NCBI GenBank assembly: GCA_023665755.1
Contig: JAMPDF010000001.1
Span: 344,181 to 408,180 of the forward strand
Reading direction: 5' to 3'
DNA: 64,000 nt
Source of the DNA: Prevotella sp.
GTDB lineage: Bacteria; Bacillota_I; Bacilli_A; ML615J-28; CAG-313
In this document: piece by piece, positions 1-64,000 of the stretch
How the letters are laid out: every line of letters begins with the position of its first letter
Numbering within the stretch: position 1 is the first letter of the stretch
Position numbers and translations under genes: made by a program
The notes under the pieces: model-generated
The model's input: the letters and a program-made list of their open reading frames with translations, nothing else
What the model was told of the DNA's origin: nothing
The model's database searches: none

Positions 1-54
1 CATTTTTTTCTTCTTTTAGTTGTTTAATTCTTTGGATATATTCATTCTTATCCA
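1..54 (-). CDS. 5' end of a gene that continues beyond the window edge (MDKNEYIQRIKQLKEEKN...). The N-terminus looks like an XRE-type HTH regulator.
   Basis: An ATG at 52..54 on the minus strand follows an AAAGTGGTGA RBS-like stretch. The frame stays open to position 1. Confidence 0.3.
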
Positions 55-159
55 TTTTATCACCACTTTTTCTTTGTCTATTATATCATTTTTTATGATA
101 ATTGACAAATAATATGAAAAAAGATAGAGCATTTCATCTCCTCTATCTTCATTTTATTC

Positions 160-1257
160 TTAAGAATCACCCATTATAGCAAATAAAAATACACCTATTA
201 GTACAATAAGAATCAACAATACAAGCAAAGATACCTTTATAGCTGATATAGGGGTCTTTCCAGTTATTTTTCCATTCTCACCATTTATGATAAAGCGATA
301 TGATTTTTGACCAAATTGAAATGCGCCAATCCAAATAGGTACAAGTACATATTTATACTTGATATTATTATATAGTGTTTGAATATGGATGTAAGATACC
401 ACATCATAGCTATATCCTCTTAAAATTTCATTTTTAACAACTGTATTGATGCGATTTTTAGCATTGGTCCAACCATTTTCAAGACGGACTACATAATGCT
501 CTGAAGCAAAGCCAGCCAAATAACGTTTATCATATACATAAGCATTGTTGGTATCAAATGGAGAAATGGAATTTATCTCACTTTGGCTAATTTTTGTGCC
601 TGCATTTACAATTAAGTCATCAAAGGTAACATCTTTTTTCCCTTTAATGTGAAAATACCTCACTTCAGTAACAGTATGAGCATTTTTTCCCGTTCCTACT
701 GTCCTTGTATAATGTTTTCCTAATTCTCCATCATAATTTGAGGAAGTTTCAGTATCAAATGTCCATACTGGTAAATATACACCTCCTAGTTGCAAATGCA
801 AAATCGTTTTTTTGACACTACTTGGTACAAAAAACTTTTTTCTCAACCATTTGCTATAGATGTCTTTGGCTAGTTGATTGGAAATTTGAAAAGGAATAAC
901 ACGATGAGGCTTGATTCCTGCTAGTTCATCTGTATCAACTACTTGATTAGAACCACAAAAAGGGCACCGAATGCTAATTTCACCAGAATCAACTACGTTA
1001 TTTGCTCCACAATTATCACAATGAACTACTTTTGCTTCTTTATTCCACTCTGAATCATCTATTTTTCCCGCGTTAAAATCATTTTCGATACGACTATGAA
1101 TTCCCGTTATTTCCCCCTCATACCCACAGTATTCACAATGTAAAACTGCCTTTGATGGATCATATTGAACAGGTGCACCACAATTTGGACAACTATAATC
1201 TTGTGCCTTACGATTGGCTTCATCAACTATGATTTCTTGATTGTCTCCAGCACTCAT
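160..1257 (-). CDS. Multi zinc-ribbon protein (at least four CxxC...CxxC pairs) with a C-terminal transmembrane anchor. It may pair with the SPFH protein upstream, as in the B. subtilis YdjG/YdjI arrangement.
   Basis: 365 aa ORF. Repeated CPNCG / CEYCG / CDNCG / CPFCG motifs. Hydrophobic C-terminus LLVLLILIVLIGVFLFAI. Confidence 0.55.
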   Translation of the reverse strand: MSAGDNQEIIVDEANRKAQDYSCPNCGAPVQYDPSKAVLHCEYCGYEGEITGIHSRIENDFNAGKIDDSEWNKEAKVVHCDNCGANNVVDSGEISIRCPFCGSNQVVDTDELAGIKPHRVIPFQISNQLAKDIYSKWLRKKFFVPSSVKKTILHLQLGGVYLPVWTFDTETSSNYDGELGKHYTRTVGTGKNAHTVTEVRYFHIKGKKDVTFDDLIVNAGTKISQSEINSISPFDTNNAYVYDKRYLAGFASEHYVVRLENGWTNAKNRINTVVKNEILRGYSYDVVSYIHIQTLYNNIKYKYVLVPIWIGAFQFGQKSYRFIINGENGKITGKTPISAIKVSLLVLLILIVLIGVFLFAIMGDS

Positions 1258-1279
1258 ACAATTACTCCCTTACAATCAA

Positions 1280-2344
1280 TTATTCTGCAGATTTGCCACA
1301 ATTGGAACAAAATTTTGCTCCTTCACTAAGTGGAGATCCACAGTTCGAGCAGAATGCTTTTTTTCGACTTTCTACTTTAGCACCGCAATTCGAACAAAAT
1401 TTTGCATCTACATGAAGTACAGTACCACATTTACCACATACCATAGAAGTCTTATCCTGTGTAGATTCTGCAGGTTGTTGTGCAGTTATTGTATTATTTT
1501 GCATTGCATTCACCATCGCTACACCAGCGCCAAGGCCAACTCCCATTCCAGCAATCCCTGCTCCTCCAGCAGGATTATTGGCTGCATCTCTAATGGCTTG
1601 AGCAGTTTGATATTGAGTAAACTCGCCCATTACACCACGCATAGCACCAACTGATGAACGTTGATCAATAGCCCTTTCAACCTCTTCTGGAAGAGATACA
1701 TTTTCAACCAATAAATTTACAAGTTCAATACCAATTTTATCAAAATCAGTTTGAATATTTTCTTTTACAGCATCACCCAATTCACGATATTTAGCAGGAA
1801 TATCCAAAACAGGCATTTGTAATTCCCCAATTGTATCTGAGAATCCTGTTACGATAATACTTTTGAAATATTCTTTTAAACTATTAGTCTGATAATCTCG
1901 ATTGGTACCAAAAATTTCTCTCATAAATTGAGGTGCATCTTTAACTTTAAAAGAATACATTCCTCTTGCACCAACACGTACAATTCCAAAATCAGCATCT
2001 CTTAAACTAATTTTACTTGCTGTACCCCACTTTTGATGAATAAACTGCTTGGTATTGACAAAATATACTTCTGCTTTAAATGGAGAGTCAAATCCATATT
2101 TCCAAGAAAAAATCTTTGTCAAAATTGGCATATTATTGGTAGTTAGCTTATGTGTACCTTCTCCGTAAACATCACCTATTTGGCCGCCTGCCACTAAAAT
2201 AGCTACTTGTGAAGGGCGAACAATCAGTTGACATCCATTCATAATTTCATCACGATCTGTCATTGGATAACGATATACTATCGTTTCCGTCGATGTATCC
2301 TCCCAACTAATTACTTTTAATAATTGTCTTTTAATAAATCCCAT
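1280..2344 (-). CDS. SPFH/band-7 domain protein with three C-terminal zinc ribbons (YdjI / COG4260-like).
   Basis: 354 aa. The N-terminal ~250 aa resemble the SPFH fold. The C-terminus carries CGKCG..CSNCG, CSNCG..CSNCG repeats. Confidence 0.55.
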   Translation of the reverse strand: MGFIKRQLLKVISWEDTSTETIVYRYPMTDRDEIMNGCQLIVRPSQVAILVAGGQIGDVYGEGTHKLTTNNMPILTKIFSWKYGFDSPFKAEVYFVNTKQFIHQKWGTASKISLRDADFGIVRVGARGMYSFKVKDAPQFMREIFGTNRDYQTNSLKEYFKSIIVTGFSDTIGELQMPVLDIPAKYRELGDAVKENIQTDFDKIGIELVNLLVENVSLPEEVERAIDQRSSVGAMRGVMGEFTQYQTAQAIRDAANNPAGGAGIAGMGVGLGAGVAMVNAMQNNTITAQQPAESTQDKTSMVCGKCGTVLHVDAKFCSNCGAKVESRKKAFCSNCGSPLSEGAKFCSNCGKSAE

Positions 2345-2359
2345 ATTATCCTCCTATAT

Positions 2360-3868
2360 TTATTGATTAATTTTATATTGTAGTGTGGCTTGAATAGCTG
2401 TTTTCCAGCCTTTCATCCTCTTTCTTCTTTCATTTTCATCCATCCTACTGACAAATACTTGTTCTACTTGATGCAAATGTTGGATTTCTTCTTTTGAATG
2501 AAAAATACCAGTTGAAAGACCCGCTAGATAGGTTGCTCCAAGTGCAGTAGTCTCTTTACACAATGGGCGAATCAATTTACAATTCAATAAATCTGCTTGA
2601 AATTGCATCATATAATCATTCACACTAGCTCCACCATCTACGCCCAAATATTGTATATCATAATTTGATTCTTCTTGCATCACATCCATCACATCTTTGG
2701 CTTGATATGCTATTGACTCAATTGTTGCTGCAGTAATATGATTTTTTGTTGTTGAACGAGTAATTCCAAAAATCGCTCCTCTAGCATCATTATCCCAATA
2801 GGGTGTACCTAGTCCTACAAATGCGGGAACAATATAAACTCCTTGACTAGGATGATTATCCCGAGTAGCTGTTTCACATTCTGAAGACGTCTTAAAAAAT
2901 TCTAAACCATCACGAAGCCACTGAATGGCAGAGCCTGCAACAAATACAGATCCTTCTAATGCATATTCAATCTCTCCATTTAATCCCCAAGCAATTGTGG
3001 TTAACAATCCTTTTTGTGAGGTAATTCGTTGTGTACCTGTATTCATCAATATAAAACAGCCTGTTCCATATGTACTTTTTATGCTGCCTGCTTCAAAACA
3101 ACACTGACCAAATAATGCGGCCTGTTGGTCACCTATCATTGACGCAATTGGAACCTTTTCAAAAGATGGATCAATACTAGACAAGGCTGTAGCATATCCA
3201 AATATATAACTACTTGGCTTAACCTCAGGTAACATTGACATAGGTACATCAAAATAGGTCATTAACTCCTCATCCCATTTCAAGGTATTGATGTTATATA
3301 ATAATGTCCTTGAAGCATTGCTATAATCTGTAGCATGTACTCTTCCTCTAGTCAGTTTCCATAATAAGTAGGTATCAATTGTACCAAATAGTAATTCTCC
3401 TTGATCGGCACGTTCTTTTACACCTTCAACGTGATCAAAAATCCATTTGATTTTACTTGCTGAAAAATAAGGATTGATAACAAGACCCGTCTTTTCTAAA
3501 AATTCACTTTCTTTATTTTTTTGGATAAGACTTTCACAAATAGACTGTGATTGCCTAGATTGCCATACGATAGCATTGTATACAGGCTTTCCAGTAAATC
3601 GATCCCACACGATAGTTGTTTCGCGTTGATTAGTTATACCAATTGCTTTAATAAAAGAAACATCAATATTGCTTTGACGAATCACATTTTGAATTGTTTG
3701 ATATACCAATTCCCAAATCTCCTCAGGATTTTGTTCTACCCATCCACTATTTGGACAAATTGGACTAAACTCTATTTGATTCATCGCAATAATATTGACA
3801 CTTTCATCAAATAGTATTGCCCTTGTACTTGTTGTACCTTGATCAATTGTTAAGATATATTGTTTCAT
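2360..3868 (-). CDS. glpK: Glycerol kinase.
   Basis: FGGY kinase N-terminus MKQYILTIDQGTTSTRAILFD. It is ~500 aa with conserved GlpK blocks throughout. An RBS GAAGGATAC lies before the ATG at 3868. The listed ORF start at 3925 is probably too far upstream. Confidence 0.9.
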   Translation of the reverse strand: MKQYILTIDQGTTSTRAILFDESVNIIAMNQIEFSPICPNSGWVEQNPEEIWELVYQTIQNVIRQSNIDVSFIKAIGITNQRETTIVWDRFTGKPVYNAIVWQSRQSQSICESLIQKNKESEFLEKTGLVINPYFSASKIKWIFDHVEGVKERADQGELLFGTIDTYLLWKLTRGRVHATDYSNASRTLLYNINTLKWDEELMTYFDVPMSMLPEVKPSSYIFGYATALSSIDPSFEKVPIASMIGDQQAALFGQCCFEAGSIKSTYGTGCFILMNTGTQRITSQKGLLTTIAWGLNGEIEYALEGSVFVAGSAIQWLRDGLEFFKTSSECETATRDNHPSQGVYIVPAFVGLGTPYWDNDARGAIFGITRSTTKNHITAATIESIAYQAKDVMDVMQEESNYDIQYLGVDGGASVNDYMMQFQADLLNCKLIRPLCKETTALGATYLAGLSTGIFHSKEEIQHLHQVEQVFVSRMDENERRKRMKGWKTAIQATLQYKINQ

Positions 3869-3917
3869 TTTGTATCCTTCACTTCTATTTTTACTTATTA
3901 TACCATATTTTCTTTTA

Positions 3918-3947
3918 AAAAACAACCCATAATGAGTTGTTTTTTTG
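3918..3947 (-). terminator. Rho-independent terminator after the substrate-binding gene.
   Basis: AACAAC..GTTGTT hairpin followed by a T-run on the minus strand. Confidence 0.45.
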
Positions 3948-3949
3948 CT

Positions 3950-4963
3950 TTATTCTTTTTTTGTCTGCGCAACCACTTGTTTCGCAACTTCTAAATCAAC
4001 TAAAATATTGAAGTCTACTTTACTATCTAATTCTTTTGCTTCAATCATAATATCTTGAAGACGATCAAAGCCTTTTTCTGAAAAAATTGGAGTTGTACAC
4101 CAAGCATTTATAGAACGATATCTCTTTACCACTTCAACCAAAATATCTAAATCTGTATCCATAAAGAAAGGTTGTACAGCTTTAGCAATCTCTTCATCGG
4201 TTGCCGTTCGAACAAACTGCTGTCCCTTATAAAGTGCTCTTGTAAATTTTTGAATCGTTTCTTGATTTTTATTAAAATAACTAATTGATGTTGAATAAGC
4301 TGTATATGTGATTTCTCCCGCATAATCGGCCACTGGTGCTAGTAAATGTGCTCTTTTTTCTTGAACAATTGCTGTTGCTGTTGGTTCAAATAATGTAACA
4401 AAATCCCCCTCACCGTCTAAAAACGATCCAGCAAGTGCCGCAAATGCTACGTCCGTTCTTACATTTACCTCTTTGGTCGCATCATCTTGACCAACATCTA
4501 GTCCAGCCTCTTTTAAGACATACTCTAGTGTCATTTCAGGAACTCCACCCTTTCTGCCACCTAAAATAGATTTTCCTTTCAGTTGATCTAAAGTGAAATT
4601 TTCAATCGGTTCTCTACCAAAAATAAAGCTACCATCTGTTCTAGTTAATTGGGCAAAATTAATTAGATAATCACTTTTATCCTTTTTATATAAATAAATA
4701 GTAGGTTCAGGACCTTGCAAACCAATTTGTGCATCGCCTGAAAGTAATGCTGCGGTTACTTTATCTGCACCATTTGCATTGATTAAATCAATCTTTAGTC
4801 CTTCCTCTTCAAAATAGCCATTGGTGATGGCTGCATATTGTGGTGCATAGAAAATGGATCTTGCTACTTCAACCACTTTGATTTTTTCCAATTTATCTTT
4901 CTTACACCCAAATAATAAGACGCTACTGGTTAATAATAATAGAAAACATAATATTTTTTTCAT
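3950..4963 (-). CDS. ABC transporter substrate-binding lipoprotein, NMT1/SsuA/ThiY-like (NitT/TauT family).
   Basis: Signal peptide plus lipobox LLFGC. The NMT1-like fold is suggested by the sequence. Its cognate permease and ATPase lie at 44880..46359, on the far side of the prophage. Confidence 0.7.
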   Translation of the reverse strand: MKKILCFLLLLTSSVLLFGCKKDKLEKIKVVEVARSIFYAPQYAAITNGYFEEEGLKIDLINANGADKVTAALLSGDAQIGLQGPEPTIYLYKKDKSDYLINFAQLTRTDGSFIFGREPIENFTLDQLKGKSILGGRKGGVPEMTLEYVLKEAGLDVGQDDATKEVNVRTDVAFAALAGSFLDGEGDFVTLFEPTATAIVQEKRAHLLAPVADYAGEITYTAYSTSISYFNKNQETIQKFTRALYKGQQFVRTATDEEIAKAVQPFFMDTDLDILVEVVKRYRSINAWCTTPIFSEKGFDRLQDIMIEAKELDSKVDFNILVDLEVAKQVVAQTKKE

Positions 4964-4964
4964 T

Positions 4965-5087
4965 TTAATTCCTCTTCTTTCTTATTTTTTTCTCTATCCA
5001 ATTGACAACTTCATACATTAAAAAAGAAATTATAGCCAGGACAATTACACCCATCATCACTAAATCCATATTAAAAGTCTGTAATAC
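4965..5087 (-). pseudogene. Detached 3' end of the ABC permease gene (..LQTFNMDLVMMGVIVLAIISFLMYEVVNWIEKKIRKKRN*), separated from the gene body by the prophage insertion.
   Basis: It matches the characteristic C-terminus of SsuC/ThiX-type permeases. It is in frame with the permease body at 44964.. if joined at the shared AATAC core. Its stop codon lies 1 nt from the substrate-binding gene start. Confidence 0.55.
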
Positions 5088-5215
5088 AAAAAGCAAAAAT
5101 AGCAATTATTTTTAGTTTTTTATAATTTTTTTATGCTAAAATTGAATTTTTTCATTTTTTGAATTTCGGTCCTTATTATTATATAGTATATTTGAACAAA
5201 AAAAGAGCATTATGC

Positions 5216-5244
5216 TTTACTTGTCAAGCAATATGTGGTATAAT
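5216..5244 (+). promoter_or_regulatory. Sigma-A-type promoter with an extended -10 (TTTACT-17-TGgTATAAT) driving the rightward four-gene operon.
   Basis: -35 at 5216..5221 and -10 at 5239..5244. A CTTGTCAAG palindrome overlaps the spacer. Confidence 0.4.
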
Positions 5245-5276
5245 GTTAGTGTAAATAAATGAAAGAGGTATTAAAT

Positions 5277-5531
5277 ATGACAAGAAAAATGGTAAACGTT
5301 ATTTATAGAAATAATAAATTAGGAAACATTTCTATCGATAGCAAGATTATTTCAAGATTGTATACTGAAGCTGATAGTGATATGACTTATGCAAACGCAT
5401 ATATGAGCGAATTGCAAAGAGATCAAAAGAAAGAAATTGAAAGCCAAATAATGGAGAATTTAATTAACGGAAATTATTTGGTTGCTGAAGAATTAATCAA
5501 CAATGAATATTCTTGGGTTTTAAAAAAATAA
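5277..5531 (+). CDS. Hypothetical phage accessory protein.
   Basis: ORF with RBS GAAAGAGG before the ATG at 5277. The ATG at 5259 has no RBS. Confidence 0.4.
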   Translation: MTRKMVNVIYRNNKLGNISIDSKIISRLYTEADSDMTYANAYMSELQRDQKKEIESQIMENLINGNYLVAEELINNEYSWVLKK

Positions 5532-5548
5532 TTAAAGGAGGAAAAGAA

Positions 5549-5830
5549 ATGAAAAAAGTTATTTTAAAAAAAGAAATCTTAACAAGGAATAATATAATAG
5601 ATTTTACTTTCTATGAAACAAAGGAAAAAGAAGAATATTGTTATTCTTCTTGGGATGAAGCAGTAAATAAATACAACGAATTACTGCAGAATTGCAAAAA
5701 AGAGGCAAAAAGTGATTTGCCTAATAAATGGCTTTGCGAAAAAAGCCATTATTACGATGTATTAATCGTAGATGAAGATGGTATAGCATATGGACAAAAA
5801 ATAATGTCTGATGGAACAATTATTAAATAG
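5549..5830 (+). CDS. Hypothetical protein.
   Basis: RBS AAAGGAGG 8 nt before the ATG. 93 aa. Confidence 0.45.
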   Translation: MKKVILKKEILTRNNIIDFTFYETKEKEEYCYSSWDEAVNKYNELLQNCKKEAKSDLPNKWLCEKSHYYDVLIVDEDGIAYGQKIMSDGTIIK

Positions 5831-5840
5831 GAGAAAAAAT

Positions 5841-6347
5841 ATGAAAAATTTAGAAAAAAGCATTGAATTTTTAGAAAAAAAAGATTACACCATATGGGTA
5901 GAAAAGGATAGGCAAACATCTTCAATTGCCTATCCAAGACATCTAGGCAATTATGCCTTTATTGTTATTGCAGATGGCGACAAAATACCATCACTAAAAA
6001 CAAATGATGAAAAAGATGTTATTCGTTTTGCATTCGATTTATGGGAAGAGGACATCCAATTTGAAATGGATGGAAACAACAATTATATGTTCCAATTGGA
6101 TCATAACGTTTATAAAGCTCATAAATATTGTGAAAATGATTCTATCGAAAATCCAAAAGGTTTCTGTGGCGATTCTACAGAAATTTCTTACAAAGATTAT
6201 GTTTATGCAAAACAACACGAACTAAACTTTGAAGAAATGACATATGGCGAAGAACGTGAAATATATTCATACACATTTAGTGTTTCGGATGAAGATGGCG
6301 ATTATGAAACTAAAGATAGTTTCTATAGTTTCGTAAAGGTATGGTAG
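5841..6347 (+). CDS. Hypothetical protein.
   Basis: RBS AGGAGAAAA before the ATG. 168 aa. Confidence 0.45.
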   Translation: MKNLEKSIEFLEKKDYTIWVEKDRQTSSIAYPRHLGNYAFIVIADGDKIPSLKTNDEKDVIRFAFDLWEEDIQFEMDGNNNYMFQLDHNVYKAHKYCENDSIENPKGFCGDSTEISYKDYVYAKQHELNFEEMTYGEEREIYSYTFSVSDEDGDYETKDSFYSFVKVW

Positions 6348-6847
6348 GCGATGCTATGTTATCTAATAGAGAGATAAATAGAATCACTTACCTAATTAAC
6401 GAATTATTGGCAGACTTTAGTTCAGGTTTGCCTTTAAATTCCAAAATAGTCATTATATATGACAAAAATGGCAACATCGAAGATTATGATATGCTAGATG
6501 ATGTTAATGATGATGGCGCAGACAATATTTTCTTTGATGAAGAGGATGTTCACCTTCCTTTTGTCGCTTATGAAGACGAAGAATACGAAGAAACAGATAG
6601 GAAAACAGCTCTTATTTATTTCTTGACCTGTATTCATCCTGATTTGCCATACAATGCCTGCGTTTTAAAGGCAATAAGGCTCATATTTGACCTTAGCCAA
6701 CAAGAAATGGCAAATAGATTAGGCATTGCAAAACAGTTCTATAATCAAATGGAAAACGGCACAAGACCTGTTTCAAAGAATGTAATAGAAAAAATTGCAA
6801 TGTTGGATAATTTTAGTGAAAAAGATTTCAAAAAAAAGGGCGAGTAG
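6341..6847 (+). CDS. Protein with an acidic N-terminal domain and a C-terminal XRE-family HTH domain.
   Basis: HTH signature LSQQEMANRLGIAKQFYNQMENGTRPVS near the C-terminus. Its start overlaps the upstream gene by 7 nt. Confidence 0.5.
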   Translation: MVGDAMLSNREINRITYLINELLADFSSGLPLNSKIVIIYDKNGNIEDYDMLDDVNDDGADNIFFDEEDVHLPFVAYEDEEYEETDRKTALIYFLTCIHPDLPYNACVLKAIRLIFDLSQQEMANRLGIAKQFYNQMENGTRPVSKNVIEKIAMLDNFSEKDFKKKGE

Positions 6848-6875
6848 TAATTCTACTCGCTTTTTATTTTTCCTA
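6838..6875. terminator. Bidirectional rho-independent terminator between convergent operons.
   Basis: GCGAGTAG..CTACTCGC hairpin flanked by an A-run and a T-run. Confidence 0.5.
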
Positions 6876-7734
6876 AAATAAACATTTTGTTGAAAAATTT
6901 GTTCAAAATGTTCTTCTTTTCCTTAAATGCACCAACTTTATATCGCATTATTATTTTTTCACCTTCATTATATCCAGTATAACAATTAACAGCTATTAAT
7001 AACGTTCTCCAAACTGTGTCATAAACTCCTTGCCATCCACCTTTTAACACTCCCAATCCAATTGATGCAAATAAGCAGGAAAACAAGACAGAAAAAGCAA
7101 TTTTAGAGGTAGAATCACGGGCTATAACTTTATTAGGCTCAAAGCTTCCTATTTCGTCTGTAAACGTCTTTTGACCAATGCTAAATGATCGTTCATCTAT
7201 TTTTAAGCACTTTACATTTTTAGTTGTTATATCAAAATCATTATTTGGCATCTCTACTACATTGTTTTTTTCTGGTATATTTAAATATTTGTAGTATTTG
7301 AGCCACTCGATACATTTGTCTTTTTCTTTAATTAGTTCATTTCTTTTGTTTTCTTCTTTCGCTTTTGAAATTTGAATATTTAATTTTTCAATATACGCAT
7401 CACATCGATAGATTAAATTTTCAATTTTAATCATATCATACAAATCATTTGTTAAAAATGTGTTATCAACTGTTCTAAAATCTGTTTTTACGTCATCTTC
7501 TAACGCTATTACTTCGTCTAATTTACTTGTAGCATTTCTCCCTACTGCAATGAAAGCAAAATAAGGAGTTAATGTCAGAACCTGTGTAGTTGCAATATTG
7601 CTCCAAAATGATGGATTTTTTAATGTGTCAAAAGAAAAATCTAATGTTATTAAAGATAATAGTATGTTGACAAATAATACTGCCAATATAACTAATCCAA
7701 TGATGAAATACAATGTTTTATCATTTTTGTTCAT
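6853..7734 (-). CDS. Membrane protein with an N-terminal TM helix and C-terminal TM helices.
   Basis: 293 aa. Hydrophobic segments at both ends. It is the last gene of the minus-strand block. Confidence 0.45.
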   Translation of the reverse strand: MNKNDKTLYFIIGLVILAVLFVNILLSLITLDFSFDTLKNPSFWSNIATTQVLTLTPYFAFIAVGRNATSKLDEVIALEDDVKTDFRTVDNTFLTNDLYDMIKIENLIYRCDAYIEKLNIQISKAKEENKRNELIKEKDKCIEWLKYYKYLNIPEKNNVVEMPNNDFDITTKNVKCLKIDERSFSIGQKTFTDEIGSFEPNKVIARDSTSKIAFSVLFSCLFASIGLGVLKGGWQGVYDTVWRTLLIAVNCYTGYNEGEKIIMRYKVGAFKEKKNILNKFFNKMFILGKIKSE

Positions 7735-8297
7735 TCTTCCATTTCCTCTCTTTCTTTGCGAAGTTCATCCCTTCTTCTTTGGATATCTTCGATTTTTCTT
7801 GCCTCTTTGTCAATTTCTAAATCATATAAATATTTGCGATTGATTGCAGCATCTACAATTTGCAGACATAAACCCATACAAATGCTGAATATAATTAACC
7901 AGATATGTTTTGCAATATCAAGCTTTGGCATTTTATTCAATAGATCCTGGATCAATTGAACGAATGCAGCAAGAATAGTAACGGGTATAAGTGAAACAAT
8001 TCCCCCAATAAATGTTTTAAATGGGCTAGGTTTTAAATCTAAAATCTTTTTTTTCAAGTGTTTAGCCAAAAAAACTAAATAAATTAATCCTGCGATGCAC
8101 CATGTGATAGATAGCGTTTCTTTTGCAGTCATTTCAATTTTTTTTAAAACGAATAAATTTTCTGCAATCAAACCCATAGGAAAGAAATAGAGGAATATAA
8201 AACCTGAAAAATAAAGTATTCGCCTTGAAATATGCGTTTTAAGACTACTTAACTCGTTTAATTTCTTTCTTTTCATCTTCTTTTGCCTCTTGTTCAA
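7731..8297 (-). CDS. Polytopic membrane protein (about 4 TM helices) with a charged coiled-coil C-terminus.
   Basis: 188 aa. Its stop overlaps the downstream gene start. The tail is rich in E/R/K. Confidence 0.45.
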   Translation of the reverse strand: MNKRQKKMKRKKLNELSSLKTHISRRILYFSGFIFLYFFPMGLIAENLFVLKKIEMTAKETLSITWCIAGLIYLVFLAKHLKKKILDLKPSPFKTFIGGIVSLIPVTILAAFVQLIQDLLNKMPKLDIAKHIWLIIFSICMGLCLQIVDAAINRKYLYDLEIDKEARKIEDIQRRRDELRKEREEMEE

Positions 8298-8745
8298 CGA
8301 TTATAGCGTTTGAATCAGGTAATTGCTGAGTTTCATTGTTTTCAATTGCTGTGAGAGCGTCTTTTGTATCTTCTTTTATCTTTAGGATATCTTCTACTAA
8401 CAATTTAGCAGATGCTTGTAAATTTGAATTATTAAAAGCGATGGTTAAAGCTTCATTTTGCTTTTTTGCGATTTCTACTGATTGTTCTAGTGCTTTTGCC
8501 ATTTTAAGATATTCTTTTTTCAACTCATCTACAGTGTTTTCTGCATTTACCACATATTTATCATACATATTTTTAATCTCTTTAATTTCTGCACTTTTCT
8601 TATCTAATTTAATTGTCAGTTTTGTTTTGGCTACTTTATCTATTACTTTTGAAAAAATAAAATAAAGAACAGAACCAACTAATCCTATGTTTAATACTCC
8701 GCTACTTTTTACAAATTCTAATACTTGATTTAATATTTCTTGCAT
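8245..8745 (-). CDS. Single-pass membrane protein with a long coiled-coil.
   Basis: TM segment near the N-terminus (IGLVGSVLYFIFS). The remainder is K/E-rich and helical. Confidence 0.4.
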   Translation of the reverse strand: MQEILNQVLEFVKSSGVLNIGLVGSVLYFIFSKVIDKVAKTKLTIKLDKKSAEIKEIKNMYDKYVVNAENTVDELKKEYLKMAKALEQSVEIAKKQNEALTIAFNNSNLQASAKLLVEDILKIKEDTKDALTAIENNETQQLPDSNAIIVEQEAKEDEKKEIKRVK

Positions 8746-8758
8746 ATTTTACCTCCTC

Positions 8759-9070
8759 TTATGCTAAAAATCTTTTGCTATCAATATATTCAGCTAATTT
8801 GATAACTGTATTTTTTAAATTTTCTACTTCTTTTTGCAATTTTTCGTTTTCTTCTTGTAATTTTTGAATTTGATTGCCTAATGTTGTTTCTTGATATGGT
8901 ATATCTTCTAATTTTTCAAAAACAAACTCTTTATCTTGCGCATCAACACACAAAAATACGCTATTATTTATTGCTTTCTGTTCTGCATTTAATATGCTCA
9001 TCTTTGTACTTTCTTCAAATCGTTTTTTATATTTCATATTTTTCTCCTTATAAAAACACAGGTCTTTCAA
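8759..9070 (-). CDS. Small coiled-coil protein.
   Basis: 103 aa with a heptad-rich C-terminus. Confidence 0.4.
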   Translation of the reverse strand: MKDLCFYKEKNMKYKKRFEESTKMSILNAEQKAINNSVFLCVDAQDKEFVFEKLEDIPYQETTLGNQIQKLQEENEKLQKEVENLKNTVIKLAEYIDSKRFLA

Positions 9071-9077
9071 CCTGTGC

Positions 9078-9446
9078 CTATTCTACTTTCCAAACCAAAT
9101 CTATTATTTCATTTCTACAGTCCCAAATATCATACAGAGTTCCATCGATGCCACAAGTAAGGTGACCTTCTACACGTATGATGTAGATACCTTTAGGATT
9201 TTGGTTTAAAAATTCTTCAATTGTAAAGCCATGATAGCTTTCTATTCGCACCAACTTAAATACTTCATCTAGTAAATGCTTATAACAGCATACGCATAAC
9301 TCTTCGCACTCAAATAATTCGCCAATTAGTTCTAATTTGTGTTTAGTATCGTAATAATCAAGCCCTACACCAAGTGATATCGCCCTGCAAACACAGTCTT
9401 CTTCTCTTTTCCCAAGTGGTTGAAGATTCAAGAATTTGTAACGCAT
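9078..9446 (-). CDS. Cys-rich hypothetical protein.
   Basis: 122 aa. CVC..CVCC cluster. Stop/start overlap with the upstream gene. Confidence 0.4.
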   Translation of the reverse strand: MRYKFLNLQPLGKREEDCVCRAISLGVGLDYYDTKHKLELIGELFECEELCVCCYKHLLDEVFKLVRIESYHGFTIEEFLNQNPKGIYIIRVEGHLTCGIDGTLYDIWDCRNEIIDLVWKVE

Positions 9447-10177
9447 TATTCTTCTTGGCTTTCCCCTTTGATGATTTCATAGAAATAAATGCATAGCTTT
9501 TCGCTAGGTGATACTTTTATATCGTCATCTTCAAAGAATTGTTTAGCCATTTTAATATAAGTATGTGGATCGTTAGCAATATTCTTGTGAATACTAATCA
9601 TCATTAAATAGACAAAGTAGAACTCATCTTCGCTAAATTCTTCAAATTTGACACCCGTTTCTTCTGCTTTTTTGACAACCATTTGCTTTGAAAGATGAAA
9701 GATATCTTTTGACTTTAATTTTTCAGCAAATTCTTTTAGCTCTTGCTTGTATTCTTCTTCCCCATCTTTGTAATCACTTGAATACTGATCATAATTGCCG
9801 TCATATGCTCTATCATATCCTCTATAATCTTCATATCTATGTGGTGAATTAATCATGCCATATACTTCATATTGCATAGGTCTTGGATAGTCTCGATATT
9901 GTTCCATATGACGACCATCGTTCCCACCATAATTGGCATTGTCACGACCATCATATCGACTATCATATCTTGAATTATTTGCTCTGTAATCCATTTCTTC
10001 CATAGCACGGTCTCTCCCACTTCTTGAAGAAACATATCCACCTCTTGAGCCATACGGATTTCTTCCATCTTGGCTATATCTTCTGTCTCCGCCTCTTTGG
10101 TCTCGTCCATCCATAGAACGATCACGACGACCTCTTCTGCGATCGATTCTGTCTCTTAAATATCTGTTGTTAGCCAT
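9446..10177 (-). CDS. Protein with an Arg/Asp/Tyr/Gly-rich, intrinsically disordered N-terminal half and a C-terminal folded domain.
   Basis: 243 aa. RRGRRDRSMDGRDQRGGDRRY... low complexity. The nested ORF at 9853..10125 is an artefact of the repetitive DNA. Confidence 0.5.
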   Translation of the reverse strand: MANNRYLRDRIDRRRGRRDRSMDGRDQRGGDRRYSQDGRNPYGSRGGYVSSRSGRDRAMEEMDYRANNSRYDSRYDGRDNANYGGNDGRHMEQYRDYPRPMQYEVYGMINSPHRYEDYRGYDRAYDGNYDQYSSDYKDGEEEYKQELKEFAEKLKSKDIFHLSKQMVVKKAEETGVKFEEFSEDEFYFVYLMMISIHKNIANDPHTYIKMAKQFFEDDDIKVSPSEKLCIYFYEIIKGESQEE

Positions 10178-10179
10178 AA

Positions 10180-10620
10180 TTACACGACTTTCTCAACGTT
10201 TACGACAACGTTGTTGATAATTGAGCCTACACCAGGATTTAAAACAGTAATTGTTTTAGCTAAAGTAGAATCTGTGCCTAAAATACAAGTATTATCTACC
10301 AAGAAATAATAATCGATTGTTAAATTTCTAATTTCTGTTGTTGCAGTTGTGATAGTTTCTGTTGCTAATGCTCCTGGAATGATCACTCCGTTTTCAGCTA
10401 ACTGTAATGTCACATCACCTGCTGCAGTACCTGAGACATTAGCATTTAATGTCAAATGGTAAATTCCTTTATGATTTAGTGATATGCTATTGCCATTAAA
10501 CGCAAATGCGGTAACTCCGCAATTTTTTCTACAGAATTTGCGGTAAACTGCTCCCAAATTTACAATACCATCAGTCACAACAGTTTGACTAGCGGTATTT
10601 TTTACCCCCAATAATAACAT
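10180..10620 (-). CDS. BclA C-terminal-domain-like (TNF/C1q-like) protein with no collagen-like region.
   Basis: AFAFNGNSISL...LTLNANVSGTAAGDVTLQLAENGVIIPG...VVVNVEKVV aligns block by block with the B. anthracis BclA C-terminal domain (YAFNSGGISL...ITVIANTATASVLGGLTIQVNGVPVPG...SIIIEKVA). Confidence 0.5.
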   Translation of the reverse strand: MLLLGVKNTASQTVVTDGIVNLGAVYRKFCRKNCGVTAFAFNGNSISLNHKGIYHLTLNANVSGTAAGDVTLQLAENGVIIPGALATETITTATTEIRNLTIDYYFLVDNTCILGTDSTLAKTITVLNPGVGSIINNVVVNVEKVV

Positions 10621-10700
10621 TTTTTTGTCTCCTTTTTTTAAAAAATAAAGAGCATAGAATTAACTATGCCCTTATAGGATAATTAATCCTTTTCTCTCCA

Positions 10701-11507
10701 TTATTGAATTGATGCGCAACCGCAATTTCCACTATAACCTACACCTGTTGGATTGCCGTAGCAACAATTTGGATTAGGTACTACATAAGCTGGAATTGGG
10801 CAATCTCTGCCAAGTCTGCGAATGAGTTCTGCAGTTTGAGCTTCTTGATTAGCTGCAAAGTATGCGTTTTGAGCTTGTTGTGATGCTGCTAAATTTAATG
10901 CATTTACTTGTTGAGTTAATTCTGCAATACGTTCGTTCTTAGCTTCAATCTTATTTGCTACTAATTCTTCGTGTAATGCACGATAATTTGCATTTTGATT
11001 TTCAATTAAATCACGTGTATTCATGTTCATTGTGTTTTGCAATGCACATGTAGATTGAGCGATGTTATAGTTTACGCCATCTATTGCACGTTGAGTTTGG
11101 CAGCAACAATCTTGTAAACGATATCCTAAATCAGTAATTGCACTACGTGTTTCATAACCATTTTGCATGATTGCTGTATTTACACCACTAAATCCTTGAC
11201 AAAGTGTTTGTTGAATACCTGCTTGACCTAATTTTAAGTCATTTAGTGAACCTAAAACAGCACTGTTGTTAAATCCTGAAGCTACATCTGCTTGTGTTGC
11301 CATTTTTCCTAGTTCATAACCTACAAATTCGGAGCTACCTCCGCCATTTCCTGTTCCAAAACCATTTCCGTTTCTTCCCCAGCCAAAAAGTAAAGCAATC
11401 AAAATGATTCCCCACCATCCATCTGCAAATCCATTCATACCACCGTTATTGCCATTACTGCCACCAGTATTGATGACTTGTGGCATATCAGTTTCGTAAT
11501 AAGCCAT
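10701..11507 (-). CDS. Single-pass membrane protein flanked by Gly/Asn-rich segments, with a coiled-coil and a Cys-cluster C-terminus.
   Basis: 268 aa. TM WWGIILIALLFGW. GNGGG repeats. CCC and CC..C..C motifs. Confidence 0.45.
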   Translation of the reverse strand: MAYYETDMPQVINTGGSNGNNGGMNGFADGWWGIILIALLFGWGRNGNGFGTGNGGGSSEFVGYELGKMATQADVASGFNNSAVLGSLNDLKLGQAGIQQTLCQGFSGVNTAIMQNGYETRSAITDLGYRLQDCCCQTQRAIDGVNYNIAQSTCALQNTMNMNTRDLIENQNANYRALHEELVANKIEAKNERIAELTQQVNALNLAASQQAQNAYFAANQEAQTAELIRRLGRDCPIPAYVVPNPNCCYGNPTGVGYSGNCGCASIQ

Positions 11508-11565
11508 TAGAATTTTTTCCCCCTGTTAAAATTAATTTTAAAATATATTAATTCTGCATGTCGAC

Positions 11566-11859
11566 CTACAGATTAATACCTGATTGATTGAACATGTACA
11601 TCAAGGGATTTAAATTAATGCTATTTTGTTTGGCGTATTGTTGAACAAATTGTTGTGGGCTCATACCGCTTTGTTGCATTTGATTTTGAGCTTGTTTCAT
11701 TTTTTCAAGAGCAACTCGAATTTGTGGATTATTTGCTGCCATTTGTTGCAATTGTTGCATTATTTGATTAGGATTTAAGCCTTGTCTCATCATTTGTTGA
11801 ATCATCATCATTAGATTATTGTTCATTTTTGACCTCGCTAACTTGTCCTGTTTGACCAA
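11566..11859 (-). CDS. Gln/Met-rich low-complexity protein.
   Basis: 97 aa. Its start overlaps the upstream gene. Confidence 0.35.
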   Translation of the reverse strand: MVKQDKLARSKMNNNLMMMIQQMMRQGLNPNQIMQQLQQMAANNPQIRVALEKMKQAQNQMQQSGMSPQQFVQQYAKQNSINLNPLMYMFNQSGINL

Positions 11860-12241
11860 TTAAGGCAAATAATTTGTTAATTTCACCTTTAATAATGTCT
11901 AAATCTGATTTTCTTGCGTAATCGTCTTCTTGATTCATCTTTACAAGCTTGAAATGCTCAATTGAATACATACAGTTTGCATCTGCTCTTTTAATAAACA
12001 TCATATCGCTGTTTCTATCTTTGAGAAAAAATGTTTGATTTGCGCCAACAATATATGCTTTCGCATCTTCGATACCATTTACCATGTCAAAACCTATCTT
12101 TGGTTGTTGTTGTGCTTGATTTTGTTGTTGATAGTTTACGTTTTGTTGGTAATTTTGCTGATAATTTGGTTGGTAGTTTGGATAACCACCATAGAAATTA
12201 TAATTTGGTTGCATGTACTGATCCCCCTTGTACAAATGCAA
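11816..12241 (-). CDS. Protein with a Q/N/Y-rich prion-like N-terminus and a folded C-terminal domain.
   Basis: 141 aa. YQPNYQQNYQQNVNYQQQNQAQQQP. Confidence 0.4.
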   Translation of the reverse strand: MHLYKGDQYMQPNYNFYGGYPNYQPNYQQNYQQNVNYQQQNQAQQQPKIGFDMVNGIEDAKAYIVGANQTFFLKDRNSDMMFIKRADANCMYSIEHFKLVKMNQEDDYARKSDLDIIKGEINKLFALIGQTGQVSEVKNEQ

Positions 12242-12287
12242 TTATAACTTTTTATTTTTTCTTCACAATTTCATATTTGTGTCAATT

Positions 12288-12509
12288 TTATTTCGTTTTC
12301 ATTGCACAAATAAATTTCTTTATTCTTCTAATTACAGTACTAGTCGATATTCCTAGTATTTCTGCTGTAGCTTCAAATGTGTTTCTGGTACTTAAAAAGA
12401 CTGTATCCGCAATTTGATACAGTCCATTCTTGATACATATTTCTTCGATATATTCCTCATCAATTCGTCCATCTAAAATACGTAGTACTTCTTCACGAAG
12501 TCTTGGCAT
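12288..12509 (-). CDS. Small sigma-70 region-4-like HTH DNA-binding protein. It may regulate the downstream cargo block.
   Basis: 73 aa. TAEILGISTSTVIRRIKK is an HTH typical of sigma region 4 and ArpU-like regulators. Confidence 0.45.
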   Translation of the reverse strand: MPRLREEVLRILDGRIDEEYIEEICIKNGLYQIADTVFLSTRNTFEATAEILGISTSTVIRRIKKFICAMKTK

Positions 12510-12518
12510 TTTACCCTC

Positions 12519-15236
12519 CTAAAATTTCAAAATTTCCATATTTGTTAAAGTTGGAGCAAGTTCTTCTCCAATTTCTGTATTATCTACCATTTTGATGAAA
12601 TACAACTCTAATTCACTACTATTAACATTATGTTTAAAATGACCATATCCATCATTTGCCGTTCCAATCATACTAAATGTTGATGATATAATAGCAGAAG
12701 TTGAATCTACATCAAAATCGACAAAATATCTTTCATTGTTAATAGCAAATTTAAATCTATATCTTTCACCAATTTTAAATGTCCCACCATCACCGTCAAA
12801 AATAACGTATCTTTCTGTTCCTACAGTAGGAATAATATTAGTTGAAATTAAATTGGAACTTTGTTTTAATGGTGATAAATCTACAGATGTATGCCCAGCA
12901 GTTGGATTGTCACTATTTCCTATCACGATTTCTAAAGTTTCATTTATTAATTGAGCTTGCAAAGTTGATGCTAATACATTACCGCTTTCTAAGGGTATTT
13001 CCAAAATATCAAATTTGCCCAATGCTGGAATTATAGTATAAGTATATATCCCACTACCTGTGCTTGGAACATACATCAATGTTCCCATTATCATTCCTTC
13101 TCCATTGCTAGTATGAGCAAATAATGCTGTCGTAGATAATCCATCTTGTAATATAGTTGCTTTATAAATGCCACTTTGTTTAGATAGCATTATTTGAATA
13201 ATTTCTTCAATGTCTGAAAATATGCCTAAATCTTCAACTACACCTTTTAAAGAAATAGCATCTAATTCTTCTTGCGTTGCGATATCTACAGTTGTTTTTA
13301 CCCATGTTCCATCTGCAAGGTTGACTTCAATTTTGTATACGATATTGCCTTTAAAATTGCCAAATGTTCTCGTTCCTGCGGTTTCTCCTAAAATAGTATA
13401 GGCATCGTTTGAGCCTTCAGTATTGGCTTGATAAATGATTGTATTTGGATCATTTTGCAAATTAGTTAAATCATTGCCTGTAAATGTGCCATATGTTTCT
13501 GTTGTTGAAATATAGACAGTAGGTACGGTATATCCACCACCCGTTGAATCCATATATTCCTTTAATCCTTTAGATGTAATTGCTTTGTAGTCGTCAGTTC
13601 CTTCAATAATATCATCGTTTGTCGCAATTCTATTCTTTATTGTACTTGACGTTATATCAAAATATCTCCCATCAAATGATGTCGTATCTGAATTATACTC
13701 ACCTTCTCTAGTAATTGCTGCAGTTGTTTTGTCTACACCCATTTGATAATCACTATAGCCCAATCTCAGTTCCGTTCCATTACTCGTACTAACTGTTTTT
13801 TTAACCCATTTTTTAAAAATTATAACATATTTTGTCGAAAGAGAACTTAAGCCATCATATTCATAACCTTTAAATTTAATTTTATAAGCTTGATTCTTTT
13901 GACATAATTCTAATATTTTATTTTTATTACTAAATGCATCATTAATACTATTTAAATAAATGCCATCATTTTCTTCAATTTTAGCAGATAAATTCGCCAT
14001 TTCTTCTGTTATTGTGTTTTCAAGCCTTGTAAATGCATCATTTATGCTTGATTTTTCGCCATTTCCAGTAGCATAGTTCTTTGCAGTGTCAGCAATAATT
14101 GTTCCATTCAGTATCATTTCTTGAAAATTAGCAAAAGTAACAGTTGAGACATACTTGTCAGTGTCAGTTTCTCGCCAAATGCCTTGTCCGCTCTCATCTA
14201 TGCCACTTTCATCCCAAATATACATGATTAACCACGTTCCTATGTTTACGAATGCATAATCGCCTGGATTTGCTGTAGGATATGTGCTTGTTAACTCATC
14301 ATATGACAAGAAATCACCTTTATAGTGGTTTTCGCCACCACCTCCACCACCAAGAATTGATTTTAAACTTTGCAAAGTCACTCGATATGCCTTGTTTCCA
14401 CTATTGATAATGAAATAATCACTATCCGCAACTTCATTCGCAATTGCAATATCGTTAAATACCTCATTTAATTTAATACTACGCAATTCTTCTATTGAAT
14501 TTGAGTTTAAATTAATTTGCCTTTGTGCGTTTTGACTAGATTCATCTGTGTAATCTTTTGCAATTTGTGCATTTTCAGCAATTTGTTGTTTCAATTGTTC
14601 ATCTTTGGCTTGTAAAACAGTTATCTTACTGTTTGCCCCTTGAATTGACGTGTCAATGCTATCTAATTTTGCGGAAACAAGTGTTTTATTTACTGTAGAA
14701 ATAGGTACTTGGTCTGCTCTTACTCGATGTGGATTTTCAAAGTCCTGTCTATGACGATTTATATCGCTTTGTGCTTTTTCTACCACATCTAGGGCTTGTT
14801 GGTAAAATTCTTCTTCCGTCGTTGTTTCCAAATTTGGCTTAACATTCCGTCTTACGTACAAACATGTCACTGCAGTAGCATATACTTCGTTGGTTTCAGT
14901 ATTCTTTACCTCAAACGATACTTGCAATTGTCCTGATATATCCAAAATACGGTCTTCTTGCTTGAAACCATACTGATAAACGACTGTAGGAAATTCTACA
15001 TCTGCTCCACTAGCTGGATCCAAAGTTTCGATATAGTCCATTTGGCGATTGCTGATTACAAATCCATCTGATCGTTCAAATGATACCTGCACAATAGACG
15101 ATTCTACACTATACGGAACTAAAAGTTGTATAAAATCGACATTTGAACGTCCTGTAACAAGAAATGTGGTGTCTTCTTGCTTTAAAATCAAGCCATTTTC
15201 GTTTAAATATATCTTTGCTATATTCTCTGTTTTCAT
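12519..15236 (-). CDS. Large virion protein, probably a tail fibre or receptor-binding protein.
   Basis: 905 aa. Central coiled-coil and a GGGGG linker. Position after the tail genes. Beta-rich C-terminal part. Confidence 0.45.
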   Translation of the reverse strand: MKTENIAKIYLNENGLILKQEDTTFLVTGRSNVDFIQLLVPYSVESSIVQVSFERSDGFVISNRQMDYIETLDPASGADVEFPTVVYQYGFKQEDRILDISGQLQVSFEVKNTETNEVYATAVTCLYVRRNVKPNLETTTEEEFYQQALDVVEKAQSDINRHRQDFENPHRVRADQVPISTVNKTLVSAKLDSIDTSIQGANSKITVLQAKDEQLKQQIAENAQIAKDYTDESSQNAQRQINLNSNSIEELRSIKLNEVFNDIAIANEVADSDYFIINSGNKAYRVTLQSLKSILGGGGGGENHYKGDFLSYDELTSTYPTANPGDYAFVNIGTWLIMYIWDESGIDESGQGIWRETDTDKYVSTVTFANFQEMILNGTIIADTAKNYATGNGEKSSINDAFTRLENTITEEMANLSAKIEENDGIYLNSINDAFSNKNKILELCQKNQAYKIKFKGYEYDGLSSLSTKYVIIFKKWVKKTVSTSNGTELRLGYSDYQMGVDKTTAAITREGEYNSDTTSFDGRYFDITSSTIKNRIATNDDIIEGTDDYKAITSKGLKEYMDSTGGGYTVPTVYISTTETYGTFTGNDLTNLQNDPNTIIYQANTEGSNDAYTILGETAGTRTFGNFKGNIVYKIEVNLADGTWVKTTVDIATQEELDAISLKGVVEDLGIFSDIEEIIQIMLSKQSGIYKATILQDGLSTTALFAHTSNGEGMIMGTLMYVPSTGSGIYTYTIIPALGKFDILEIPLESGNVLASTLQAQLINETLEIVIGNSDNPTAGHTSVDLSPLKQSSNLISTNIIPTVGTERYVIFDGDGGTFKIGERYRFKFAINNERYFVDFDVDSTSAIISSTFSMIGTANDGYGHFKHNVNSSELELYFIKMVDNTEIGEELAPTLTNMEILKF

Positions 15237-15266
15237 TTTTGCTCCTTTCTATCAAAAAAGAGCCGA

Positions 15267-17684
15267 TTATTTCGACTCTTCATATGGATTAATTCCTACT
15301 ACACCATCTCGCATTGGTGTGCCGTCTTCTGATGAAACATAAATTTTGAACGATGATAAGATATTCTGCATCTCGTAATAATTCTTGATCATAATTGCTT
15401 TATCATTTAGCAGCAAAACAATGCTCTTATATTCCGCATCAACGCTTTCAAAATCAACTGAAATAGATTGTGTGTTGCTATCATAGTTTGAAACCCTCAC
15501 AGAGGCTATTTCTGCCTTATATTCGCTAGGTAAAGCGTCATATCGACCAATATTAGTGTCAAATAAACGAATCGAATATGTGGGATTTTCAGCCCCATTT
15601 AAAAGATATTCCACATAGTCTTCACGAACAATTGTGTTACCTATACCTCTATAGTTCACTTGGAAGGTAAAACTGAATATTTCGTACGGGTCTTTTGCAG
15701 GATATTCACGTATGACATAATTTGCCACACTTAAATCATCTTTCATAAGCCTTACAAAAGCTTCATTTATCTTTCCTTTTCTGTCTGTATAGTTTCTTGG
15801 AATCACATTTCCTTGATTGTCTACATATTCATCCCATATTACATTGCTTTCTGCCTGTTCATTAAAGATAATGCTTGTACCAACTCTTGAAATAATTGGA
15901 TCACCATACAATAAGTACTGTTCTGTTCCAGCGTTAAAATCATTTGCAATGCGATATGTTAATTTACTATTTAAATCTATCAAATTTTCAATGTTAATAC
16001 TAGCATTATTCACTAATGCTCGATTATCTATCATTGAAAAGCCTATTTTTGCGTAATCTAATTTAATTTTTTCTACTAAATCCTCATTTGGTATGCTATT
16101 TATTTGTAAATCTGTGTTTGCTTCGATATATTCACGACGTCTTGCACGTTCTTCTGTCAATTGTGCATCAATAACTAAGTAATGTGCATTTTCTTGAACA
16201 GTAATGCTATTAAGAACATACCTTTTTTGTCCATCTTTGATAATTGATCCTGGCATAGGTATTTTATCCCAAGAATCTGTAGTTCCGCTTTTCATCAATG
16301 ATGCACTTTGCATATTGTCGATATACGTTTGTAGCACTCTTGATATTCTATCTGGGTCAACTTGTTGTGCATTTTGGTTAAAATACGCTATATCATCGTA
16401 TTTGCTATTATTTGATGATATGAGAGGGATAGATTTTGTTATAATGCCTCTATAATATGCTTTATAGAGAACATTTTTTAAATTTATTTTATATCCATAA
16501 TCTCCAAAATATCCTCTTAATATATTGAACGAATTATCATCGTCTAATTGTACGCTTTTTGCTAATCTTATTTCACCATCATTATTTAATATTCTATCAA
16601 ATAATTTATCTAATTGATTTAAGTATATTAAATTATTATTATAATAAATATAAATAATATTTTTATTTTCCTTTTCTTCAATAGTTAAATTTTCGTATTC
16701 TTCACTTTTTATTATTCTAATCCTTTTAGTTTGTTTTAAAAATTCTCCACTTCGATAACTTCTATAATAAATTATATCGGTGTTATCTTCAAAAATCCAT
16801 GGAATATTATAATCTATTTCTAATGGCTCCTTTTGATAAAAATATCCATATAAATATATTTTTTTTAACGATGTTATCGAATTATTCATTTTTAATCCAA
16901 TATTTTCTTTATTTATTTCAAATGTATTATCTGTAGTTGCTGGCTTTTTTCCGTTTTCATATGGTTCAAGAATATTACTATTAAGTCTTAAATTTTTAAC
17001 TTCACAATAGACGTTTTTAGCAAGACCTTCTCCTGTTTCATCTCTTAGGTCAACAGGATTGTCAAATACAGAAACATTATATTCTATACCATTTAATCCA
17101 TCTAATCGTTTAAACTTTAAAACCCATTTCTTGCTTTCCTCATTAAAGTCAAGATATGGCTGACAATCTATTGTTCTTGCTATCTCATACATAGTTAAAT
17201 ATGTAGTTGTTGATACAAAAGTAAGTTTTGGATTATTATATTCAATATTTGGAATTAATATTTCCGCATCAAAATTTGCAATATCAAATAGCCTGCGTAT
17301 TATTTCAAATAATGTGTAAGAATTTTCTGCTAAAGCATTTGATTCTATCTTAAATCCCCTTAAAATTTCAGTTGGTTCAATTAAAGTTAGTGTATTTATG
17401 TTTTCACTTTCTTGTGTCCAAATATTTGGATGCGCCATTTTAGATGATTTTGAATTTTTTACAATCCAATAATTGATTTTGTCACCATTTTCAGTTTTAA
17501 TCGCAGTATCAACGGGGATATGAAAATCTGTTGGTGCGAAAAAACTAAATTCTGCACAATTTTGTGCTTGATCAATACCTAAAGTATAAGTTTGAGGAAA
17601 AGTTTGTGTTATTTTTCTGTCCTCACTCTCTTTCGGTATTTCTACCCATTCTTTTTTGTCATTCAAATAATAAATTTTTGACAT
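15267..17684 (-). CDS. Large tail-associated structural protein.
   Basis: 805 aa. RBS AAAGGAGAAAAA. N/Y/I-rich low-complexity middle. Position between the small tail proteins and the fibre. Confidence 0.4.
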   Translation of the reverse strand: MSKIYYLNDKKEWVEIPKESEDRKITQTFPQTYTLGIDQAQNCAEFSFFAPTDFHIPVDTAIKTENGDKINYWIVKNSKSSKMAHPNIWTQESENINTLTLIEPTEILRGFKIESNALAENSYTLFEIIRRLFDIANFDAEILIPNIEYNNPKLTFVSTTTYLTMYEIARTIDCQPYLDFNEESKKWVLKFKRLDGLNGIEYNVSVFDNPVDLRDETGEGLAKNVYCEVKNLRLNSNILEPYENGKKPATTDNTFEINKENIGLKMNNSITSLKKIYLYGYFYQKEPLEIDYNIPWIFEDNTDIIYYRSYRSGEFLKQTKRIRIIKSEEYENLTIEEKENKNIIYIYYNNNLIYLNQLDKLFDRILNNDGEIRLAKSVQLDDDNSFNILRGYFGDYGYKINLKNVLYKAYYRGIITKSIPLISSNNSKYDDIAYFNQNAQQVDPDRISRVLQTYIDNMQSASLMKSGTTDSWDKIPMPGSIIKDGQKRYVLNSITVQENAHYLVIDAQLTEERARRREYIEANTDLQINSIPNEDLVEKIKLDYAKIGFSMIDNRALVNNASINIENLIDLNSKLTYRIANDFNAGTEQYLLYGDPIISRVGTSIIFNEQAESNVIWDEYVDNQGNVIPRNYTDRKGKINEAFVRLMKDDLSVANYVIREYPAKDPYEIFSFTFQVNYRGIGNTIVREDYVEYLLNGAENPTYSIRLFDTNIGRYDALPSEYKAEIASVRVSNYDSNTQSISVDFESVDAEYKSIVLLLNDKAIMIKNYYEMQNILSSFKIYVSSEDGTPMRDGVVGINPYEESK

Positions 17685-17747
17685 TTTTTCTCCTTTATCT
17701 TGATTTTATTGTTATTTTACAATATAATAAATATGAGGTGTTTCATA

Positions 17748-17972
17748 ATGAAAGAAAAATTTTTAAAATCTATACATACTTTATTATTAATTATTGTTAT
17801 AAATATTATAATGATTATATTTATTGATATTTTAAGTAATTTTGAATCAATAAAATTACTTTGTACAAACATTAATCACTACCTATTTATTATTTTAGGA
17901 ATCACTTTTATTGTTTTAATTTTAAAAATATTAAAACATTTAGATAAATTACTTTATGATAATTGGCAATAA
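17748..17972 (+). CDS. Small two-TM membrane protein encoded opposite to the structural module.
   Basis: 74 aa. A strong terminator follows. Confidence 0.35.
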   Translation: MKEKFLKSIHTLLLIIVINIIMIIFIDILSNFESIKLLCTNINHYLFIILGITFIVLILKILKHLDKLLYDNWQ

Positions 17973-17984
17973 ACTACGAAAATA

Positions 17985-18016
17985 TTTTAAATCTCTTAAC
18001 AACTCGCAATGAGTTG
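17985..18016 (+). terminator. Rho-independent terminator.
   Basis: AACAACTC-GCAAT-GAGTTGTT hairpin followed by a TTTTTTATTTT run. Confidence 0.55.
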
Positions 18017-18020
18017 TTTT

Positions 18021-18467
18021 TTATTTTGTCTTGTAAAACCTATTCCCCAGCCAATCAGTAGTGACAGTTGTTTCACCACTACCCAAGAATAATCTACCAC
18101 TCTTGATTTGGTTATACTTAATTTGATTGTTGACTTGAGCTTCTTGTTTTAGCTCATTTATTTTCTTGATAGCCTCGCTTGATAACTCAAGTGCAAGTGC
18201 AGCAATTGCAGTAAAATCAAACGTAAATGAACGTGCCACAAGTGAGCCATATTTCATTACATCCCCAATTCCTTTGGATAGTTGCGTATTTCCACTTGCT
18301 GCAATCAGTTTCTGCCCTGCTTGAACAAAAAACGTAGCACTAATGCCACGTCCTGTTGCTTCTCCCTTACTTATTGATGATTGTTGCTTTGCTCCGTTTT
18401 GAGGAGTTCCACTTGCCTGAGCGTTGAATTCGATGGTGACTGGTATTCTAATTTCATTTTGAGCCAT
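18021..18467 (-). CDS. Virion or tail protein (hypothetical).
   Basis: 148 aa in the structural gene array. Start/stop coupled to its neighbours. Confidence 0.35.
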   Translation of the reverse strand: MAQNEIRIPVTIEFNAQASGTPQNGAKQQSSISKGEATGRGISATFFVQAGQKLIAASGNTQLSKGIGDVMKYGSLVARSFTFDFTAIAALALELSSEAIKKINELKQEAQVNNQIKYNQIKSGRLFLGSGETTVTTDWLGNRFYKTK

Positions 18468-19240
18468 TAGTCTACTCCTTGCAATGTAATCGTAACTATA
18501 GGAATGCCTTGATTTTCATTTAAGACAATTAAAGAAAAAACAACGTTCTTTTCAATATCGCCATCTTTAAAAATACAGACCTTGCCATCTAATACTTCTG
18601 TATCTTTGTTGCTCATAACGAAATTGCAGAATGTAGTGTTTGTTCTAAGTATTGGTATGGTGATAGTATTGTTTTTACTGTCAAAATTCGCTTTGCCCTT
18701 TTGGATAGAAGGAGATAATGTGTAATTGTAGGATACGGAATCTTGGAAATTCTGTATTCCCTCGATTTCCATTTCTAAATCGTCAATGATCATCTTCTTT
18801 TTAGTTGGTTGAATGGGCATATTAGAGTAGAATGCATTAGCAATTAATGTTCCATAACTCACATATACCGTTTCAGTGCCTAAATCTTCCTTTGTATTAG
18901 TAGATACACTTGGTGTATTTAATCCTAGTTGAAACATGTACTGCATATCATCAGTTTGTAAATACACACCATTGACTGCGTTAACGTAGTCATTTAATTT
19001 GCTTAATACGTCTTGCAAAACATTTGTCTCACATTTAAAGTTAATGATTACGCTTAAATTGGTTGCGACAATGCCTTCCACACGTGAGGGAATGCCCTGC
19101 CCTGTCTTGATGCAGAAGACTACATCGTTTTTCTTAAATTGATTGTGATTAATGTCATTACTAACAATGACATTATACCCATCTAATACTTCTTTTAAAT
19201 TTTCTTTTAAAATTTTCTTTAAGCTTTGTTCAAATAACAT
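18467..19240 (-). CDS. Putative tail protein, possibly major tail or tube.
   Basis: 257 aa. Position after the head-tail joining genes. Confidence 0.3.
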   Translation of the reverse strand: MLFEQSLKKILKENLKEVLDGYNVIVSNDINHNQFKKNDVVFCIKTGQGIPSRVEGIVATNLSVIINFKCETNVLQDVLSKLNDYVNAVNGVYLQTDDMQYMFQLGLNTPSVSTNTKEDLGTETVYVSYGTLIANAFYSNMPIQPTKKKMIIDDLEMEIEGIQNFQDSVSYNYTLSPSIQKGKANFDSKNNTITIPILRTNTTFCNFVMSNKDTEVLDGKVCIFKDGDIEKNVVFSLIVLNENQGIPIVTITLQGVD

Positions 19241-19619
19241 AATTGATTTCTCCTCTCATTCCGTTTTCAATCGTATATGTAGCAAGCGAATCTAAATATC
19301 CTTGATATTCCATAATTTCATCTTCTGTATATTTGTCTTGGAAGATACCAATTAACACAGGCTTAACTGATTCGATTGCATCTTGTACCCAGTATAAATT
19401 TGGATTTTTTGCGCCTTTCCATTTGGGGCTAATCCACTCCTCATTGGTATATGGGGCATATGGTGCTACCTCACCGCCTATTACCACTTGCCAAATGCCA
19501 TCTTCAAAAACTGAACGAATTGCATTCATAGATAAATTACGTGTGTCTTTTGGGCAATAGATTCTGCAAGCTGTTTCTAGAATATTTGTCGCAAGCTCTG
19601 TTTTTAGCAGTAAATTCAT
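19230..19619 (-). CDS. Head-tail joining protein (hypothetical).
   Basis: 129 aa. Position in the array. Confidence 0.3.
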   Translation of the reverse strand: MNLLLKTELATNILETACRIYCPKDTRNLSMNAIRSVFEDGIWQVVIGGEVAPYAPYTNEEWISPKWKGAKNPNLYWVQDAIESVKPVLIGIFQDKYTEDEIMEYQGYLDSLATYTIENGMRGEINYVI

Positions 19620-19963
19620 TATTCTAAGCCTATATAATAAATCTTGTAAAAGCGCCCCATATCCTTTGTGGAAAGTTCAATGTAAGACACTATGCGCTTT
19701 TGACCTGAAAATTCGAGCATATCGCCACTTTCTATTTTGTCGGCATAATTATTTAGAATTGTGCTTTCAACGATAACACTGCTCGAAAATCGCCCTGATT
19801 TCAAGCCTTCCACAATCGTTGTAGATTCTGTTCTCGCATTAGTATAACTTTTCACAGCAATAGGATAAAATGATGCAGAATGACCAATCACTTCGCCATC
19901 TTCACTAATAATCTTCTTTCTTAGTTTTGCATTTGGTATCATCAATAAAGCCCCCTGTAACAA
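19619..19963 (-). CDS. Head-tail joining protein (hypothetical).
   Basis: 114 aa. Position in the array. Confidence 0.3.
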   Translation of the reverse strand: MLQGALLMIPNAKLRKKIISEDGEVIGHSASFYPIAVKSYTNARTESTTIVEGLKSGRFSSSVIVESTILNNYADKIESGDMLEFSGQKRIVSYIELSTKDMGRFYKIYYIGLE

Positions 19964-20316
19964 AAGCCATATTGTTTAAGCTTATTTTTAACAGAAGGAG
20001 CAATGTATCTGTTTTCTACTTCTTCCACAGGAATAGTTGTGCCTGTTGCAATATCTAAGGTGCTAACTGTTCTATAGTCGTAAGTATTGAGAACGTAATA
20101 CATTTGCTCTAAGATTGCTTGGTCAAATACACTCTTTTGCCTTTCTTTTAAATTGTCATAATTAAATCGAATATTAAAATTGTTGCAAAATAAAATAAGC
20201 ATTTCTTTTTGTTGTTCAAAAAAACGCTGCACTTTGTTTTGAGGAAAATCTCCATCAGGTAATACATTTTCAAGATCAATACCGTATTTTTCTAAAAATT
20301 GTTGACTTATTTTCAT
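19942..20316 (-). CDS. Head-tail connector-like protein.
   Basis: 124 aa, immediately after the major capsid gene. Confidence 0.3.
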   Translation of the reverse strand: MKISQQFLEKYGIDLENVLPDGDFPQNKVQRFFEQQKEMLILFCNNFNIRFNYDNLKERQKSVFDQAILEQMYYVLNTYDYRTVSTLDIATGTTIPVEEVENRYIAPSVKNKLKQYGFCYRGLY

Positions 20317-20350
20317 AAAGCCTCCTTTTTAAAGCAAGAAAGAGGCTTTT

Positions 20351-21229
20351 TTAAGCCTCTTTTGCTGCTGATGTTCTTGCAGGATCTGCTGCTGATTTGT
20401 GAACAATGACTGCTTTTTCTGCTCCTGGTTCTACCCAGCAATCGAAATAAATACCAATATCTACTTGTGATCTTCTTCCACCAAATCCTGGTATTTTGTC
20501 AAAGTATACATTTTCTTGATATTTGGGCATAAATGCAATTGCTGCATTTGGAGCTAAAATATAGTCGACATTTTCAGGAAAATATTTGTCTGGGATTTGT
20601 TTAATCTTTACCTTTATGTTGTCGCCATATGTTTCGACATTTGCGCTTAAATCTCCATTCCAATTTCCAAGTGAAATTGATCCTGTTGCTTTAGCTGCTT
20701 GTTTTAATTTTCTTGCAGCAGATGTTTTGATGTTCAAAACTACAGCTTCTGCTACGCCTAAATCAAATAAATAATCTATGTCAGCATCTAAAGCTGCTTC
20801 AATATTATCTTTGGTTAATGCGCTAGTATTAGTTTTTACTCCTGTCGTTGAAGCAACGTTTTGAATATTGTATTTGTCTACATATGGAATTAAAATCGTA
20901 TTTTCATACTTTTTGCCTTGAGAAACAATTTCAATACCTTGCGCTTCCTCTCCATCCATTTTGTCAATTACCAAAGAATTACCTTTATCTTGGGTTAATG
21001 TCTTTTCAACCCATCCTGAATTAATGTCAATTCTTTTATAACCTGTTTCTCTGTCAAAGTCGCCTAGCGTTTCAGAACCAAATGTTGTTTGTCTATATTT
21101 TACTGTCCTAGCTCCAACAGCTACATTTGGTTTTAGCCAATCATAGGTAAATGATCTTGCTTGGAATATTTTCGCTAATTCTGCGTCGTTATTTAAGTAT
21201 CTTACTGCACTTTCAATGTTGTTTGGCAT
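20351..21229 (-). CDS. Major capsid protein.
   Basis: 292 aa, directly downstream of the scaffold gene. Size and position are typical. Confidence 0.5.
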   Translation of the reverse strand: MPNNIESAVRYLNNDAELAKIFQARSFTYDWLKPNVAVGARTVKYRQTTFGSETLGDFDRETGYKRIDINSGWVEKTLTQDKGNSLVIDKMDGEEAQGIEIVSQGKKYENTILIPYVDKYNIQNVASTTGVKTNTSALTKDNIEAALDADIDYLFDLGVAEAVVLNIKTSAARKLKQAAKATGSISLGNWNGDLSANVETYGDNIKVKIKQIPDKYFPENVDYILAPNAAIAFMPKYQENVYFDKIPGFGGRRSQVDIGIYFDCWVEPGAEKAVIVHKSAADPARTSAAKEA

Positions 21230-21252
21230 TTTGTTTTTTCTCCTTTTTTATT

Positions 21253-21816
21253 TTATAAATTTCTAAATGCTGCAAACTCGTCTGTTTTGCCATCTGTTCC
21301 ACCAACTTGTTTGCCATGTTCTGAACCCACACTCTTTGGGACTTGATTGTTAAAAAGCCAATCATTGTCTTTCTTGATTTGCGCAATTTGTTCGTCTAAT
21401 CCTGTGTACTTCCCGTCTTTAAACTCACATTTGCTTAAATCAAGCATTCCTTTTAAGGCATTTGCGTTTTTAGCTCCACTTTTACCAAGTACTGATTCAA
21501 GTGTGTAGTCTTTTTGCATCTGAAGAACTTTGGCATCGTGTTCTTCTTTTGCTTTCGTGTTTGCTGCTTGTAGTTCAGCAATTTGTTTGGTAAGTTCTTC
21601 ATTTCCTTTAGCTGCTTTTTGAAGTTCCACAAGTTGAGAATCTCTGCTAGCAATTTGATTCCTTAATTCCTTGTTGTTTTCGTTTACCTCATCAAATCGA
21701 GCTTTTGGAACGTAGTCCTTTCCTTCAGCAAAGAAATAATCCTTGCCCTCAAATTTTGAAGAGATTGTTTTGTACAATTCTTCGCCTAATACTTGTTTTA
21801 AATTTTCTAATGACAT
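21253..21816 (-). CDS. Phage scaffolding protein (DUF4355-like).
   Basis: The N-terminus LGEELYKTISSKFEGKDYFFAEGKDYVPKARFDEVN and the coiled-coil body resemble scaffold proteins. RBS AAAGGAGAAAA. Confidence 0.55.
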   Translation of the reverse strand: MSLENLKQVLGEELYKTISSKFEGKDYFFAEGKDYVPKARFDEVNENNKELRNQIASRDSQLVELQKAAKGNEELTKQIAELQAANTKAKEEHDAKVLQMQKDYTLESVLGKSGAKNANALKGMLDLSKCEFKDGKYTGLDEQIAQIKKDNDWLFNNQVPKSVGSEHGKQVGGTDGKTDEFAAFRNL

Positions 21817-21996
21817 AATTTTCTCCTTTCGTTTTTTAACGTGGTACGACCACGAAATAGATTAGTTATTCATGCTTTTAACGTGTTTTGCTCACGAGGT
21901 ATAATAAAAGACCCCATTGCTGGAGTCTTGTTATTATTAAGAAGGCACAGGTAGGCGAAAGAGAATACCTACCTGAGATAGTTTAATGCCTTGTCT

Positions 21997-22022
21997 AGGG
22001 CAAAAAGAAAAGAACGCAAAAT
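21997..22022 (-). terminator. Rho-independent terminator after the small gene 22038..22328.
   Basis: AAAGAACGC..GCGTTCTTT hairpin followed by TCTTTTTG on the minus strand. Confidence 0.45.
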
Positions 22023-22037
22023 AAGCGTTCTTTAATA

Positions 22038-22328
22038 CTATAAATCTGTATAATCTTCAAAATATTTTCTGTTTTCTTTTGTCATTGTTATTTCACCATC
22101 TTTAATTGCTTTTTCTAAAATCTCAATCTTTTTTTCTATATAATCTGGATTCCCATTTTCTGTTTTTAGCATTGTTAGTAATTTATTTTGCAATTCAGAA
22201 TATGGAACAAACATATAAAATTCTAATGACAACCAATCTAATAAAGTTTGTCCACCTTCTTCATATGCCGTTTGTTTCATAATTTCGCAAATATTATCAC
22301 CTGGTTTTAAAATTTCATCATTTTTCAT
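22038..22328 (-). CDS. Small acidic protein overlapping the 3' end of the MuF-like gene. It is a candidate immunity protein.
   Basis: 96 aa. Its start overlaps the MuF-like gene stop by 11 nt. Confidence 0.4.
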   Translation of the reverse strand: MKNDEILKPGDNICEIMKQTAYEEGGQTLLDWLSLEFYMFVPYSELQNKLLTMLKTENGNPDYIEKKIEILEKAIKDGEITMTKENRKYFEDYTDL

Positions 22329-24363
22329 TTTTAATCCTTTCTAGAGCAATGTCCTTATATTTTTCCAAAGAATCATATGTTTTTGGGAACAACTTCTTAA
22401 ATTCATCTAATTGTTCATTTGCATTTTTAACTTTTAAAGCCATAAAATTTGCAAACAATTCAGCAGATATAGTTTCCAAATCTCTAAATGCAGAACCATG
22501 TCCCCAACTTACACCATATCCTTTTCTTATATTTTCTTTTGATGTTGCTCTTCCATATGTCATTGCATCTATCATATCATAAAATAATATATTTTTGTTT
22601 TCTTCCTCTCCATTTTTTAAATTTAATGCATTTTCTTTTATTTGTTCATATTCCTTTTTACTGTATTTTTCAGCCTCTTTACTATATTTCATTATTTCTC
22701 TTACTTGCAATTTATTTGGGTTTTCAAGAATTTTCCCTTCTTTAACAACACATCCACTTAATTCACTTAATTTAGAATCATATAGTTCTTGGGCTAATTT
22801 AGAATTATTTGTTTTCCATTCAAAACTTTTTTTCTGAGTTTCTAAAATTTTGGGTGTAATTTTTCCAAACAATTCTTTTATTCTTTCGCCTGTATAATCA
22901 TCAAAAGTCTCTGCAGTAAGTGAATTTTTTAATTCTTCAGTTGAACCTATTCTTCCTAAATAAAATGACCCATCTTGCTCTTGGGCTAATTGATCTATAT
23001 AATGTCCTATTTCGTGATATGCAGTCATTTTACCTTCAAATGTATCTGTGTTGTTAATAGAAATTGTATTACCTTGCTGATAAGCTCTTTTGGATGAATG
23101 TATAAATTTTAAGTCTTTATTTTTAGAACCAACAAGATTGTATAATTCAGCAACAATTTTATCATTTGTTTGTACATTTTCAAATGCTTTATTTACCCAT
23201 TTATCATCTTTTAGTTTTCCAGTAATTTCTATTTTTACAGGCTCTATTTTAATTATATTATTTGTTTCCTTGTTGCCAAAGGGGTTTATTCTATTCTGTC
23301 TTTCTTCATCACTAATTCTTGTGCGCCATCTGTAGAAAGCACGTCCGTTCTTGATTGAATACTCTTCGTATCTCTTGTTCAAATTCTGCCACTGCTTGCG
23401 CATTTTAGATGCTTCTTCAGTAAAGCCTTGCTGCCTTAATAGTGTTTCAGTTGTCTTTTTGTGGCGAATCTCATTCTCATACTGTCTTTGCCTTTGGTCG
23501 ATTCTGTATTCCTTTTGAATTTCCTTTGATGTGAAATGTCTAGGAGCAACACTACCTTTTTCCCATTCGATGAGATAATGCCTGCAATTATAGCCATTGA
23601 TGATGGAATTACCACCATTTGCATTTAAAGCATTTTCTATTGGCTCGTATTTAATACCATCAATTGTGCCACTTGTTCCATCTAAACTCCAAAGCCTACC
23701 TTGAAAAGGAGCACAACGGGGCGATGCATCCGCATGACTACTTGTCCATACCAACTTGATGCCTAAAGCCTTGTACTGCTCCAAATCTTTCATATTTGCT
23801 TCGTATCTTACAGCCATTTCCACTTTGTTACGAAGACTAATTGCTCTACCATCTTTAGCAATATACTTCACAGGCTCGCTTGCAAGAAGTTTGGTTTGTT
23901 CAATAACTTTGCTGTCGTAATCCTTAATCAATGCTAAGCCTTTTTTAGCGTTGCTAATGCGATTTCTAAATTCTGTGATAACTTTTCTTTGATTAATGTT
24001 TCCGTTTAAATATTCGGCGTAAATTGCCGTCAAATCAACAGTATAAGTGTTGTTACTAAGTGTTGTTCCTGTTCCTACAGGAAATGCCTTAATAACTTGA
24101 TTGATAAACATTTGATTGACAATTTTCATGTTGTAGTTATACTCATACAACATTTTATTTGCTGATTGAATCAAATTTCTGCGAAATACTGCTTGCGTTT
24201 GCTCATTCGCAAATCTCATACAGTAATTATTAATTACAGCCTGTATCTGCTTTTGGCTTGCTCCGCTGATAATAAGCTTCTTGATTTCTAGTGTTGCTGT
24301 TTCGAGTAAGACTAGTTGTTCGCCAGCTACATTTTGGCTTGGGCTATTGAGTATCCTCGCCAT
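22318..24363 (-). CDS. Minor head protein with an N-terminal SPP1 gp7 / Mu F-like domain and an extra C-terminal domain (about 300 aa) carrying an HEIGH zincin-like motif.
   Basis: 681 aa. The MuF-like block WTSSHADASPRCAPFQGRLWS lies downstream of the portal. The C-terminal part contains MTAYHEIGHYIDQ. Confidence 0.6.
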   Translation of the reverse strand: MARILNSPSQNVAGEQLVLLETATLEIKKLIISGASQKQIQAVINNYCMRFANEQTQAVFRRNLIQSANKMLYEYNYNMKIVNQMFINQVIKAFPVGTGTTLSNNTYTVDLTAIYAEYLNGNINQRKVITEFRNRISNAKKGLALIKDYDSKVIEQTKLLASEPVKYIAKDGRAISLRNKVEMAVRYEANMKDLEQYKALGIKLVWTSSHADASPRCAPFQGRLWSLDGTSGTIDGIKYEPIENALNANGGNSIINGYNCRHYLIEWEKGSVAPRHFTSKEIQKEYRIDQRQRQYENEIRHKKTTETLLRQQGFTEEASKMRKQWQNLNKRYEEYSIKNGRAFYRWRTRISDEERQNRINPFGNKETNNIIKIEPVKIEITGKLKDDKWVNKAFENVQTNDKIVAELYNLVGSKNKDLKFIHSSKRAYQQGNTISINNTDTFEGKMTAYHEIGHYIDQLAQEQDGSFYLGRIGSTEELKNSLTAETFDDYTGERIKELFGKITPKILETQKKSFEWKTNNSKLAQELYDSKLSELSGCVVKEGKILENPNKLQVREIMKYSKEAEKYSKKEYEQIKENALNLKNGEEENKNILFYDMIDAMTYGRATSKENIRKGYGVSWGHGSAFRDLETISAELFANFMALKVKNANEQLDEFKKLFPKTYDSLEKYKDIALERIKNEK

Positions 24364-26032
24364 CGTCGTCTACTCCTATATTTCCATCTGTGTTAAATTC
24401 CATTTGCAAAAGCGTTGGGTCTTCCATACCCATGTTGTTTTCAAACTTAATCTTTGTGACTTCATCGAGTATTTGATCATCTGTCCAATCAGGATGAAGC
24501 TTTTTGACACAGGTCTCAACTGATGCTAATCCGCTTGTTTTAGCAGTTGCCCATCTTGTTATGACATTCGTTTCATCTTCTACTACATACTCGCCAAAAT
24601 CAAATGTAATATCCGCATTGTCAAAGTTTACTTCTTCTACATCTAATCCTTCTTGTTTTGCTCCAGCTTTCTTGACAAGCCAATTGTTGAAAGCAAGAAG
24701 TTGTAAAGTTAACTCACTTAAGAAAGGTTTCCAATAGTTGTTGATTTTATCTTTTCTAGTTTCAAGAGTTACCCTATTTCGTTCCTTTTGTGATTGTTCT
24801 CCAGCATTAATTGCCTCAAGCCCTGTAATACCTAAAGCAAGAGGGGATAATCCTGCAAGATTAATCGCAGTAATTAAGCAATTCTTGTATTTTTCAATCA
24901 ATGATACTGTCTTATCGTCAATTGTCTGTATGAGCATTTGATTATTGGCGTTTTGATCCATACTGCCACCTACTAATTGATAGTTGGTAATAAATGCCAT
25001 ATCTATTGCAAGTTCGTTTCCATCTTCGTCTTTAGGTATCATTGAAGTTGGCATATAACGAATGGTCTTGTTGTTTCTAATTTCGCTTACTAACTCGCTA
25101 TATGCCTCGTCTAATGCATCGAAGGAATCAATTGCACCTTGATAATCACTCGCTCCATAAACAGAACCTGGAAATTCATTATTTGGCTTTTTGTTTGGCT
25201 TGTGGAAAGCAATCATTCCTTTTAAACCTTCAAATCGATAATACTCTTCTAATTCGGCAGTTTGAGGAATAGTCGTTAAAGGTACTTCCTTTTCTTTGCC
25301 ATCAACAAGGATTTGATAAAGCGTATTTACAATCAGTGCATCGCCGTTTTCATCAGTGGTGTATTTTTCTTCATATCGATATTTTTCCTTTTGTTCTGTC
25401 ACATACCTTGTTTTAAAAATGATGGCTGTGGTGACACCTCGTTCAACAATTGCTTCTGCTTGTGTTAAGTCGCTAGCTTCAATAATTGGATATTGGCTCA
25501 AGTCTAAGTTGTAGTTAAATTTGATAAACCCCTCACCACACCAAGATTCTTTTACTGCGGTAAGATGAAACACCTCTTTAGCCTTTGTTTTGTCAAATAG
25601 AGCGTTTAAAACGTCTTGAGCCTTATTGCTTTCTTCCTCGTTCTTATCTTTTGAAATTTGCCCATCTTCGGCTTTATAAACAGTTACCTCAGGCTTAAAT
25701 CCAGCCCCAAAAATAATAGTACCCATTTTGTTGGATATCAATTTTGGTATGCCTGTATGACGTTTAATTGTTTTATCTAAAGCGAGCTGCCAAAAGTAAT
25801 TTAAATTTGAAGAAAACGGATTCTTTATGTAAAAGGCACGAATTAAGTCGCTATTCCCTGTATTCCATATTTGGTATTCTTGAATTTTCCTTGTAAAGTA
25901 ATTCTTTCCTAATACGTTGCTTAAATCTACTACTTGTTCTGCATCGTAATTATCTTGTCTTTTGATCATATTTAAATCTCTCCTTAATTTGTCCAGTCTC
26001 TTCTTTGTGAAATAATCCTTGATTCTTCCCAT
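24344..26032 (-). CDS. Portal protein.
   Basis: 562 aa between TerL and MuF, as in SPP1-like head modules. Confidence 0.55.
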   Translation of the reverse strand: MGRIKDYFTKKRLDKLRRDLNMIKRQDNYDAEQVVDLSNVLGKNYFTRKIQEYQIWNTGNSDLIRAFYIKNPFSSNLNYFWQLALDKTIKRHTGIPKLISNKMGTIIFGAGFKPEVTVYKAEDGQISKDKNEEESNKAQDVLNALFDKTKAKEVFHLTAVKESWCGEGFIKFNYNLDLSQYPIIEASDLTQAEAIVERGVTTAIIFKTRYVTEQKEKYRYEEKYTTDENGDALIVNTLYQILVDGKEKEVPLTTIPQTAELEEYYRFEGLKGMIAFHKPNKKPNNEFPGSVYGASDYQGAIDSFDALDEAYSELVSEIRNNKTIRYMPTSMIPKDEDGNELAIDMAFITNYQLVGGSMDQNANNQMLIQTIDDKTVSLIEKYKNCLITAINLAGLSPLALGITGLEAINAGEQSQKERNRVTLETRKDKINNYWKPFLSELTLQLLAFNNWLVKKAGAKQEGLDVEEVNFDNADITFDFGEYVVEDETNVITRWATAKTSGLASVETCVKKLHPDWTDDQILDEVTKIKFENNMGMEDPTLLQMEFNTDGNIGVDDDGEDTQ

Positions 26033-27417
26033 CTGTCCACCTTCTTCTTTTCATTCTTTACTGCACTAAGTAATGCTTTCATATGAACGGTTAAGGCATA
26101 TTCAATTGAGTCAATAATATCGTTGTGACGTTCGTTATTGTCTTCTCTTTCCTTGCCCTTGCCCTGTTCTTTCCATTTGGCAATCAAAAAGGCATTGTAA
26201 GAATCAATGCCTTCATTTGTGTTATTAAATAAAAATCTTCCCATTGATAACAATGCGATACCTAAATCTATTCTATCTTTGATTGTTGCCTTGTAAGATG
26301 CAATAACCTCTATACCATATCTTCTAAACATCGTGTTTAAATCAATGATAAAATTCTGTTCTGCGCTATCTACTGATATACACTCAATATACTTGCCTTG
26401 CTCTTTCCATTTAATCACTGTTGCAAGGATAATTTCTTTTTTCTTGTCATAGCCACATTGTTGAAATGTCATTTTATCGACCACACCAACATATTCATAG
26501 TTTCTTGTAAATCCCACTAAAGAAACAGAATTTTGAGCCTTTGTAGCTCCTATATCAATTCCAACAACAAATTTATTAAACAATCCTTTATATTCCTTGC
26601 TGCTAAAATCCTTGATATGCTTTTCTTTGGACATGTAATCATTGTAGATTAATTCACCCCAAGAACCACGTTCGCCAAGAATTTTGCAGGTATGGTAATA
26701 TGATCCAACAGGATACATTCTACTTGCTCTTTCAATCTTTGCTTCTGTCATAATTGGGTTGTCTTTCATTGTCCAATGCTGTAAATACCATCCTGGATCA
26801 TTTGGCACTTGGTTCATTTCCATTTGAATGGAAAGAGGCGCAGTTCCAATTATCTTGCAACGATTAATATATTTTTGGTAGATATAATGCTGTGGTTGGT
26901 CTCCATTTAATGTCCAAATCATAAGTGGTGAATCAACTGATGCTGTTCTTGCAAAGCATTCGTCGATAAATTGCTCATTTGCGTTGTTTACCTCATCTAT
27001 TAGAATAACACCAAGCGTCTTTCCTAGTATCTTTTTCCATTTCGATTTATCAGCATAGCTAGCAAGTAAGATTTTCTTTTCTTTTGGCTTGCCATATAAA
27101 TCACATTTAACTGATACATAATTGCCACCTATCTTATCTTTCACCAAAGAACAGTATTCAGGATACATTTCAAGTAGACCAAAACCATCGCTTTTTAAGA
27201 TGTTGTCCATTATGGCATCCATATCCTGTGCAACAATTGCATGTAATATCTTGTCGCTGTTTTGTACAGCCTCAAAAAACTCTTGTATTGCAGTAACTGT
27301 TTTGGATGAACGAATAGCACCTTCATGAACGTGTAAATAGGTATTTGGCTTTAAACCTATAGCAATAGCATCAAGTATTTTGTCGTTGTATTGAAAGCTA
27401 TTCATCGTCAATTCCAT
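25984..27417 (-). CDS. Terminase large subunit.
   Basis: 477 aa. Walker-A-like HEGAIRSSKT. The C-terminal nuclease-like half has acidic residues. Position after TerS. Confidence 0.7.
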   Translation of the reverse strand: MELTMNSFQYNDKILDAIAIGLKPNTYLHVHEGAIRSSKTVTAIQEFFEAVQNSDKILHAIVAQDMDAIMDNILKSDGFGLLEMYPEYCSLVKDKIGGNYVSVKCDLYGKPKEKKILLASYADKSKWKKILGKTLGVILIDEVNNANEQFIDECFARTASVDSPLMIWTLNGDQPQHYIYQKYINRCKIIGTAPLSIQMEMNQVPNDPGWYLQHWTMKDNPIMTEAKIERASRMYPVGSYYHTCKILGERGSWGELIYNDYMSKEKHIKDFSSKEYKGLFNKFVVGIDIGATKAQNSVSLVGFTRNYEYVGVVDKMTFQQCGYDKKKEIILATVIKWKEQGKYIECISVDSAEQNFIIDLNTMFRRYGIEVIASYKATIKDRIDLGIALLSMGRFLFNNTNEGIDSYNAFLIAKWKEQGKGKEREDNNERHNDIIDSIEYALTVHMKALLSAVKNEKKKVDRWEESRIISQRRDWTN

Positions 27418-27811
27418 CTATTTTTCTCGCCATCAAAGCTTCAAGAGTAGCATTGTGTGTAGGATTTTCTTTTATTTCTGCATCTATTTCTACTTTGTTT
27501 GGATTCTCTCCTACTAAATTCGTTAAATATTCAGCAGCTCTTGTATCGCCATTTGTCGCCTTAATCAATTGCCCTACAAGCATTGCCATTTGATTGTTCA
27601 TATCTTTCGCTTTTATTCCCATTTTCTCGAGTTTAGCAATTACTTTAGGATCTTTAACTTTAAGAGATAATAAAGCATCAGCAGCTTCTGCCATAGCTTT
27701 TCTTTTCCTTTTCGCCTTGCCACTTGCAATGCCACCATTGCGACCTCTCTCTCTTGCTTCTTCCGTGGTTCTTATGAGCTTTAAATTGTTAATATTTCCC
27801 TTATTAGGCAT
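27398..27811 (-). CDS. Putative terminase small subunit.
   Basis: 137 aa basic protein (RGRNGGIASGKAKRKRK) immediately upstream of TerL. Confidence 0.45.
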   Translation of the reverse strand: MPNKGNINNLKLIRTTEEARERGRNGGIASGKAKRKRKAMAEAADALLSLKVKDPKVIAKLEKMGIKAKDMNNQMAMLVGQLIKATNGDTRAAEYLTNLVGENPNKVEIDAEIKENPTHNATLEALMARKIDGIDDE

Positions 27812-28938
27812 TATTCAATCAACTCTGCTTTCTTTCCTGTCAATGTCTCCCAACGTTTGATAATAACGTCGCAATATTTAGGATCTAATTCCATCATATA
27901 GCATTTGCGATTTAACTGTTCACAAGCTATAAGAGTTGAGCCAGAACCACCAAATAAGTCTAGTATATTTTGTTTGCCATACAAACGAATATATTTAGCA
28001 CAAAGTTCAACTGGTTTCGAGTAACTTAACTCATTATCGTGGTCTTTCTTACCAATATAACACTTTGAATATGTTTCTTTTGGAAATCCTTTATTTGGAT
28101 TTTGTTTTCCTATAATTGCAATGTATTCGCAATCTGTCATCATATGACCTTTATAATTTGGAACAGTACAAAGTTTTTTATAAAAGCATAAATCGTAAGG
28201 TTTATTATTATTTTCTGCAAGTTCAATATATTTTTTAATCAAAGTTTTATTATGACAATATATATTTGTCTCACTTTGCAAAATAAGTTTTGATGGATCA
28301 AAAGCATCGACTTTATTTTCTCTAATCTGCTTCATAGAGTTTGCTTTTTTGAGTATTCCACCTCCTTGTGTTTTAAGTTGATAAGGTGGATCTGTAAATG
28401 TTAATTCGCATTTATTGCCATCAAGTAATTTGTCAATATCATTCTGTTCAAATGAATCACCACACATTAAACGATGCTCACCTAATTGCCAAATATCGCC
28501 AAGTTTAGTAATTGGTTCGTTTTCTTCATCAACTTGTGGCGCTTCATCTTCAATGATTTCCTTTTCTTCTTGTTCTTCCAGCATATCAAAACCAAAAATA
28601 GACATATCCAAATCAATGCCTTCTAATTCTAAATTTAATAAATCCATATCCCATTCAGCAAGCTCTGCTGTTTTGTTATCTGCTAGCCTAAATGCTTTGA
28701 TTTGTTCCTCGTTCAAATCGTCAGCAATAATAACAGGAACTTCTTTAAGTTTTAATTTCTTTGCAGCTTTGTATCTTGTATGTCCTGCCACTATTTCATA
28801 ATTACTATCTATGACAATTGGAACTTTAAAACCAAATTCCTTAATGCTTTCTGCTACTGCGTTTACTGCAGAATCATTCTTTCTTGGATTATTCTTATAA
28901 GGCTTTAATTTGCTAACCTCAATATTTAAAACATTCAT
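27811..28938 (-). CDS. ParB-like nuclease domain fused to a DNA N6-adenine/N4-cytosine methyltransferase.
   Basis: N-terminal ParB/Srx motif (KPYKNNPRKN..GHTRYKAA). TDPPY motif (LTFTDPPYQ). SAM-binding FGGSGST near the C-terminus. Confidence 0.75.
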   Translation of the reverse strand: MNVLNIEVSKLKPYKNNPRKNDSAVNAVAESIKEFGFKVPIVIDSNYEIVAGHTRYKAAKKLKLKEVPVIIADDLNEEQIKAFRLADNKTAELAEWDMDLLNLELEGIDLDMSIFGFDMLEEQEEKEIIEDEAPQVDEENEPITKLGDIWQLGEHRLMCGDSFEQNDIDKLLDGNKCELTFTDPPYQLKTQGGGILKKANSMKQIRENKVDAFDPSKLILQSETNIYCHNKTLIKKYIELAENNNKPYDLCFYKKLCTVPNYKGHMMTDCEYIAIIGKQNPNKGFPKETYSKCYIGKKDHDNELSYSKPVELCAKYIRLYGKQNILDLFGGSGSTLIACEQLNRKCYMMELDPKYCDVIIKRWETLTGKKAELIE

Positions 28939-29053
28939 TTTTGTTCCTCCTTCTTTTTAACGACAAAAAAAGCACAATTTCTTGCGCTTTTTGTTTAAAT
29001 AATATTTCACGATACCATTATAACATATGAAAGGTGCCATCGAGGTGCCATTT

Positions 29054-29527
29054 TTAAAAGTTTTTTAACTTTTTTTTCAAATTTTGATGAAATCTCTTTA
29101 TTTGCCTTAAAGAATAGTATTCTTGGCTATTTTTTCTAATCAATACTTGATTAAGTCGCTTGCCATAAATATACATTTCAACAAACAATTTCATTTCCAC
29201 ATCGTTGAACTCTTCTGCATATTCCTTAAAGTCCTTTTCCATACTTTCTAGAGCATTCTCTATTTTGCTTTTGTATTCTTCTTTAACACTAATTTCTTTA
29301 CTTAAAGAGATAAAGTCCTGATAAAAAGTGTTGATATCTTTCGTTTCCTTTAATACAGGAGCTTGTGCGTAGTCTATTCCTTTTAAGTTGTGGCAACCAC
29401 TATACAATTCTTGATTATATTTCTTTTTCATTACATTCAATTCTTGCTCCAAAGTAGATAGTTCAAGTTTTAGTTTCAAATATCGCATATAAAATCCCTC
29501 CTTGATTTCTTCTATCTCTCTATTCAT
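29054..29527 (-). CDS. Putative late-gene transcriptional regulator (ArpU/RinA-like position).
   Basis: 157 aa. Its C-terminus has a sigma-region-4-like helix. It sits just upstream of the packaging genes. Confidence 0.25.
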   Translation of the reverse strand: MNREIEEIKEGFYMRYLKLKLELSTLEQELNVMKKKYNQELYSGCHNLKGIDYAQAPVLKETKDINTFYQDFISLSKEISVKEEYKSKIENALESMEKDFKEYAEEFNDVEMKLFVEMYIYGKRLNQVLIRKNSQEYYSLRQIKRFHQNLKKKLKNF

Positions 29528-29753
29528 CTTTTCTCACCGCAAATTTAAATTCACTATTGGCTATATCATAATACTTATCTTTGGTTATATTTTCGTTTTC
29601 ATCCAGATACAACATTATTTTTAATTGAACTTTTACAAGTTTTTGCAGTTGAATATTATCATCGTAAAGTTGTTTATTTTTAATCCAAAGAGTACAAATA
29701 GTAATGATATAGATTACACTAACAATAATATTAATTATATTTTGTAAGCTCAT
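29520..29753 (-). CDS. Small membrane protein.
   Basis: 77 aa with one TM helix. Confidence 0.3.
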   Translation of the reverse strand: MSLQNIINIIVSVIYIITICTLWIKNKQLYDDNIQLQKLVKVQLKIMLYLDENENITKDKYYDIANSEFKFAVRKDE

Positions 29754-29866
29754 TTTTCTCCTCCCATCCTAGCTTTACAGCTAATCTGTATAAAAATTTC
29801 TTTTCTTTTGCCCAAAGAGCATTTACTCGATAATCGCTATCCTGCGCGATTATAAATTTAATTAAA

Positions 29867-30076
29867 TCACATTTCGTAAACGTTTTGCCCTTCAACATGA
29901 TTTTTCATTTCTTCCTTTAATTTGTCATATGCTTTACTATGAATGTCATAGGATAAATCATATAGCTCATTGCTTTTAGCATTTCGTAGTCTATCTCTGA
30001 CTATTTTCTTTGAATTGATGCCGTCTTTGCAGAGCGTTTGAATTATCCAGTCTAGTGTTATTTTTTCTTCATTCAT
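29867..30076 (-). CDS. Hypothetical small protein.
   Basis: 69 aa ORF in the early array. Confidence 0.3.
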   Translation of the reverse strand: MNEEKITLDWIIQTLCKDGINSKKIVRDRLRNAKSNELYDLSYDIHSKAYDKLKEEMKNHVEGQNVYEM

Positions 30077-30251
30077 TTTTATTACCTTCTTTTATTTTAT
30101 CTTTGCAATTATATTGTGGCAAAATATGTTCAATATCTTTTAAGCAGCATTTTACCCATCCAAGTCTATCTAGAAAGCCACTATATTTACAAGTGTAGCA
30201 ACTACTTTTTTTAAATTGTTCTTTAGTCATTTTTTCTCCTTTATTGGGCAT
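30069..30251 (-). CDS. Small Cys-containing protein.
   Basis: 60 aa. CYTCKY..CC motif. Confidence 0.3.
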   Translation of the reverse strand: MPNKGEKMTKEQFKKSSCYTCKYSGFLDRLGWVKCCLKDIEHILPQYNCKDKIKEGNKNE

Positions 30252-30526
30252 CCTATCGGATGAATTTCACTTAAACTATATCTTTTTCTAATTTCGTTTA
30301 ATCCTTCATAAAATTCAGGATATTCTGTGCAAGGATTGTGTGGATTGCAATTATGTTTTAAATTAAAATCTGCAATATATAACTTTTCTTCTTCCAAATA
30401 TAACGTATATGAAGTATTATTTAACTCCTGTTGTAAACTATTTATTAAATTAACGTTAGAAAGGTAAGAATCTAGCATTTTAGGTTTAAATACATTAATT
30501 ACATTAACTTCGCTTTCTTTTTTCAT
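30227..30526 (-). CDS. Hypothetical protein.
   Basis: 99 aa ORF. Confidence 0.3.
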   Translation of the reverse strand: MKKESEVNVINVFKPKMLDSYLSNVNLINSLQQELNNTSYTLYLEEEKLYIADFNLKHNCNPHNPCTEYPEFYEGLNEIRKRYSLSEIHPIGCPIKEKK

Positions 30527-30546
30527 TCTTTAATGACACTATCCTT

Positions 30547-30999
30547 TTATCCACCAAAATATAGCCACCATTTAGCAGTTTTGCTTTCTAAGATATTCTT
30601 TTTTAAATTCTTAATTTCTTCTCGATTACTTAAAAATACACTTATTTGTGTTTGAACTAGTTCATTTGATTTTAGTTCTGGATAAAGTTGTATTAAAGTA
30701 ATTGTAGATTCGTTGTTAAATTGGTCATACACATCACTTTCCCAATTCATATATTCTTTTACAATCACTTTTAATTCTTCATCGATAACCATGTTTTCTT
30801 CTTCTAATATTTCTATTTGTTGCTGATAAACTTTTTCATAAATAATATCATTTATACAAAAACCTATAAGCGCTATCAACAAAAACATAATAAATCCAGA
30901 TATCATAATACCACCTATAAACCCATCAACATCTTTAAAATATAATATCGTAGACACAATAAGTAAAATTAAAAATAAAATAAATAATACTATTAACAT
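30547..30999 (-). CDS. Membrane protein (two TM helices).
   Basis: 150 aa. Confidence 0.35.
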   Translation of the reverse strand: MLIVLFILFLILLIVSTILYFKDVDGFIGGIMISGFIMFLLIALIGFCINDIIYEKVYQQQIEILEEENMVIDEELKVIVKEYMNWESDVYDQFNNESTITLIQLYPELKSNELVQTQISVFLSNREEIKNLKKNILESKTAKWWLYFGG

Positions 31000-31013
31000 T
31001 TTCTCCTCCTTAT

Positions 31014-31196
31014 CTATTTAATATTTACATATAATATCCAAATCGTTATAATTACAAAAACAAATATTAAGTCTGCAATTAATACAGCCCACAATTCTCG
31101 TACATCATCTATTGCAAATGTAACCATTAATATAATCAATCCTAATAATACTGTACTAATTATTGATAGTGCTAACATTTTAAATTTTTCTCCCAA
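31014..31196 (-). CDS. Small two-TM membrane protein.
   Basis: 60 aa. Confidence 0.3.
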   Translation of the reverse strand: MGEKFKMLALSIISTVLLGLIILMVTFAIDDVRELWAVLIADLIFVFVIITIWILYVNIK

Positions 31197-31205
31197 AATC
31201 TCATT

Positions 31206-31508
31206 TTAAGCCTCTTTTTTATTCCATATTTTTTTCGTAATAACCTCTGTTTTAAGTTCTAAAACTACTTCATATGGTTGATCATAAAATTCATTTTCTT
31301 GACATTCAGTCAGTCCTTCTTCCCATTCTAATGCAAAGTATCTATCATCTATTTTAAAAATTGTTGTTGCTTCTCTAGTCCAACTTCCATTTTCACCGTA
31401 TATAGTTTCTTCCTCTGCAAATTGCCAAGTTAAATCGCTTAATTCTTCTTCAGTAAATTCTTCACCATTATCAAATTTTTCTAAAAACCTTTTTTCATTA
31501 TATGTCAT
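31206..31508 (-). CDS. Acidic hypothetical protein.
   Basis: 100 aa. Confidence 0.35.
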   Translation of the reverse strand: MTYNEKRFLEKFDNGEEFTEEELSDLTWQFAEEETIYGENGSWTREATTIFKIDDRYFALEWEEGLTECQENEFYDQPYEVVLELKTEVITKKIWNKKEA

Positions 31509-32074
31509 TATACTATTTCCTCCTTAAGGGTATATTTAAAATATTTTTCAATTTCACTTCTTACTTTTTTAATACCTTCCTGATATGCTAATTCATAGCT
31601 TTCATAATAATAATCCTTATTATCAATTACATAAGAATTTGATTTAATATCACCTTGATATCTATAAATATCTAATCCTACTATAGTACCAAAATAATTT
31701 ATTTGATAATTATATTTTCCTTCTTCTATCTTCAAAATTGGGTCTCTACTAAAATTTTTTCTTTGAGCCTTACAAAATTTATTTAAATCTTCATCACTAG
31801 TTAAACAACTTTTTAAAAATTCTTTATTAATAAAATCAGAATTTTCAATATCTGAAAAATTATAATATGATACAACTTCCAAATAAAAATAATTAAAAGT
31901 AGTAGGGATTATCTTTTTCGCTATGTCAATCTTTTCATCTATAGTGATTTCTTTTGTTTTATCAATTTCTTGAAGTTGATTTTTTAATTCTTCTATTTCT
32001 TTTTTTAATTGATTATTTTCATTCATAGCATTTTCTAATTCTGCTAAAATATATTCATCTATTGTTTTTATCAT
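31508..32074 (-). CDS. Hypothetical protein with an N-terminal coiled-coil.
   Basis: 188 aa. Confidence 0.35.
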   Translation of the reverse strand: MIKTIDEYILAELENAMNENNQLKKEIEELKNQLQEIDKTKEITIDEKIDIAKKIIPTTFNYFYLEVVSYYNFSDIENSDFINKEFLKSCLTSDEDLNKFCKAQRKNFSRDPILKIEEGKYNYQINYFGTIVGLDIYRYQGDIKSNSYVIDNKDYYYESYELAYQEGIKKVRSEIEKYFKYTLKEEIV

Positions 32075-32086
32075 TTTTTCACCTCT

Positions 32087-32308
32087 TTATAATCTACTAG
32101 CGAAATCTTTCCAACGAATTTTTATTTCATTTTCAGTTCCGTTTTCCATATGCTTTTTACAATCATCACATACACGACGATCATTAAATTCTTTTACTTT
32201 ATACATAAAGCTATCCCAGTCAATGATGCCACATTTTTGACATTGAGATAATCCTTCTCCATTTGCCTTTTCAAATATGTATTTATTCATTTTCTTCAAC
32301 CCATACAT
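32087..32308 (-). CDS. Small zinc-ribbon protein.
   Basis: 73 aa. CQKC..CDDC. Confidence 0.35.
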   Translation of the reverse strand: MYGLKKMNKYIFEKANGEGLSQCQKCGIIDWDSFMYKVKEFNDRRVCDDCKKHMENGTENEIKIRWKDFASRL

Positions 32309-32945
32309 ATTGCCAACTTTGAGGGGCTTTTGCCATCCTTAATTTTGGACATAAACCAAAATCACAATAACCATCATCACCTAATATAGAATTGCCATGT
32401 GCATATAAACAATTATTGTCGTCACAACCATTAGATTCTAATTTATCTTTTATGACTTCATAATTATTTTTATAAAAATCATCCAATTCCATTGGTTCAT
32501 TGAATATTTGCAAATCATCTATGTGCCAAGCGAAAAATGGTTTATCGATGCCCACATAATTGTAAATTTCATTTTTTGTTAGTTGACAATCGTTTAAAAA
32601 CTCAGGATCTGGACTCGAATATTTAGAATTAAATGTTTCTCTTATTCTATTTAGCGTAAATTTAGCAACAACTTTGCCATTAAAATTTGCAGTTCTATAA
32701 GATGCATTTTCATCTTCGTAAGCACAGAATGATGTTGCATATCCAAATCCAGAAAGTGGCATATCATTATAATCGCTTTCAGCATAATATCCATATAAGA
32801 ATGGTTTACTCTTACAACAATATAAGTACACATCTATGGGGAAATCACATTTAGGCATTGTTTTTCTAATCTCAATTGTTTTTTTGCCGTTCAATATGTC
32901 TACCAAATATTGTGGTTGAATACTCATTAATATTGCTTGTTTCAT
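32283..32945 (-). CDS. ASCH (PUA-like) domain protein.
   Basis: The N-terminus MKQAILMSIQPQYLVDILNGKKTIEIRK matches the ASCH signature. Confidence 0.5.
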   Translation of the reverse strand: MKQAILMSIQPQYLVDILNGKKTIEIRKTMPKCDFPIDVYLYCCKSKPFLYGYYAESDYNDMPLSGFGYATSFCAYEDENASYRTANFNGKVVAKFTLNRIRETFNSKYSSPDPEFLNDCQLTKNEIYNYVGIDKPFFAWHIDDLQIFNEPMELDDFYKNNYEVIKDKLESNGCDDNNCLYAHGNSILGDDGYCDFGLCPKLRMAKAPQSWQYVWVEENE

Positions 32946-33203
32946 TTATTCCTCCTTTGTCTCTTCTTTGTAATGAATTGTTAATATTAAATTTCTCCAA
33001 TCATTAAATATTGGGCTTGTTGCAAATGTTATCTCACTTCCAACTTCATGAGCATCATATATTTCAGTTTTTCTATCAAAAGTAATATATTGTGATCGAT
33101 AATTTTTATTTGTGACTTTTATTTCTTCTTCAGTGATTATTACTTCATAACCACTTTCTTCAAGTTTTTGCTGATATTTATTCATACTTTTTCTCCTTTT
33201 CAA
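32946..33203 (-). CDS. Hypothetical protein.
   Basis: 85 aa. Confidence 0.3.
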   Translation of the reverse strand: MKRRKSMNKYQQKLEESGYEVIITEEEIKVTNKNYRSQYITFDRKTEIYDAHEVGSEITFATSPIFNDWRNLILTIHYKEETKEE

Positions 33204-33204
33204 T

Positions 33205-33636
33205 CTATTCTTTCATCAGTTCCTCAATACTGTATGGATCATTGTCTTCACATTTAATAAATTGGAATAATGACTTAAATGGAACACCACTAACATTGTT
33301 GTTCATAAATGACCATATACCATCATCCATTTTTTTATAAGGCTTCTTTTCATATGCATACAATTTACCATTTTCGTCTCTAGCAAGCCATTTAAAATCT
33401 TTAACCATATTTTTTAAAATAATTTTCTCATCTTCACTAAGTTGTAGTTTAATTTCAGGCACTTCAAATTCTTGTGAAAAATTGATATCAAAAATTTCAC
33501 AATTGCACAAAGAATTATATATACATTTTTCGCACATTACGCTACTATCTCCAGATGATTCTACGCATATTGCCTTTTGGGATTCTTGCAATAATTCCAT
33601 TTCTTCCAATGTAAAATCAATTAGTCTTTTTTTCAT
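33205..33636 (-). CDS. Hypothetical Cys-rich protein.
   Basis: 143 aa. CVESSGDSSVMCEKCIYNSLCNCE. Confidence 0.35.
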   Translation of the reverse strand: MKKRLIDFTLEEMELLQESQKAICVESSGDSSVMCEKCIYNSLCNCEIFDINFSQEFEVPEIKLQLSEDEKIILKNMVKDFKWLARDENGKLYAYEKKPYKKMDDGIWSFMNNNVSGVPFKSLFQFIKCEDNDPYSIEELMKE

Positions 33637-33648
33637 TTTTTTTCCTTT

Positions 33649-34554
33649 CTATTTATCTTTAAAATCAAAAATAGTAGTTTGATTTCTTAAACGATAACCT
33701 ATTCGCCTGTATTCATCATATATTGGTTTCCAAATTACTTCACATTGCTTTCTTTCTGCAGGAAGCAATTCCGCCATTACATCTAATTGATGTTGTAAAT
33801 CTAAAGAATATGGACAACCTTTACATCCTGTTCTTTTAAAATTAAAAGGCGGATAATAAAGCCTGCACAATTCAATTTCATACTTTTCAATAAACCAATC
33901 TTCCCATTCTGAAGAACAAACTAGTAATGGATGGAATCTAACAACTTTATTTCCTCTTGTCATAATGCAGTTTACTAAATTTGCCCTTTGACCACCTTCT
34001 TCAGCAAGCATACCAGTCATTGCAATTGTTTTACCGTTCATTTTTTCCCATTTATGAACGATATCCTTCTTAAGTCGATAACAACATTTATCAGATAACT
34101 TGATTTTAAAATCTTTTGAATATTGATATAATAAACTTTTTGGGCAAGCAAATTTAGATTTACCTGTCATTTCTTTGTAATAAAGAACAAATTTTGCCCT
34201 ACTTCCTTTTTGCCATTCACCAACTTTTAAAGAATGTTCTTTGCTTTTAAAAGGATATCCTTCTTTCTCAAGCATTTGCTTGATATTCACACCTGAATTA
34301 ATTATTTGAATGCGACTATCTTTAGATGCTAATTCTTTTACAAAATCAACAACATAGTTGTATTCAATTCCTGTGTTGATGAAAACTCTAGGTATTTTAT
34401 TACCAGGTAATGCGATATCCAAAAGATAATGTAGTACAGTGCTATCTTTTCCTCCACTAAATGAAAGATAGCCATTACTTTCTAAATCGTATTGCTGATT
34501 GATAGATTGTATTTTTTGTATGCGATCTATTTCTAACAATTCATTATCTGTCAT
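33649..34554 (-). CDS. Phosphoadenosine phosphosulfate reductase family (PP-loop ATPase, DndC/IbrA-like) protein.
   Basis: PP-loop SFSGGKDST. C-terminal Cys motifs (CKGCPY). Confidence 0.65.
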   Translation of the reverse strand: MTDNELLEIDRIQKIQSINQQYDLESNGYLSFSGGKDSTVLHYLLDIALPGNKIPRVFINTGIEYNYVVDFVKELASKDSRIQIINSGVNIKQMLEKEGYPFKSKEHSLKVGEWQKGSRAKFVLYYKEMTGKSKFACPKSLLYQYSKDFKIKLSDKCCYRLKKDIVHKWEKMNGKTIAMTGMLAEEGGQRANLVNCIMTRGNKVVRFHPLLVCSSEWEDWFIEKYEIELCRLYYPPFNFKRTGCKGCPYSLDLQHQLDVMAELLPAERKQCEVIWKPIYDEYRRIGYRLRNQTTIFDFKDK

Positions 34555-35054
34555 ACCTCATTCCCCCAACAATCCCAACCATCAACTTGTTGTCTAGCAA
34601 AAAGTTCGATTCGAGGTTCATATGACACTTTTTCAATCATTTGCCTCATTTTTAATGGTTTTTTACTGTGTATTGTTTTTGGTTCATAAAAACCAGTAAC
34701 ACCTTGAGCACGTTTGCCATCGATTAATTTATATGATAATCGCTTAGGAGTTGTAGCAAAAGGGCAATAGTTCACATCTTTTTCTATCTCTTCTTTACAT
34801 TTAGGACAATCATAATACGGGCGAAAATAGCAGTCTTCACCTGTATAATCTTCTAGTCTTTTTGTAGACAAATCAACTTTCATAGGTGTTGATTTATCCA
34901 CTAATTCTTTGATAATCACTAAAGAATCAGTCACTTTAATTAAGTTATTTATCATATTTGACATCTTTTCTTCTTGAGATGCTGATTTTGGAATAATAGA
35001 ATTTGTCTGTGCCAATAGAGCTAAATTTCTTAGTGCTTCTTGATATTTATTCAT
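34551..35054 (-). CDS. Hypothetical protein with a C-terminal Cys4 motif.
   Basis: 167 aa. CPKC..YCP. It overlaps both neighbours. Confidence 0.35.
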   Translation of the reverse strand: MNKYQEALRNLALLAQTNSIIPKSASQEEKMSNMINNLIKVTDSLVIIKELVDKSTPMKVDLSTKRLEDYTGEDCYFRPYYDCPKCKEEIEKDVNYCPFATTPKRLSYKLIDGKRAQGVTGFYEPKTIHSKKPLKMRQMIEKVSYEPRIELFARQQVDGWDCWGNEV

Positions 35055-35335
35055 TTCTCAATTACCTCAACTATCGCATTATAATACATATAGCGTTTGC
35101 CATTTACATGAAATAGGCAATAACTACCGCTATTATCTTCTATGTCAATTTTGCCTTCATATTCTGCAATTAATTCTCCTTGATAATTGTAAATACGTAC
35201 AATTCTATCTGTTCCATTGTTTAATTCGCTTGAACAATCTTTTCGCCATCTTTCACAAGACGCACAATTACAACTAACTAAGAAAAAACTACCTAAAATT
35301 GCTGTAATAATAAATATTAATCTTTTATTTTTCAT
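35051..35335 (-). CDS. Small lipoprotein.
   Basis: Signal peptide MKNKRLIFIITAILGSFFLVSC with a lipobox. The listed ORF start is probably too far upstream. Confidence 0.4.
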   Translation of the reverse strand: MKNKRLIFIITAILGSFFLVSCNCASCERWRKDCSSELNNGTDRIVRIYNYQGELIAEYEGKIDIEDNSGSYCLFHVNGKRYMYYNAIVEVIEK

Positions 35336-35342
35336 TTCCTCA

Positions 35343-35480
35343 CCTACTCCACATACAATGGCAAATTCCATCTCTTGCCATTGATAAAGATATATTTAGC
35401 TCTATCAGAATGCGTGCTTACTGTCATTTTGGTTAGATCAAAGTAAGCGAGTGCTTCTTTGTAGTTATTAATTTTTTTCA
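35343..35480 (-). CDS. Small protein (45 aa) that was not in the ORF track.
   Basis: ATG preceded by GAGGAGG. It overlaps the stop of the replisome organizer gene. Confidence 0.3.
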
Positions 35481-36355
35481 TCTTCTTCCTCCTCGTAGCC
35501 AAGCATTTCCTCTATGCTTGTATTTTTTTTATTTTCCAACGACTCAAGCCGTTGTAATCCGTTTTGTATGGATGCTTTAAAATAAGCGAATTTGTCGTCT
35601 ATATCTTTTTTGTCTTTCATTTGATTTATTGTATATTTAATTGCAGAAATAATTTTGTTGTATCGATAATGTGTAGCAATTTCAGCTAAGAAATTGTCAT
35701 ATTCAACTATATCAATGTCATATATTGAAATGAAATTATTACTGACTAGCATATTTGTGTAGTAATTTAAAACAGGCTTTCCTGGTATGTTATTTTTGCC
35801 TTTTTTATCTATATTTATCTTATTTATCTTTTTACTTTTACTTTGTTCATTATTGCATACATTAATTGAGTTATTGTCAACAATAACTGGGTTATTGCAT
35901 ACATTAACTGTTTTTTTGGGCGCGTTTAAAGGGGATGAATTCTCAGTACAAAATTTTTTATCATCCAATAGATTGTACTTGTCTATCACTGAGTCAGCTC
36001 TTCGCTTGGTAGACATGAGGTATTGCTTCTGAATCGAAACCGCAGTTATAACGTTGTCACGTACCAGGCTTTTATCAAATAAGTCGCACTGCACACAACA
36101 ATGAATTACTTGTTGGATCTTATTCAGGGAGACAAATTGTTTCTTTCCGTTTATTTCTTTCATTAGTAATATAGCTAAATCATCGATACTCATCTCGAGA
36201 TAATAGCCTTGCTCATAGATTAAGCACAAAATCAAGATATAAACGTATACTCCAACTGCTCCATGCTGAAATTGAAGCTTTATAATTTTTTCATCTTTTC
36301 TAAACGCAACGTCGAGCGGAAAATAACAAAGTCCTTTTTTCGTTGGTCTAGCCAT
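35468..36355 (-). CDS. Phage replisome organizer (Lin1244/Lin1753-like N-terminal domain, DnaD-related).
   Basis: The N-terminus MARPTKKGLCYFPLDVAFRKDEKIIKLQFQHG is typical of the family. Confidence 0.55.
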   Translation of the reverse strand: MARPTKKGLCYFPLDVAFRKDEKIIKLQFQHGAVGVYVYILILCLIYEQGYYLEMSIDDLAILLMKEINGKKQFVSLNKIQQVIHCCVQCDLFDKSLVRDNVITAVSIQKQYLMSTKRRADSVIDKYNLLDDKKFCTENSSPLNAPKKTVNVCNNPVIVDNNSINVCNNEQSKSKKINKINIDKKGKNNIPGKPVLNYYTNMLVSNNFISIYDIDIVEYDNFLAEIATHYRYNKIISAIKYTINQMKDKKDIDDKFAYFKASIQNGLQRLESLENKKNTSIEEMLGYEEEEDEKN

Positions 36356-36364
36356 ATGTTTCTC

Positions 36365-37069
36365 CTATTCAGGACAGACCCAAACAGGACATCCTGAAAT
36401 TTTTTGAATTTCTGTTTTAAATCTTTTTGCATCTGAATTTCCATTTGATAGATGCAGCAAATAGATTTCTTTTATTTTAGAAACGTCTTGTTCAACAATA
36501 AATTTTTTGACGTTTTCTAATTCAAAGTGGGATTTAAATAATCGTTTTGCCATTACATTGGTCAATTTCCCACTTTCTATATTTTTTTTAGCGATATCAT
36601 GTGCATAATTGCACTCAATCATCAAGTAATTAATTTGATCAAATCTATTCTTGATGTAATAAGTATCAGTTGCAAATAACAACGTTTTATTTGTTACCCT
36701 GCTTTTCAAATAATACCCAACAGGTTCTGCGGCATCATGTTCTGTTGCAAAAGGAATAACATCAAATGTACCAATGATGTATTTTTGGTTTGCTTTGATT
36801 ACTTTTGCATAGTTTTTAAACTGTTCACAATCAAAGTTATCAAATGTTCCTTGCGTTGCATATACTTCTTTGCAATTCTTTAACAATTTAACCAGTGATT
36901 TAGCATGATCCATGTGTTCGTGTGTGACTAGGCAGGCATCAAAGTCTAACCTAGTCTTTTCACGAATTTTATTTAAAGGTATGCCACATTCAAGCAGTAA
37001 AGTTGTTTTTCCGTCAGTGACAGAGTAACAATTGCCTTTACTGCTTGATGCAAAACTTTCTATCCACAT
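36365..37069 (-). CDS. MBL-fold metallo-hydrolase (putative recombination nuclease).
   Basis: HxHxDH motif VTHEHMDHAKSL. It is adjacent to RecT. Confidence 0.65.
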   Translation of the reverse strand: MWIESFASSSKGNCYSVTDGKTTLLLECGIPLNKIREKTRLDFDACLVTHEHMDHAKSLVKLLKNCKEVYATQGTFDNFDCEQFKNYAKVIKANQKYIIGTFDVIPFATEHDAAEPVGYYLKSRVTNKTLLFATDTYYIKNRFDQINYLMIECNYAHDIAKKNIESGKLTNVMAKRLFKSHFELENVKKFIVEQDVSKIKEIYLLHLSNGNSDAKRFKTEIQKISGCPVWVCPE

Positions 37070-38013
37070 TAGAAATATCCATTTCTTTGAGGCGCTTGTT
37101 GTTTTGGAGCAGTAGCTTCTGTATATGCTTTTAAAATATCCTCATTTTCGCCCATTTTTGGCTTTTCTTCTTCGACATTATTAGTTTTATCAAACGTTAG
37201 CATTTCGGCTTTATTTGCCTTATTTTCGACCTCGTTTCGCACTTCTTGAGCAGTTGATTCAACAAAATCTTGGTTTTGCATTTCGTATATCTCATCTTCA
37301 TTCTTAATAAGTGTTTCTGCAAGTAAGTCATCATCGTTTGACGTTTGAAGAATCATTTTGATCAAACGATTAATTGCTGTTCTCTTCATAAATTCACCTT
37401 CAAAATCTGTGTGATCTCTCTTATTACCCTTACTTGGATTTTTGAGCCAGGATTCTTTGATTTCAGATATCGTCATAACAGCACTTCTTTCAATTCCGTT
37501 TACAGTAACTGTTGCATACGCTCCTACACGTTTTCCTTTTAACTTGTTCTCCCAGCTTGTTTTGTGTGACAAAATAATTTCTTCGCCTAATTCGTTATGA
37601 TCCAGTTCTACTTCGTCACCTTCATAGATAATCGTTCCAATTGGCTCATTTTCAATTCCTTTTAATCTTTTGATGGAAGAACATTTGCCAAAATAGGATG
37701 TGTACCAACCAAGTTTATTGCCATATACGATGAAATACCCTTGTTTTTTCACAGGATTTAAGCCAAGAATTGCCATTTCTAAAAGAGAATTAACAACACT
37801 TTCTTTGGTGCAGACTTCTAAAGCTGGTCTACCATTGTTATCTTTCGTGTCTTGAATAATTAGCCAAGCAGAAGATAAAGCATTACCTGCAGAATAATTT
37901 TTAGGAAGGTCGAGCTTTCCTTGATTTGTTAGCTCAACAATTCTATTTAATACTTTTTCTGCTGGCGTTTTTTCCACTAATACTTGGTTTTGATTTTGTG
38001 TTTGAACTTGCAT
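37069..38013 (-). CDS. RecT-family single-strand annealing protein.
   Basis: 314 aa. Block SAWLIIQDTKDNNGRPALEVCTKESVVNSLLEMAILGLNPVKKQGYFIVYGNKLGWYTSYFG resembles the RecT core. Genomic context also fits. Confidence 0.55.
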   Translation of the reverse strand: MQVQTQNQNQVLVEKTPAEKVLNRIVELTNQGKLDLPKNYSAGNALSSAWLIIQDTKDNNGRPALEVCTKESVVNSLLEMAILGLNPVKKQGYFIVYGNKLGWYTSYFGKCSSIKRLKGIENEPIGTIIYEGDEVELDHNELGEEIILSHKTSWENKLKGKRVGAYATVTVNGIERSAVMTISEIKESWLKNPSKGNKRDHTDFEGEFMKRTAINRLIKMILQTSNDDDLLAETLIKNEDEIYEMQNQDFVESTAQEVRNEVENKANKAEMLTFDKTNNVEEEKPKMGENEDILKAYTEATAPKQQAPQRNGYF

Positions 38014-38015
38014 TT

Positions 38016-40016
38016 TTACTTAACCTCCATTTGTAGTTCTTTTTCGTTTTCTTTAACATATAATTTAATGAGTTGTGTATTTTCCAATTCATCAAATTTA
38101 GTCACACTTTCTGCGTTATCTATAAATATTGGAGCAATCGTTCCCTCAACTTTTTGCAAAGTTTTTATAATATCTAAACCAGCATTGATTTTTGCAGCAT
38201 TATTCGCATCATCAAATGGTACACCATCAATAGTGGCATAACATACTTCTTCATATCCACCATTAATTTGCTCTCTAAACATTGTGAAATTAACTTTGGT
38301 GAATAATTTGTTGACATCTTGTTCGATTAACTTCACTTTTTCTTTTAGGAATGATTCACATAGGTTTACTTTAACTATTGCTTGATTGTATTCATTAGAT
38401 AGTTGTTTTTGCTCCTGTTGTAATTCATTAATACGCTTTCTATTCGCAATATTGCTTTCATATCTAGATTTTCTGCCATAGTAGTCATCTAGTTTTTTGC
38501 TTTCTTGCATAATCGTTAAAGCTATATCTCCTGCGGAAGATGATTCACTCATCAATTGTTGCTTTTCTTCTCTTTTAGCAGCGATTTGATATTGAAGATG
38601 AATAATTTCATCTGTTGTTGACTTGAGGCATTGATTCTTTGCTTGCTCAAGTCTTTCTTCTGCTATAGTTAATTCTTGTTGCATTTCGCTAATTTTCGAT
38701 TGCATATTTATTGCTTCGATTTCATAGCTTCTTAAAGATAACTTTGAATTATTCAACTCATTTTGTATATTTCCATACTCAACTTTTAATTGCTTACCAT
38801 TTTCAATCGCTTTCTGTAATTTGTTCGCCTTGTCTAGGTTGAACATTTCTTTTGCGTGTTCAACTTGTTCTTGTGGCAATGCTTGTCCACAGGTAGGGCA
38901 AACTGTTTCGCCATTAAATACTGCGCCATCTATTTCAGCACATCTTTGATATGCTGTTTCAATAAGCTTGTCAAGATCTAAGATGCGTTCTTCTTGTCTT
39001 GATATAAGTGTTTCTGTATCTACCTTTTTCACCCCTATAGCTAATTTTTCGCCTTTTTTAAATTGAAGCGTTGTGGATAGATTTTGAACTTCTTCTTGAA
39101 GTTCTTTTAGTTTTGCACCATCATTTTCCATTTTCACTAATTTGGCTTGATGCAACTTTTCTTCTAACGCCAAAATTTCGCCATCTATCGCTTTTAATAT
39201 TGCAAGGTTAGTCTTTGTGTTCCTTTGCTCTTGAAGTTCCAAAATATAGTCTTTTTGGGCTTGAATTAACGTTTTAACGTCTTCTAAGCCACTTATATCG
39301 TCTTCCTCAGTTTCTGTATTGATCATAGATTGCAATTCTTCTATTTTGTATCCATAGGAAGGAATTTGCTTATTTGCTGTAGAAGCTGCTGCTTTGTATT
39401 TAGCTGTCAATTCTTCAATACTTAGCACTTTCAATTCCTCCAACAAAGGATACAAAGATGAATTTTTTTCTACTACATCTAAATTGGATACATCAGGAAT
39501 AGCCTTAAGCAACACCTCACGTTTTGTCTTTTTATCCATTTTGTTAAAGTAAAATGGGGCAGTGAGCATTTTGAAGGTATCTTCAGAACATAACTTGTCT
39601 ACTTCTTGTTGATATTCTTTTAACAATTTGGGCGCACCATCTTTAAAATAAGATGTTTCATGCCCTGTAAATGTGCTTTGTGTTTCACCGCGTTTTTTGG
39701 TGTATTTTTCACGTAGCACTTTTTTTAATTCCACATCGTAAGTTAACAATCCATCATCAACAGTGAATACAGCAGATACTGAATAATCAACATTGTGCAA
39801 GACATTGCCATTTGCATCAATTGGCTTAATGCTAAAATCGCTTGCCCCATTGCTGTTTTTGTTGAAAAGTAGCCAAAGGAATGCATCGACAATAGTTGTT
39901 TTACCTGTTGCATTGTCACCATAAAAGTTAACTGATTGATTTGCAAAATCGAAGGTTCTCTTTTTTATTCCTTTAAAATTCTGCAAAGTTAGATTTTTTA
40001 TTGTTATTTTTTTCAT
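38016..40016 (-). CDS. AAA ATPase with a long coiled-coil (SbcC/Rad50/RecN-like).
   Basis: Walker A GDNATGKTT at the N-terminus. About 350 aa of coiled-coil. ABC-signature-like C-terminus. Confidence 0.6.
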   Translation of the reverse strand: MKKITIKNLTLQNFKGIKKRTFDFANQSVNFYGDNATGKTTIVDAFLWLLFNKNSNGASDFSIKPIDANGNVLHNVDYSVSAVFTVDDGLLTYDVELKKVLREKYTKKRGETQSTFTGHETSYFKDGAPKLLKEYQQEVDKLCSEDTFKMLTAPFYFNKMDKKTKREVLLKAIPDVSNLDVVEKNSSLYPLLEELKVLSIEELTAKYKAAASTANKQIPSYGYKIEELQSMINTETEEDDISGLEDVKTLIQAQKDYILELQEQRNTKTNLAILKAIDGEILALEEKLHQAKLVKMENDGAKLKELQEEVQNLSTTLQFKKGEKLAIGVKKVDTETLISRQEERILDLDKLIETAYQRCAEIDGAVFNGETVCPTCGQALPQEQVEHAKEMFNLDKANKLQKAIENGKQLKVEYGNIQNELNNSKLSLRSYEIEAINMQSKISEMQQELTIAEERLEQAKNQCLKSTTDEIIHLQYQIAAKREEKQQLMSESSSAGDIALTIMQESKKLDDYYGRKSRYESNIANRKRINELQQEQKQLSNEYNQAIVKVNLCESFLKEKVKLIEQDVNKLFTKVNFTMFREQINGGYEEVCYATIDGVPFDDANNAAKINAGLDIIKTLQKVEGTIAPIFIDNAESVTKFDELENTQLIKLYVKENEKELQMEVK

Positions 40017-40028
40017 GCAAAATTCCTC

Positions 40029-40286
40029 CTACTCCCCATTCAAATCGTATAGTTCGATAATGATTATTCTTCTATCTTGCTCATCGATTATTTCTTCTTT
40101 AATAAACGGAAAAGCGCCTATCAAAACACCTGTTCCTTTCTCATTTGCAAAGGCGATAGCCTTCATTGTTTGGTTGATTGCACCTGCTCCAATGCACTTG
40201 ATTTTGACATCTTCCTTCTGTATATTCTTCAATATATACGTTCCTAAAGCAGCTGGTTTGGTTTTGCTGCTACACTTTAAAATCAT
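40029..40286 (-). CDS. SpoVS (stage V sporulation protein S) family protein encoded in the phage early operon.
   Basis: 85 aa. KCIGAGAINQTMKAIAFANEKG...IIIELYDL aligns with B. subtilis SpoVS (AIGAGALNQAVKAVAIARGF...IKLIVEPR). A strong AGGAGG RBS precedes it. Confidence 0.6.
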   Translation of the reverse strand: MILKCSSKTKPAALGTYILKNIQKEDVKIKCIGAGAINQTMKAIAFANEKGTGVLIGAFPFIKEEIIDEQDRRIIIIELYDLNGE

Positions 40287-40302
40287 ATTTTCTCCTCCTT
40301 TA

Positions 40303-40458
40303 ATTTAATGATTTTGCCTTCTTGAGTGACTTCGATTAGCCCCTCTTTTATCTTTTTTTCTAACAAACTGTAAACAAAAATACCCATACGATCTAGAGAT
40401 TTTTGTTTTGATTCGTTATAAATTATTTCAATTTCGTTGTATAACTCTGTTTCCATTG
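40303..40458 (-). CDS. Small protein (51 aa) that was not in the ORF track. It is the first gene after the ribozyme.
   Basis: METELYNEIEIIYNESKQKSLDRMGIFVYSLLEKKIKEGLIEVTQEGKIIKL. Its stop overlaps the SpoVS RBS. Confidence 0.3.
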
Positions 40459-40607
40459 AATCTTCTCCTTTCTCTCAATCGTATGAGTATAATTTGTTAA
40501 ATATGCAAAGCTAGACTGTGCCTAATTAAGTTTAGCCATGATTGGTACAAAGTAATGTAGTTATTTCCTGGGGGGAAGCCATGGATAGACACTTTGCATT
40601 TGGCTTG

Positions 40608-40670
40608 TGCCAAGACCATCGCCATTTAGGCTAGGTTTCGCCTGAGTTGCACAGGCTCATCAGTTGGCTA
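40608..40670 (-). ncRNA. Hammerhead ribozyme, type I topology, in the early leftward transcript.
   Basis: Minus strand: UAGCCAA-CUGAUGA-GCCUG(UGCAACU)CAGGC-GAAA-CC..GGU-C-UUGGCA. The full conserved core is present (CUGAUGA, GAA, G10.1-C11.1, A15.1-U16.1, GUC cleavage triplet). Stem II is 5 bp. Stem I is UUGGC/GCCAA. Stem III is ACC/GGU plus an inner GCC-UAAAU-GGC. Confidence 0.6.
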
Positions 40671-40722
40671 TTTGTCAATGTTACAATTGTTTTTTGCTTT
40701 TCAGTCATGAAAATAGAGACAA

Positions 40723-40911
40723 TTATTTTAAAAAAATATTGATATCAACATTGTAATGGCTAGCAATTATTTGAACTTCGCTAAATTTAAATTCTGTTTT
40801 TCCCTTCATTTTATGATATAAAGATGTAACATGAATATTTAACAATTTAGCAATATCTTCTTGGGTATCGCCATGTTCTGCCATTAAACCTTTTAATTTT
40901 GAAATGTTCAT
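40723..40911 (-). CDS. Cro-like XRE-family HTH regulator.
   Basis: 62 aa. HTH QEDIAKLLNIHVTSLYHKMKG. Confidence 0.6.
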   Translation of the reverse strand: MNISKLKGLMAEHGDTQEDIAKLLNIHVTSLYHKMKGKTEFKFSEVQIIASHYNVDINIFLK

Positions 40912-41000
40912 TTTTAATCTCCTTTCTTGTATTATATTTATTTTTGCCCTTTACAATTTTTAAACTATATGATAAAATTTTGTCGAAAGGGGGTGATGTT

Positions 41001-41144
41001 ATGCCAAATTCAAAGCAAACATCTAAGAAAGTCGCTACAAAAGCTTCTAAAATACTTAACGATAATAGATACAGCAAAACATCGAAAAGTGTTGCAGGAA
41101 GCGCATTAGCTCAAACCAAAACGTCAAATAAAACTAAAAAATAG
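41001..41144 (+). CDS. Small basic protein (47 aa) divergent from cro.
   Basis: Strong RBS AAAGGGGGTGAT before the ATG. MPNSKQTSKKVATKASKILNDNRYSKTSKSVAGSALAQTKTSNKTKK. Confidence 0.35.
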   Translation: MPNSKQTSKKVATKASKILNDNRYSKTSKSVAGSALAQTKTSNKTKK

Positions 41145-41469
41145 TTTTATTGTCGTTTAAAATTTGATAGATTGAACTTGCTAAACTATCTATCAAATGC
41201 TCATTATCGTGTTCTTCTGCGAATCCTAATTGTTCAAATATACTATGTAGGATTTCGTGTAGTAACACGATTTTTTTTCGCTCCTCGCTTAATCCTTTTT
41301 TTAATAAAATAACTTGATCTATATGATTTATCTCACCTATTTGGCTTCCTCCATGTGAAATACATTCTACCTCTCTTATTTCAAATTCCAAATTAAGAAT
41401 TTTAATTTTATTGACAGATATGTTTTGTGTCGCTATCGTTTCATTTATTGATCCTTTTTCCCAATCCAT
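41134..41469 (-). CDS. ImmA/IrrE-family metallopeptidase domain protein (anti-repressor protease-like).
   Basis: HEXXH embedded in LLHEILHSIFEQ. 111 aa. Confidence 0.5.
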   Translation of the reverse strand: MDWEKGSINETIATQNISVNKIKILNLEFEIREVECISHGGSQIGEINHIDQVILLKKGLSEERKKIVLLHEILHSIFEQLGFAEEHDNEHLIDSLASSIYQILNDNKTIF

Positions 41470-41470
41470 T

Positions 41471-41845
41471 TTATTCCTCCTGATCTATATCTTCTTTAAT
41501 AAATTTTGCTATTCTTTCAGCATTCATATCAATTCTTTTTAATTGTTTTTTGTATTTTGAGCGAACTCTTTTTATGGTAGGTGGATCAAATCTTTTATCT
41601 ATTCTTACTGTACGGCTATCTTTTAAAAATTCCTTTTTAGCTTTTCTTGTCGGTTCTTTAACTAGCGTTTTAAAAGTATTTTTGGAAAAACTGAGTGTTT
41701 TTTCCTCATTATTTCCTTTTTGATAATATAAGCTATATTCTATTTCCATTCGTATTTTTATATCATCACCTAAATATTTTTTTATCTTTTTTAAAAATAT
41801 TTTCTTTTTTGAAAACATGTTATTCTCCTTAAAAAAATGTGTCAA
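41471..41845 (-). CDS. Basic hypothetical protein.
   Basis: 124 aa, K/R-rich. Stop/start coupled to the ImmA-like gene. Confidence 0.35.
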   Translation of the reverse strand: MTHFFKENNMFSKKKIFLKKIKKYLGDDIKIRMEIEYSLYYQKGNNEEKTLSFSKNTFKTLVKEPTRKAKKEFLKDSRTVRIDKRFDPPTIKRVRSKYKKQLKRIDMNAERIAKFIKEDIDQEE

Positions 41846-42170
41846 AAAGCCTTACTTTTTAACACACTAAAAATTTATATTTAAATAATCCTCGTGAGTT
41901 TTCGACAATTCCACAAGGCATAAGGCTATCAAGTTGCCACCTCTTTTTTCCAATCAATTGCAATTCACAAAAGCTTAAGCCGTGATGCTTTTGCTACGAT
42001 AGCATTCTATATTTACTGATACTGTGCTATCTTTCTCGAGTGTGTTTCGGTAAGTGGTGCAACTCGAGCTGCAAGTGTTCCACTCTTTACTACCAACGTT
42101 ATAATTCTTTCGGCTAGGCTTTCAAACGTTCTATTCCTAGCGACTAGGTATCAACTAGTCATATATAAAA

Positions 42171-42428
42171 TTAAATCATTAGCCATCCTTTTGACGTTTC
42201 GTCAAGAATTGTAAAAACAGGTTTATGGGATAAAATTCCCCCATTCCCCCATTTGTACACAGTTATCTCACGAACATTTGTTTCTTCACTTAAACAAACG
42301 TTCTTATTATAGCGATTATCTAATGCGGCTTTAATTGCCTCATTTAGTGAAGAAAACGAACCTATATAATAGGTACCACTTTTCATCCTAGATTTTTTTC
42401 CTCTAATTTCTGATGCAACAACAAACAT
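42171..42428 (-). CDS. Hypothetical protein. It may be the 3' part of a degraded gene together with the frame fragment at 42448..42600.
   Basis: 85 aa ORF. An upstream out-of-frame fragment (..VIVHSDNGFKYEG..) reads like a gene remnant. Confidence 0.25.
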   Translation of the reverse strand: MFVVASEIRGKKSRMKSGTYYIGSFSSLNEAIKAALDNRYNKNVCLSEETNVREITVYKWGNGGILSHKPVFTILDETSKGWLMI

Positions 42429-42745
42429 ATTTTCCTCCTTTATTCAATAATTATATATAATGTCTTTTTGGATAATTCCCATTTTACAACTTCATTACTT
42501 GATTTTTTCCATATATCAAATAACTCAATTGTTTGGGGAGTATCCCAAGTTCCTTCATATTTAAATCCATTATCTGAATGAACAATCACTTTGTTATATT
42601 TACGTTATTTTGTCAGTGTTTTTATGACATCAACAACATTATAACAATTTTTTGCTGACAAGTCAAGTGTTTTGTCATTATTTTATTGTTTTTTTTCAAA
42701 TCAAATGCTATAATTTGATAGTAAATTAAAAGAGGTGTCACTATA

Positions 42746-43087
42746 ATGCTAAAAAATAATATAAAATTTCTAAGAAAAGAACAAAAAATTACAATAAGAG
42801 ATTTAGAAGAGAAAGTACATATTAATAGAACAACATTATCAAGAATGGAAAACGGATTACAAAATATTAGTGATGAATATCTTCATACACTATCTAATTT
42901 TTTCAATGTGTCTACAGACTACTTATTAGGACTATCAGATATTCGCAATCCTGAAAAGGAATTGAATAAACAACAAGAATCAGATCCTATCTTCTTCTCA
43001 TTATATGATGAAGTAAAGGAATTAACTGAAGAACAAAAGGAGGAGATATTAGATATAATCAAAAAATTAAAAGCTTTTAAAAAATAA
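42746..43087 (+). CDS. cI-like XRE-family repressor.
   Basis: The HTH QKITIRDLEEKVHINRTTLSRMENG sits at the N-terminus. A TATAAT at about 42709 lies upstream. The gene is divergent from the early operon. Confidence 0.6.
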   Translation: MLKNNIKFLRKEQKITIRDLEEKVHINRTTLSRMENGLQNISDEYLHTLSNFFNVSTDYLLGLSDIRNPEKELNKQQESDPIFFSLYDEVKELTEEQKEEILDIIKKLKAFKK

Positions 43088-43116
43088 CGCATTATACATA
43101 TTTAGGAGGGGGAATA

Positions 43117-43317
43117 ATGTTAAAGGAGGCGAATTTAAAAAGTATCAATGGTATTGTTGTTAAAATAGACAATACTTTTTACATCGTTTACGACGAAAAA
43201 CTTAGTGATGGCGAAAAAGAAAAACTAATTAATTGTCTACAAACTCATATCAAACTAAACAGGTTTGATTTCAAACTCATTGGCAATGAAATCATTGAAA
43301 GTGAGGTAATAAAATGA
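43117..43317 (+). CDS. Small protein between the repressor and the integrase.
   Basis: 66 aa. RBS GGAGGGGG. It overlaps the integrase start. Confidence 0.35.
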   Translation: MLKEANLKSINGIVVKIDNTFYIVYDEKLSDGEKEKLINCLQTHIKLNRFDFKLIGNEIIESEVIK

Positions 43318-44750
43318 AAACAGTGCTCTACATAAGAGTATCAACTAAAGAGCAAGCCAAAGAAGGCTTTTCAATTCCGTTTCAAAAAGAAAAACTATGC
43401 AAGTATTGCGAAATGATGAATTGGGATATAGTCGATATTTATTCGGATGAAGGAATATCAGGCTCTACAATTGAAAAAAGACCTGCAGCAACACGTATGC
43501 TACAGGATGCAAAAAAGAAATTATTTGAAAATATATTAATATTAAGAGTAGACAGACTTTGCAGAAACACAAAGGATTTACTCGAAATTGTTGATTTGCT
43601 AAAAGAATACGACATAAGTCTAAATGCAATTGATCAACAAATTGACTATAAAACAAGCATCGGTAAAATGACGCTTACCATTCTAGGTACTTTTGCTGAA
43701 TTTGAACACTCTATCATTCACGAACGTATGATGGAAGGAAAAAGGCAAAAAGCAACTACAACAGGCATCAAGATGATAGGTAGACGTGTTCCATATGGAT
43801 ATGACTACATCGACAAAAAACTAATTGCTAATCAATTTGCACCAACAATTAAACTAATATTTGAAAAAGTAGCTGAAGGATACGGATATAATTCAACAGC
43901 TACTTTTTTACGCAAAAATAATGTGCCAACTATTGATGTGTTAGACTGGAATAGAAATCAGATAAAAAAGATTATCAATAATAAAGTATACATGGGTCAT
44001 TGTTGTGTCAAATTTGATAGAATTGAAGTTGTTGATGTAGTAGCGACAAACGTTGAACCTATTGTAAGCGAGGAACTTTGGCACAAAGCAAACGATATTC
44101 AATCGTTTAAAACTAAAAATGGCATCAAAAAATATGCCTATGATGATTTCATATTTGCTGATGTCCTCTACTGTTCAAGGTGTGGCTGGAAATTATCATC
44201 AAAGAAATATAAAAGAAAAGGAAAAAATAAGGATGATTATACATTCTACCGCTATTATAAATGCATCTACAACGAGTGGCATTTAAGCAATCCAGTATGC
44301 AATACTAAAATTGTAAATGCTGAAAAATTTGAAAAAGCATTTATTGAATTTATTAAGCAATACCATATCCAATTAAAGAAAGAGAAAAAAAAGGAAAATG
44401 ATCCTTCTTTTAATGATGATTTTTTGGAAAAAGAATTAGCAAATTTAGTAAGGCAAAAATCAAAATTATTGGATAAATATTTAAACGGCTTTATTGAGGA
44501 TGAGATGTACTTTTCTAAAAATAGCACATTATCAGAAGAAATTAAAAGTTTAAAAGAAAAGATTGAAAGTAAAAAGTATATTAATAAGGAAGAAAAAGAA
44601 ATAGATCTAAATTATTTGGAAAGCATAAAAGTGATATTAAGCGATATTTGGGAAATAATGAGCGATAAAGAAAAAAGAGTTTTTATATCGACAACTTTTG
44701 AAAAGATTTTAATTGATAATGGGCAAATAAAACAGGTAATATTTAGATAA
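43314..44750 (+). CDS. Large serine recombinase (phage integrase).
   Basis: Resolvase-type N-terminus MKTVLYIRVSTKEQ..GFSIPFQ. Recombinase and zinc-ribbon region (CSRCGWKL). C-terminal coiled-coil. 478 aa, at the prophage edge. Confidence 0.8.
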   Translation: MKTVLYIRVSTKEQAKEGFSIPFQKEKLCKYCEMMNWDIVDIYSDEGISGSTIEKRPAATRMLQDAKKKLFENILILRVDRLCRNTKDLLEIVDLLKEYDISLNAIDQQIDYKTSIGKMTLTILGTFAEFEHSIIHERMMEGKRQKATTTGIKMIGRRVPYGYDYIDKKLIANQFAPTIKLIFEKVAEGYGYNSTATFLRKNNVPTIDVLDWNRNQIKKIINNKVYMGHCCVKFDRIEVVDVVATNVEPIVSEELWHKANDIQSFKTKNGIKKYAYDDFIFADVLYCSRCGWKLSSKKYKRKGKNKDDYTFYRYYKCIYNEWHLSNPVCNTKIVNAEKFEKAFIEFIKQYHIQLKKEKKKENDPSFNDDFLEKELANLVRQKSKLLDKYLNGFIEDEMYFSKNSTLSEEIKSLKEKIESKKYINKEEKEIDLNYLESIKVILSDIWEIMSDKEKRVFISTTFEKILIDNGQIKQVIFR

Positions 44751-44751
44751 A

Positions 44752-44783
44752 CTTGACTAATTTGTAAAAATTTGTTATAATAT
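44752..44783 (+). promoter_or_regulatory. Consensus-like promoter TTGACT-17-TATAAT immediately after the integrase gene.
   Basis: TTGACT at 44752..44757 and TATAAT at 44775..44780. A hairpin plus T-run follows at about 44815..44880. Confidence 0.35.
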
Positions 44784-44879
44784 AATAGCAGTTAGAATTT
44801 CTAAGCTGTATACCTATGGCAGTGAATTAACGTTTAAACGATATGTAATATCGTCACCCATAGGGTTCTTCTTCTTATT

Positions 44880-45632
44880 TTAATAATAAGTATATGCAAT
44901 AAAAAAATCCAATTTCTTTTGTGAAGTTGGATTTTTTTTGTCTTTTGTCGCCCAGACAAATACCTGAGATCCGTACATAATTAAATAGCCTATTCCATAT
45001 CTTGATACAATAAATTCTCCTACAATAACACCTACCCAAGACATCCCAATATTGATTTTAACAATACTGACTAGATTAGTCAAATTAGCAGGTAAAATAA
45101 GTTTGGTTAAAATTTGCCATTTACTGGCTTTAAAACTTTGTAACATTTTTATTTTTTCTTCTTCTACTTGTACAAATGCACTATGAGCTGATATGATAGT
45201 GAGCACCAGTGAAATAGAAATAGCTACTGCTGTAATCCCCTTAATGCCTGTGCCTATCCAAATGATAATGATTGGGGCAAGTGCCGTTTTTGGAAGTGCA
45301 TTAAATACAACTAAAAACGGATCACATATTTTTGCCAATGTTTTATTCCACCAAAGAGCAATGGCTATCCCTATTCCTGCTAGTGTTCCAATGATTAGCC
45401 CTAGCATAGTCTCTAATACAGAAATGCCAATATGCTTATAGATTTCTTTTGTCTCAATATATCTTTTTAACAATGCCCCTATTTTAGATGGCCGGCTAAA
45501 TAAAAATGCATCAATAATTTCAAATCGAGAACATAATTCCCATGAAACAAGAAACACCACCAAGAGAAGGATTTGAGTGATTAAGACCGTTATTGCTTTC
45601 TTTCTTTTTTCAATTAAATATGGATTATTCAT
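44880..45632 (-). CDS. ABC transporter permease (SsuC/ThiX-like). Its 3' end has been replaced by phage-derived codons.
   Basis: Six-TM permease body. The last 17 codons (..KNPTSQKKLDFFIAYTYY) run into phage att-arm DNA. The true C-terminus is at 4965..5087. Confidence 0.65.
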   Translation of the reverse strand: MNNPYLIEKRKKAITVLITQILLLVVFLVSWELCSRFEIIDAFLFSRPSKIGALLKRYIETKEIYKHIGISVLETMLGLIIGTLAGIGIAIALWWNKTLAKICDPFLVVFNALPKTALAPIIIIWIGTGIKGITAVAISISLVLTIISAHSAFVQVEEEKIKMLQSFKASKWQILTKLILPANLTNLVSIVKINIGMSWVGVIVGEFIVSRYGIGYLIMYGSQVFVWATKDKKNPTSQKKLDFFIAYTYY

Positions 45633-46359
45633 TCAATAGCCCCCATATTTCATCAAAATAAATTCGAAATTCTTTAGATAAACGTTTAGCGTAGGGTGTA
45701 TTCTCAGTTGTATCTGTTACAATGGGAATAATCTTTTTAAGTCTAGCAGGCCTGTGACTCAATACAATGACTCGATCTGCCATCGCTATAGCTTCTGATA
45801 TATCATGTGTAACCAAAATTGCTGATACATGTGAATCTTTAATCATTTGATGAATATCATCACTTACTGTAATTCGCGTTTGATAGTCTAGTGCTGAGAA
45901 TGGCTCATCTAGTAATAAAACATCTGGGTTAGTTGCAAGTGTTCTAATTAATGCTATTCGTTGTCGCATTCCACCTGATAGTTCTTGAGGATAATTATTG
46001 ATGAAATCTGATAAATCGTATTTTTTCAATAGATCTCTGATTTTTTCTAATTTTTGATCATCAATATCTTTTTTTATTTCTAAACCAATTAGAATATTTT
46101 TCCACACTGTTCGCCAATTGAATAAGTGATCTCTTTGAAACATATACCCAATATCTCCATCAACAATAATTTCTCCTTCTGTTGGATCCAATAATTTGGA
46201 AATAATATTTAGCAAAGTAGATTTTCCAGAACCACTTGGACCAACTATTGCTATAATTTCTCCTTCTTCTAAATCAAATGAAATATCATCTAAAACATCA
46301 AGTGCACCTATTTCAGTATAGAAAGTCTTTTTTACATTTTTCATCTCTAGCTTCTTCAT
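45625..46359 (-). CDS. ABC transporter ATP-binding protein (NitT/TauT family, SsuB-like).
   Basis: Walker A GPSGSGKST, signature LSGGMRQR, Walker B LLLDEP. RBS AAAGAGGCGAGGA before the MKKLEM start. Confidence 0.85.
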   Translation of the reverse strand: MKKLEMKNVKKTFYTEIGALDVLDDISFDLEEGEIIAIVGPSGSGKSTLLNIISKLLDPTEGEIIVDGDIGYMFQRDHLFNWRTVWKNILIGLEIKKDIDDQKLEKIRDLLKKYDLSDFINNYPQELSGGMRQRIALIRTLATNPDVLLLDEPFSALDYQTRITVSDDIHQMIKDSHVSAILVTHDISEAIAMADRVIVLSHRPARLKKIIPIVTDTTENTPYAKRLSKEFRIYFDEIWGLLNE

Positions 46360-46509
46360 TATCCTCGCCTCTTTCAAGTACACTTTATCATATTCATTAA
46401 ATTCTATTTCGTGTGGGCAAAAAAACCCTGTTCATTTTAGAACAGGGTGATGATATATTTTTTCATTTTTCAATATGAATAGGTCTTACAATATACGATT
46501 AATTATCTA

Positions 46510-49257
46510 TCAATATCTAATTTTTCTGATTTGTGGAGTTTTCTTTTTTTCTTGCTCTACTTGATTATTTTTCAAACGTTCTTGTTTTAATTCTATGTTT
46601 TTCAGCAATAATTCAACTCCAAGCATTGAGGTTAATGAAATAACTACCATACTGAACGTAAGCCATAGAGCCGTGGCATTTGTGATGGTTTGTCCATCAC
46701 GTATGACTTTGCATGCTAAATCAGAATATTCAAATAGATTATAAAAACTAATGGTTCTTCCTCCAAGTCGCCATGAAACCTTGAAAATAGATAGACAAAT
46801 TAACGTAAGTGAAAGAACCCACATTCCCATACAAAGAATGGTCTTTTTCCTATCGAGTGGCATACATGCTCTACACATTACAATCAAAAGCGTGAGTGTT
46901 GCGGTAAGTGAAACTACTGTTTTAATTTCTGCTGGTGTGAATCCATAATCATTTGAAAGTAAATAAGTAAATATAATAGCAACTACAATACCAGATGCAC
47001 CTGGAAGTGCGCTCTTTAACGCATTTTTCATAAAGTTTCCTTTGATTGGAGAATTGTTGCTTTGCAAAGATAAAATGATTGATGGTAATCCAATAGCAAA
47101 CATTTCAACAATTAACAATTGCTTTGCTCCAGCAAATGGGAAGGTACCATTTGTCGTACCAGAACTTGTTAGTTTGAAGAATCCAACAGCAGTTAAAATT
47201 GCTAAAAAAGTCATGAAAAGGGTTTTTACCAAATACAACATAGCCGTTTGTTGCACATTATTGATAACTCTTCTTCCTTCTGCCACAACCTTTGGCATAT
47301 TTGCAAAATTAGAATCTACCAACACCAATTGTGCCACACTCTTGACAGAATCATTTCCTGATGCCATTGCTATACTACAGTCAGCCGCCTTTAATGCAGG
47401 AATATCATTTACACCATCGCCTGTCATAGCTACTGTCTTGCCCGCATTCTGCAATGCAGTGACTAACAATTTCTTTTGTTCTGGTTTTACGCGCCCAAAT
47501 ACAGTAAATTTAGTTGCCGCCTCAATTACTTCTTCATCTTTCATACCATCTAAACTAATACACTTTTCTGCATTTTCAATACCTACTCTTCTTGCTACTT
47601 CCGCAACAGTCACTGGATTATCACCAGAAATAACTTTTACTTCTACCCCACTTTTTTTGAAGTATTGAATTGTGTCAAATGCTTCATCACGAATTTGATC
47701 TTCAATCAAAATTAGGGCAATCAGTTTAGGCATTCGTTGAATTTTATCATTTTTAATCGGAAGTGTGGATTGAGCAAGACAAAGTACACGAAGTCCTTGA
47801 TTGGCATAGGCAGTGATTTGATCAGCATAACGTTCAAAATTACTTTTTAAGACAAACTCAGGAGCCCCCATAATGTACGTTTCTCCTTCACCAAAAGAAA
47901 CAGCACTAAATTTTCGTTCTGAAGAAAATGGGATAACTTCCGTTGGTTTCAAAACCGGTGTTGCACCAAAATAATGTACCATTGCTTGTGCTGTTGCGTT
48001 GGTTTCTTGTAGTGCCGCATTCATTGAACTCATAATATTTTCAATACTAAATTTGATTGGCTTATTGATGGTTTCATATTTGACAACGCTCATTCTTCCA
48101 TTGGTAATTGTTCCGGTCTTATCTAAACAAAGCACATTCACTCTAGCTAACATTTCAATACAATAAATATCTTGAACCAGTGTATTATTCTTAGATAGTC
48201 TAAATACACCTACAGAAAGAGCTACTGAAGTAAGCATATAAAGACCCGCTGGAATCATCCCAATTATCGCTGCGGTTATTGGGCGAATGGATTGGACATA
48301 ATTCACTTTTAATCTTTGGATCATATCTGCGGTGGCTTTCCAATTAACTTCCTTGATTTCCTTAAATGTAGCCCAATCAAAAGTCCATAAAAACATCGCA
48401 ATAGATGTCAAGACAATGAATATCGCAATAACAACCAATAGTTTTCGCAAGCTGCCTAAAATTTGTGAATTCGGTGCAGTATATTTTTTCGCTTGAGAGG
48501 TTAATTTATTGATTTCATTTAACCTACCTACATGAACTACTTTAGCATAACTTGTCCCAGAAACCATAAAACTACCTGAGTAAATCATATCTCCAACATG
48601 TTTTTTAATTGGTACAGATTCCCCTGTGAGTTGTGATTCATTGACTTCAATTTCACCCTCAAGCAAAATAGCATCAGAAATGATTTGTGACCCTGGAGTT
48701 AAAAACACGACATCATCTAAAACCACATCAGTATCAAGTTTTGATACCTTTACACCATTTCGAATAACCGTTACTTTAGGATTAGTAACCAAGCGTAGTT
48801 TATTAATCGCCAATTTTGATTTTGTTTCTTGAACAATACCAATAATCAAATTAATGGATACAATCACCAAAAACATAAAATCGGTAATAGCAAATCTTTG
48901 ATCTGTAAGTTCTGGATTATTCCACTTCATCGCAATTAGCAATAAAATAAGTACAATAATATATAAAATATTAAAAAAAGTGAATGTATTTTTCCAAATC
49001 ACTGATAAAATCATTTTTAGATTTTTTTCAAATGGAGATTGAATCTTTCCATCAATATTGACTTGAAGATGTTCAATTCGTTCTTCTACTTCTTCGTCTG
49101 TCAATCCTTGTAAATAATTACCTGATTTTTGATAAAGTGGTTGATTTCTTTCTTCTTGATATACACCATATGTAATGTTTTTTTTCTTTTTTGGTTTCTT
49201 CTGTTCTTCTACTTTATCGTTTGGAGCAGATATCATATTTTCTTGTTTTTCTTTCAT
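46510..49257 (-). CDS. Cation-translocating P-type ATPase (P2/P3-type, Ca/Mg-like).
   Basis: DKTGTIT, TGDGVNDIPAL and 10 TM segments. 915 aa. Confidence 0.85.
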   Translation of the reverse strand: MKEKQENMISAPNDKVEEQKKPKKKKNITYGVYQEERNQPLYQKSGNYLQGLTDEEVEERIEHLQVNIDGKIQSPFEKNLKMILSVIWKNTFTFFNILYIIVLILLLIAMKWNNPELTDQRFAITDFMFLVIVSINLIIGIVQETKSKLAINKLRLVTNPKVTVIRNGVKVSKLDTDVVLDDVVFLTPGSQIISDAILLEGEIEVNESQLTGESVPIKKHVGDMIYSGSFMVSGTSYAKVVHVGRLNEINKLTSQAKKYTAPNSQILGSLRKLLVVIAIFIVLTSIAMFLWTFDWATFKEIKEVNWKATADMIQRLKVNYVQSIRPITAAIIGMIPAGLYMLTSVALSVGVFRLSKNNTLVQDIYCIEMLARVNVLCLDKTGTITNGRMSVVKYETINKPIKFSIENIMSSMNAALQETNATAQAMVHYFGATPVLKPTEVIPFSSERKFSAVSFGEGETYIMGAPEFVLKSNFERYADQITAYANQGLRVLCLAQSTLPIKNDKIQRMPKLIALILIEDQIRDEAFDTIQYFKKSGVEVKVISGDNPVTVAEVARRVGIENAEKCISLDGMKDEEVIEAATKFTVFGRVKPEQKKLLVTALQNAGKTVAMTGDGVNDIPALKAADCSIAMASGNDSVKSVAQLVLVDSNFANMPKVVAEGRRVINNVQQTAMLYLVKTLFMTFLAILTAVGFFKLTSSGTTNGTFPFAGAKQLLIVEMFAIGLPSIILSLQSNNSPIKGNFMKNALKSALPGASGIVVAIIFTYLLSNDYGFTPAEIKTVVSLTATLTLLIVMCRACMPLDRKKTILCMGMWVLSLTLICLSIFKVSWRLGGRTISFYNLFEYSDLACKVIRDGQTITNATALWLTFSMVVISLTSMLGVELLLKNIELKQERLKNNQVEQEKKKTPQIRKIRY

Positions 49258-49396
49258 GGTTCTCTCCTTTCACTTCTTTTTTTATCATTATAACACTAAA
49301 TGTAATTTTTATAAAGCAACATGCTAAAAATATTTTTATCGTATTTAGAGTGTTTTTCATGTTTTCGTGATAAAATGATTGAGGAGGTATTATCTT

Positions 49397-50095
49397 ATGA
49401 ATTATCCAATTATTGGCATTAGCCCCCGTTTTTCCAAAGAAGAAAAGTCGGGTTATTCCTTTCTAAAAGTCAACCAAGATTATATCAAGCAAATCATCAA
49501 CCGAGGTGCTATTCCTCTAATTTTACTTCCCTCTAATGGTTTGGAAGCGATGCTTTCACAGTGTGATGGCTTTTTAATTATTGGAGGCGATGATATCAAT
49601 CCCACCTATTATGGTAAAACCAATGATGCAAATCTATCTAAAGGAATTGACCCGGTAACCGATGAAGTTGATCAAAAAATCATTCAATATGCAACTGCCC
49701 ATCAAATTCCAACATTTGGGATTTGCCGAGGTATTCAGGCATTTGCGGCATTTATGGGAGGAACACTTCATCAAGATTTAGCTACTGAACAAGTAAGCCA
49801 CCCCATTCCATTAGAAAAAAAGCATTATGTAACTTGTGTAAATAAGACTCCCCTTACTAATTTACTACCCGAAAAATTCCTAGTCAATACATTTCACCAC
49901 CAAGCTGTTCATCATATTCCTGAAGGTTTTATTGCGACTTATCAAAATGAAGGGACAATTGAGGCGATAGAACATACACAATGGCCTATCTTTGGAGTAC
50001 AATGGCATCCAGAACGATATTACACAGCAGAATCTGCTATTATTTTTGATTATTTTATGGAGAAAGTCAATGAGTATCGAAAAAAGCATATCTGA
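49397..50095 (+). CDS. Class I glutamine amidotransferase-like peptidase C26 / gamma-glutamyl hydrolase family protein.
   Basis: Catalytic GICRGIQ and HH..H blocks. RBS GAGGAGG 9 nt before the ATG at 49397. Confidence 0.7.
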   Translation: MNYPIIGISPRFSKEEKSGYSFLKVNQDYIKQIINRGAIPLILLPSNGLEAMLSQCDGFLIIGGDDINPTYYGKTNDANLSKGIDPVTDEVDQKIIQYATAHQIPTFGICRGIQAFAAFMGGTLHQDLATEQVSHPIPLEKKHYVTCVNKTPLTNLLPEKFLVNTFHHQAVHHIPEGFIATYQNEGTIEAIEHTQWPIFGVQWHPERYYTAESAIIFDYFMEKVNEYRKKHI

Positions 50096-50609
50096 AAAAG
50101 TGATCTTTAACGGAAAAATTGTTCAACTTGTTTTACGAGATGTCTTATTGCCTAATGGAAATGTTGCAAGACGTGAAATTGTTCACCATCAAAAAGCCGT
50201 AGCCATAGTGGCTTTTGATGGTAGCCATATTTTAATGGTTCAACAATATAGAACGGCTGTTGGAAAATATATGCTAGAAATTCCCGCTGGCTTATTAGAG
50301 GCAAATGAAGATGCTTTAGTATGTGCTCATCGTGAGTTGCAAGAAGAAACTGGTTATGATGCAAAACAAATGGAATTGCTTTGTTCTTTTTATCCTTCCT
50401 GTGGATTTACTGATGAGGAAACTTATATTTATCTTGCAACCGATTTATATGAAAGTAAGTTGCCTGAAGATGAAGATGAATTTATTGAACTTACCAAATT
50501 ACCTCTTCCTTCTATTCCTACTTTCTTATCACAAAATGATACTTTAGATGGAAAAACGGCTCTTGGTCTTTCCTTATTTGCCTTGTGGCGACAAAAAAAG
50601 AATTTATAA
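50070..50609 (+). CDS. NUDIX hydrolase (ADP-ribose pyrophosphatase-like).
   Basis: Nudix box GLLEANEDALVCAHRELQEETGY. It overlaps the upstream gene by 26 nt. Confidence 0.75.
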   Translation: MSIEKSISEKVIFNGKIVQLVLRDVLLPNGNVARREIVHHQKAVAIVAFDGSHILMVQQYRTAVGKYMLEIPAGLLEANEDALVCAHRELQEETGYDAKQMELLCSFYPSCGFTDEETYIYLATDLYESKLPEDEDEFIELTKLPLPSIPTFLSQNDTLDGKTALGLSLFALWRQKKNL

Positions 50610-50648
50610 AAAAGGTATGATTTCAAATGAAGTCATACCTTTTTATGA

Positions 50649-52709
50649 TTAGTTCTTTTTATATTCTGCTACAATCTTTTCCACCAATTGACTTGGGACA
50701 TCATCATAACGTGCAAACTTACGTGTAAATTTACCACTTCCTTGTGTCATCGCCTTTAAATCAATAGAATAATTGATAATTTCCGCCTCTGGAATATATG
50801 CGGTAATAGCCGTTCTACCCAATTCAGTTGGCTCCATTCCTATTACTGATCCCCTCCTTTGTGGAATGTCCCCCATAACATCTCCTACAAATTCATCTTT
50901 TACCGTAATAACAACCTCCATAACGGGTTCTAAAATAGTTGGTTTAATAACTTTGCATGCTTCTTTAAAGGAAAGTGCTGCGGCTATTTTAAAGGAAATT
51001 TCATTTGAATCCACTGGATGATAAGATCCATCATATAATACAGCTCTCACACCAATTACTGGAAATCCTGCTATTGGACCATGTTCTAGTGTTTCAATTA
51101 GCCCCTTTTCTACTGCAGGGAAGAAATTCTTAGGCACAGCTCCTCCCACTACTTCTGACGCAAATTCAAATTCTTTATCTGCCAATGGTTCGAATCGAAT
51201 CCATACATCACCAAACTGTCCAGCTCCACCCGATTGTTTTTTATGTCTTCCTTGGGCTGAACCTGTTTTACGAATTGTTTCACGATAGACAATTTTTTGG
51301 TCAGAAGTAGTCACATCAACCTTAAACATATTCTTCATTTTTTCTAAAATATACCCAAGATGTGTCATACCTTGACCACCAATTAATAATTGTGCCGTTT
51401 CCGGATTTCTTCTAATTTCAAATGTTGGATCTTCCAAATTTAATTTTTGCAATGCTGATGATATTTTGTCCTCATCTTGCTTTGTCTTGGCTTGGATAGC
51501 AATATAAATAACTGGTGTTGGCATTTCCATTGGTGGATACATTACCGCTTCTTTTTTTGTACATAATGTTTGTCCAGTTTGAATATCCCCTGATTTAGTC
51601 AATACACCGATATCTCCTGCATGTAAAACTTCAATAGGAATTTGCGTCTTTCCCATAATGCAAGAAATCACACCAACTTTTGTCATTTGATCGCTATTTG
51701 GAATATAAACCTCAGTCAATCCTTGAGTTGTACCTGAGCATACCTTAAAGAAATTAATTGTTCCTAAGAATGGATCCACTATCGTTTTAAATACATAAGC
51801 CGAAAATGGTTCTGTATCTATCGTATCTCGCAATATCAATTGATGTGTTTTAGGATCAAAACCCTTGGATGGCTTTAAATCTTGTGGTGAAGGTAAATAA
51901 TTGCAAATTTTTTGAAGGAGCCCCCTTAACCCCATATTTTTGCTAGCACAACCAATTAAAATTGGAAATATATCACAATTCAAAAGAGCCTTCCGTAATC
52001 CTTCAATAATCTCTTCATCTGTCAACGTTTCACCACTGAAATATTTTTCTAGCATTTCCTCACTTTCACCCGCAACGATTTCGACAAAATGATCATAGAG
52101 TTCGTCAACTTGAGACATATAGGCATCTGGAATCATTGTTTCTGTTTCCTCTTGTCCCATATAAGCCTTTTTCTCAATAATGTCAATATATCCTTGGTAA
52201 TGATTCTCTGTACCTAGTGGAATCACAAAAGGAACTACTTTAGGTCCGAATCCATCTATTACGTTTTGAATCACTTTCTCAAATTTTACATTTTCTTTAT
52301 CCATTTTATTAATGAATAAAATAGTTGGTGTATGTCTCGTTCGAAGTTCATCCCAAACTCTCTCAGTACCCACTTCAATACCCTTTTGCGCATCAATAAC
52401 TACAACAGAACCTTTTACTACCGCTAAATCTTGTGTAATTTCCCCTACAAATTCCTCTGAACCAGGTGTATCTAAAAAATTAATTTTATAGTTTTTCCAC
52501 TCTACTGGAATAATAGATGTGGATAATGAAGTTTGTCTTGTTTGTTCTTCTTGCAAATAATCTGATACAGTATTCTTTTTTTCTACTTCTCCCTTTTTAG
52601 GAATCGCCTTCGTAAGATACAACATTGACTCACAAATAGTTGTTTTTCCTGAGCCCATATGCCCCAAAACGGCCACGTTCCGGATTTTTTCAGTTGAATA
52701 GATTTTCAT
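50649..52709 (-). CDS. Elongation factor G family GTPase paralog with divergent G motifs.
   Basis: Five-domain EF-G-like length. The G1 motif is GHMGSGKT rather than AHIDAGKT. The G3 motif is DTPGSEEF rather than DTPGHVDF. RBS AAGGAGGAG before the MKIYS start. Confidence 0.7.
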   Translation of the reverse strand: MKIYSTEKIRNVAVLGHMGSGKTTICESMLYLTKAIPKKGEVEKKNTVSDYLQEEQTRQTSLSTSIIPVEWKNYKINFLDTPGSEEFVGEITQDLAVVKGSVVVIDAQKGIEVGTERVWDELRTRHTPTILFINKMDKENVKFEKVIQNVIDGFGPKVVPFVIPLGTENHYQGYIDIIEKKAYMGQEETETMIPDAYMSQVDELYDHFVEIVAGESEEMLEKYFSGETLTDEEIIEGLRKALLNCDIFPILIGCASKNMGLRGLLQKICNYLPSPQDLKPSKGFDPKTHQLILRDTIDTEPFSAYVFKTIVDPFLGTINFFKVCSGTTQGLTEVYIPNSDQMTKVGVISCIMGKTQIPIEVLHAGDIGVLTKSGDIQTGQTLCTKKEAVMYPPMEMPTPVIYIAIQAKTKQDEDKISSALQKLNLEDPTFEIRRNPETAQLLIGGQGMTHLGYILEKMKNMFKVDVTTSDQKIVYRETIRKTGSAQGRHKKQSGGAGQFGDVWIRFEPLADKEFEFASEVVGGAVPKNFFPAVEKGLIETLEHGPIAGFPVIGVRAVLYDGSYHPVDSNEISFKIAAALSFKEACKVIKPTILEPVMEVVITVKDEFVGDVMGDIPQRRGSVIGMEPTELGRTAITAYIPEAEIINYSIDLKAMTQGSGKFTRKFARYDDVPSQLVEKIVAEYKKN

Positions 52710-52886
52710 ATGTAATCTCCTCCTTATGCCATTCAATTCTCGTCTTAATAGTGCTGACATTAGTATTATATACTAGATATTCAATATTTTCAATTAAATA
52801 AATAATTTTTTTGAAAGCGCATACATTTTAATGAAAGCGCGTTCATTTTTGAGCAAAAAAAGAGAATTTTTTCAAATTCTCCTTTT

Positions 52887-53210
52887 CTATAATTTATAAT
52901 AACTTTCTACATCTAATACAAAAATAGTGGCACCATTGATTTTTACGCTTGCTGGAAAATTAGAGAATACAGTAAAGTCACCTGGTTCTCCTGATGCAAC
53001 CTTCTTTTTCCTTGTTTTCGAATATGTATTGATTATTTCTTTTACATCATCTATCTTACTTTCATCTAAGCCTACAAGTAGTGTTGTATTTCCACTCGGC
53101 AAAAGCCCTCCTGTTGTAGACAATTTTGTGAAGAAGAATTTTTCTTTTAAAAGTGCATTGGTTACCCCTTGCACATCATCATTGCTAATAATGATTAACA
53201 TCAGTTTCAT
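52887..53210 (-). CDS. darA: PII-like c-di-AMP receptor DarA/PstA family protein.
   Basis: 107 aa. TKLSTTGGLLPSGNTTLLVGLDESKIDDV...ATIFVLDVE aligns closely with B. subtilis DarA. Confidence 0.65.
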   Translation of the reverse strand: MKLMLIIISNDDVQGVTNALLKEKFFFTKLSTTGGLLPSGNTTLLVGLDESKIDDVKEIINTYSKTRKKKVASGEPGDFTVFSNFPASVKINGATIFVLDVESYYKL

Positions 53211-53351
53211 ATCATCACCTCAGTTTATTTTACCATATTTTGACTAAAAAGTAAAGAAATACGTCCCCCTATGCCACTGCATACCTGAATCGAAAGCCTT
53301 TACATTGAAGAAAAACACTTTTTTTGATATAATAAGAGAAAGAGGTGGATT

Positions 53352-54842
53352 ATGCATTCAAAAAAAATACTGATTAATCATTTATTATTCATTCTTATTT
53401 TATTCACTTATACTTGGACGTTATTTAGTTGTACAATTCAAAAAGCCAATTATTTGGAACAACCTGTTGCCATTGTATATAAAAAAAATATTCCTTATAT
53501 TATAAATACAAGATTGCAGCGTTTTAGTCTAGAAGAATATGATTATATCGTTCCTTACTTTGACGATATTTTAATTGTGAAAAAGAATAACTTATTTGGG
53601 TATATCAAGAATACTGGTGAAGTATTGATTGAACCGATTTATAACGAGGCCTATCCTTTTTCTGAAGGAAAAGCAATCGTCAAAAAAGATGGAATAACCA
53701 AAATTATTGATTCAAACAATAATACCTTATACGAACTACCTGTTGGTTATACATCTATTAGCTCTTTCTCAAATGATTTACTTGTAATTGGTGATGGTAC
53801 CAAACAGGGATATCTAAAGTATGATTCAGAAAGTCAATCATTTTATTTCTTATATTACAGTAAAGATGCTGAGAACAATGAAATCAATTACTTTCCCTAT
53901 GAATTCTGTGGGAAATTCAAAAATGGCTATGCTGTAGTAGGATATACTGATTCTTATAATCAGTTTAAATATACTCATATTGATCAAAATGGGAAACGTC
54001 TTTACGATTTAGAATGGGATTATGCTAGTGATTTTTCTGAAGGGTATGCGGTAGTTGGCGACTATGGTGCATATGATGTTTATTACTGGGTCAATAATGT
54101 TTCTACACCTAGCACAACTGAAAGTACAACCATTCAATCAATGAGTTACAAATACATTTCTCCAGAGGGAAACTATTTGGGTAGTAGCCGTATCAATATC
54201 AATGGTGAGACTGAAATTACACCTTATATCTATTCACAAGCTTATGATTTTAAAGATGGAGTGGCAATCGTTTCTAAAATGTATTGTTATCGAGATCGCC
54301 AATATAGTAGTGTCCCTGTATCTAGTGATGACTTTTATCACAATTATCGCATCATTAACCAAGAAGGCGAAGAAATATTTAGTTATTTTTTAAGTCGAAC
54401 CAATAATGTACGTCCTGGTGCTGGATTCTATTATTTAGATTTATTCCAACTCAACGATTATTATGTTCTATCCTATTATAAATCTTATATTCAAATTTTT
54501 TATAATCCTATCCATGAATTAGAACCTTATACATTTAAAGAAGCAGATTTACAGCTAGATTTAGATGAAGAATGGATTAATGATTATCTCAACGAATATA
54601 CAGCTGGAAATCAAACCCCAAATTATGTGAAAGACCATACTCGATATCCTTATAGTCAAACTGCATTTAAGCAATCTAGATACTTGAATAATATCTATGT
54701 TGCTAAAACGCAAGTATTTAGCGGATATTATGATTCATGTGGTTTGATTACACTTCAATTTGAAACCAATGCGGAAAACGATTCGCAAACGCTCATCAAA
54801 CAATATGTGATTCCACCAGTATATGACGATATTATTTTTTAG
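53352..54842 (+). CDS. Secreted or membrane-anchored WG-containing-repeat protein.
   Basis: N-terminal TM/signal. Repeated FGYI..G...IEPIY..A..FSEG.A.V modules. Confidence 0.45.
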   Translation: MHSKKILINHLLFILILFTYTWTLFSCTIQKANYLEQPVAIVYKKNIPYIINTRLQRFSLEEYDYIVPYFDDILIVKKNNLFGYIKNTGEVLIEPIYNEAYPFSEGKAIVKKDGITKIIDSNNNTLYELPVGYTSISSFSNDLLVIGDGTKQGYLKYDSESQSFYFLYYSKDAENNEINYFPYEFCGKFKNGYAVVGYTDSYNQFKYTHIDQNGKRLYDLEWDYASDFSEGYAVVGDYGAYDVYYWVNNVSTPSTTESTTIQSMSYKYISPEGNYLGSSRININGETEITPYIYSQAYDFKDGVAIVSKMYCYRDRQYSSVPVSSDDFYHNYRIINQEGEEIFSYFLSRTNNVRPGAGFYYLDLFQLNDYYVLSYYKSYIQIFYNPIHELEPYTFKEADLQLDLDEEWINDYLNEYTAGNQTPNYVKDHTRYPYSQTAFKQSRYLNNIYVAKTQVFSGYYDSCGLITLQFETNAENDSQTLIKQYVIPPVYDDIIF

Positions 54843-54851
54843 AGGTGCAAG

Positions 54852-57395
54852 ATGATTTCTATACATAATCTTAATAAATACTATTATTCAGGCGGTGAAC
54901 AATTTCATGCCTTGAAAAACATTAGTTTAGAATTACCAGAAAAAGGATTGGTTTTTATTGTTGGTAAAAGTGGATCTGGTAAATCAACTCTGCTAAATAT
55001 CATAGGAGGTATAGATACCTACGATTCTGGTGAATTGATTATTGATGGACTAAATACGAAAGATTTTTCAAGAAAGGATTTTAATGCTTATCGTAATTCT
55101 TATATTGGCTTTATTTTTCAAGAATTCAATGTCATTAAAAACCTAACCGTTTATGAAAATATTGCACTAAGTCTACAGTTACAAAACCAATCTATCAAAG
55201 AAAACCATCAATTGATATTAGATACAATTGAAAAAGTTGGTTTAAAGGGAAAAGAAAAGCGAAAAATGAACCAACTTTCTGGAGGTGAGCGCCAAAGAGT
55301 CGCTATTGCTAGAGCAATCGTAAAAGATCCTCATGTGATTATTGCGGATGAACCCACTGGGAACTTGGATAAAAAAAATCGTGATATTGTTTTAACTATT
55401 TTAAAAGATTTATCCAAAGATCATCTTGTAGTCATCGTTACACATGATAAAACATTATCAGAAGAATACGGAGATATTAAAATTACATTAAAAGATGGCG
55501 AAATCATTGAGAATTTGAAATTAAAGGAATTAGCCTCTTCTAGTTCTTCTTCTCATCAGTTATCTCAGGTAAAACCTGTTCAACCTTCCTTTAGGACTTC
55601 ATTTATTTTATCTATGAAAAGTTTAAAGCAAAATTTATTCCGCTTTATCGTGGTTGTTCTCTTTTTCACCATATCGCTCGTGTTTGCATCAACGACCATT
55701 AATTTATATTTTTCTGACTCTACCTCACAATATGTGGATTATCAATTGAATGAACACAATCAATACATCACAATTAGTGATCAAAAAACCCTTTATAATC
55801 AAACTGTACAGGCTGGTTTCTTTCAAATTGATACACTAAACTATGAAAAAATTATTACTTCTACAGACAATGGATTTCGTATCTATAAAACAATTCCTCT
55901 CGATTTTGCAATTGATCGTCACTTAACCGAAAGTTTAGATTTTATGTATCGTTCTTCTATTGATCATATTATTGTTATGGATAACCTCAATGATTTAACT
56001 AAAGATTATGAAATTATTGACGTGCTCAATACAGATCCAAATATTAAAATTGCATGCTATATTACGGACTATGTTGCTGAATGTTTAATCCAAAATCACT
56101 ATTTTGATATTCCTTATCAAAATGAACCAATAGGAGATTATTTTTCTAATAAGTCTCTTGTCTGTGATGCTTTTACTTATCCTATTTATATTGATGGTAT
56201 CATTCAAACTAGTTTTTCAGAATTCAAAAATCGAGACTTTGATGATCCAAATGTCTATGCTAGTTTTTGTGATAATCTGTCATTCTATAATACTTTATTT
56301 TTTTCAACAGGATATTATGTTGATGTTGTCGATGGTGAACAATTTATTTCTACACAAAATATCAAATATACTTATGATGATTTTATTTTAAGAGCATTTG
56401 GAAATACTAGCAAAATTGAGAATGTAAAATGCCAGGCTTATCAATCTAGTTTAGATGCTTTACTTGTGAAAGGAGATAAACCTAAAAAACCTGCCAACAA
56501 AGAAGAATTAGAACAAATTGCTATTTCAACAGGCTTTCTCGAACAATTCCTAGGTATGACTATAGATGAAGTCGTTTTTGATAGAAGCGATTTGAATCCT
56601 GCCTATGCGCTAATTGATCCAGCAACAAATACGCAAGGTGTCTTTGCCTTTTATGCTTACCGAAGAATTATGTCTAACTTTAGTTGTAGAATTGTTGGCA
56701 TCTATGAAGATGAGCAACCTACCATTTATTTTTGTGATCAAACAGAAACTAATTTATACTACAATTATTTAAAAACTTCCTATTCCAATTACGATAATAC
56801 CTCAAAAAATTATGGTGGTTTAATCACTATTCAAATGACTGATAACAAAGATACTAACTTAAAATTATATCGTGTTTTAAAAGACAATAATATTGTCATT
56901 GACAATTTATCATTCATAAAATTGCAAGTGGTAAATGATTTTATTGATAGCAATCTTCTCTTATTTTTGGGATTATTCTTCTCACTATGCCTATTTAGTA
57001 TTTTGATGATTTTTAACTTTGTCGTTGTTACAATTAAAAATAGTCAAAAGGACATTGGCATTTATATGTCACTTGGTATGAATGGATTTAAAATTGCTTG
57101 TATTTATTTATTTCAAATCCTCATTGTCAGTGTAGTTGCATTTGTTTTGTCATCAATTGGTTCAACTATTTTCCTAAAACTCTTAGACTTATCCTTAAGT
57201 GAAACCGCCTCTACACTTATACAAGAAAGATTTGCCATCAGTCTTGCTCCAATTGATTTTAGTATATTTAAAATGACTGGAAACGGATTTATGATTTCCT
57301 TGATTATTGCATTCTTAGCACCATTTGCTACTATTGCTATTCCCCTTCTCAATTTAAGTCGGAAAAAACCAATTGATGTCATCAAAGTTTCTTAG
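54852..57395 (+). CDS. Fused ABC transporter ATP-binding protein and FtsX-like permease.
   Basis: Walker A GKSGSGKSTLLN, LSGGERQRVAIARA, Walker B IIADEPT. C-terminal TM/FtsX-like region. Confidence 0.8.
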   Translation: MISIHNLNKYYYSGGEQFHALKNISLELPEKGLVFIVGKSGSGKSTLLNIIGGIDTYDSGELIIDGLNTKDFSRKDFNAYRNSYIGFIFQEFNVIKNLTVYENIALSLQLQNQSIKENHQLILDTIEKVGLKGKEKRKMNQLSGGERQRVAIARAIVKDPHVIIADEPTGNLDKKNRDIVLTILKDLSKDHLVVIVTHDKTLSEEYGDIKITLKDGEIIENLKLKELASSSSSSHQLSQVKPVQPSFRTSFILSMKSLKQNLFRFIVVVLFFTISLVFASTTINLYFSDSTSQYVDYQLNEHNQYITISDQKTLYNQTVQAGFFQIDTLNYEKIITSTDNGFRIYKTIPLDFAIDRHLTESLDFMYRSSIDHIIVMDNLNDLTKDYEIIDVLNTDPNIKIACYITDYVAECLIQNHYFDIPYQNEPIGDYFSNKSLVCDAFTYPIYIDGIIQTSFSEFKNRDFDDPNVYASFCDNLSFYNTLFFSTGYYVDVVDGEQFISTQNIKYTYDDFILRAFGNTSKIENVKCQAYQSSLDALLVKGDKPKKPANKEELEQIAISTGFLEQFLGMTIDEVVFDRSDLNPAYALIDPATNTQGVFAFYAYRRIMSNFSCRIVGIYEDEQPTIYFCDQTETNLYYNYLKTSYSNYDNTSKNYGGLITIQMTDNKDTNLKLYRVLKDNNIVIDNLSFIKLQVVNDFIDSNLLLFLGLFFSLCLFSILMIFNFVVVTIKNSQKDIGIYMSLGMNGFKIACIYLFQILIVSVVAFVLSSIGSTIFLKLLDLSLSETASTLIQERFAISLAPIDFSIFKMTGNGFMISLIIAFLAPFATIAIPLLNLSRKKPIDVIKVS

Positions 57396-57404
57396 GAGGC
57401 CACT

Positions 57405-59888
57405 ATGATTAAACTTGTCAACGTAAATAAATACTATCAATCTGGAAACGATAAAATTCATGTTATTAATAATTTGAATTATACTTTTCCTAATACTGGT
57501 CTAGTTTTTATCCTAGGTCCTAGTGGTTCTGGTAAATCAACTCTGCTCAACTTATTAGGTGGATTAGACACACCCGATAGTGGAGAAATTTGGATTGAAA
57601 ATAGACAATTATCAAGCCTATCCAAAAAAGAAAAGAATAACTATTTAAATAGTTATCTAGGATTTGTGTTTCAGGAATACAACATTTTAAAAGATTTAAA
57701 TTTATCACAAAACATTAGCCTATCTTTAGAAATTCAAGGATGCAAGAAAAAAGAAATTAAGCAAAAAACAAAACAAATTATCCATGATGTCGAACTAGAT
57801 GGGTTAGAGAAAAGAAAAGTATCCCAATTATCAGGTGGTCAAAAACAACGCATCGCTATAGCTAGAGCACTTGTAAAAGATCCTAGTTTAATTATTGCGG
57901 ATGAACCCACAGGAAATTTAGATAGTGAAACCAGTGCTAAAATATTTGATTTATTCAAAAAATTATCACAAGACCGCTTGATTATCATTGTTACTCACGA
58001 TGATGAGTCAGCACAATTGTATGGAGATGATATTTTAAGAATTGATACCGCAAATATTGATTCTAGTAATGAAGATCATACTCAACTTCTAGCTTCTTCT
58101 GATTCCCTTTCTACAAGTTCACCTCTTAAATCGGATCGGAAATTGTATTTAGAAAATTCAAAAGTACCACTAGGTACAATTCATCGCATAGCCTTTAAAA
58201 ATATTTGGAAAAAGAAATTTAGATATTTACTGATTATGATTATTGCGTCTATTAGTCTTGCCTTTTTGGCATTTGCCATTGAATTAAATGGTGATAAACT
58301 TTATCAAAACGCCTATACTATGGTAAATAACAATAACCATTATACTGATATTTATCAGTATCGTCCAAACCAAAACTCTATAACTAATGATTTTTATAGC
58401 AAATATGAAAAGGGAAATCTAATGGATAATTCCTATGCTATCATTAAGCAATTTTCACCCGATTTGATTATTCATAAGTATCAAAAAGTATCGATAAATT
58501 ATGCTAAGTATTTAATTGAAAAAGCAAACTTTTTATATTCAGGAAAAATTGATACCATTATCCTTTTTGATTCTAGCAATTCTTACAAACTCATTGCGGG
58601 AAGACTACCTAATAATAGTGAAGCAGAAATTTTAATTACTGATTTTCTTCTAGATGCTTTTAAACATTTCGGTATATTTGATAAAAACGCACAAATATAT
58701 GATGTCTTAAATAAACAAATAGATTTAGGATATGATATAGATTTCAAAATTGTCGGTATCATTGAGAGCAACTACAAGGATTGGATTCATTTAAATCGTT
58801 TAAGCCTTTCTTATGAAATTGATCCTTATGATAAAGACTTCCAAGGTTTTGAATACGACTATTTGATGATGAACTCTATTGTCGTTGGTAGTAATTACTA
58901 TGACTATATTTTGAACACTGCATTTCAGAATACAAAAGTTTCTATCAATCAATATGAATTAGTAGATTCCAATTTGATGTCTTATCATAATCAACCCATT
59001 TTAGTTGGTAGTACACCCCAAAATGCCGATGAAATAGTTCTTCCTTTCTCTTTAGCAAAAGATATATTGCATATTACAGATTGGCGCTATCAATCTTATG
59101 ATAACAATTGGAAATACAATTACTTAACGACTAATTTCATCAATCCAGGCACGTACATTCCTGTACTCACCAAGTACAATGAATTTGAAACGGATTCAGG
59201 GGACGTAGAATTATTTGCTTCCACTAATTTTAAAATTGTTGGTTTTACAAGTGGCAATGATTTTCTAATTCATCCAACAGGTTATGCCAATTACAGTGAG
59301 AGTATCCTCGAATCTAAAGTTAAAAATGATGAAGAGCGAATTATTGTTGAACTACCTAATGATCCAAAACTATTTTTGAAACAATTTAAACAAGTTTATA
59401 ATAATGATTATCATTTTGTTATTGATATCTTCCTTTATAAAGATCAAATTGAAAGTTATAACGTAGATCCTTTGATTGAGTTTGCATCAACTGGTGGATT
59501 AATTGTTTTTACAATCATGACAATAGGTATTATGTGGACGGTCATTTCAATTGAAATCGTTGATTCCAAAAAAGAAATTGGAATTATGCGTTCCATTGGT
59601 TTAAATGGAAAACAGGTATCCACTATCTTTATCATACAGATGCTATTTATCAATTTACTTGCCTATTGTATTTCTATCCCTCTTGCCAATTATGCCATTT
59701 ACCATTTCGGATCTGGTATAACTGATGCATTAGGCGAAATTCGGCTTTCACTATATACTATGACCTATCGTACGCCGATTTATCTACTTGTTTTTGTAAT
59801 CTTAATTACGGCTATATCGACTAGTATACCTTTATTTAAGATTATGTCGCAAAAGATAGTTAATGTCATCAATGATAGAGATAAATAA
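57405..59888 (+). CDS. Second fused ABC transporter ATP-binding protein and FtsX-like permease.
   Basis: GPSGSGKSTLLN, LSGGQKQRIAIARA, IIADEPT. C-terminal TM domain. Confidence 0.8.
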   Translation: MIKLVNVNKYYQSGNDKIHVINNLNYTFPNTGLVFILGPSGSGKSTLLNLLGGLDTPDSGEIWIENRQLSSLSKKEKNNYLNSYLGFVFQEYNILKDLNLSQNISLSLEIQGCKKKEIKQKTKQIIHDVELDGLEKRKVSQLSGGQKQRIAIARALVKDPSLIIADEPTGNLDSETSAKIFDLFKKLSQDRLIIIVTHDDESAQLYGDDILRIDTANIDSSNEDHTQLLASSDSLSTSSPLKSDRKLYLENSKVPLGTIHRIAFKNIWKKKFRYLLIMIIASISLAFLAFAIELNGDKLYQNAYTMVNNNNHYTDIYQYRPNQNSITNDFYSKYEKGNLMDNSYAIIKQFSPDLIIHKYQKVSINYAKYLIEKANFLYSGKIDTIILFDSSNSYKLIAGRLPNNSEAEILITDFLLDAFKHFGIFDKNAQIYDVLNKQIDLGYDIDFKIVGIIESNYKDWIHLNRLSLSYEIDPYDKDFQGFEYDYLMMNSIVVGSNYYDYILNTAFQNTKVSINQYELVDSNLMSYHNQPILVGSTPQNADEIVLPFSLAKDILHITDWRYQSYDNNWKYNYLTTNFINPGTYIPVLTKYNEFETDSGDVELFASTNFKIVGFTSGNDFLIHPTGYANYSESILESKVKNDEERIIVELPNDPKLFLKQFKQVYNNDYHFVIDIFLYKDQIESYNVDPLIEFASTGGLIVFTIMTIGIMWTVISIEIVDSKKEIGIMRSIGLNGKQVSTIFIIQMLFINLLAYCISIPLANYAIYHFGSGITDALGEIRLSLYTMTYRTPIYLLVFVILITAISTSIPLFKIMSQKIVNVINDRDK

Positions 59889-59892
59889 AGCA

Positions 59893-59922
59893 TAAAAAGC
59901 AGTCAAATGACTGCTTTTTTGT
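59893..59922. terminator. Bidirectional rho-independent terminator.
   Basis: GCAGTCA..TGACTGC hairpin flanked by A and T runs. Confidence 0.5.
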
Positions 59923-59927
59923 ATGTT

Positions 59928-60638
59928 TTACTTTTTCTTTTTATGATTCATTTTTTCCTCTAATGATAACAAATACCGCTTCATATGCGTATTGATTTTT
60001 ATTATTGGAGAAAAAATGTTTTCTTTTTTTACTTTTTCTACAAAAGACTGTGCTTGTTGTTTAAAATTCATTAATATAATGCGTTCATGAATTCGCATAG
60101 CATAGGCTTTAATTTTATGCATCACATCAAGAGAAACAATCATATCAATTAAAAATATACCCATATATAACCCCATCATAAATATGCCAATGGGTTGATT
60201 AGCCATATAATGAGCAAGTGGTGCTAACCAAGGATAAATTGCGTAATAAAAGCCAATAGAAAATAGTCCCCAAACTAATGAAAATAATGGACAAATGATG
60301 CCTTTATAATTTCCCCATTCCTTAGAATAATCCCATAACATAATATGATATACTTTTACAAAGAAAATACCTGTAATTAGTTCCAATATAGTCATAATTA
60401 CTGCCGATGTAATAAATATACAAAGACATTTTAAAATGGGTTCTTGAATCAAGGATAAATCAGCTTGGCAAATACAATACATAATTAGTCCACCACAACC
60501 ATAAATAGGAAGTGAACATCCATGCATAAAACCTGGATTAATCAATCGTTTATTTCGGATACTTCGAAAAATTACTTCATTTATCCACCCTGCTACACAA
60601 CAAAACATAAATACAAATACAATTTCAAAAAAATACAT
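59928..60638 (-). CDS. Polytopic membrane protein (DUF1113 / putative ABC-transporter type IV-like).
   Basis: Motif WINEVIF...GCSLPIYGCGG. 236 aa with multiple TM helices. Confidence 0.35.
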   Translation of the reverse strand: MYFFEIVFVFMFCCVAGWINEVIFRSIRNKRLINPGFMHGCSLPIYGCGGLIMYCICQADLSLIQEPILKCLCIFITSAVIMTILELITGIFFVKVYHIMLWDYSKEWGNYKGIICPLFSLVWGLFSIGFYYAIYPWLAPLAHYMANQPIGIFMMGLYMGIFLIDMIVSLDVMHKIKAYAMRIHERIILMNFKQQAQSFVEKVKKENIFSPIIKINTHMKRYLLSLEEKMNHKKKK

Positions 60639-60652
60639 TATTCAATATCCTC

Positions 60653-61696
60653 CTAAAAAATAGGTAATTGTAAAGCAAGTTGTACCAATAAATACATTAT
60701 TGGAAAACTGATAAGACAAATGAGTGTAGATAGTAAACACATTTGACTAGACAATGATGCTTCTGTATCAAATTGTGAAGCATATGTATTAACTACAGCT
60801 GAAAGAGGTGCCCCAAAACCAATGACAAGGGTTGCTAAGGAAAATGGACCAAGATGAATAATCTGCAAAGCCTGTAAAACGATTAATATCAATAATACCA
60901 AAAGTGGAATAACAATGGTTCTAAGCATAGCTAACATCCAAGCTGTTTTATTCTTCATTGCATCCCCTATTTTTTCCTCACCCAAAACACTTCCTACTAA
61001 AATCATTGCTAGAGGCGTGGTTAGACTTTTTGTTACATCTAGTACTTGATAAAGGGCAGGTAAAGTTTGATCAATTCTAAAAATAGAATAATCAATTTGA
61101 TTGATTGATACCTGAGGAGCAATGTTTTGCGTTAACCATATCAATAATCCGATGAACATCGCAATCATAATCGGATTTAAAACAATTTGGCGAAGAGATG
61201 ATTTTAAATTTTCAGAATTAAACTGCAATTTAGACATCACCAAATAACAATAAATATATAGAATGAAACGAAATACGATTGTGACCATATTGGCATAAAT
61301 CATAATTTCCCCACCATAAATAGCTAAAAGTACGGGTATAGAAAAAAAGGTGAATTGTCCAACTGTCATCAATATGCTATAAATTCTTCGCTTTTCTTTT
61401 CCCTTTCGAAAGAAAAGCAACTGTCCCATTAGTAAAAAGAATATATAAAATACAATAGAAAGAACGAGGACTACCAGATGTTCTAAGAAAGTCTCAGCAT
61501 GAAAATCCGTCATAAAACTATTGAATGCCATCGCTGGAAGGGCTACTTTGAGTGTCAAAAAAGTGATTACCTTTTTTCCATCATGATTCAATATTTTATA
61601 ATGTGCTAAAACAAAGCCCAGTAAAATAAATGCTAGTGAAATAAGTATGGCTGATAAAAACTGTTTGTCTTTGAGTATAGAGAAAATTGCTTCCAA
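60653..61696 (-). CDS. AEC (auxin efflux carrier / malate permease-like) family transporter.
   Basis: 347 aa with about 10 TM helices. The N-terminal block is typical of Mem_trans. Confidence 0.6.
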   Translation of the reverse strand: MEAIFSILKDKQFLSAILISLAFILLGFVLAHYKILNHDGKKVITFLTLKVALPAMAFNSFMTDFHAETFLEHLVVLVLSIVFYIFFLLMGQLLFFRKGKEKRRIYSILMTVGQFTFFSIPVLLAIYGGEIMIYANMVTIVFRFILYIYCYLVMSKLQFNSENLKSSLRQIVLNPIMIAMFIGLLIWLTQNIAPQVSINQIDYSIFRIDQTLPALYQVLDVTKSLTTPLAMILVGSVLGEEKIGDAMKNKTAWMLAMLRTIVIPLLVLLILIVLQALQIIHLGPFSLATLVIGFGAPLSAVVNTYASQFDTEASLSSQMCLLSTLICLISFPIMYLLVQLALQLPIF

Positions 61697-61759
61697 TATA
61701 GGACCTCCATTTCTTCTTATCTATTATATCATAACTATATCCATATTTCAATCATTGCG

Positions 61760-62131
61760 CTAGTCGTTTTGCCCTTCTGTTTCTAGTCTTTTTTTATTGG
61801 TGTGAATAAAAATGACACGCTCTCCAATTAATTCTAACACCAATATTCTTTTTCTAAGTGTTTCTGTATCCTTACTAAAAGAGACCTCCGATTCTTTTAC
61901 CGCAAGTCTTCCTTTTATCCCTACAATATCACCTTTTTGAATATATTCGCATGTTGACTGTGCAACACCATTCCAAAGCGATACACGAATAAAATCTGTC
62001 TCTATATTGCCTTCCATATTTTTAAATGGTCTTGCTACAGCAAGCGTTAACGTGGATGCAATAACCTCTTCATACTTTCTAAGCGTCGGATTCTCTACTA
62101 CTCTCCCAATTAATGTCACTTGATTTATCAT
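61760..62131 (-). CDS. ssb: Single-stranded DNA-binding protein (short SsbB-like form without the acidic tail).
   Basis: OB-fold blocks VTLIGRVVENPTLR, DFIRVSLWNG, KGDIVGIKGRL. RBS GGGAGGT. Confidence 0.65.
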   Translation of the reverse strand: MINQVTLIGRVVENPTLRKYEEVIASTLTLAVARPFKNMEGNIETDFIRVSLWNGVAQSTCEYIQKGDIVGIKGRLAVKESEVSFSKDTETLRKRILVLELIGERVIFIHTNKKRLETEGQND

Positions 62132-62369
62132 ATACATACCTCCCAATTGATGTTACCATTATACGCTAGTTTTTATTTTTTTCCTAATCATCTATTGGTT
62201 CTTTTTCTTGTTCATAGCCAATTCTTTTTTCAATATTTTTACTTGATGCTACTTCATTTTTGATATACCAAGGAAGTACATTGCTCATATTTGACAAAGA
62301 AAAAAGAATAGAAAGTTTTTGTATTTTTTCATCATTTTGGCAAAGAATAAAAGTAAAGGATGTGAAAAT

Positions 62370-63368
62370 ATGAAGAAATATAATTATCAATATTATATTT
62401 TTGGTATATATTTGATTTGTGGTAGTTTTTCTTTATTTGCCTCTAATTTGGCCATGAATATTTTTTCTTCTTATTCCTATGTTATTTTTTTTGCCTTGCT
62501 ACCCATTTTATTCCTATTTATCTTCTTTCTTCCTAAAAAAAGAAATGTTCTACTAGCGCTATCTCACCATCACTTCTTACGTATTCTATTGTATTTGTAT
62601 CTTATTTTGAGTAGTTTTTTTCAAATGTTTTCTTACATCAATGTTATTAGCGATTACTACTATCCTTTGACTCCTAAATACGTTCTCTTTTTCCTCTTAT
62701 TGCTTTGTAGTCTTTTTATTGGCCACTATGGGATATCTAATATCGCCAAAATGGGATTTGTTTTGTTTTTATGTACATTATCTTTATATTCTATTACTTT
62801 ATTTAGCGAAACTAAGCATGACTTTTTACTTCTACAAACCAATATGAAAACAACGATTCAACCTTTTTATGCGCTATCGTTTATTTTTGTTTTTTTAGAT
62901 GTCTTTTTATTTTTTCTCTTGCTTCCCTTTGAAAAGGTGAAAAAAACCAATTTATTTTTGGTCCTTTTGGTTGGCATTCTTATTAGTAGTTTATTTATTT
63001 TTGAAAATTATCTGTTTTTCCCGGCTCAATTTTTTGATAATGTCAAATACCCTTATATCTTTAAATATTTGTCATACAAAAAAGCACAATTCTTTGAACA
63101 TTTTGATTTACTTTATTTGATTTGTGTTAGTTTGTACATGCTCCTTCATCTAGGAATGCAACAAGAAATGGCAAGACTCGTTTTATTAAAGAAAAGAAAA
63201 ACAATTTCTGCATTTCTATTTCCATTTATTCTTACCCTTTTGTATTTCTTGTTAAAAGGCTTTCATTTTACTACACAGATAAATATATTATTTATGAGTG
63301 CTTGTAGCATTTTGATTACTGTTTTCTTTATTTTTTATTATATAATCGAAAGGAGAAAAAAAGCATGA
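62370..63368 (+). CDS. Spore germination protein GerAB-like (APC-type permease).
   Basis: About 10 TM, F/L-rich. It is translationally coupled to the downstream GerAA-like gene. Confidence 0.45.
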   Translation: MKKYNYQYYIFGIYLICGSFSLFASNLAMNIFSSYSYVIFFALLPILFLFIFFLPKKRNVLLALSHHHFLRILLYLYLILSSFFQMFSYINVISDYYYPLTPKYVLFFLLLLCSLFIGHYGISNIAKMGFVLFLCTLSLYSITLFSETKHDFLLLQTNMKTTIQPFYALSFIFVFLDVFLFFLLLPFEKVKKTNLFLVLLVGILISSLFIFENYLFFPAQFFDNVKYPYIFKYLSYKKAQFFEHFDLLYLICVSLYMLLHLGMQQEMARLVLLKKRKTISAFLFPFILTLLYFLLKGFHFTTQINILFMSACSILITVFFIFYYIIERRKKA

Positions 63369-64000
63369 ATCCCATTCAGCAATTTTTAGCCGATGCTCGC
63401 CTACAAGATGATGTATGTGTCCAAGATGTCGAAATGGATCAACTTCACTATACCATTGTTTATGCAGTTCAATTTGTAGACATCCAGAAATTTAATTTTG
63501 AAATCAAGCCACAGATACTGCCTTCTAATTACCAACAACTCACTCGTTTATTTCTTGGTCTTTGTAAGCCTATTACTGACTGTTCCGTATCTGAACTAGA
63601 GTTTTTACTCTACAGTGGAAAAATCCTTGTCTTTTTTGAAGATGAACAATACCATTACTATTTTGAATTCACCAATAAACCCAAACGATCTATTTCAGAA
63701 AGTACCATTGATCCAGAAGACCCTATGTCATCTAGAGATGGATTGGTCGAAGACCTTGATGATAATATTACTCTTATCAAAAGACGCTTAAAGACCAACG
63801 ACTTACAAATTAAGAAATATCAACTTGGTCTAATCAATAAGAACAATTGTGCTGTAATGTATATGAAATCGTTTCATGACAAACTTTCCTTACATACCAT
63901 TTTAGAAAAACTTTCCAAGTACAAAGAAGATATTGTCACTTCAATCAATGATATTGCTATGCTTTATCAAGATGATTCTTTGCTTCCTCAGATATTCAAT
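63365..64000 (+). CDS. Spore germination protein GerAA-like. It is 3'-partial and continues beyond the window.
   Basis: The SRDGLVEDLDDNITLIKRRLKTNDLQIKKYQLG...AVMYM block is typical of the GerA N-terminal region. Confidence 0.5.
   Translation, partial: MNPIQQFLADARLQDDVCVQDVEMDQLHYTIVYAVQFVDIQKFNFEIKPQILPSNYQQLTRLFLGLCKPITDCSVSELEFLLYSGKILVFFEDEQYHYYFEFTNKPKRSISESTIDPEDPMSSRDGLVEDLDDNITLIKRRLKTNDLQIKKYQLGLINKNNCAVMYMKSFHDKLSLHTILEKLSKYKEDIVTSINDIAMLYQDDSLLPQIFN

Follow-up and report, generated by a model that had tools for sequence, protein, structure and literature searches.

[quoted passage not shown] We addressed this question in a stretch of 64,000 nt, hereafter the window, in which a minus-strand ORF of 681 aa lies at 22318..24363 and is followed by an ORF of 96 aa (ORF96). 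The features of the locus are as follows.

24344..26032, minus strand: portal gene (context; phrog_533, E 5.2e-58)
23296..24363, minus strand: MuF2 / Phage_min_cap2 N-terminal carrier module, residues 1-356 of the 681-aa protein (PF06152; 72% aa identity to the MuF N-termini of the related prophages L001 and L028)
22318..23295, minus strand: variable C-terminal module, residues 357-681, with a short linker and a putative ATLF/M34-like zincin containing a helical insert
22005..23293, minus strand: swapped cassette of C-terminal module, ORF96 and first terminator, with bounds from L001 (blastn)
21982..22593, minus strand: segment shared, at 97-98% identity, with phage-derived remnants located directly next to the last repeat of type II-A CRISPR arrays in other genomes
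22372..22400, minus strand: weak sigma-70-like site (TTAAGA-17-TATGAT, 9/12 matches) within the 3' end of the zincin, 44 nt before the ORF96 start
22038..22328, minus strand: ORF96, 96-aa acidic partner (candidate immunity protein or inhibitor), whose start overlaps the MuF stop by 11 nt
22009..22033, minus strand: terminator-like hairpin T1, with a U-tract on to ~22000; part of the cassette and absent from L001
21817..22004, minus strand: structured, conserved intergenic spacer that precedes the scaffold gene and includes the hairpin 21908..21929; phage backbone (fold, alignment, blastn)
21253..21816, minus strand: scaffold gene (context; PF06810, E 1.8e-39)

An earlier reading of the sequence alone had placed a MuF-like core in the 681-aa protein, and the profile searches bear this out. 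PF06152 (Phage_min_cap2) covers residues 20-335 with an E-value of 6.7e-22 and a score of 78.3 bits against a cut-off of 26.3, and phrog_581 ‘minor head protein’ is a further match. PF06152 is MuF2 by the definition in PMC5576092, one of the MuF-superfamily domains, along with PF04233, MuF3, and MuF4, that mark the N-terminus of MuF toxins. The portal gene lies on one side of the MuF gene and the scaffold gene on the other, as that reading had implied, and the order TerS-TerL-portal-MuF-ORF96-scaffold-MCP is canonical. The MuF gene is located directly downstream of the portal gene in the prophage head module, which is the position that Jamet et al. use as a criterion. Since a large serine recombinase and a CI-like HTH protein are encoded at 42746-44750, followed by host genes, the element is temperate; it is a siphovirus-type prophage of a low-GC Firmicute. 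The MuF2 module (residues 1-356) would be the portal-associated head-morphogenesis part and, to judge from SPP1 gp7 and Mu F, would bring a few copies of the 681-aa protein into the capsid. By the same analogy, the MuF-zincin would be packaged and injected.

The C-terminal domain contains MTAYHEIGHYIDQ, the zincin-type HExxH that had been claimed there, with HEIGH at residues 450-454 (nt 23002..23016). In an alignment of seven divergent members at 16-35% identity, H450, E451, H454, D596, H622 and E635 are invariant. The putative ligand Glu, E635 (22459..22461), lies on a separate helix downstream of HExxH, as is characteristic of the ATLF/M34 zincins. Single-sequence AlphaFold prediction was uninformative (pLDDT 36). 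The alignment-based AF2 model of the zincin has a helix / 3-strand / HExxH-helix ... Glu-helix topology, which is the ATLF core fold, with pLDDT values of 77-93 for the catalytic helices and a helical insert of ~130-170 aa between the two. When the seven-sequence profile was compared with the PDB, the best matches were C. difficile PPEP-1/Zmp1 (E 0.0085-0.05). In the profile alignment with PPEP-1, ElFAn falls on EFFAE and fPktY on CPQTY, and E635 is aligned to the first Glu of EFFAE, which we take to correspond to E735 of anthrax lethal factor (LF). A replacement of the third zinc ligand by Asn (N639) was ruled out by a register check, which puts the invariant E635 on the ligand Glu. The zinc ligands of LF are H686, H690, and E735, and its base is E687 (PMC5668564).

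The profile and the model point to a zincin of the anthrax lethal factor / Pro-Pro endopeptidase type (M34, ATLF-like). Residues ~385-681 would form a zinc metallopeptidase with this fold, with H450, H454, and E635 as the zinc ligands and E451 as the general base, and the zincin is presumably proteolytic. In the family motif GHGxxYW, the aromatic residue is Tyr in most members and Phe (F626) in the window and L028. Activity could be reduced if F626 is the equivalent of the catalytic Tyr of LF, an uncertain equivalence since the spacing differs (-9 vs -7): the Tyr of GHGxxYW lies at -9 from the ligand Glu, and Y728 of LF lies ~7 residues before it.

Searches of Pfam, PHROG, NCBIfam, and PADLOC gave no useful match for the C-terminal domain of ~310 aa or for ORF96. 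The window protein did not match ATLF (PF07737) even at E <= 1, nor MPTase-PolyVal (PF18818); a distant homologue, P0005, gave E 0.059 with ATLF (13.5 bits, gathering threshold 27.4) and E 0.079 with PF18818. phmmer against PDB sequences found nothing, and Foldseek against the PDB gave no significant match. A word-indexed homology search with the C-terminal domain alone returned 0 matches, probably a sensitivity artefact, as close fragments exist; the same kind of search with alignment A1 returned three matches only, and a profile search of viral contigs with A1 gave no confirmed relative. Five sequence relatives of the zincin clade were found among 1.84 billion representatives.

The 96-aa ORF is acidic and overlaps the MuF stop by 11 nt, as first described: the overlap is at 22318-22328, and the predicted protein has a pI of 4.5 and a net charge of ~-8.5. 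The 11-nt overlap is also present in L016 and Dulem virus 32, and it would couple translation of ORF96 to that of MuF. A small acidic ORF lies 3' of every zincin homologue found, whether MuF-fused or standalone (L016, L017, L018, L028-30, L034, Javan351, and Dulem virus 32; two GenBank phages are among these homologues), and ORF96 is absent where the zincin is absent. Members of the small-ORF family can be linked across loci, with E 2e-12 between those of L019 and L016. BLASTP found no similarity between ORF96 and the L016 partner, tblastn of ORF96 against GenBank phages gave no match, and a shuffle test against a single partner was not significant (z 1.5). Significance was reached only in the profile test, in which 2 of 2000 shuffles scored as well as the window ORF96 against a leave-one-out HMM of the other small ORFs (empirical p ~0.001). 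ORF96 thus appears to belong to this family, a membership that rests on one motif.

Inside the zincin 3' end, the sigma-70-like site at 22372..22400 is weak, since five such sites were found against 3.5 expected. It is kept in the chromosomal copies L024, L019, and L031 and lost in L033, which has a frameshifted ORF. As the site overlaps the conserved FPKTYDS codons, its retention cannot be taken as separate evidence. The predicted promoter could drive ORF96 apart from the late operon.

ORF96 had also been credited with a terminator of its own, and a hairpin with a U-tract (T1) was indeed found at 22033..22009, directly after the ORF96 stop. T1 is present 3' of every ORF96-family gene examined. 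A second terminator-like hairpin is located at 21929..21908; from shuffled sequences, 0.3 such hairpins would be expected, compared with the two found. The predicted fold of the 224-nt spacer RNA is much more stable than the folds of shuffled sequences (-63 kcal/mol, z = -5.3), and its alignment with L001 and L028 shows a compensatory change in the long hairpin. The structured spacer of 200 nt that the sequence-only reading had described before the scaffold gene is real, but it belongs to the phage backbone and not to the toxin/ORF96 pair, and it is also found in relatives without the cassette. blastn continuity of the spacer with L001 begins at 22004 and, by this comparison, only the first terminator goes with the toxin/ORF96 cassette. 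An Rfam match to PreQ1 in the spacer was sub-threshold (22 bits vs 39) and is regarded as chance.

Comparison of related prophages reveals how the cassette is delimited. The blastn homology of the window with L001 stops at 23294 and resumes at 22004. L028 and L001 have the same breakpoints: their upstream backbones are 98% identical at the nucleotide level up to MuF codon ~357, the sequences between the breakpoints are wholly different (1292 vs 1029 bp), and homology is back right after T1. The L001-type C-terminus is unrelated to the zincin and has no small ORF. Since backbones that are 98% identical carry unrelated C-termini, the C-terminal domain is polymorphic, as had been proposed, and related MuF proteins do not share it as a fixed structural element. 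Other MuF2 relatives have no extension, a SAS/RelA-like domain (PDB 8vx3, E 7.6e-6), or another, ATLF-type zincin (PF07737, E 6e-5 and 2e-4, below cut-off), and the MuF C-termini are diverse across L004-L013. When the window zincin family was compared with the ATLF-type zincins of L009/L010 by hhalign, only short HExxH or Glu-helix motifs were aligned (probability <10%), and no specific relationship to that clade is claimed.

Overlapping small acidic ORFs lie downstream of the complete long MuF2 forms except L001/L002, and most short forms lack them. A long MuF need not be accompanied by an immunity gene, as no small ORF follows the long alternative C-terminus of L001/L002. The backbone proteins of the window and L028 share 62-75% identity, compared with 89.5% for the zincin and 86.5% for ORF96. 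Since the zincin and ORF96 are more alike than the backbone, the cassette has moved more recently than the backbones diverged. Together, the C-terminal module, ORF96, and T1 make up a 1.29-kb cassette that phage backbones exchange as one unit.

We consider it probable that the 681-aa protein is a MuF-family polymorphic effector and that ORF96 is its cognate immunity protein. The sequence-only reading had proposed a MuF carrier, a polymorphic C-terminal toxin, and a downstream immunity gene, and all the elements that can be tested computationally held: the domain identities, the cassette swap, the co-occurrence of the two genes, and the selection on orphan copies described below. The locus would join the MuF polymorphic toxin/immunity family as a new member, with toxin and immunity functions predicted from sequence and model. 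ORF96 would be the cognate inhibitor that restrains the peptidase in the producing cell and, in a recipient cell, would neutralise peptidase arriving with the phage DNA. Direct binding of ORF96 to the zincin and toxicity of the zincin are presumed in this mechanism.

MuF toxins with downstream immunity genes have been described, 20% of them with metallopeptidase domains (Jamet et al. 2017, PMC5576092), and Apk2 of an S. pneumoniae prophage, with its immunity proteins IapK and Aph1, is an experimentally validated example (PMC12226406). The window locus resembles these toxins in its N-terminal MuF domain (here MuF2), its position right after the portal gene in a prophage, a variable C-terminus that is swapped among close relatives, a small ORF of <150 aa directly downstream, and a C-terminus of the metallopeptidase class. 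Unlike them, the zincin clade lies outside all Pfam, PHROG, and NCBIfam models searched and has very few relatives. To our knowledge, no metallopeptidase-type MuF toxin/immunity pair has been experimentally tested, only the (p)ppApp-synthetase type. The window domain also differs from the LF/PPEP zincins (M34; ATLF PF07737): it gives no Pfam match at all, it has the large helical insert between the catalytic helices, and further Asp and His residues (DMxDA, GHG) are invariant in its family. LF and the PPEPs are secreted, whereas the window zincin would be intracellular and phage-delivered, and we know of no dedicated small inhibitor gene for LF or the PPEPs.

The MPTase domains of polyvalent proteins (Iyer et al. 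2017, PMC5512222; PF18818) are similar in having a zincin core in which the HExxH and Glu helices are separated by variable inserts. An Asp lies three residues after HExxH in some of their clades, and they are linked to MuF and virion delivery (PMC5512222). Unlike these giant polyvalent proteins, the protein here has a simple two-domain architecture and leaves PF18818 unmatched, and a conserved small partner gene is not among the features described for polyvalent MPTases.

Further evidence on ORF96 comes from several bacterial genomes in which decayed 3' zincin remnants and intact ORF96-family genes adjoin type II CRISPR arrays. The remnants retain a C-terminal zincin subdomain of ~90 aa. One set of these chromosomal copies matches the window, with 0-1 (synonymous) changes in the 291 nt of ORF96 and 11-19 in the flanking 321 nt, and the flanking changes have left the zincin remnant with a frameshift, a nonsense codon, and a deletion of 7 nt. 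The ORF96 protein is 100% identical in the chromosomal loci L024-L027, and in L024 the chance of 0 of 12 changes hitting ORF96 is ~4e-4. The substitution pattern is that of purifying selection on the orphan ORF96 copies, and an intact orphan ORF96 beside a decaying toxin remnant is as expected of an immunity gene. Orphan toxin modules of the CDI, Rhs, and T6SS/T7SS systems likewise combine a truncated 3' toxin fragment with an intact immunity-like gene, apart from the full-length toxin, and have different alleles at the same locus. Unlike those, the orphans here are in chromosomes of potential phage hosts, not downstream of a full-length toxin gene, and their location is specific, at the trailer end of type II CRISPR arrays.

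All the ORF96-family orphans found, in a sample of a handful of lineages obtained by a search seeded from the ORF96/zincin family, adjoin a type II cas operon or array, and downstream of them the loci have three different neighbourhoods. The arrays beside the window-matching orphans hold spacers against this phage. Between L019 and L031, the Cas1 proteins are 32% identical and the small ORFs 84.5%; between L019 and L025, Cas1 is 92% identical and the small ORFs 30%. The Cas and small-ORF phylogenies thus disagree, which speaks for small ORFs having been installed or exchanged at CRISPR trailers more than once. Literature searches, directed only in part at orphan immunity genes, brought up no orphan immunity-like copies at CRISPR array trailers.

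A broader reading, which is possible but doubtful, is that type II CRISPR trailers are sites at which the partner gene of a capsid-delivered phage protease is captured time and again, exchanged, and kept by selection, and that the host pairs CRISPR immunity with an antidote; in its strongest version, the zincin targets CRISPR-Cas. An orphan ORF96 at an array trailer could be transcribed by read-through from the array. If this reading is true, these bacteria combine sequence-specific CRISPR immunity to this phage lineage with a protein ‘antidote’ to its injected effector, and, in the strongest version, the orphan inhibitor is a host counter to a virion-borne anti-CRISPR protease. The orphan partner genes, if functional, would be direct genomic evidence that a virion-delivered domain acts in the recipient cell, which is the main question for MuF toxins, and would link CRISPR loci to defence against injected phage proteins.

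Another reading, unlikely in our judgement, makes the injected zincin an anti-defence effector of the phage: on entry, it would cleave a protein of the host's defences, possibly a type II CRISPR-Cas component, instead of acting as a bacteriostatic ‘toxin’, and bacteria would have captured the ORF96 inhibitor at their CRISPR loci as a counter-measure. The confinement of the orphans to type II loci in three neighbourhoods, the discordant phylogenies, and the spacers against this phage all fit such an effector, and virion-delivered zincins have been proposed to act on host targets at invasion (Iyer et al., PMC5512222). However, adjacency to CRISPR could be mechanistic, through recombination at arrays, or a defence-island effect; the lineages sampled are few and come from the family-seeded search, and the standalone zincin and small-ORF pairs L017 and L018 are on contigs too short for a CRISPR link to show.

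A purely structural use of the pair is improbable. The zincin would then be a cis-acting or morphogenetic protease for MuF, scaffold, or capsid processing or for self-release, as proposed for P1 DdrB, and ORF96 an assembly chaperone or timing inhibitor, neither with a role in the recipient cell. However, prophages with 98%-identical portal and MuF N-terminal sequences and the same scaffold and capsid genes lack the zincin and ORF96, so the pair is dispensable for assembly, and a chaperone role does not explain why ORF96 is under selection in chromosomes without a functional zincin or nearby head genes. These observations outweigh the suggestion of stoichiometric co-production by translational coupling, the annotation of some actinophage MuF proteins as fused capsid maturation proteases, and the autoprocessing proposed for MPTase domains of virion-associated polyvalent proteins (PMC5512222).

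Very improbable is an ORF96 that is an independent moron, for example anti-CRISPR-like, inserted between the MuF and scaffold genes and functionally unrelated to the HExxH domain. ORF96 is small and acidic and has homologues beside CRISPR arrays, and Mu-like Pseudomonas phages carry anti-CRISPR genes in their head-gene region. Yet the small ORF co-occurs with the zincin family in every case, including the standalone non-MuF forms, usually with overlapping stop and start, and is swapped along with the zincin domain; no aca-type HTH gene, the usual companion of anti-CRISPR genes, adjoins ORF96, and an active Cas9 inhibitor would be paradoxical beside an array of 30+ spacers with perfect matches to a circulating phage. 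That the HExxH domain is no more than a degenerate structural appendage without catalytic activity, and ORF96 with its chromosomal copies neutral prophage debris, is scarcely credible: the lack of a match to any curated peptidase model, F626 in place of the family Tyr, and the decaying phage sequence in the chromosomal loci fit it, but such divergent members all keep HExxH, the ligand Glu, D596, and H622, only 0-1 of 12-20 changes in the chromosomal copies fall in ORF96, and conservation is higher in the cassette than in the phage backbone.

For the favoured reading, a MuF effector with its immunity protein, the locus offers a well-delimited metallopeptidase-type cassette for experimental tests, with natural ‘isogenic’ controls in L028-type phages with the cassette and L001-type phages without it. 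MuF toxins occur widely among the prophages of Firmicutes, both gut and pathogenic. Two previously unannotated families are defined here, an M34-like zincin with a large insert and a ~90-aa acidic partner. In GenBank phages, members of both families are at present annotated only as ‘head morphogenesis’ or ‘minor capsid’ and ‘hypothetical’.

The gene pair lies in the head module of a phage element, where TerS, TerL, portal (phrog_533, E 5e-58), MuF, ORF96, scaffold (PF06810) and major capsid follow one another in that order. Its two genes are:

22318..24363, minus strand: 681-aa MuF ORF (ORF call)
22038..22328, minus strand: ORF96, 96 aa (ORF call), overlapping the 681-aa ORF by 11 nt

The sequence-only reading had described a MuF-like core, an HExxH in the C-terminal part and an overlapping acidic 96-aa ORF, and all three are borne out: the protein matches PF06152 (Phage_min_cap2; aa 20-335, E 6.7e-22) and phrog_581 'minor head protein', HEIGH occupies aa 450-454, and ORF96 has a pI of 4.5. 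Since host genes (P-type ATPase, EF-G-like) come after a large serine recombinase and a CI-like HTH protein (42746-44750), the element is an integrated temperate prophage. Immediately upstream of the gene for the terminase small subunit, 27811-28938 (minus strand) encodes a fusion of ParB-N with an N6/N4 DNA methylase, an accessory gene of the anti-restriction or epigenetic type that is typical of phages.

Scanning genomes with the MuF alignment gave 13 loci. In two prophage loci, L001 and L002, MuF has 698 aa, its 72% identity to the window protein is confined to aa 1-359, its C-terminus is unrelated, and no small ORF stands ahead of the scaffold gene. The window is homologous to L001 at DNA level (about 69%) over 27165 to 23294; after a break, homology picks up again at 22004, the base after the L001 MuF stop. 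A C-terminus of the window type, together with a 96-aa ORF, occurs in prophages L028-L030 and L034. As far as the breakpoint common to the window and L001, L028 and L001 are 98% identical; past it they are wholly different (1292 vs 1029 bp), and they become homologous again directly after T1, the first terminator-like hairpin (22009..22033). Compared with L028, the window shows 62-75% identity in backbone proteins, 89.5% in the zincin and 86.5% in ORF96. These common breakpoints and the conservation of the cassette indicate that 22005..23293, which comprises the C-terminal domain, ORF96 and T1, is a mobile unit. The terminator and structured spacer proposed earlier are present, as two terminator-like hairpins between ORF96 and the scaffold gene (RNA fold z = -5.3); only T1 belongs to the cassette, and by sequence comparison the rest of the spacer is phage backbone.

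The expected C-terminal polymorphism is thus seen between the near-identical backbones of L028 and L001, and also among distant MuF2 relatives. The C-terminal extension is absent from L004, L007, L011 and L013, is a short His-rich domain in L008, and is an ATLF-type zincin in L009 and L010 (PF07737, E 2e-4 and 6e-5, below the cut-off). In L006 it is a small-alarmone-synthetase-like domain (PDB 8vx3, E 7.6e-6); this locus (1708-3797, from an Izemoplasmatales MAG) has a 96-aa ORF after MuF and resembles the validated Apk2-type MuF toxins. Every complete long MuF form is followed by an overlapping acidic small ORF, with L001 and L002 as the exception, and short forms mostly lack one, except for a 153-aa TTG ORF after L011. 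This pattern agrees with that reported for MuF polymorphic toxins (PMC5576092). The alternative module of about 340 aa in L001 and L002 (9071-10097 in both) has a weak phrog_6629 match as its sole family signal.

For residues 372-681 of the MuF protein, Pfam, PHROGs, NCBIfam, PADLOC and PDB sequences gave no match, and when 1.84 billion representatives were scanned exhaustively with phmmer, only five proteins came up for the C-terminal domain: P0001 (656 aa, 39% identity, colinear with the entire MuF protein), the standalone HExxH proteins P0003 and P0005, the 77-aa fragment P0002, and P0004, a weak and probably spurious match. P0005 links the family to GenBank phages, among them Streptococcus phage Javan351 gp32 ('head morphogenesis protein, SPP1 gp7 family') and the 'minor capsid protein' of Dulem virus 32; a further match of P0005 is to phrog_4728 'head morphogenesis', in its C-terminal third. 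A word-indexed search with the C-terminal domain alone gave no matches, yet the same collection contains the near-identical fragments P0006 (94%) and P0007 (82%); the full 681-aa protein is apparently absent from it, and ORF96 is present through chromosomal copies. Upstream of P0003, L017 533-1267 encodes a protein of 244 aa that has a Gly-rich GGPGSGNWGHIGIPGHWGGS motif and matched no family.

Seven zincin members (16-35% identity) share an invariant HExxH, Asp (DMxDA), His (GHG), Glu (E-L/A/F-F-A) and Pro (FPKTY). An AlphaFold model from a seven-sequence alignment (pLDDT 63.7, pTM 0.67) runs from a helix through three strands to the HExxH helix and the Glu helix, with both catalytic helices at pLDDT 77-93 and a poorly modelled helical insert between them. 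Foldseek with this model found no significant match in the PDB. The seven-sequence profile against PDB sequences matched C. difficile PPEP-1/Zmp1 best (E 0.0085-0.05), aligning the family E-l-F-A-n with EFFAE and f-P-k-t-Y with CPQTY. The zinc ligands H686, H690 and E735 and the base E687 of anthrax lethal factor (PMC5668564) correspond to H450, H454, E635 and E451. From model and profile we conclude that the domain is a divergent M34/ATLF-like zincin with an insert of about 130-170 aa; it is not an ATLF member by Pfam's criterion, and the aromatic of the family's GHGxxYW is Phe in the window, a caveat on the assignment.

The proposed pairing of the small ORF with this domain is upheld, since an acidic ORF of 70-96 aa directly follows every zincin homologue found:

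L016: 95 aa, 11-nt overlap as in the window
L017: 91 aa, 4-nt overlap
L018: small ORF after the zincin homologue
Javan351: 85 aa
Dulem virus 32: 70 aa, 11-nt overlap

Javan351 gp32/gp33 (MK448737.1) and Dulem virus 32 (PP511597.1) have the MuF-zincin-small ORF layout of the window, where annotation goes no further than head morphogenesis or minor capsid protein and a hypothetical protein. The small ORFs are homologous among themselves (L019 vs L016, E 2e-12) and share the central motif E-x-K-I-x-x-x-E-K-[AC]-I-K. By BLASTP, ORF96 did not match the L016 partner and matched the L019 small ORF across the motif (E 0.007); its hhalign match is weak, and 2 of 2000 composition-matched shuffles scored at least as high against a leave-one-out HMM. 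Judged from its sequence, ORF96 is a divergent member of this family.

A small-ORF alignment search, followed by retrieval of genomic contexts, unexpectedly revealed orphan copies in bacterial chromosomes. ORF96 occurs at 100% protein identity in large contigs L024-L027 (including GCA_023664905.1), flanked on one side by a type II-A cas9-cas1-cas2-csn2 operon and its array and on the other by a tRNA-synthetase/YabP/YabQ block. There, a 613-bp segment 97-98% identical to window 22593..21982 directly adjoins the last, degenerate CRISPR repeat. It has accumulated changes as follows:

zincin remnant: 7-14 changes, with a frameshift, a premature stop codon and the loss of 7 nt among them
291-nt ORF96: 0-1 changes, synonymous
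56 nt downstream of ORF96: 4-5 changes

For L024, the calculated probability that all 12 changes miss ORF96 is about 4e-4. This pattern of changes indicates that ORF96 is under selection where a functional zincin is absent. L019-L023 have the same layout with another allele (77-aa zincin remnant, 90-aa ORF), L031/L032, placed after an unrelated cas9 locus, carry a remnant of about 130 codons and an ORF of 84 aa, and in L033, L035 and L036 the remnant is 16 codons and the ORF is frameshifted to 58 aa. Phage-derived remnants, each with the zincin 3' end, small ORF and terminator, are:

L019, 5001-5499
L024, 3735-4345
L031, 4600-5255
L033, 4960-5177

The remnants range from 16 to about 130 codons and always lie at the trailer end of a type II CRISPR locus, in the orientation of its array. 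L019 and L025 are 92% identical in Cas1 and 30% in the small ORF, whereas L019 and L031 are 32% and 84.5% identical; this discordance indicates that the module was installed or exchanged at trailers more than once. Since the junctions recur across independent assemblies, they are not chimeras. Candidate mechanisms are spacer- or repeat-mediated recombination with an infecting phage, selection for array read-through expression, or a functional link of the protease to CRISPR-Cas. T1 has stems identical to those at L019 5502-5527 and L033 ~5275-5300, with the loop inverted (window TTATTTT vs L019 AAAATAA), which is suggestive of a flipped hairpin or a template switch.

The arrays themselves record the phage:

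L024 1510-3735, L025 2909-3742 and L026: type II-A CRISPR arrays of related bacteria, with repeat GTTTGCTAGGTATGCTAAATATGATAAATACTATAC (present more than 30 times in L024)
window 5239-5268, 20916-20946, 31780-31813 and 37904-37933, among other sites: matched by 30-nt spacers of L024-L026
window 5494-5521 and 7389-7436: further protospacers

The spacers are 93-100% identical to the prophage, so the array-bearing bacteria have met this phage lineage.

The toxin/immunity reading proposed from the sequence is the best supported. The zincin would be a MuF-carried zinc-peptidase effector delivered by the capsid, its packaging and ejection being assumed from the analogous SPP1 gp7 and Mu F (PMC5576092 and PMC5512222 give summaries); ORF96 would be its cognate, translationally coupled inhibitor, and the two would form an exchangeable toxin/immunity cassette. 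We infer catalysis, toxicity and binding for the pair. Selection on orphan ORF96 without a functional zincin fits protection against an incoming protein. The main rival, which we keep, is that the zincin is an anti-defence protease instead of an antibacterial 'toxin'. A purely morphogenetic role is argued against by the selection on the orphan partner gene and by near-identical phage backbones that lack the cassette.

MuF toxins are an already known architecture, with metallopeptidase domains in 20% of MuF polymorphic toxins (PMC5576092) and the Apk2/IapK pair validated (PMC12226406); this particular zincin clade and the family of its partner are rare and lack annotation. CRISPR-trailer orphans were not found in the literature searched, only part of which directly addressed orphan immunity genes, and it is these that merit further work. 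Shortly before the scaffold RBS, window 21822-21859 (minus strand) gives a sub-threshold PreQ1 riboswitch match (22 bits vs a gathering score of 39, E 0.037), which is probably fortuitous; a small hairpin forms in this region and is kept in L001 and L028.

Follow-up and report, generated by a model that had tools for sequence, protein, structure and literature searches.

A prophage with a SpoVS-like gene

The DNA that we analyzed, called the window below, is a stretch of 64,000 nucleotides (nt) with a GC content of 31.7%. It contains a prophage of 39.9 kb (positions 5076 to 44958) that sits within the 3′ end of an ABC permease gene. The host genes also occur, with no phage among them, on a contig of a related strain (L021), and the alignment of that contig with the window breaks at 5075/44959, with a 2-nt overlap; this empty site therefore gives the prophage boundaries. 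Near one end the prophage encodes a large serine integrase (43314 to 44750, plus strand), which is 89% identical to a Resolvase/Recombinase/Zn_ribbon_recom protein at a related locus, L001, and a CI-like HTH repressor (42746 to 43087, plus strand), which is 59% identical to an HTH_3/HTH_19 protein at the same locus. Divergent from the repressor gene is the strongest sigma-70-like promoter of the region (42666 to 42638, minus strand; TTGACT-17-TATAAT with TG). The prophage also carries head, scaffold, and portal genes and a gene for a DNA methylase with a ParB-like domain. An initial annotation, made from the sequence of the window, had treated the region as a prophage, and the integrase, the structural genes, and the empty site in L021 all bear this out.

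We placed the host by the homologs of its EF-G and by the empty site in L021; on these grounds it is an uncultured low-GC gut member of the class Bacilli. Its EF-G is 97% identical to the EF-G of L021, 81% identical to a protein from a metagenome-assembled genome doubtfully labeled "Staphylococcus sp.," 66% identical to a protein of a "Bacilli bacterium," and about 60% identical to Liberiplasma, Izemoplasmataceae, and Acholeplasmatales proteins. That the host forms spores, as had been assumed, is probable. In the host flank (62319 to 64000) are a gene for a GerAB-like permease (62319 to 63368, plus strand; Spore_permease, 34.2 bits versus a gathering cutoff of 23.4) and a GerAA-like gene that begins at 63365 on the plus strand and is cut by the end of the window at 64000 (GerA, 85 bits versus a gathering cutoff of 27). 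The presence of these two genes makes a spore-forming host plausible.

Gene order around the SpoVS-like gene

The SpoVS-like coding sequence (CDS) lies at 40029 to 40286 on the minus strand and encodes 85 amino acids (aa), with an ATG start and a TAG stop. Read along the minus strand, on which all of them lie, the genes and features are ordered Cro-like HTH gene, hammerhead ribozyme, leader, orf57, SpoVS-like gene, ATPase, RecT, MBL, and Lin1244_N. The Cro-like HTH protein (62 aa; 40723 to 40911), taken from the list of open reading frames (ORFs), is encoded upstream of the ribozyme and has homologs in the same position at four related loci (L001, L029, L031, and L113). orf57, a conserved 57-aa ORF (40283 to 40456), is the first cistron after the leader. 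Downstream of the SpoVS-like gene are genes for a 666-aa SMC/SbcC-like ATPase (38016 to 40016; Pfam AAA_23, E = 1.6e-10; the SbcC-like PHROG 77, E = 7.5e-60), a RecT single-strand annealing protein (37069 to 38013; Pfam RecT, 93.7 bits; PHROG 148), a hydrolase of the metallo-beta-lactamase (MBL) fold that is a putative nuclease partner (36365 to 37069; Pfam Lactamase_B_2; PHROG 392, E = 4.4e-68), and a Lin1244_N replication initiation or organizer protein (35468 to 36355; PF14297, 69.9 bits; PHROG 2562).

The end of orf57 overlaps the start of the SpoVS-like gene by 4 nt (ATGA), and the stop codon of the SpoVS-like gene is followed after 12 nt by the ATG of the ATPase gene. The ribosome-binding site reads AAAGGAGGAGAAAAT-ATG, with GGAGG 7 nt before the ATG, and so fits the near-consensus AGGAGG that had been described for it. 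Translation of the SpoVS-like gene is predicted to be coupled to that of both neighbors, orf57 and the ATPase gene. The initial annotation had the gene cotranscribed with the ATPase, RecT, and MBL genes, which agrees with its orientation, the tight coupling, the 12-nt gap, and the lack of a convincing terminator between the genes. It also put the gene at the head of the operon, just downstream of the hammerhead. The hammerhead is indeed upstream, but orf57 intervenes, and the SpoVS-like gene is not the head but the second cistron of a ribozyme-delimited unit.

We found no promoter-like (sigma-70-like) site and no convincing terminator-like site beside the SpoVS-like gene. Morons are autonomous cassettes, expressed from the prophage, that usually have their own promoter and terminator and lie outside the core operons. 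Because it overlaps orf57, lies so close to the ATPase gene, and has no promoter or terminator of its own, the SpoVS-like gene is not a moron in this sense. From its setting we infer that it is expressed as part of the early lytic program and not from the lysogen.

The dN/dS ratio of orf57 is 0.07 to 0.12. Its product matched no family in Pfam, PHROG, or NCBIfam. A single-sequence AlphaFold2 model (pLDDT of 77) has a helix-helix-beta-hairpin topology and no significant fold match in the PDB; the weak best matches are winged-helix DNA-binding domains with E values above 1.

The hammerhead ribozyme and the leader

A type I, RAGATH-1-like hammerhead lies at 40609 to 40690 on the minus strand, with the core CUGAUGA at 40663 to 40657 and predicted cleavage after C40614. 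Its stem I pairs GCCAA (40668 to 40664) with UUGGC (40613 to 40609). The scores with the hammerhead models of Rfam (clan CL00010) were below the gathering thresholds: 21.2 bits full-length versus 56.3 for RF03152 (RAGATH-1-hammerhead) and 19.9 bits versus 48.5 for RF00008 (Hammerhead_3). We nevertheless consider the hammerhead that had been called upstream of the SpoVS-like gene to be real, and the comparative support for it is strong. The core, CUGANGA...GAAA...GUC, is invariant in 12 related loci, and by inspection stems I, II, and III covary across L001, L027 to L033, and L113 to L115. Stem II occurs as GCCUG/CAGGC, GUCGU/ACGAC, and GUCUU/AAGAC. At some loci stem III forms a short hairpin (with an inner helix of GCC/GGC or GAGC/GCUC), and at the others it carries an insert of about 105 nt. 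At L031, the most distant locus, stem I is ACCUA/UAGGU instead of GCCAA/UUGGC. In every type a second copy of the 5′ strand of stem I follows the 3′ strand (UUGGC-ACAA-GCCAA or UAGGU-AUUA-ACCUA), and thus a cleaved mRNA could begin with a hairpin.

A conserved structured 5′ leader of about 150 nt (40457 to 40608, minus strand) extends from the cleavage site to orf57. For an alignment of six sequences, RNAalifold predicted 25 pairs in this leader. Among its elements are a long-range helix (AUGCARAGU/GCUYUGCAU), in which one pair covaries, and a conserved hairpin (UAGAC-ACA-GUCUA). If the ribozyme cleaves as predicted, the cassette would be a clear case from nature of a phage early mRNA whose 5′ end is set by a hammerhead.

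Family and predicted fold of the SpoVS-like protein

The initial annotation described the 85-aa protein as a homolog of stage V sporulation protein S (SpoVS) over its full length and named the Pfam profile PF04232 (SpoVS) as a check. This profile hidden Markov model matched residues 2 to 63 with 42.4 bits (E = 6.1e-11), above its gathering cutoff of 24 bits. The protein also matched PHROG 35646, "sporulation protein" (E = 2.9e-8), and the sequence of the SpoVS-related protein of Thermus thermophilus (PDB entries 2eh1 and 2ek0; E = 1.5e-3). In an alignment of 51 sequences it aligned end to end with canonical SpoVS and kept the family invariants L3, K4, S7, G33, A34, A36, N38, Q39, K42, G53, P60, and I75. 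The family motif IGAGAxNQxxKAxA, in which the first position is I or V, reads IGAGAINQTMKAIA. A profile made from the protein and its relatives recovered at least 7,996 PF04232 proteins. NCBIfam gave no SpoVS match; neither did it for a canonical SpoVS used as a control, so the set of models searched includes none for SpoVS and the result is uninformative.

The AlphaFold2 model, for which the 51-sequence alignment was the input, has a mean pLDDT of 94.2. Its predicted topology is strand-helix-strand-helix-strand-strand, and it includes the C-terminal hydrophobic strand that had been read from the sequence. A Foldseek search of the PDB returned SpoVS structures as the top matches (9a7h_B, 2eh1, and 2ek0; TM scores of 0.85 to 0.88 and rmsd of 1.6 to 2.2 Å). 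Bacillus subtilis SpoVS (9a7h chain B) gave a TM score of 0.85 at 30% identity, and T. thermophilus SpoVS gave 0.86 to 0.88. Alba proteins (Alba, Sso10b, and Rpp20/25) followed with TM scores of 0.53 to 0.64, E values of 8e-4 to 5e-2, and probabilities of about 1.0. We regard membership in the SpoVS family as secure: judged by its sequence and predicted fold, this is a genuine but divergent SpoVS-family protein of the phage's own, a small domain of the Alba superfamily.

Compared with its orthologs at L001 and L002, the SpoVS-like gene has a dN/dS ratio of 0.12 to 0.17 at a dS of 0.65 to 1.0, resembling its neighbors. This ratio indicates that the gene is real, is expressed as a protein, and is under constraint. 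The charge of the protein is unevenly distributed: the pI is 7.7, with a net charge of +6 in the N-terminal half and -5 in the C-terminal half. Lysines K4, K8, and K42 are retained.

Relatives of the protein and conservation of the cassette

Canonical SpoVS proteins are 30% to 38% identical to the SpoVS-like protein (47 canonical members compared). Searched exhaustively with phmmer, 1.84 billion representatives yielded only 17 matches at an E value of ≤1e-3, and the nearest of these that we examined (P0003, P0008, and P0010) were all in phage recombination cassettes. Identical proteins in NCBI nr are named "stage V sporulation protein S" (MCM1259661.1 and MCM1349916.1). An ortholog of chromosomal spoVS would have high identity to the chromosomal genes and group with them; the SpoVS-like gene did not, and by this measure it is not an ortholog.

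We defined a small phage clade as the 12 fetched loci whose SpoVS proteins scored closer to the window protein than to canonical SpoVS, plus the window itself, making 13. Identities of their SpoVS-like proteins to the window protein run from 91% down to about 40%. At all 13 loci a recombination module lies directly downstream of the SpoVS-like gene, in one of four versions: an SMC-like ATPase with RecT and MBL (window, L001, L002, L027, L028, and L114); ERF with a 291-aa protein and SSB (L029 and L030); ERF with a YabA-like protein and SSB (L032, L113, L115, and L033); or a 219-aa protein with a YqaJ exonuclease and SSB (L031). L113 and L114 have the same SpoVS-like protein ahead of different modules. 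The hammerhead was found at every clade locus with enough upstream sequence. In most clade loci the leader and orf57 lie between the hammerhead and the SpoVS-like gene. L031 is the one locus where orf57 does not accompany the SpoVS-like gene: the hammerhead and the recombination module are both there, but no clear orf57 lies between the hammerhead and the SpoVS-like gene. orf57 is 68% to 88% identical at L001, L002, L027, L029, L032, and L113 and is thus better conserved than the SpoVS-like protein (about 40% to 78%). It is this conserved cassette, consisting of hammerhead, leader, orf57, SpoVS-like gene, and a variable recombination module, that is worth following up. A fixed cassette beside interchangeable modules provides a compact setting in which to ask what the SpoVS fold binds, the candidate ligands here being DNA ends, RNA, or a nuclease.

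We also asked if adjacency to recombination genes is a general property of viral SpoVS genes; it is not. In the first two downstream genes of 21 IMG/VR SpoVS clusters, ERF and YabA were found only at L113, a member of the clade. None of the 20 other clusters had a recombination family in the first two downstream genes; what lay downstream was mainly genes of unknown function, with PTPS twice, radical SAM, and methylases. The link to recombination is therefore specific to this clade.

SpoVS in other phages and comparison with known systems

Conservation of SpoVS extends beyond endospore formers to many other bacteria. To our knowledge, no molecular activity has been established for it since it was described in 1995, and a literature search for a biochemical activity of SpoVS found no paper. 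Nor do we know of any SpoVS protein for which nucleic-acid binding has been demonstrated experimentally, the link to Alba being structural only. PDB entry 9a7h is a deposited integrative model that pairs B. subtilis SpoVS with YunD. A literature search linking YunD and SpoVS found no paper. YunD is a putative phosphoesterase or nuclease.

GenBank, UniProt, and PHROGs already contain annotated SpoVS homologs from phages. Such homologs have also been described in viromes, and virome papers have classed viral spoVS as a sporulation AMG (PMC6172770, PMC8940887). Modeling and HHpred have assigned SpoVS to the Alba DNA/RNA-binding superfamily (PMC2732212, PMC11621453). A census of gut phages found that phages of spore formers do carry sporulation regulators, and spoVS is absent from the 31 sporulation genes that were enriched in them (PMC10294663). 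When we searched 50,697 phage records by tblastn at an E value of 1e-3, the window protein had no match. A canonical SpoVS query matched 16 of the same records, which include Bacillus phage BCD7, Lysinibacillus phages, the Streptomyces BRock group, and Bacteroides phage BS162P1. In BCD7, the SpoVS gene is flanked by genes for a RusA-like resolvase and RNR and, at its opposite end, by queuosine-type DNA-modification genes. PTPS and radical-SAM genes adjoin two other viral SpoVS copies. The SpoVS of Stenotrophomonas phage TS-12 is 72% identical to a Firmicute protein, and ABC-transporter and phosphohydrolase genes are adjacent to its gene; the record is doubtful, and we set it aside as evidence.

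With chromosomal SpoVS (B. subtilis spoVS, and T. thermophilus 2eh1 and 2ek0), the window protein shares a similar length (85 versus 86 to 90 aa), the motif and invariant residues, and a predicted fold at TM scores of 0.85 to 0.88. It differs in that it is only 30% to 35% identical, it is encoded in a phage early operon, its C-terminal half is divergent and acidic, and its nearest relatives are other phage proteins. The annotated phage SpoVS proteins (PHROG 35646, BCD7 gp031, LysYB1, LysYB2, and BRock) are likewise phage-borne and single-domain. One of the phage proteins, AXF52131.1 of "Podoviridae sp. ctcf755" (UniProt A0A345BNW0), is 74% identical to the window protein and belongs to the same cassette (L028). 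In contrast, the copies in BCD7 and the Lysinibacillus and Streptomyces phages are closer to canonical SpoVS than the window protein is, and they occur in DNA-modification or unknown-gene contexts with no recombination module directly downstream. The archaeal and eukaryotic Alba proteins (for example, Sso10b [1h0x] and Rpp20/Rpp25) have the same strand-helix-strand-helix-strand-strand fold class but no detectable sequence similarity, and the SpoVS-like protein is much less basic than they are. Lambda Gam and other genes upstream of SSAP-exonuclease pairs occupy the same early-operon slot, whereas their fold and sequence are unrelated to those of the SpoVS-like protein; by its position, the latter might inhibit a host nuclease.

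Possible functions of the SpoVS-like protein

The initial annotation offered two readings of the gene, phage manipulation of sporulation and an Alba-like fold turned to the binding of nucleic acids. The second appears to suit the context better. The fixed position of the gene behind a self-cleaving RNA and ahead of recombination genes suggests that its product works on nucleic acids as the phage grows and does not control sporulation. The early operon, the translational coupling, the upstream ribozyme, and the interchangeable downstream module are best fit by an early phage protein that binds nucleic acid or a protein partner as recombination and replication begin. We therefore favor, tentatively and at somewhat less than even odds, the view that the SpoVS-like protein is a nucleic-acid-binding or partner-binding accessory at the start of phage DNA recombination and replication and probably not an effector dedicated to sporulation.

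As we picture it, the CI-like repressor presumably keeps the early lytic operon off in the lysogen. When the operon is expressed, the early transcript would be cut by the type I hammerhead after C40614, releasing an mRNA with a hairpin-capped, structured leader that encodes orf57, then the SpoVS-like protein, and then the recombination and replication genes. orf57, the SpoVS-like gene, and the next gene would be translated in a coupled fashion, and the SpoVS-like protein might then bind DNA ends, single-stranded DNA, or RNA, or might bind and modulate a nuclease. What the analysis shows is the family of the protein, its predicted fold, the purifying selection on its gene, the anatomy of prophage and operon, and the conserved synteny; we infer the timing of expression, the cleavage, and any biochemical activity of the protein.

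Several findings counted for an accessory role: the occurrence of phage SpoVS genes among genes of DNA metabolism (BCD7, and the copies near PTPS and radical-SAM genes), the presence of SpoVS-family genes in phages of Streptomyces and Bacteroides, and the pairing with YunD in 9a7h. For nucleic-acid binding in particular, we counted the placement in the Alba superfamily, the retained K4, K8, and K42, and the N-terminal charge of +6, and we counted against it the near-neutral overall charge. Other findings weigh on the negative side. The partners are swapped while the SpoVS-like protein stays, which speaks against its forming a complex dedicated to a single recombinase. Synteny ties the gene equally strongly to the ribozyme, leader, and orf57, which counted against a role in recombination; the linkage to recombination genes could be simply a shared mosaic boundary. 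Finally, the host is a probable spore former, and sporulation is where the SpoVS family has its only phenotype known to us, which also counted against an accessory role.

The main reading of the initial annotation was manipulation of sporulation, in which the SpoVS-like protein would mimic or poison the SpoVS of the host, for instance through mixed dimers or competition for the partners of SpoVS, and so block or redirect sporulation at the onset of the lytic cycle. The protein is a bona fide member of the family with its invariant residues; the host flank carries GerA and GerAB genes, as a probable spore former would; and related low-GC Bacilli (L003 and L004) keep a canonical spoVS. The gene evolves faster than orf57, RecT, and MBL, as host-interaction genes often do. 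From the literature come the sporulation regulators in phages of spore formers (PMC10294663) and the listing of viral spoVS as a sporulation AMG (PMC6172770, PMC8940887). However, the protein is only 30% to 35% identical to chromosomal SpoVS, which is very conserved, and expression in the lysogen is unlikely for a gene that lies within an early lytic operon and lacks its own promoter. Members of the clade invariably come with the ribozyme and a recombination module, spoVS is missing from the 31 enriched genes (PMC10294663), and the family occurs in phages of Streptomyces and Bacteroides, hosts without endospores, and in bacteria without endospores such as Thermus (PMC2732212). The sporulation reading is thus unproven and not the best supported, the context argues against a classic sporulation moron, and we consider the reading unlikely. 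These results also urge caution in taking every viral PF04232 match for a "sporulation AMG," as some virome studies did.

An alternative that makes more of the upstream half of the cassette is that orf57, possibly a winged-helix-like protein, and the SpoVS-like protein are a pair of regulators that bind the leader, the ribozyme product, or early promoters. By autoregulation, mRNA stabilization, or antitermination, they would control how strongly, or when, the downstream replication and recombination genes are expressed. Consistent with this, the hammerhead and the SpoVS-like gene co-occur wherever there is sufficient upstream sequence, mostly with the leader and orf57 as well; orf57 overlaps the SpoVS-like gene by 4 nt and is even more conserved; proteins of the Alba superfamily are often RNA binders; and the weak best fold matches of orf57 are winged-helix DNA-binding domains. 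But those matches are not significant, L031 has no clear orf57 between the hammerhead and the SpoVS-like gene, and RNA binding is known for no SpoVS protein. We regard such a pair as improbable. Far less probable still is that a host spoVS was captured once and is carried as a neutral passenger. SpoVS is indeed sporadic among phages (the 16 of 50,697 records), but a dN/dS of 0.12 to 0.17 at a dS of up to about 1 is not that of a passenger, and length, motif, and position are kept at about 40% identity across different recombination modules. We rejected this explanation on the dN/dS ratio.

In a more specific and quite doubtful form of the favored accessory role, the SpoVS fold would bind or modulate nuclease or phosphoesterase enzymes, and this phage clade would use it in the "Gam slot," the position that Gam has in lambda. 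Here the ribozyme-released early protein would neutralize or recruit a host nuclease, and DNA ends would be protected or processed for whichever SSAP module follows. The evidence for nuclease binding consists of the gene position and the title of 9a7h. If true, this reading would provide the first biochemical handle on the role of chromosomal SpoVS in sporulation.

Hammerhead ribozyme and leader RNA upstream of the SpoVS-like gene

All related phages keep a type I hammerhead ribozyme 5′ of the SpoVS-like gene. In the window this RAGATH-1-like element lies at 40609..40690 (−); its Rfam score is below threshold, and stems I, II, and III all covary across the related phages. Among these loci the hammerhead is placed from position 5749 in L001, 974 in L027, 921 in L028, 704 in L029, 4813 in L031, 1 in L032, 902 in L033, 4634 in L113, and 1744 in L114. 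Some relatives have a conserved insert of ∼105 nt in stem III. After the 3′ strand of stem I comes a second copy of its partner strand, which allows the cleaved mRNA to begin with a hairpin.

The ribozyme cleavage site is separated from orf57, the conserved 57-aa open reading frame (ORF) just 5′ of the SpoVS-like gene, by a conserved, structured leader of ∼150 nt (40457..40608, −), for which there was no matching Rfam family. It contains a UAGAC-ACA-GUCUA hairpin and a long-range helix (AUGCARAGU/GCUYUGCAU) in which one base pair covaries. In one relative (L027, 1269..1841), two small ribbon-helix-helix-like ORFs and one ORF on the opposite strand are inserted between the leader and orf57, an arrangement showing that orf57 is not the only first cistron this leader can drive.

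Prophage ends and integration site

The empty site in a related strain (L021, 17777-17778) placed the exact prophage ends at 5075/5076 and 44958/44959 of the window. The junction overlap relative to the empty site is 2 nt, as is expected for a serine integrase. The prophage is inserted in an ABC permease gene, whose final ∼37 codons it replaces; the protein is 260 aa long in L021 versus 250 aa, with a new C terminus, in the window. Inside the prophage, between the integrase stop codon and the right end (attR, 44958), is a DUF3800-I RNA (RF02969; 44781..44902, +), which scored 72.8 bits against an Rfam gathering score of 44.2.

Sporulation-related genes and other SpoVS-family proteins

Downstream of the phage replication gene are genes for a PAPS-reductase-domain protein (33649..34554) and an MT-A70-like fragment (34551..35054), both on the minus strand. 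PAPS reductase (yitB) is listed among the “sporulation” homologues enriched in phages of spore-formers (PMC10294663).

The host EF-G groups with those of Mollicutes-like Bacilli (∼60% identity to Izemoplasmataceae, Acholeplasmatales, and Liberiplasma). GerAB-like and GerAA-like germinant-receptor genes in host DNA (62319..64000, +) hint at endospore formation in this uncultured Mollicutes-like lineage.

Six SpoVS-family proteins from metagenomes (P0011, P0012, P0016, P0017, P0020, and P0021; 185 to 452 aa) have two to four tandem SpoVS domains each. A SpoVS with 72% identity to the Firmicute protein is encoded in a record labelled Stenotrophomonas phage TS-12 (MW302330.1, 10909..11184), where it adjoins ABC-transporter and phosphohydrolase genes; this record may be mislabelled or chimeric.

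Follow-up and report, generated by a model that had tools for sequence, protein, structure and literature searches.

Genomic Context of the Element

The window, meaning the whole 64-kb stretch of DNA that was analysed, contains a 266-nt gap between open reading frames (ORFs) at 40457..40722, set within a run of minus-strand genes. Upstream of this gap lies a gene encoding a 62-aa Cro/C1-type HTH protein (40723..40911, minus strand; Pfam HTH_3, 29 bits; PHROG transcriptional repressor families). The first gene downstream is a 57-aa ORF that belongs to no family (40283..40456, minus strand), preceded by the Shine-Dalgarno sequence AGGAG at 40469..40465, and it is followed on the same strand by genes encoding a SpoVS-like protein (40029..40286; profile family SpoVS), an SbcC-like AAA ATPase (38016..40016), RecT (37069..38013) and, past RecT, a metallo-beta-lactamase-fold protein. 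The genes around the ribozyme described below are all on the ribozyme strand, and a cI-like repressor and a serine integrase are encoded on the opposite strand. A preliminary description of this DNA had placed a hammerhead ribozyme between cro and the early genes, in a non-coding and locally GC-richer gap of about 260 nt. The neighbouring genes that it listed (HTH, small ORF, SpoVS, SbcC-like and RecT) were recovered through Pfam and PHROG matches, and the gap was found to measure 266 nt, with a G+C content of 52% in the element against approximately 32% in the window. The label of cro held in part: the 62-aa protein carries an HTH_3 domain and has a homologue in a short operon divergent from a repressor in two related loci (L144 and L146), but in the window several genes separate it from the cI-like repressor. 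The protein may be a Cro, and is referred to here as Cro-like.

A simple scan of the 266-nt gap returned neither a promoter nor a terminator, and this is the only support for assuming that the Cro-like gene is co-transcribed with the downstream operon. Promoters at TTGACA (40677..40672) or TTGCAT (around 40508) were considered and rejected, since no -10 box occurs at 16-18 nt and the spacers in relatives are of 18-22 nt. A 42-aa ORF at 40497..40625 was likewise dismissed as a gene, its ATG being located in the non-conserved loop of stem III, without a Shine-Dalgarno sequence, and relatives showing non-triplet indels. Regarding the host, the chromosomal proteins flanking the prophage come from a MAG and cluster at identities of at least 90% with those of Anaeroplasma bactoclasticum (Mollicutes); the names given at NCBI, "Prevotella sp." and "Staphylococcus sp.", seem to result from erroneous binning.

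Sequence and Fold of the Hammerhead

The whole element occupies 60 nt of the minus strand (40668..40609) and can be read directly as a type I hammerhead, GCCAA-CUGAUGA-GCCUG(UGCAACU)CAGGC-GAAA-CC..GG-U-C|UUGGC. Reading and folding agree on an open stem I formed by the 5' strand GCCAA (40664..40668) and the 3' strand UUGGC (40609..40613), the latter being the predicted 5' end of the downstream RNA after cleavage. The first part of the catalytic core, CUGAUGA (C3 U4 G5 A6 U7 G8 A9; 40657..40663), was identified both by direct reading and by descriptor scan, and the second part, GAAA (G12 A13 A14 plus A15.1; 40636..40639), is invariant in all relatives. Between them lies the stem II hairpin (40640..40656), with its loop UGCAACU and the closing pair G10.1-C11.1. 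Stem III (40615..40636) is formed in the minimum free energy (MFE) fold by ACC/GGU (A15.1-U16.1 and two C-G pairs), an internal loop UA/GAU, an inner helix GCC/GGC and a loop UAAAU, so that the minus strand reads CC-UA-GCC-UAAAU-GGC-GAU-GG with U16.1 at 40615. Applying hammerhead numbering to the sequence, the cleavage site is predicted between C17 (40614) and U1.1 (40613), in a GUC triplet. The nucleotides that define a hammerhead core (C3 U4 G5 A6 N7 G8 A9, G12 A13 A14, A15.1-U16.1 and an H17 that is not G) are all present, the closing pairs G10.1-C11.1, A15.1-U16.1 and U1.1-A2.1 are all intact, and the type I topology is evident from the loops closing stems II and III and the two ends lying in stem I. 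The structural claims of the preliminary description (core, 5-bp stem II, A15.1-U16.1, GUC, cut at 40614/40613 and type I) proved correct to the base when the minus strand was read directly, and stem III, whose inability to form in any fold would by that description have counted against the hammerhead, is present together with stem II in the MFE fold predicted by RNAfold. When the transcript stops at the stem I 3' strand, its MFE fold is exactly the hammerhead (-19.0 kcal/mol).

The helices are short, with 5 bp in stem I, 5 bp in stem II and 3+3 bp in stem III, where just 3 bp adjoin the core before a 2x3 internal loop. The loop of stem II is similar to the consensus of a wider viral family, UGARAYU (see below). 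A 4-nt pairing of this loop with the 3' tail (UGCA/UGCA) is possible, and inspection of the relatives' sequences revealed no covarying partner for it; by eye, no convincing tertiary contact between loop II and stem I, of the kind that fast cleavage at physiological Mg2+ requires, was found.

A type I descriptor scanned over both strands of the 64-kb window matched only the element at 40668..40609. The expected frequency of such matches was estimated from 3000 simulated first-order Markov windows of 64 kb each with the composition of the window. A relaxed match occurred in 80 of the 3000, and an equally good site (stem II of at least 5 bp, stem III of at least 3 bp and stem I of at least 5 bp) in nine, that is, approximately 0.3% per window. 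Occurrence of the bare motif by chance is therefore unlikely yet not impossible, a suggestive result that is not decisive at genome scale. Since this rate taken alone leaves doubt, the conservation of the element in relatives becomes the deciding evidence.

Orthologous Loci and Covariation

A total of 16 related phage or prophage loci were gathered through the neighbouring proteins and not through the RNA (L119, L120 and L137-L151). The first two are Logan contigs, reached from proteins that share a cluster with the SpoVS-like protein and with RecT. Aligning the 57-aa ORF gave access to six IMG/VR loci and to 15 proteins, four of which were looked up and yielded L143-L151. In 14 of the 16 loci a hammerhead is located immediately 5' of the 57-aa ORF homologue, scoring 19.5-44 bits with a covariance model of viral hammerheads (R1, described below); the contigs of the other two, L143 and L151, end before that position. 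Considering the 15 homologues of the 57-aa ORF, the hammerhead and a leader precede all those for which upstream sequence is available. Searches of other kinds gave no further copies: GenBank phages showed no match to the 266-nt gap (distant mode) or to the 8 kb around it (near mode), the loci of distant Cro-like relatives (L097-L107) and of one SbcC-like relative (L108) carry no hammerhead, and an exact look-up of the 57-aa protein returned no record.

The lineage comprises nine distinct sequences, and their substitutions obey hammerhead rules. Stem II occurs in three versions, all of them paired: GCCUG/CAGGC (window and L119), GUCGU/ACGAC (L120 and L146) and GUCUU/AAGAC (L140, L138 and L148). 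Both sides have thus changed in four of the five pairs, and G10.1-C11.1 is invariant. The only core change in the lineage is U7 to C (CUGACGA), seen in four variants at N7, which is the free position of the hammerhead. Stem I is invariant in the close lineage and covaries across the wider viral family. As for stem III, the window has ACC-[UA]-GCC..GGC-[GAU]-GGU, compared with ACC-[UA]-GAGC..GCUC-[RAU]-GGU in most relatives. The general layout, ACC-[UA]-helix-[RAU]-GGU, was found in 11 other distinct sequences, in which each of the three pairs of the inner helix covaries and is 100% paired, and the same layout recurs in viral contigs that are unrelated, namely L121, L123 (with two copies), L126 and L136. 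Given this recurrence with a covarying inner helix, partly in unrelated viral contigs, the sequence comparison indicates that the short interrupted stem III is a selected design and not a product of decay. In an alignment of 12 sequences (A4), 96.4% of the cells are paired and double changes affect eight of the 16 pairs, a level reached by none of 500 shuffles; slid registers came nowhere near the pairing of the true register. The orthologous copies therefore back the hammerhead reading of the preliminary description and, by every defining feature that can be judged at the sequence level, the element is a genuine, conserved hammerhead RNA.

The genes on either side of the element vary. A Cro-like gene lies upstream in the window and in L122, L144 and L146. 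L148 has a 77-aa ORF in this position, and L120 has an unrelated 62-aa ORF, the UGA stop of which is part of CUGAUGA; past SpoVS, the relatives encode SbcC and RecT or ERF. Since the flanking genes change while the element keeps its place, the conserved unit, as judged from these sequences, is the hammerhead with the leader, the 57-aa ORF and SpoVS.

A separate observation concerns the sister loci L119 and L120, which have a stronger, 6-bp stem III carrying a structured insert of approximately 100 nt that is lacking in the window copy. Four compensatory pairs distinguish the inserts of the two loci. The insert corresponded to no Rfam family or known aptamer, and a metagenome scan for insert-bearing stem III gave no instance.

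Wider Viral Family and Covariance Models

The core and stem II of the element were also used as a search pattern, CUGAUGAGCCUG-N3-12-CAGGCGAAAC, which carries no information on stems I and III. It retrieved 96 stretches from IMG/VR. Of 64 instances that were parsed, 61 were distinct, with an open stem I of 4-6 bp (5 bp in 48), a closed stem III and a GUH triplet (GUC in 57), and they were usually placed after a stop codon and before the start codon that follows. The core and stem II (CUGAUGAGCCUG..CAGGCGAAAC) are identical in approximately 60 distinct IMG/VR hammerheads and in copies from 10 Legionella species; when genome contigs were scanned with the same pattern, Legionella alone gave matches. 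In an alignment of 52 viral sequences (A1), stems I and III covary, with 98.4% of the cells paired and 156 double-change cells, and none of 500 shuffles scored as high.

Model R1 was built from these 52 viral type I hammerheads with the window sequence left out. Against the window it produced one match only, at 40606..40671 on the minus strand (57.5 bits, rough E of 1e-16). Part of this score is circular because the source sequences had been fished with the core and stem II of the element itself; the independent part of the agreement consists of stems I and III, the GUC triplet and the similarity of loop II.

The comparison with Rfam hammerhead models proposed in the preliminary description came out negative, as no hammerhead model reached its gathering score, an outcome that the description had named as counting against the hammerhead. 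At gathering thresholds the single match in the whole window was DUF3800-I RNA (44781..44902), and a whole-window Rfam scan at E<=1 returned no ribozyme. The best hammerhead scores in a permissive local scan were 21.2 bits for RF03152 (RAGATH-1; gathering 56.3) and 19.9 bits for RF00008 (Hammerhead_3; gathering 48.5), the RF03152 alignment being full-length (model positions 1-77) with E=0.28 in a 351-nt search. Orthologues of the element scored 21-32 bits with Rfam models. As a control, the same thresholds were applied to ten viral loci whose type I hammerheads are canonical and covary, and none of the ten was called. The Rfam negative consequently says little about the element, since textbook viral hammerheads are equally missed; a gathering score is a curated threshold and not a defining biological feature, and these thresholds are insensitive to the class of short phage type I hammerheads.

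Two other assignments arising from weak alignments were discarded. A type III reading, derived from sub-threshold RF00008 alignments, would have no stem I hairpin between the would-be cut and CUGAUGA, and its stem III would be mostly mispaired. A preQ1-II match at 40454..40539 (18.8 bits, E=1.2) is weak and was attributed to the purine-rich ribosome binding site.

Alternative Hairpin and Candidate Structured Leader

Immediately 3' of the cut, the sequence can form the hairpin UUGGC-ACAA-GCCAA (40600..40613, minus strand), which competes with stem I and belongs to the MFE fold once it has been transcribed. With the next 13 nt transcribed, the fold containing this hairpin is favoured over the hammerhead by 1.3 kcal/mol (-21.6 vs. 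-20.3 kcal/mol). The alternative hairpin is kept in L119 and in L120 (loop AUUAA); in the L122, L140 and L146 types, the 3' strand of stem I instead contributes its GGC or UGGC, as the 5' strand, to a long-range helix that closes the leader. Comparable hairpins occur in other viral hammerheads, such as UACGG-AAUCCA-CCGUA, AUGGG-AAUCCA-CCCAU and, in L001, UUGGU-AAUUAA-GCCAA. A family-wide downstream partner for the stem I 3' strand was nonetheless rejected, the count of 14/58 not differing significantly from the 9.6 +/- 2.6 of controls.

The 157 nt that separate the cut from the start codon are conserved among relatives, and within them lies a candidate structured leader (40503..40599, minus strand). 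Its long-range helix P1 joins AUGCAAAG (40599..40592) to CUUUGCAU (40510..40503), P2 pairs GUCUA.CC with GG.UAAAC inside the same interval, an invariant segment GGCUAAACUUAAUU spans 40537..40524, and P3 is the hairpin UAGGC-ACA-GUCUA (40524..40512). P1 covaries, appearing as AUGCAAAG/CUUUGCAU in the window and L119, AUGCAGAG/CUCUGCAU in L120, GGCAAAGAGU/ACUCUUUGCU in L140 and UGGCAAGAG/CUCUUGCCA in L146 and L148. The hairpin also covaries (UAGRC-ACA-GUCUA vs. UGAAC-ACA-GUUCA). RNAalifold assigned 17 pairs to the leader, three of them with compensatory changes, and several G-U pairs are compatible with the minus strand only. The leader matched no Rfam family or known aptamer; its motif was absent from a metagenome scan and an exact 27-mer from viral contigs. 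Because the relatives provide only about four independent sequence types, the structured leader of approximately 110 nt is regarded as a candidate.

Proposed Role and Alternative Explanations

The observed motif, fold, conservation, covariation and synteny point to a functional hammerhead of type I, encoded in sense orientation within the early leftward operon of the prophage and very probably cutting constitutively and co-transcriptionally. Its most likely function would be to split the early leftward transcript so that the Cro-like gene and the recombination operon end up on separate RNAs. In the nascent polycistronic RNA, the 60-nt element would adopt the three-helix hammerhead, which is the MFE structure up to the stem I 3' strand, and would cut itself after C17, between 40614 and 40613. 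The upstream Cro-like message would then end in a 2',3'-cyclic phosphate and the downstream RNA would begin with 5'-OH-UUGGC, and the two products would be expected to dissociate because stem I has only 5 bp. The freed UUGGC could be caught by a downstream partner, namely the UUGGC-ACAA-GCCAA hairpin in the window or the closing helix of the leader in sister phages, so that the mature 5' end of the 57-aa/SpoVS/SbcC/RecT message would be base-paired and would head the conserved leader of approximately 110 nt. We infer that cleavage followed by such refolding may take place in vivo and affect expression, the stability or translation of the regulator message becoming uncoupled from that of the recombination-operon message. 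A separation of the two messages by the cut is plausible and agrees with what has been proposed for prophage hammerheads (PMC3088659).

An element that once fitted this description might now be a decaying or catalytically dead relic, unable to cleave at a useful rate. The 3-bp stem III with its internal loop and 3 further bp, the 6-bp stem III of the sisters L119 and L120, from which the window version could be a deletion derivative, the lack of an identified tertiary contact and the slow core or stem variants known in phages (PMC3088659) would all suit such a relic. However, the core nucleotides are all intact and core variation in the lineage is confined to N7, and the short stem III design is kept with a covarying inner helix in the 11 other distinct sequences, some of them in unrelated viral contigs, which makes decay improbable. 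The resemblance could also be accidental, or reflect an operator or promoter acting at the DNA level. The descriptor does occur in approximately 0.3% of random 64-kb windows, TTGACA lies just upstream (40677..40672) and regulatory genes adjoin the gap. Nevertheless, no -10 box follows TTGACA and no promoter was found in the gap, the orthologues show conservation together with compensatory helix changes and G-U pairs that make sense on the minus strand only, and the stems covary where a protein-binding DNA site would be expected to keep its sequence. An explanation of this kind appears extremely improbable.

The competition between stem I and the downstream sequence suggests another possibility, as an alternative hairpin that is more stable once transcribed could inhibit cleavage instead of following it. 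The element would then be a regulated switch, in which the alternative pairing of UUGGC, or the stem III insert in L119 and L120, decides the folding, and cleavage depends on how fast transcription runs, on a protein or on a ligand. In energy the two folds differ little (-20.3 and -21.6 kcal/mol), the stem I 3' strand finds a downstream partner in each lineage, in one of two ways, the insert of L119 and L120 is structured with its four compensatory pairs, and the idea that phage hammerheads cleave in a regulated manner has been raised before (PMC3088659). On the other hand, co-transcriptional folding favours cleavage first because the alternative partner lies 3' of the ribozyme, alternative partners are not significantly enriched in the wider family, neither the insert nor the leader corresponds to a known aptamer, and the insert is absent from the window. 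Such a switch is considered highly improbable, and constitutive cleavage is the preferred reading. A more novel reading, put forward tentatively and on balance unlikely, is that the hammerhead serves as the 5' processing device of a new leader RNA of approximately 110 nt (40613..40503). Refolding after the cut would create a base-paired 5' end and switch on or stabilise the 57-aa/SpoVS/recombination operon, and the insert in L119 and L120 could make cleavage conditional, as in a natural allosteric hammerhead.

Relation to Known Hammerhead Ribozymes

Type I hammerheads of prophages and phages were described by Perreault et al. in 2011 (PMC3088659; Rfam clan CL00010), who proposed a role in the processing of long transcripts and showed in vitro cleavage for other prophages. 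Hundreds of prophage hammerheads are now known, and according to reviews their biological purpose is still not concretely defined (PMC6765202); detachment of messages by the hammerhead cut has been proposed for prophages generally (PMC3088659, PMC6765202). The element shares with this group the core, the three-helix junction, the open stem I, an intergenic sense-strand site in a phage operon and proximity to an integrase-bearing prophage, as well as the proposed role of cutting a polycistronic RNA into operon-length pieces. It differs in lying below all Rfam gathering scores, in its short stem III with the conserved UA/RAU internal loop, in being a single copy and not one of several that flank genes, in the conserved structured leader and in its Mollicutes-related host. 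Prophage hammerheads have been known since 2011, and the element adds a member to them, from a subfamily with the UA/RAU stem III loop that stays below every Rfam hammerhead gathering score. What novelty remains is in two side findings, namely a leader of no known class that is coupled to stem I and, in L119 and L120, the insert of approximately 100 nt in stem III.

The closest Rfam model, RAGATH-1 (RF03152), is also of type I; both have a stem I of 5 bp, and in both stem III is closed, with a top similar to GCC-AAUA-GGC. However, stem II is nearly absent from the model (GACU..C, one annotated pair), which treats the full 5-bp stem II of the window with its 7-nt loop as a 12-nt insertion. Where RAGATH-1 has a conserved hairpin 5' of stem I, the window has a 4-bp hairpin, CAAU-UGUAAC-AUUG (40689..40676), with no conserved equivalent in L120, L140 or L148. 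Classification as a RAGATH-1 variant was thus rejected on the basis of the full stem II, the 5' hairpin not conserved in relatives and a score of 21.2 bits, far below 56.3.

Another point of comparison is HHphage of HF1/HF2 (PMC3088659), which like the element immediately precedes the first gene on a polycistronic early RNA. In this halovirus system the 5' end of the early transcript was mapped within 3 nt of the hammerhead cut site (PMC3088659), a precedent for a ribozyme setting the 5' end of an early mRNA. HHphage belongs to archaeal viruses, is variant in core and structure, requires high Mg2+ and is separated from the start codon by 13 nt (PMC3088659), whereas the window element has a canonical core and a 157-nt leader. 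Discontinuous or large-loop hammerheads, such as those of mouse 3' UTRs (as cited in PMC3088659), resemble only the L119 and L120 copies, in that a long insert in one helix could modulate folding; the insert of these two copies is approximately 100 nt long, structured and located in stem III, and the window copy is without it.

For the question of what prophage hammerheads are for, one canonical ribozyme with a fixed place between the gene of a Cro-like regulator and early recombination genes offers a clean, testable setting. This place is conserved over about a dozen related phages in which the neighbouring modules vary, and the ribozyme is physically linked to a conserved leader that competes, in folding, with stem I. 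The hammerheads are also extended to prophages whose flanking chromosomal proteins match Anaeroplasma. Finally, as Rfam thresholds miss short phage type I hammerheads (approximately 60 distinct ones in IMG/VR by one pattern, and 0/10 of those tested called), annotation pipelines under-report them.

Conservation of the Hammerhead Core and Its Distribution

The orthologous hammerheads of the related loci L125, L129, L131, L134, L144, and L145 carry CUGACGA in place of the CUGAUGA found in the predicted self-cleaving RNA of the window (40668..40609, minus strand). This change falls on N7, the sole free position of the hammerhead core, and the substitution conveniently serves as an internal control when selection on the core is judged. 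When the core and stem II were searched for as the pattern CUGAUGAGCCUGUGNAAYUCAGGCGAAAC, matches in genome_contigs were found only in Legionella genomes (ten species, L109-L118); therefore, the core and stem II of the window also occur in a distant bacterial genus.

The Rfam gathering thresholds called a hammerhead in none of ten viral loci (L001, L006, L010, L014, L019, L021, L022, L045, L067, and L072), and all ten contain a canonical type I hammerhead, belonging to a family with covarying stems. These thresholds are a systematic annotation blind spot for such viral type I hammerheads.

Candidate Leader, Stem III Insert, and Predicted Post-Cleavage Hairpin

Between the predicted cut site and the ribosome binding site of the 57-aa ORF, the first gene downstream, lies a conserved stretch of ~110 nt, a candidate structured leader (40503..40613, minus strand), with counterparts in the related (pro)phage loci L119, L120, L140, L144, L146, and L148. 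It comprises a covarying closing helix, the invariant sequence GGCUAAACUUAAUU, a covarying hairpin with an ACA loop, and a variable C-rich hairpin, and no Rfam family matches it. Small ORFs encoding Arc/CopG-like ribbon-helix-helix proteins were identified in L119 (1269..1841), in L148 and L149 (947..1078 in both), and in L143 (1..105). The insertion lies downstream of the hammerhead and leader in L119 and upstream of them in L148, which argues that these two elements move as a block relative to the neighboring modules.

The sister prophage loci L119 and L120 also possess an insert of ~100 nt (about 1017..1120 and about 5272..5376, respectively), enclosed by hammerhead stem III, CCGCU...AGCGG. 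RNAalifold predicted nested helices for the insert, in which four pairs are compensatory between the L119 and L120 copies. Rfam yielded no match to either copy, and a scan of metagenomes revealed no copies beyond these two. The insert could possibly act as a control domain of the ribozyme.

Among unrelated viral type I hammerheads (L007, L038, L055, L088, L090, and L001), a short loop after the 3' strand of stem I leads into a second copy of its 5' strand, as in UACGG-AAUCCA-CCGUA or AUGGG-AAUCCA-CCCAU. The predicted covarying hairpin that would form after cleavage resembles that of the window; its enrichment over the whole viral hammerhead family was not significant.

Prophage/Host Junction and Host Affiliation

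A DUF3800-I RNA (RF02969; 44781..44902, plus strand) scored 72.8 bits against a gathering score of 44.2, directly after the stop codon of the serine integrase (44750), at the prophage/host junction. The adjoining ORFs encode ABC-transporter components, not DUF3800.

For the host genes (44880..64000), proteins identical to those of the window have been deposited for MAGs labeled either 'Prevotella sp.' or 'Staphylococcus sp.'. Both labels are probably wrong, because the host proteins of the window cluster with MAG proteins of Anaeroplasma bactoclasticum at an identity of at least 90%.
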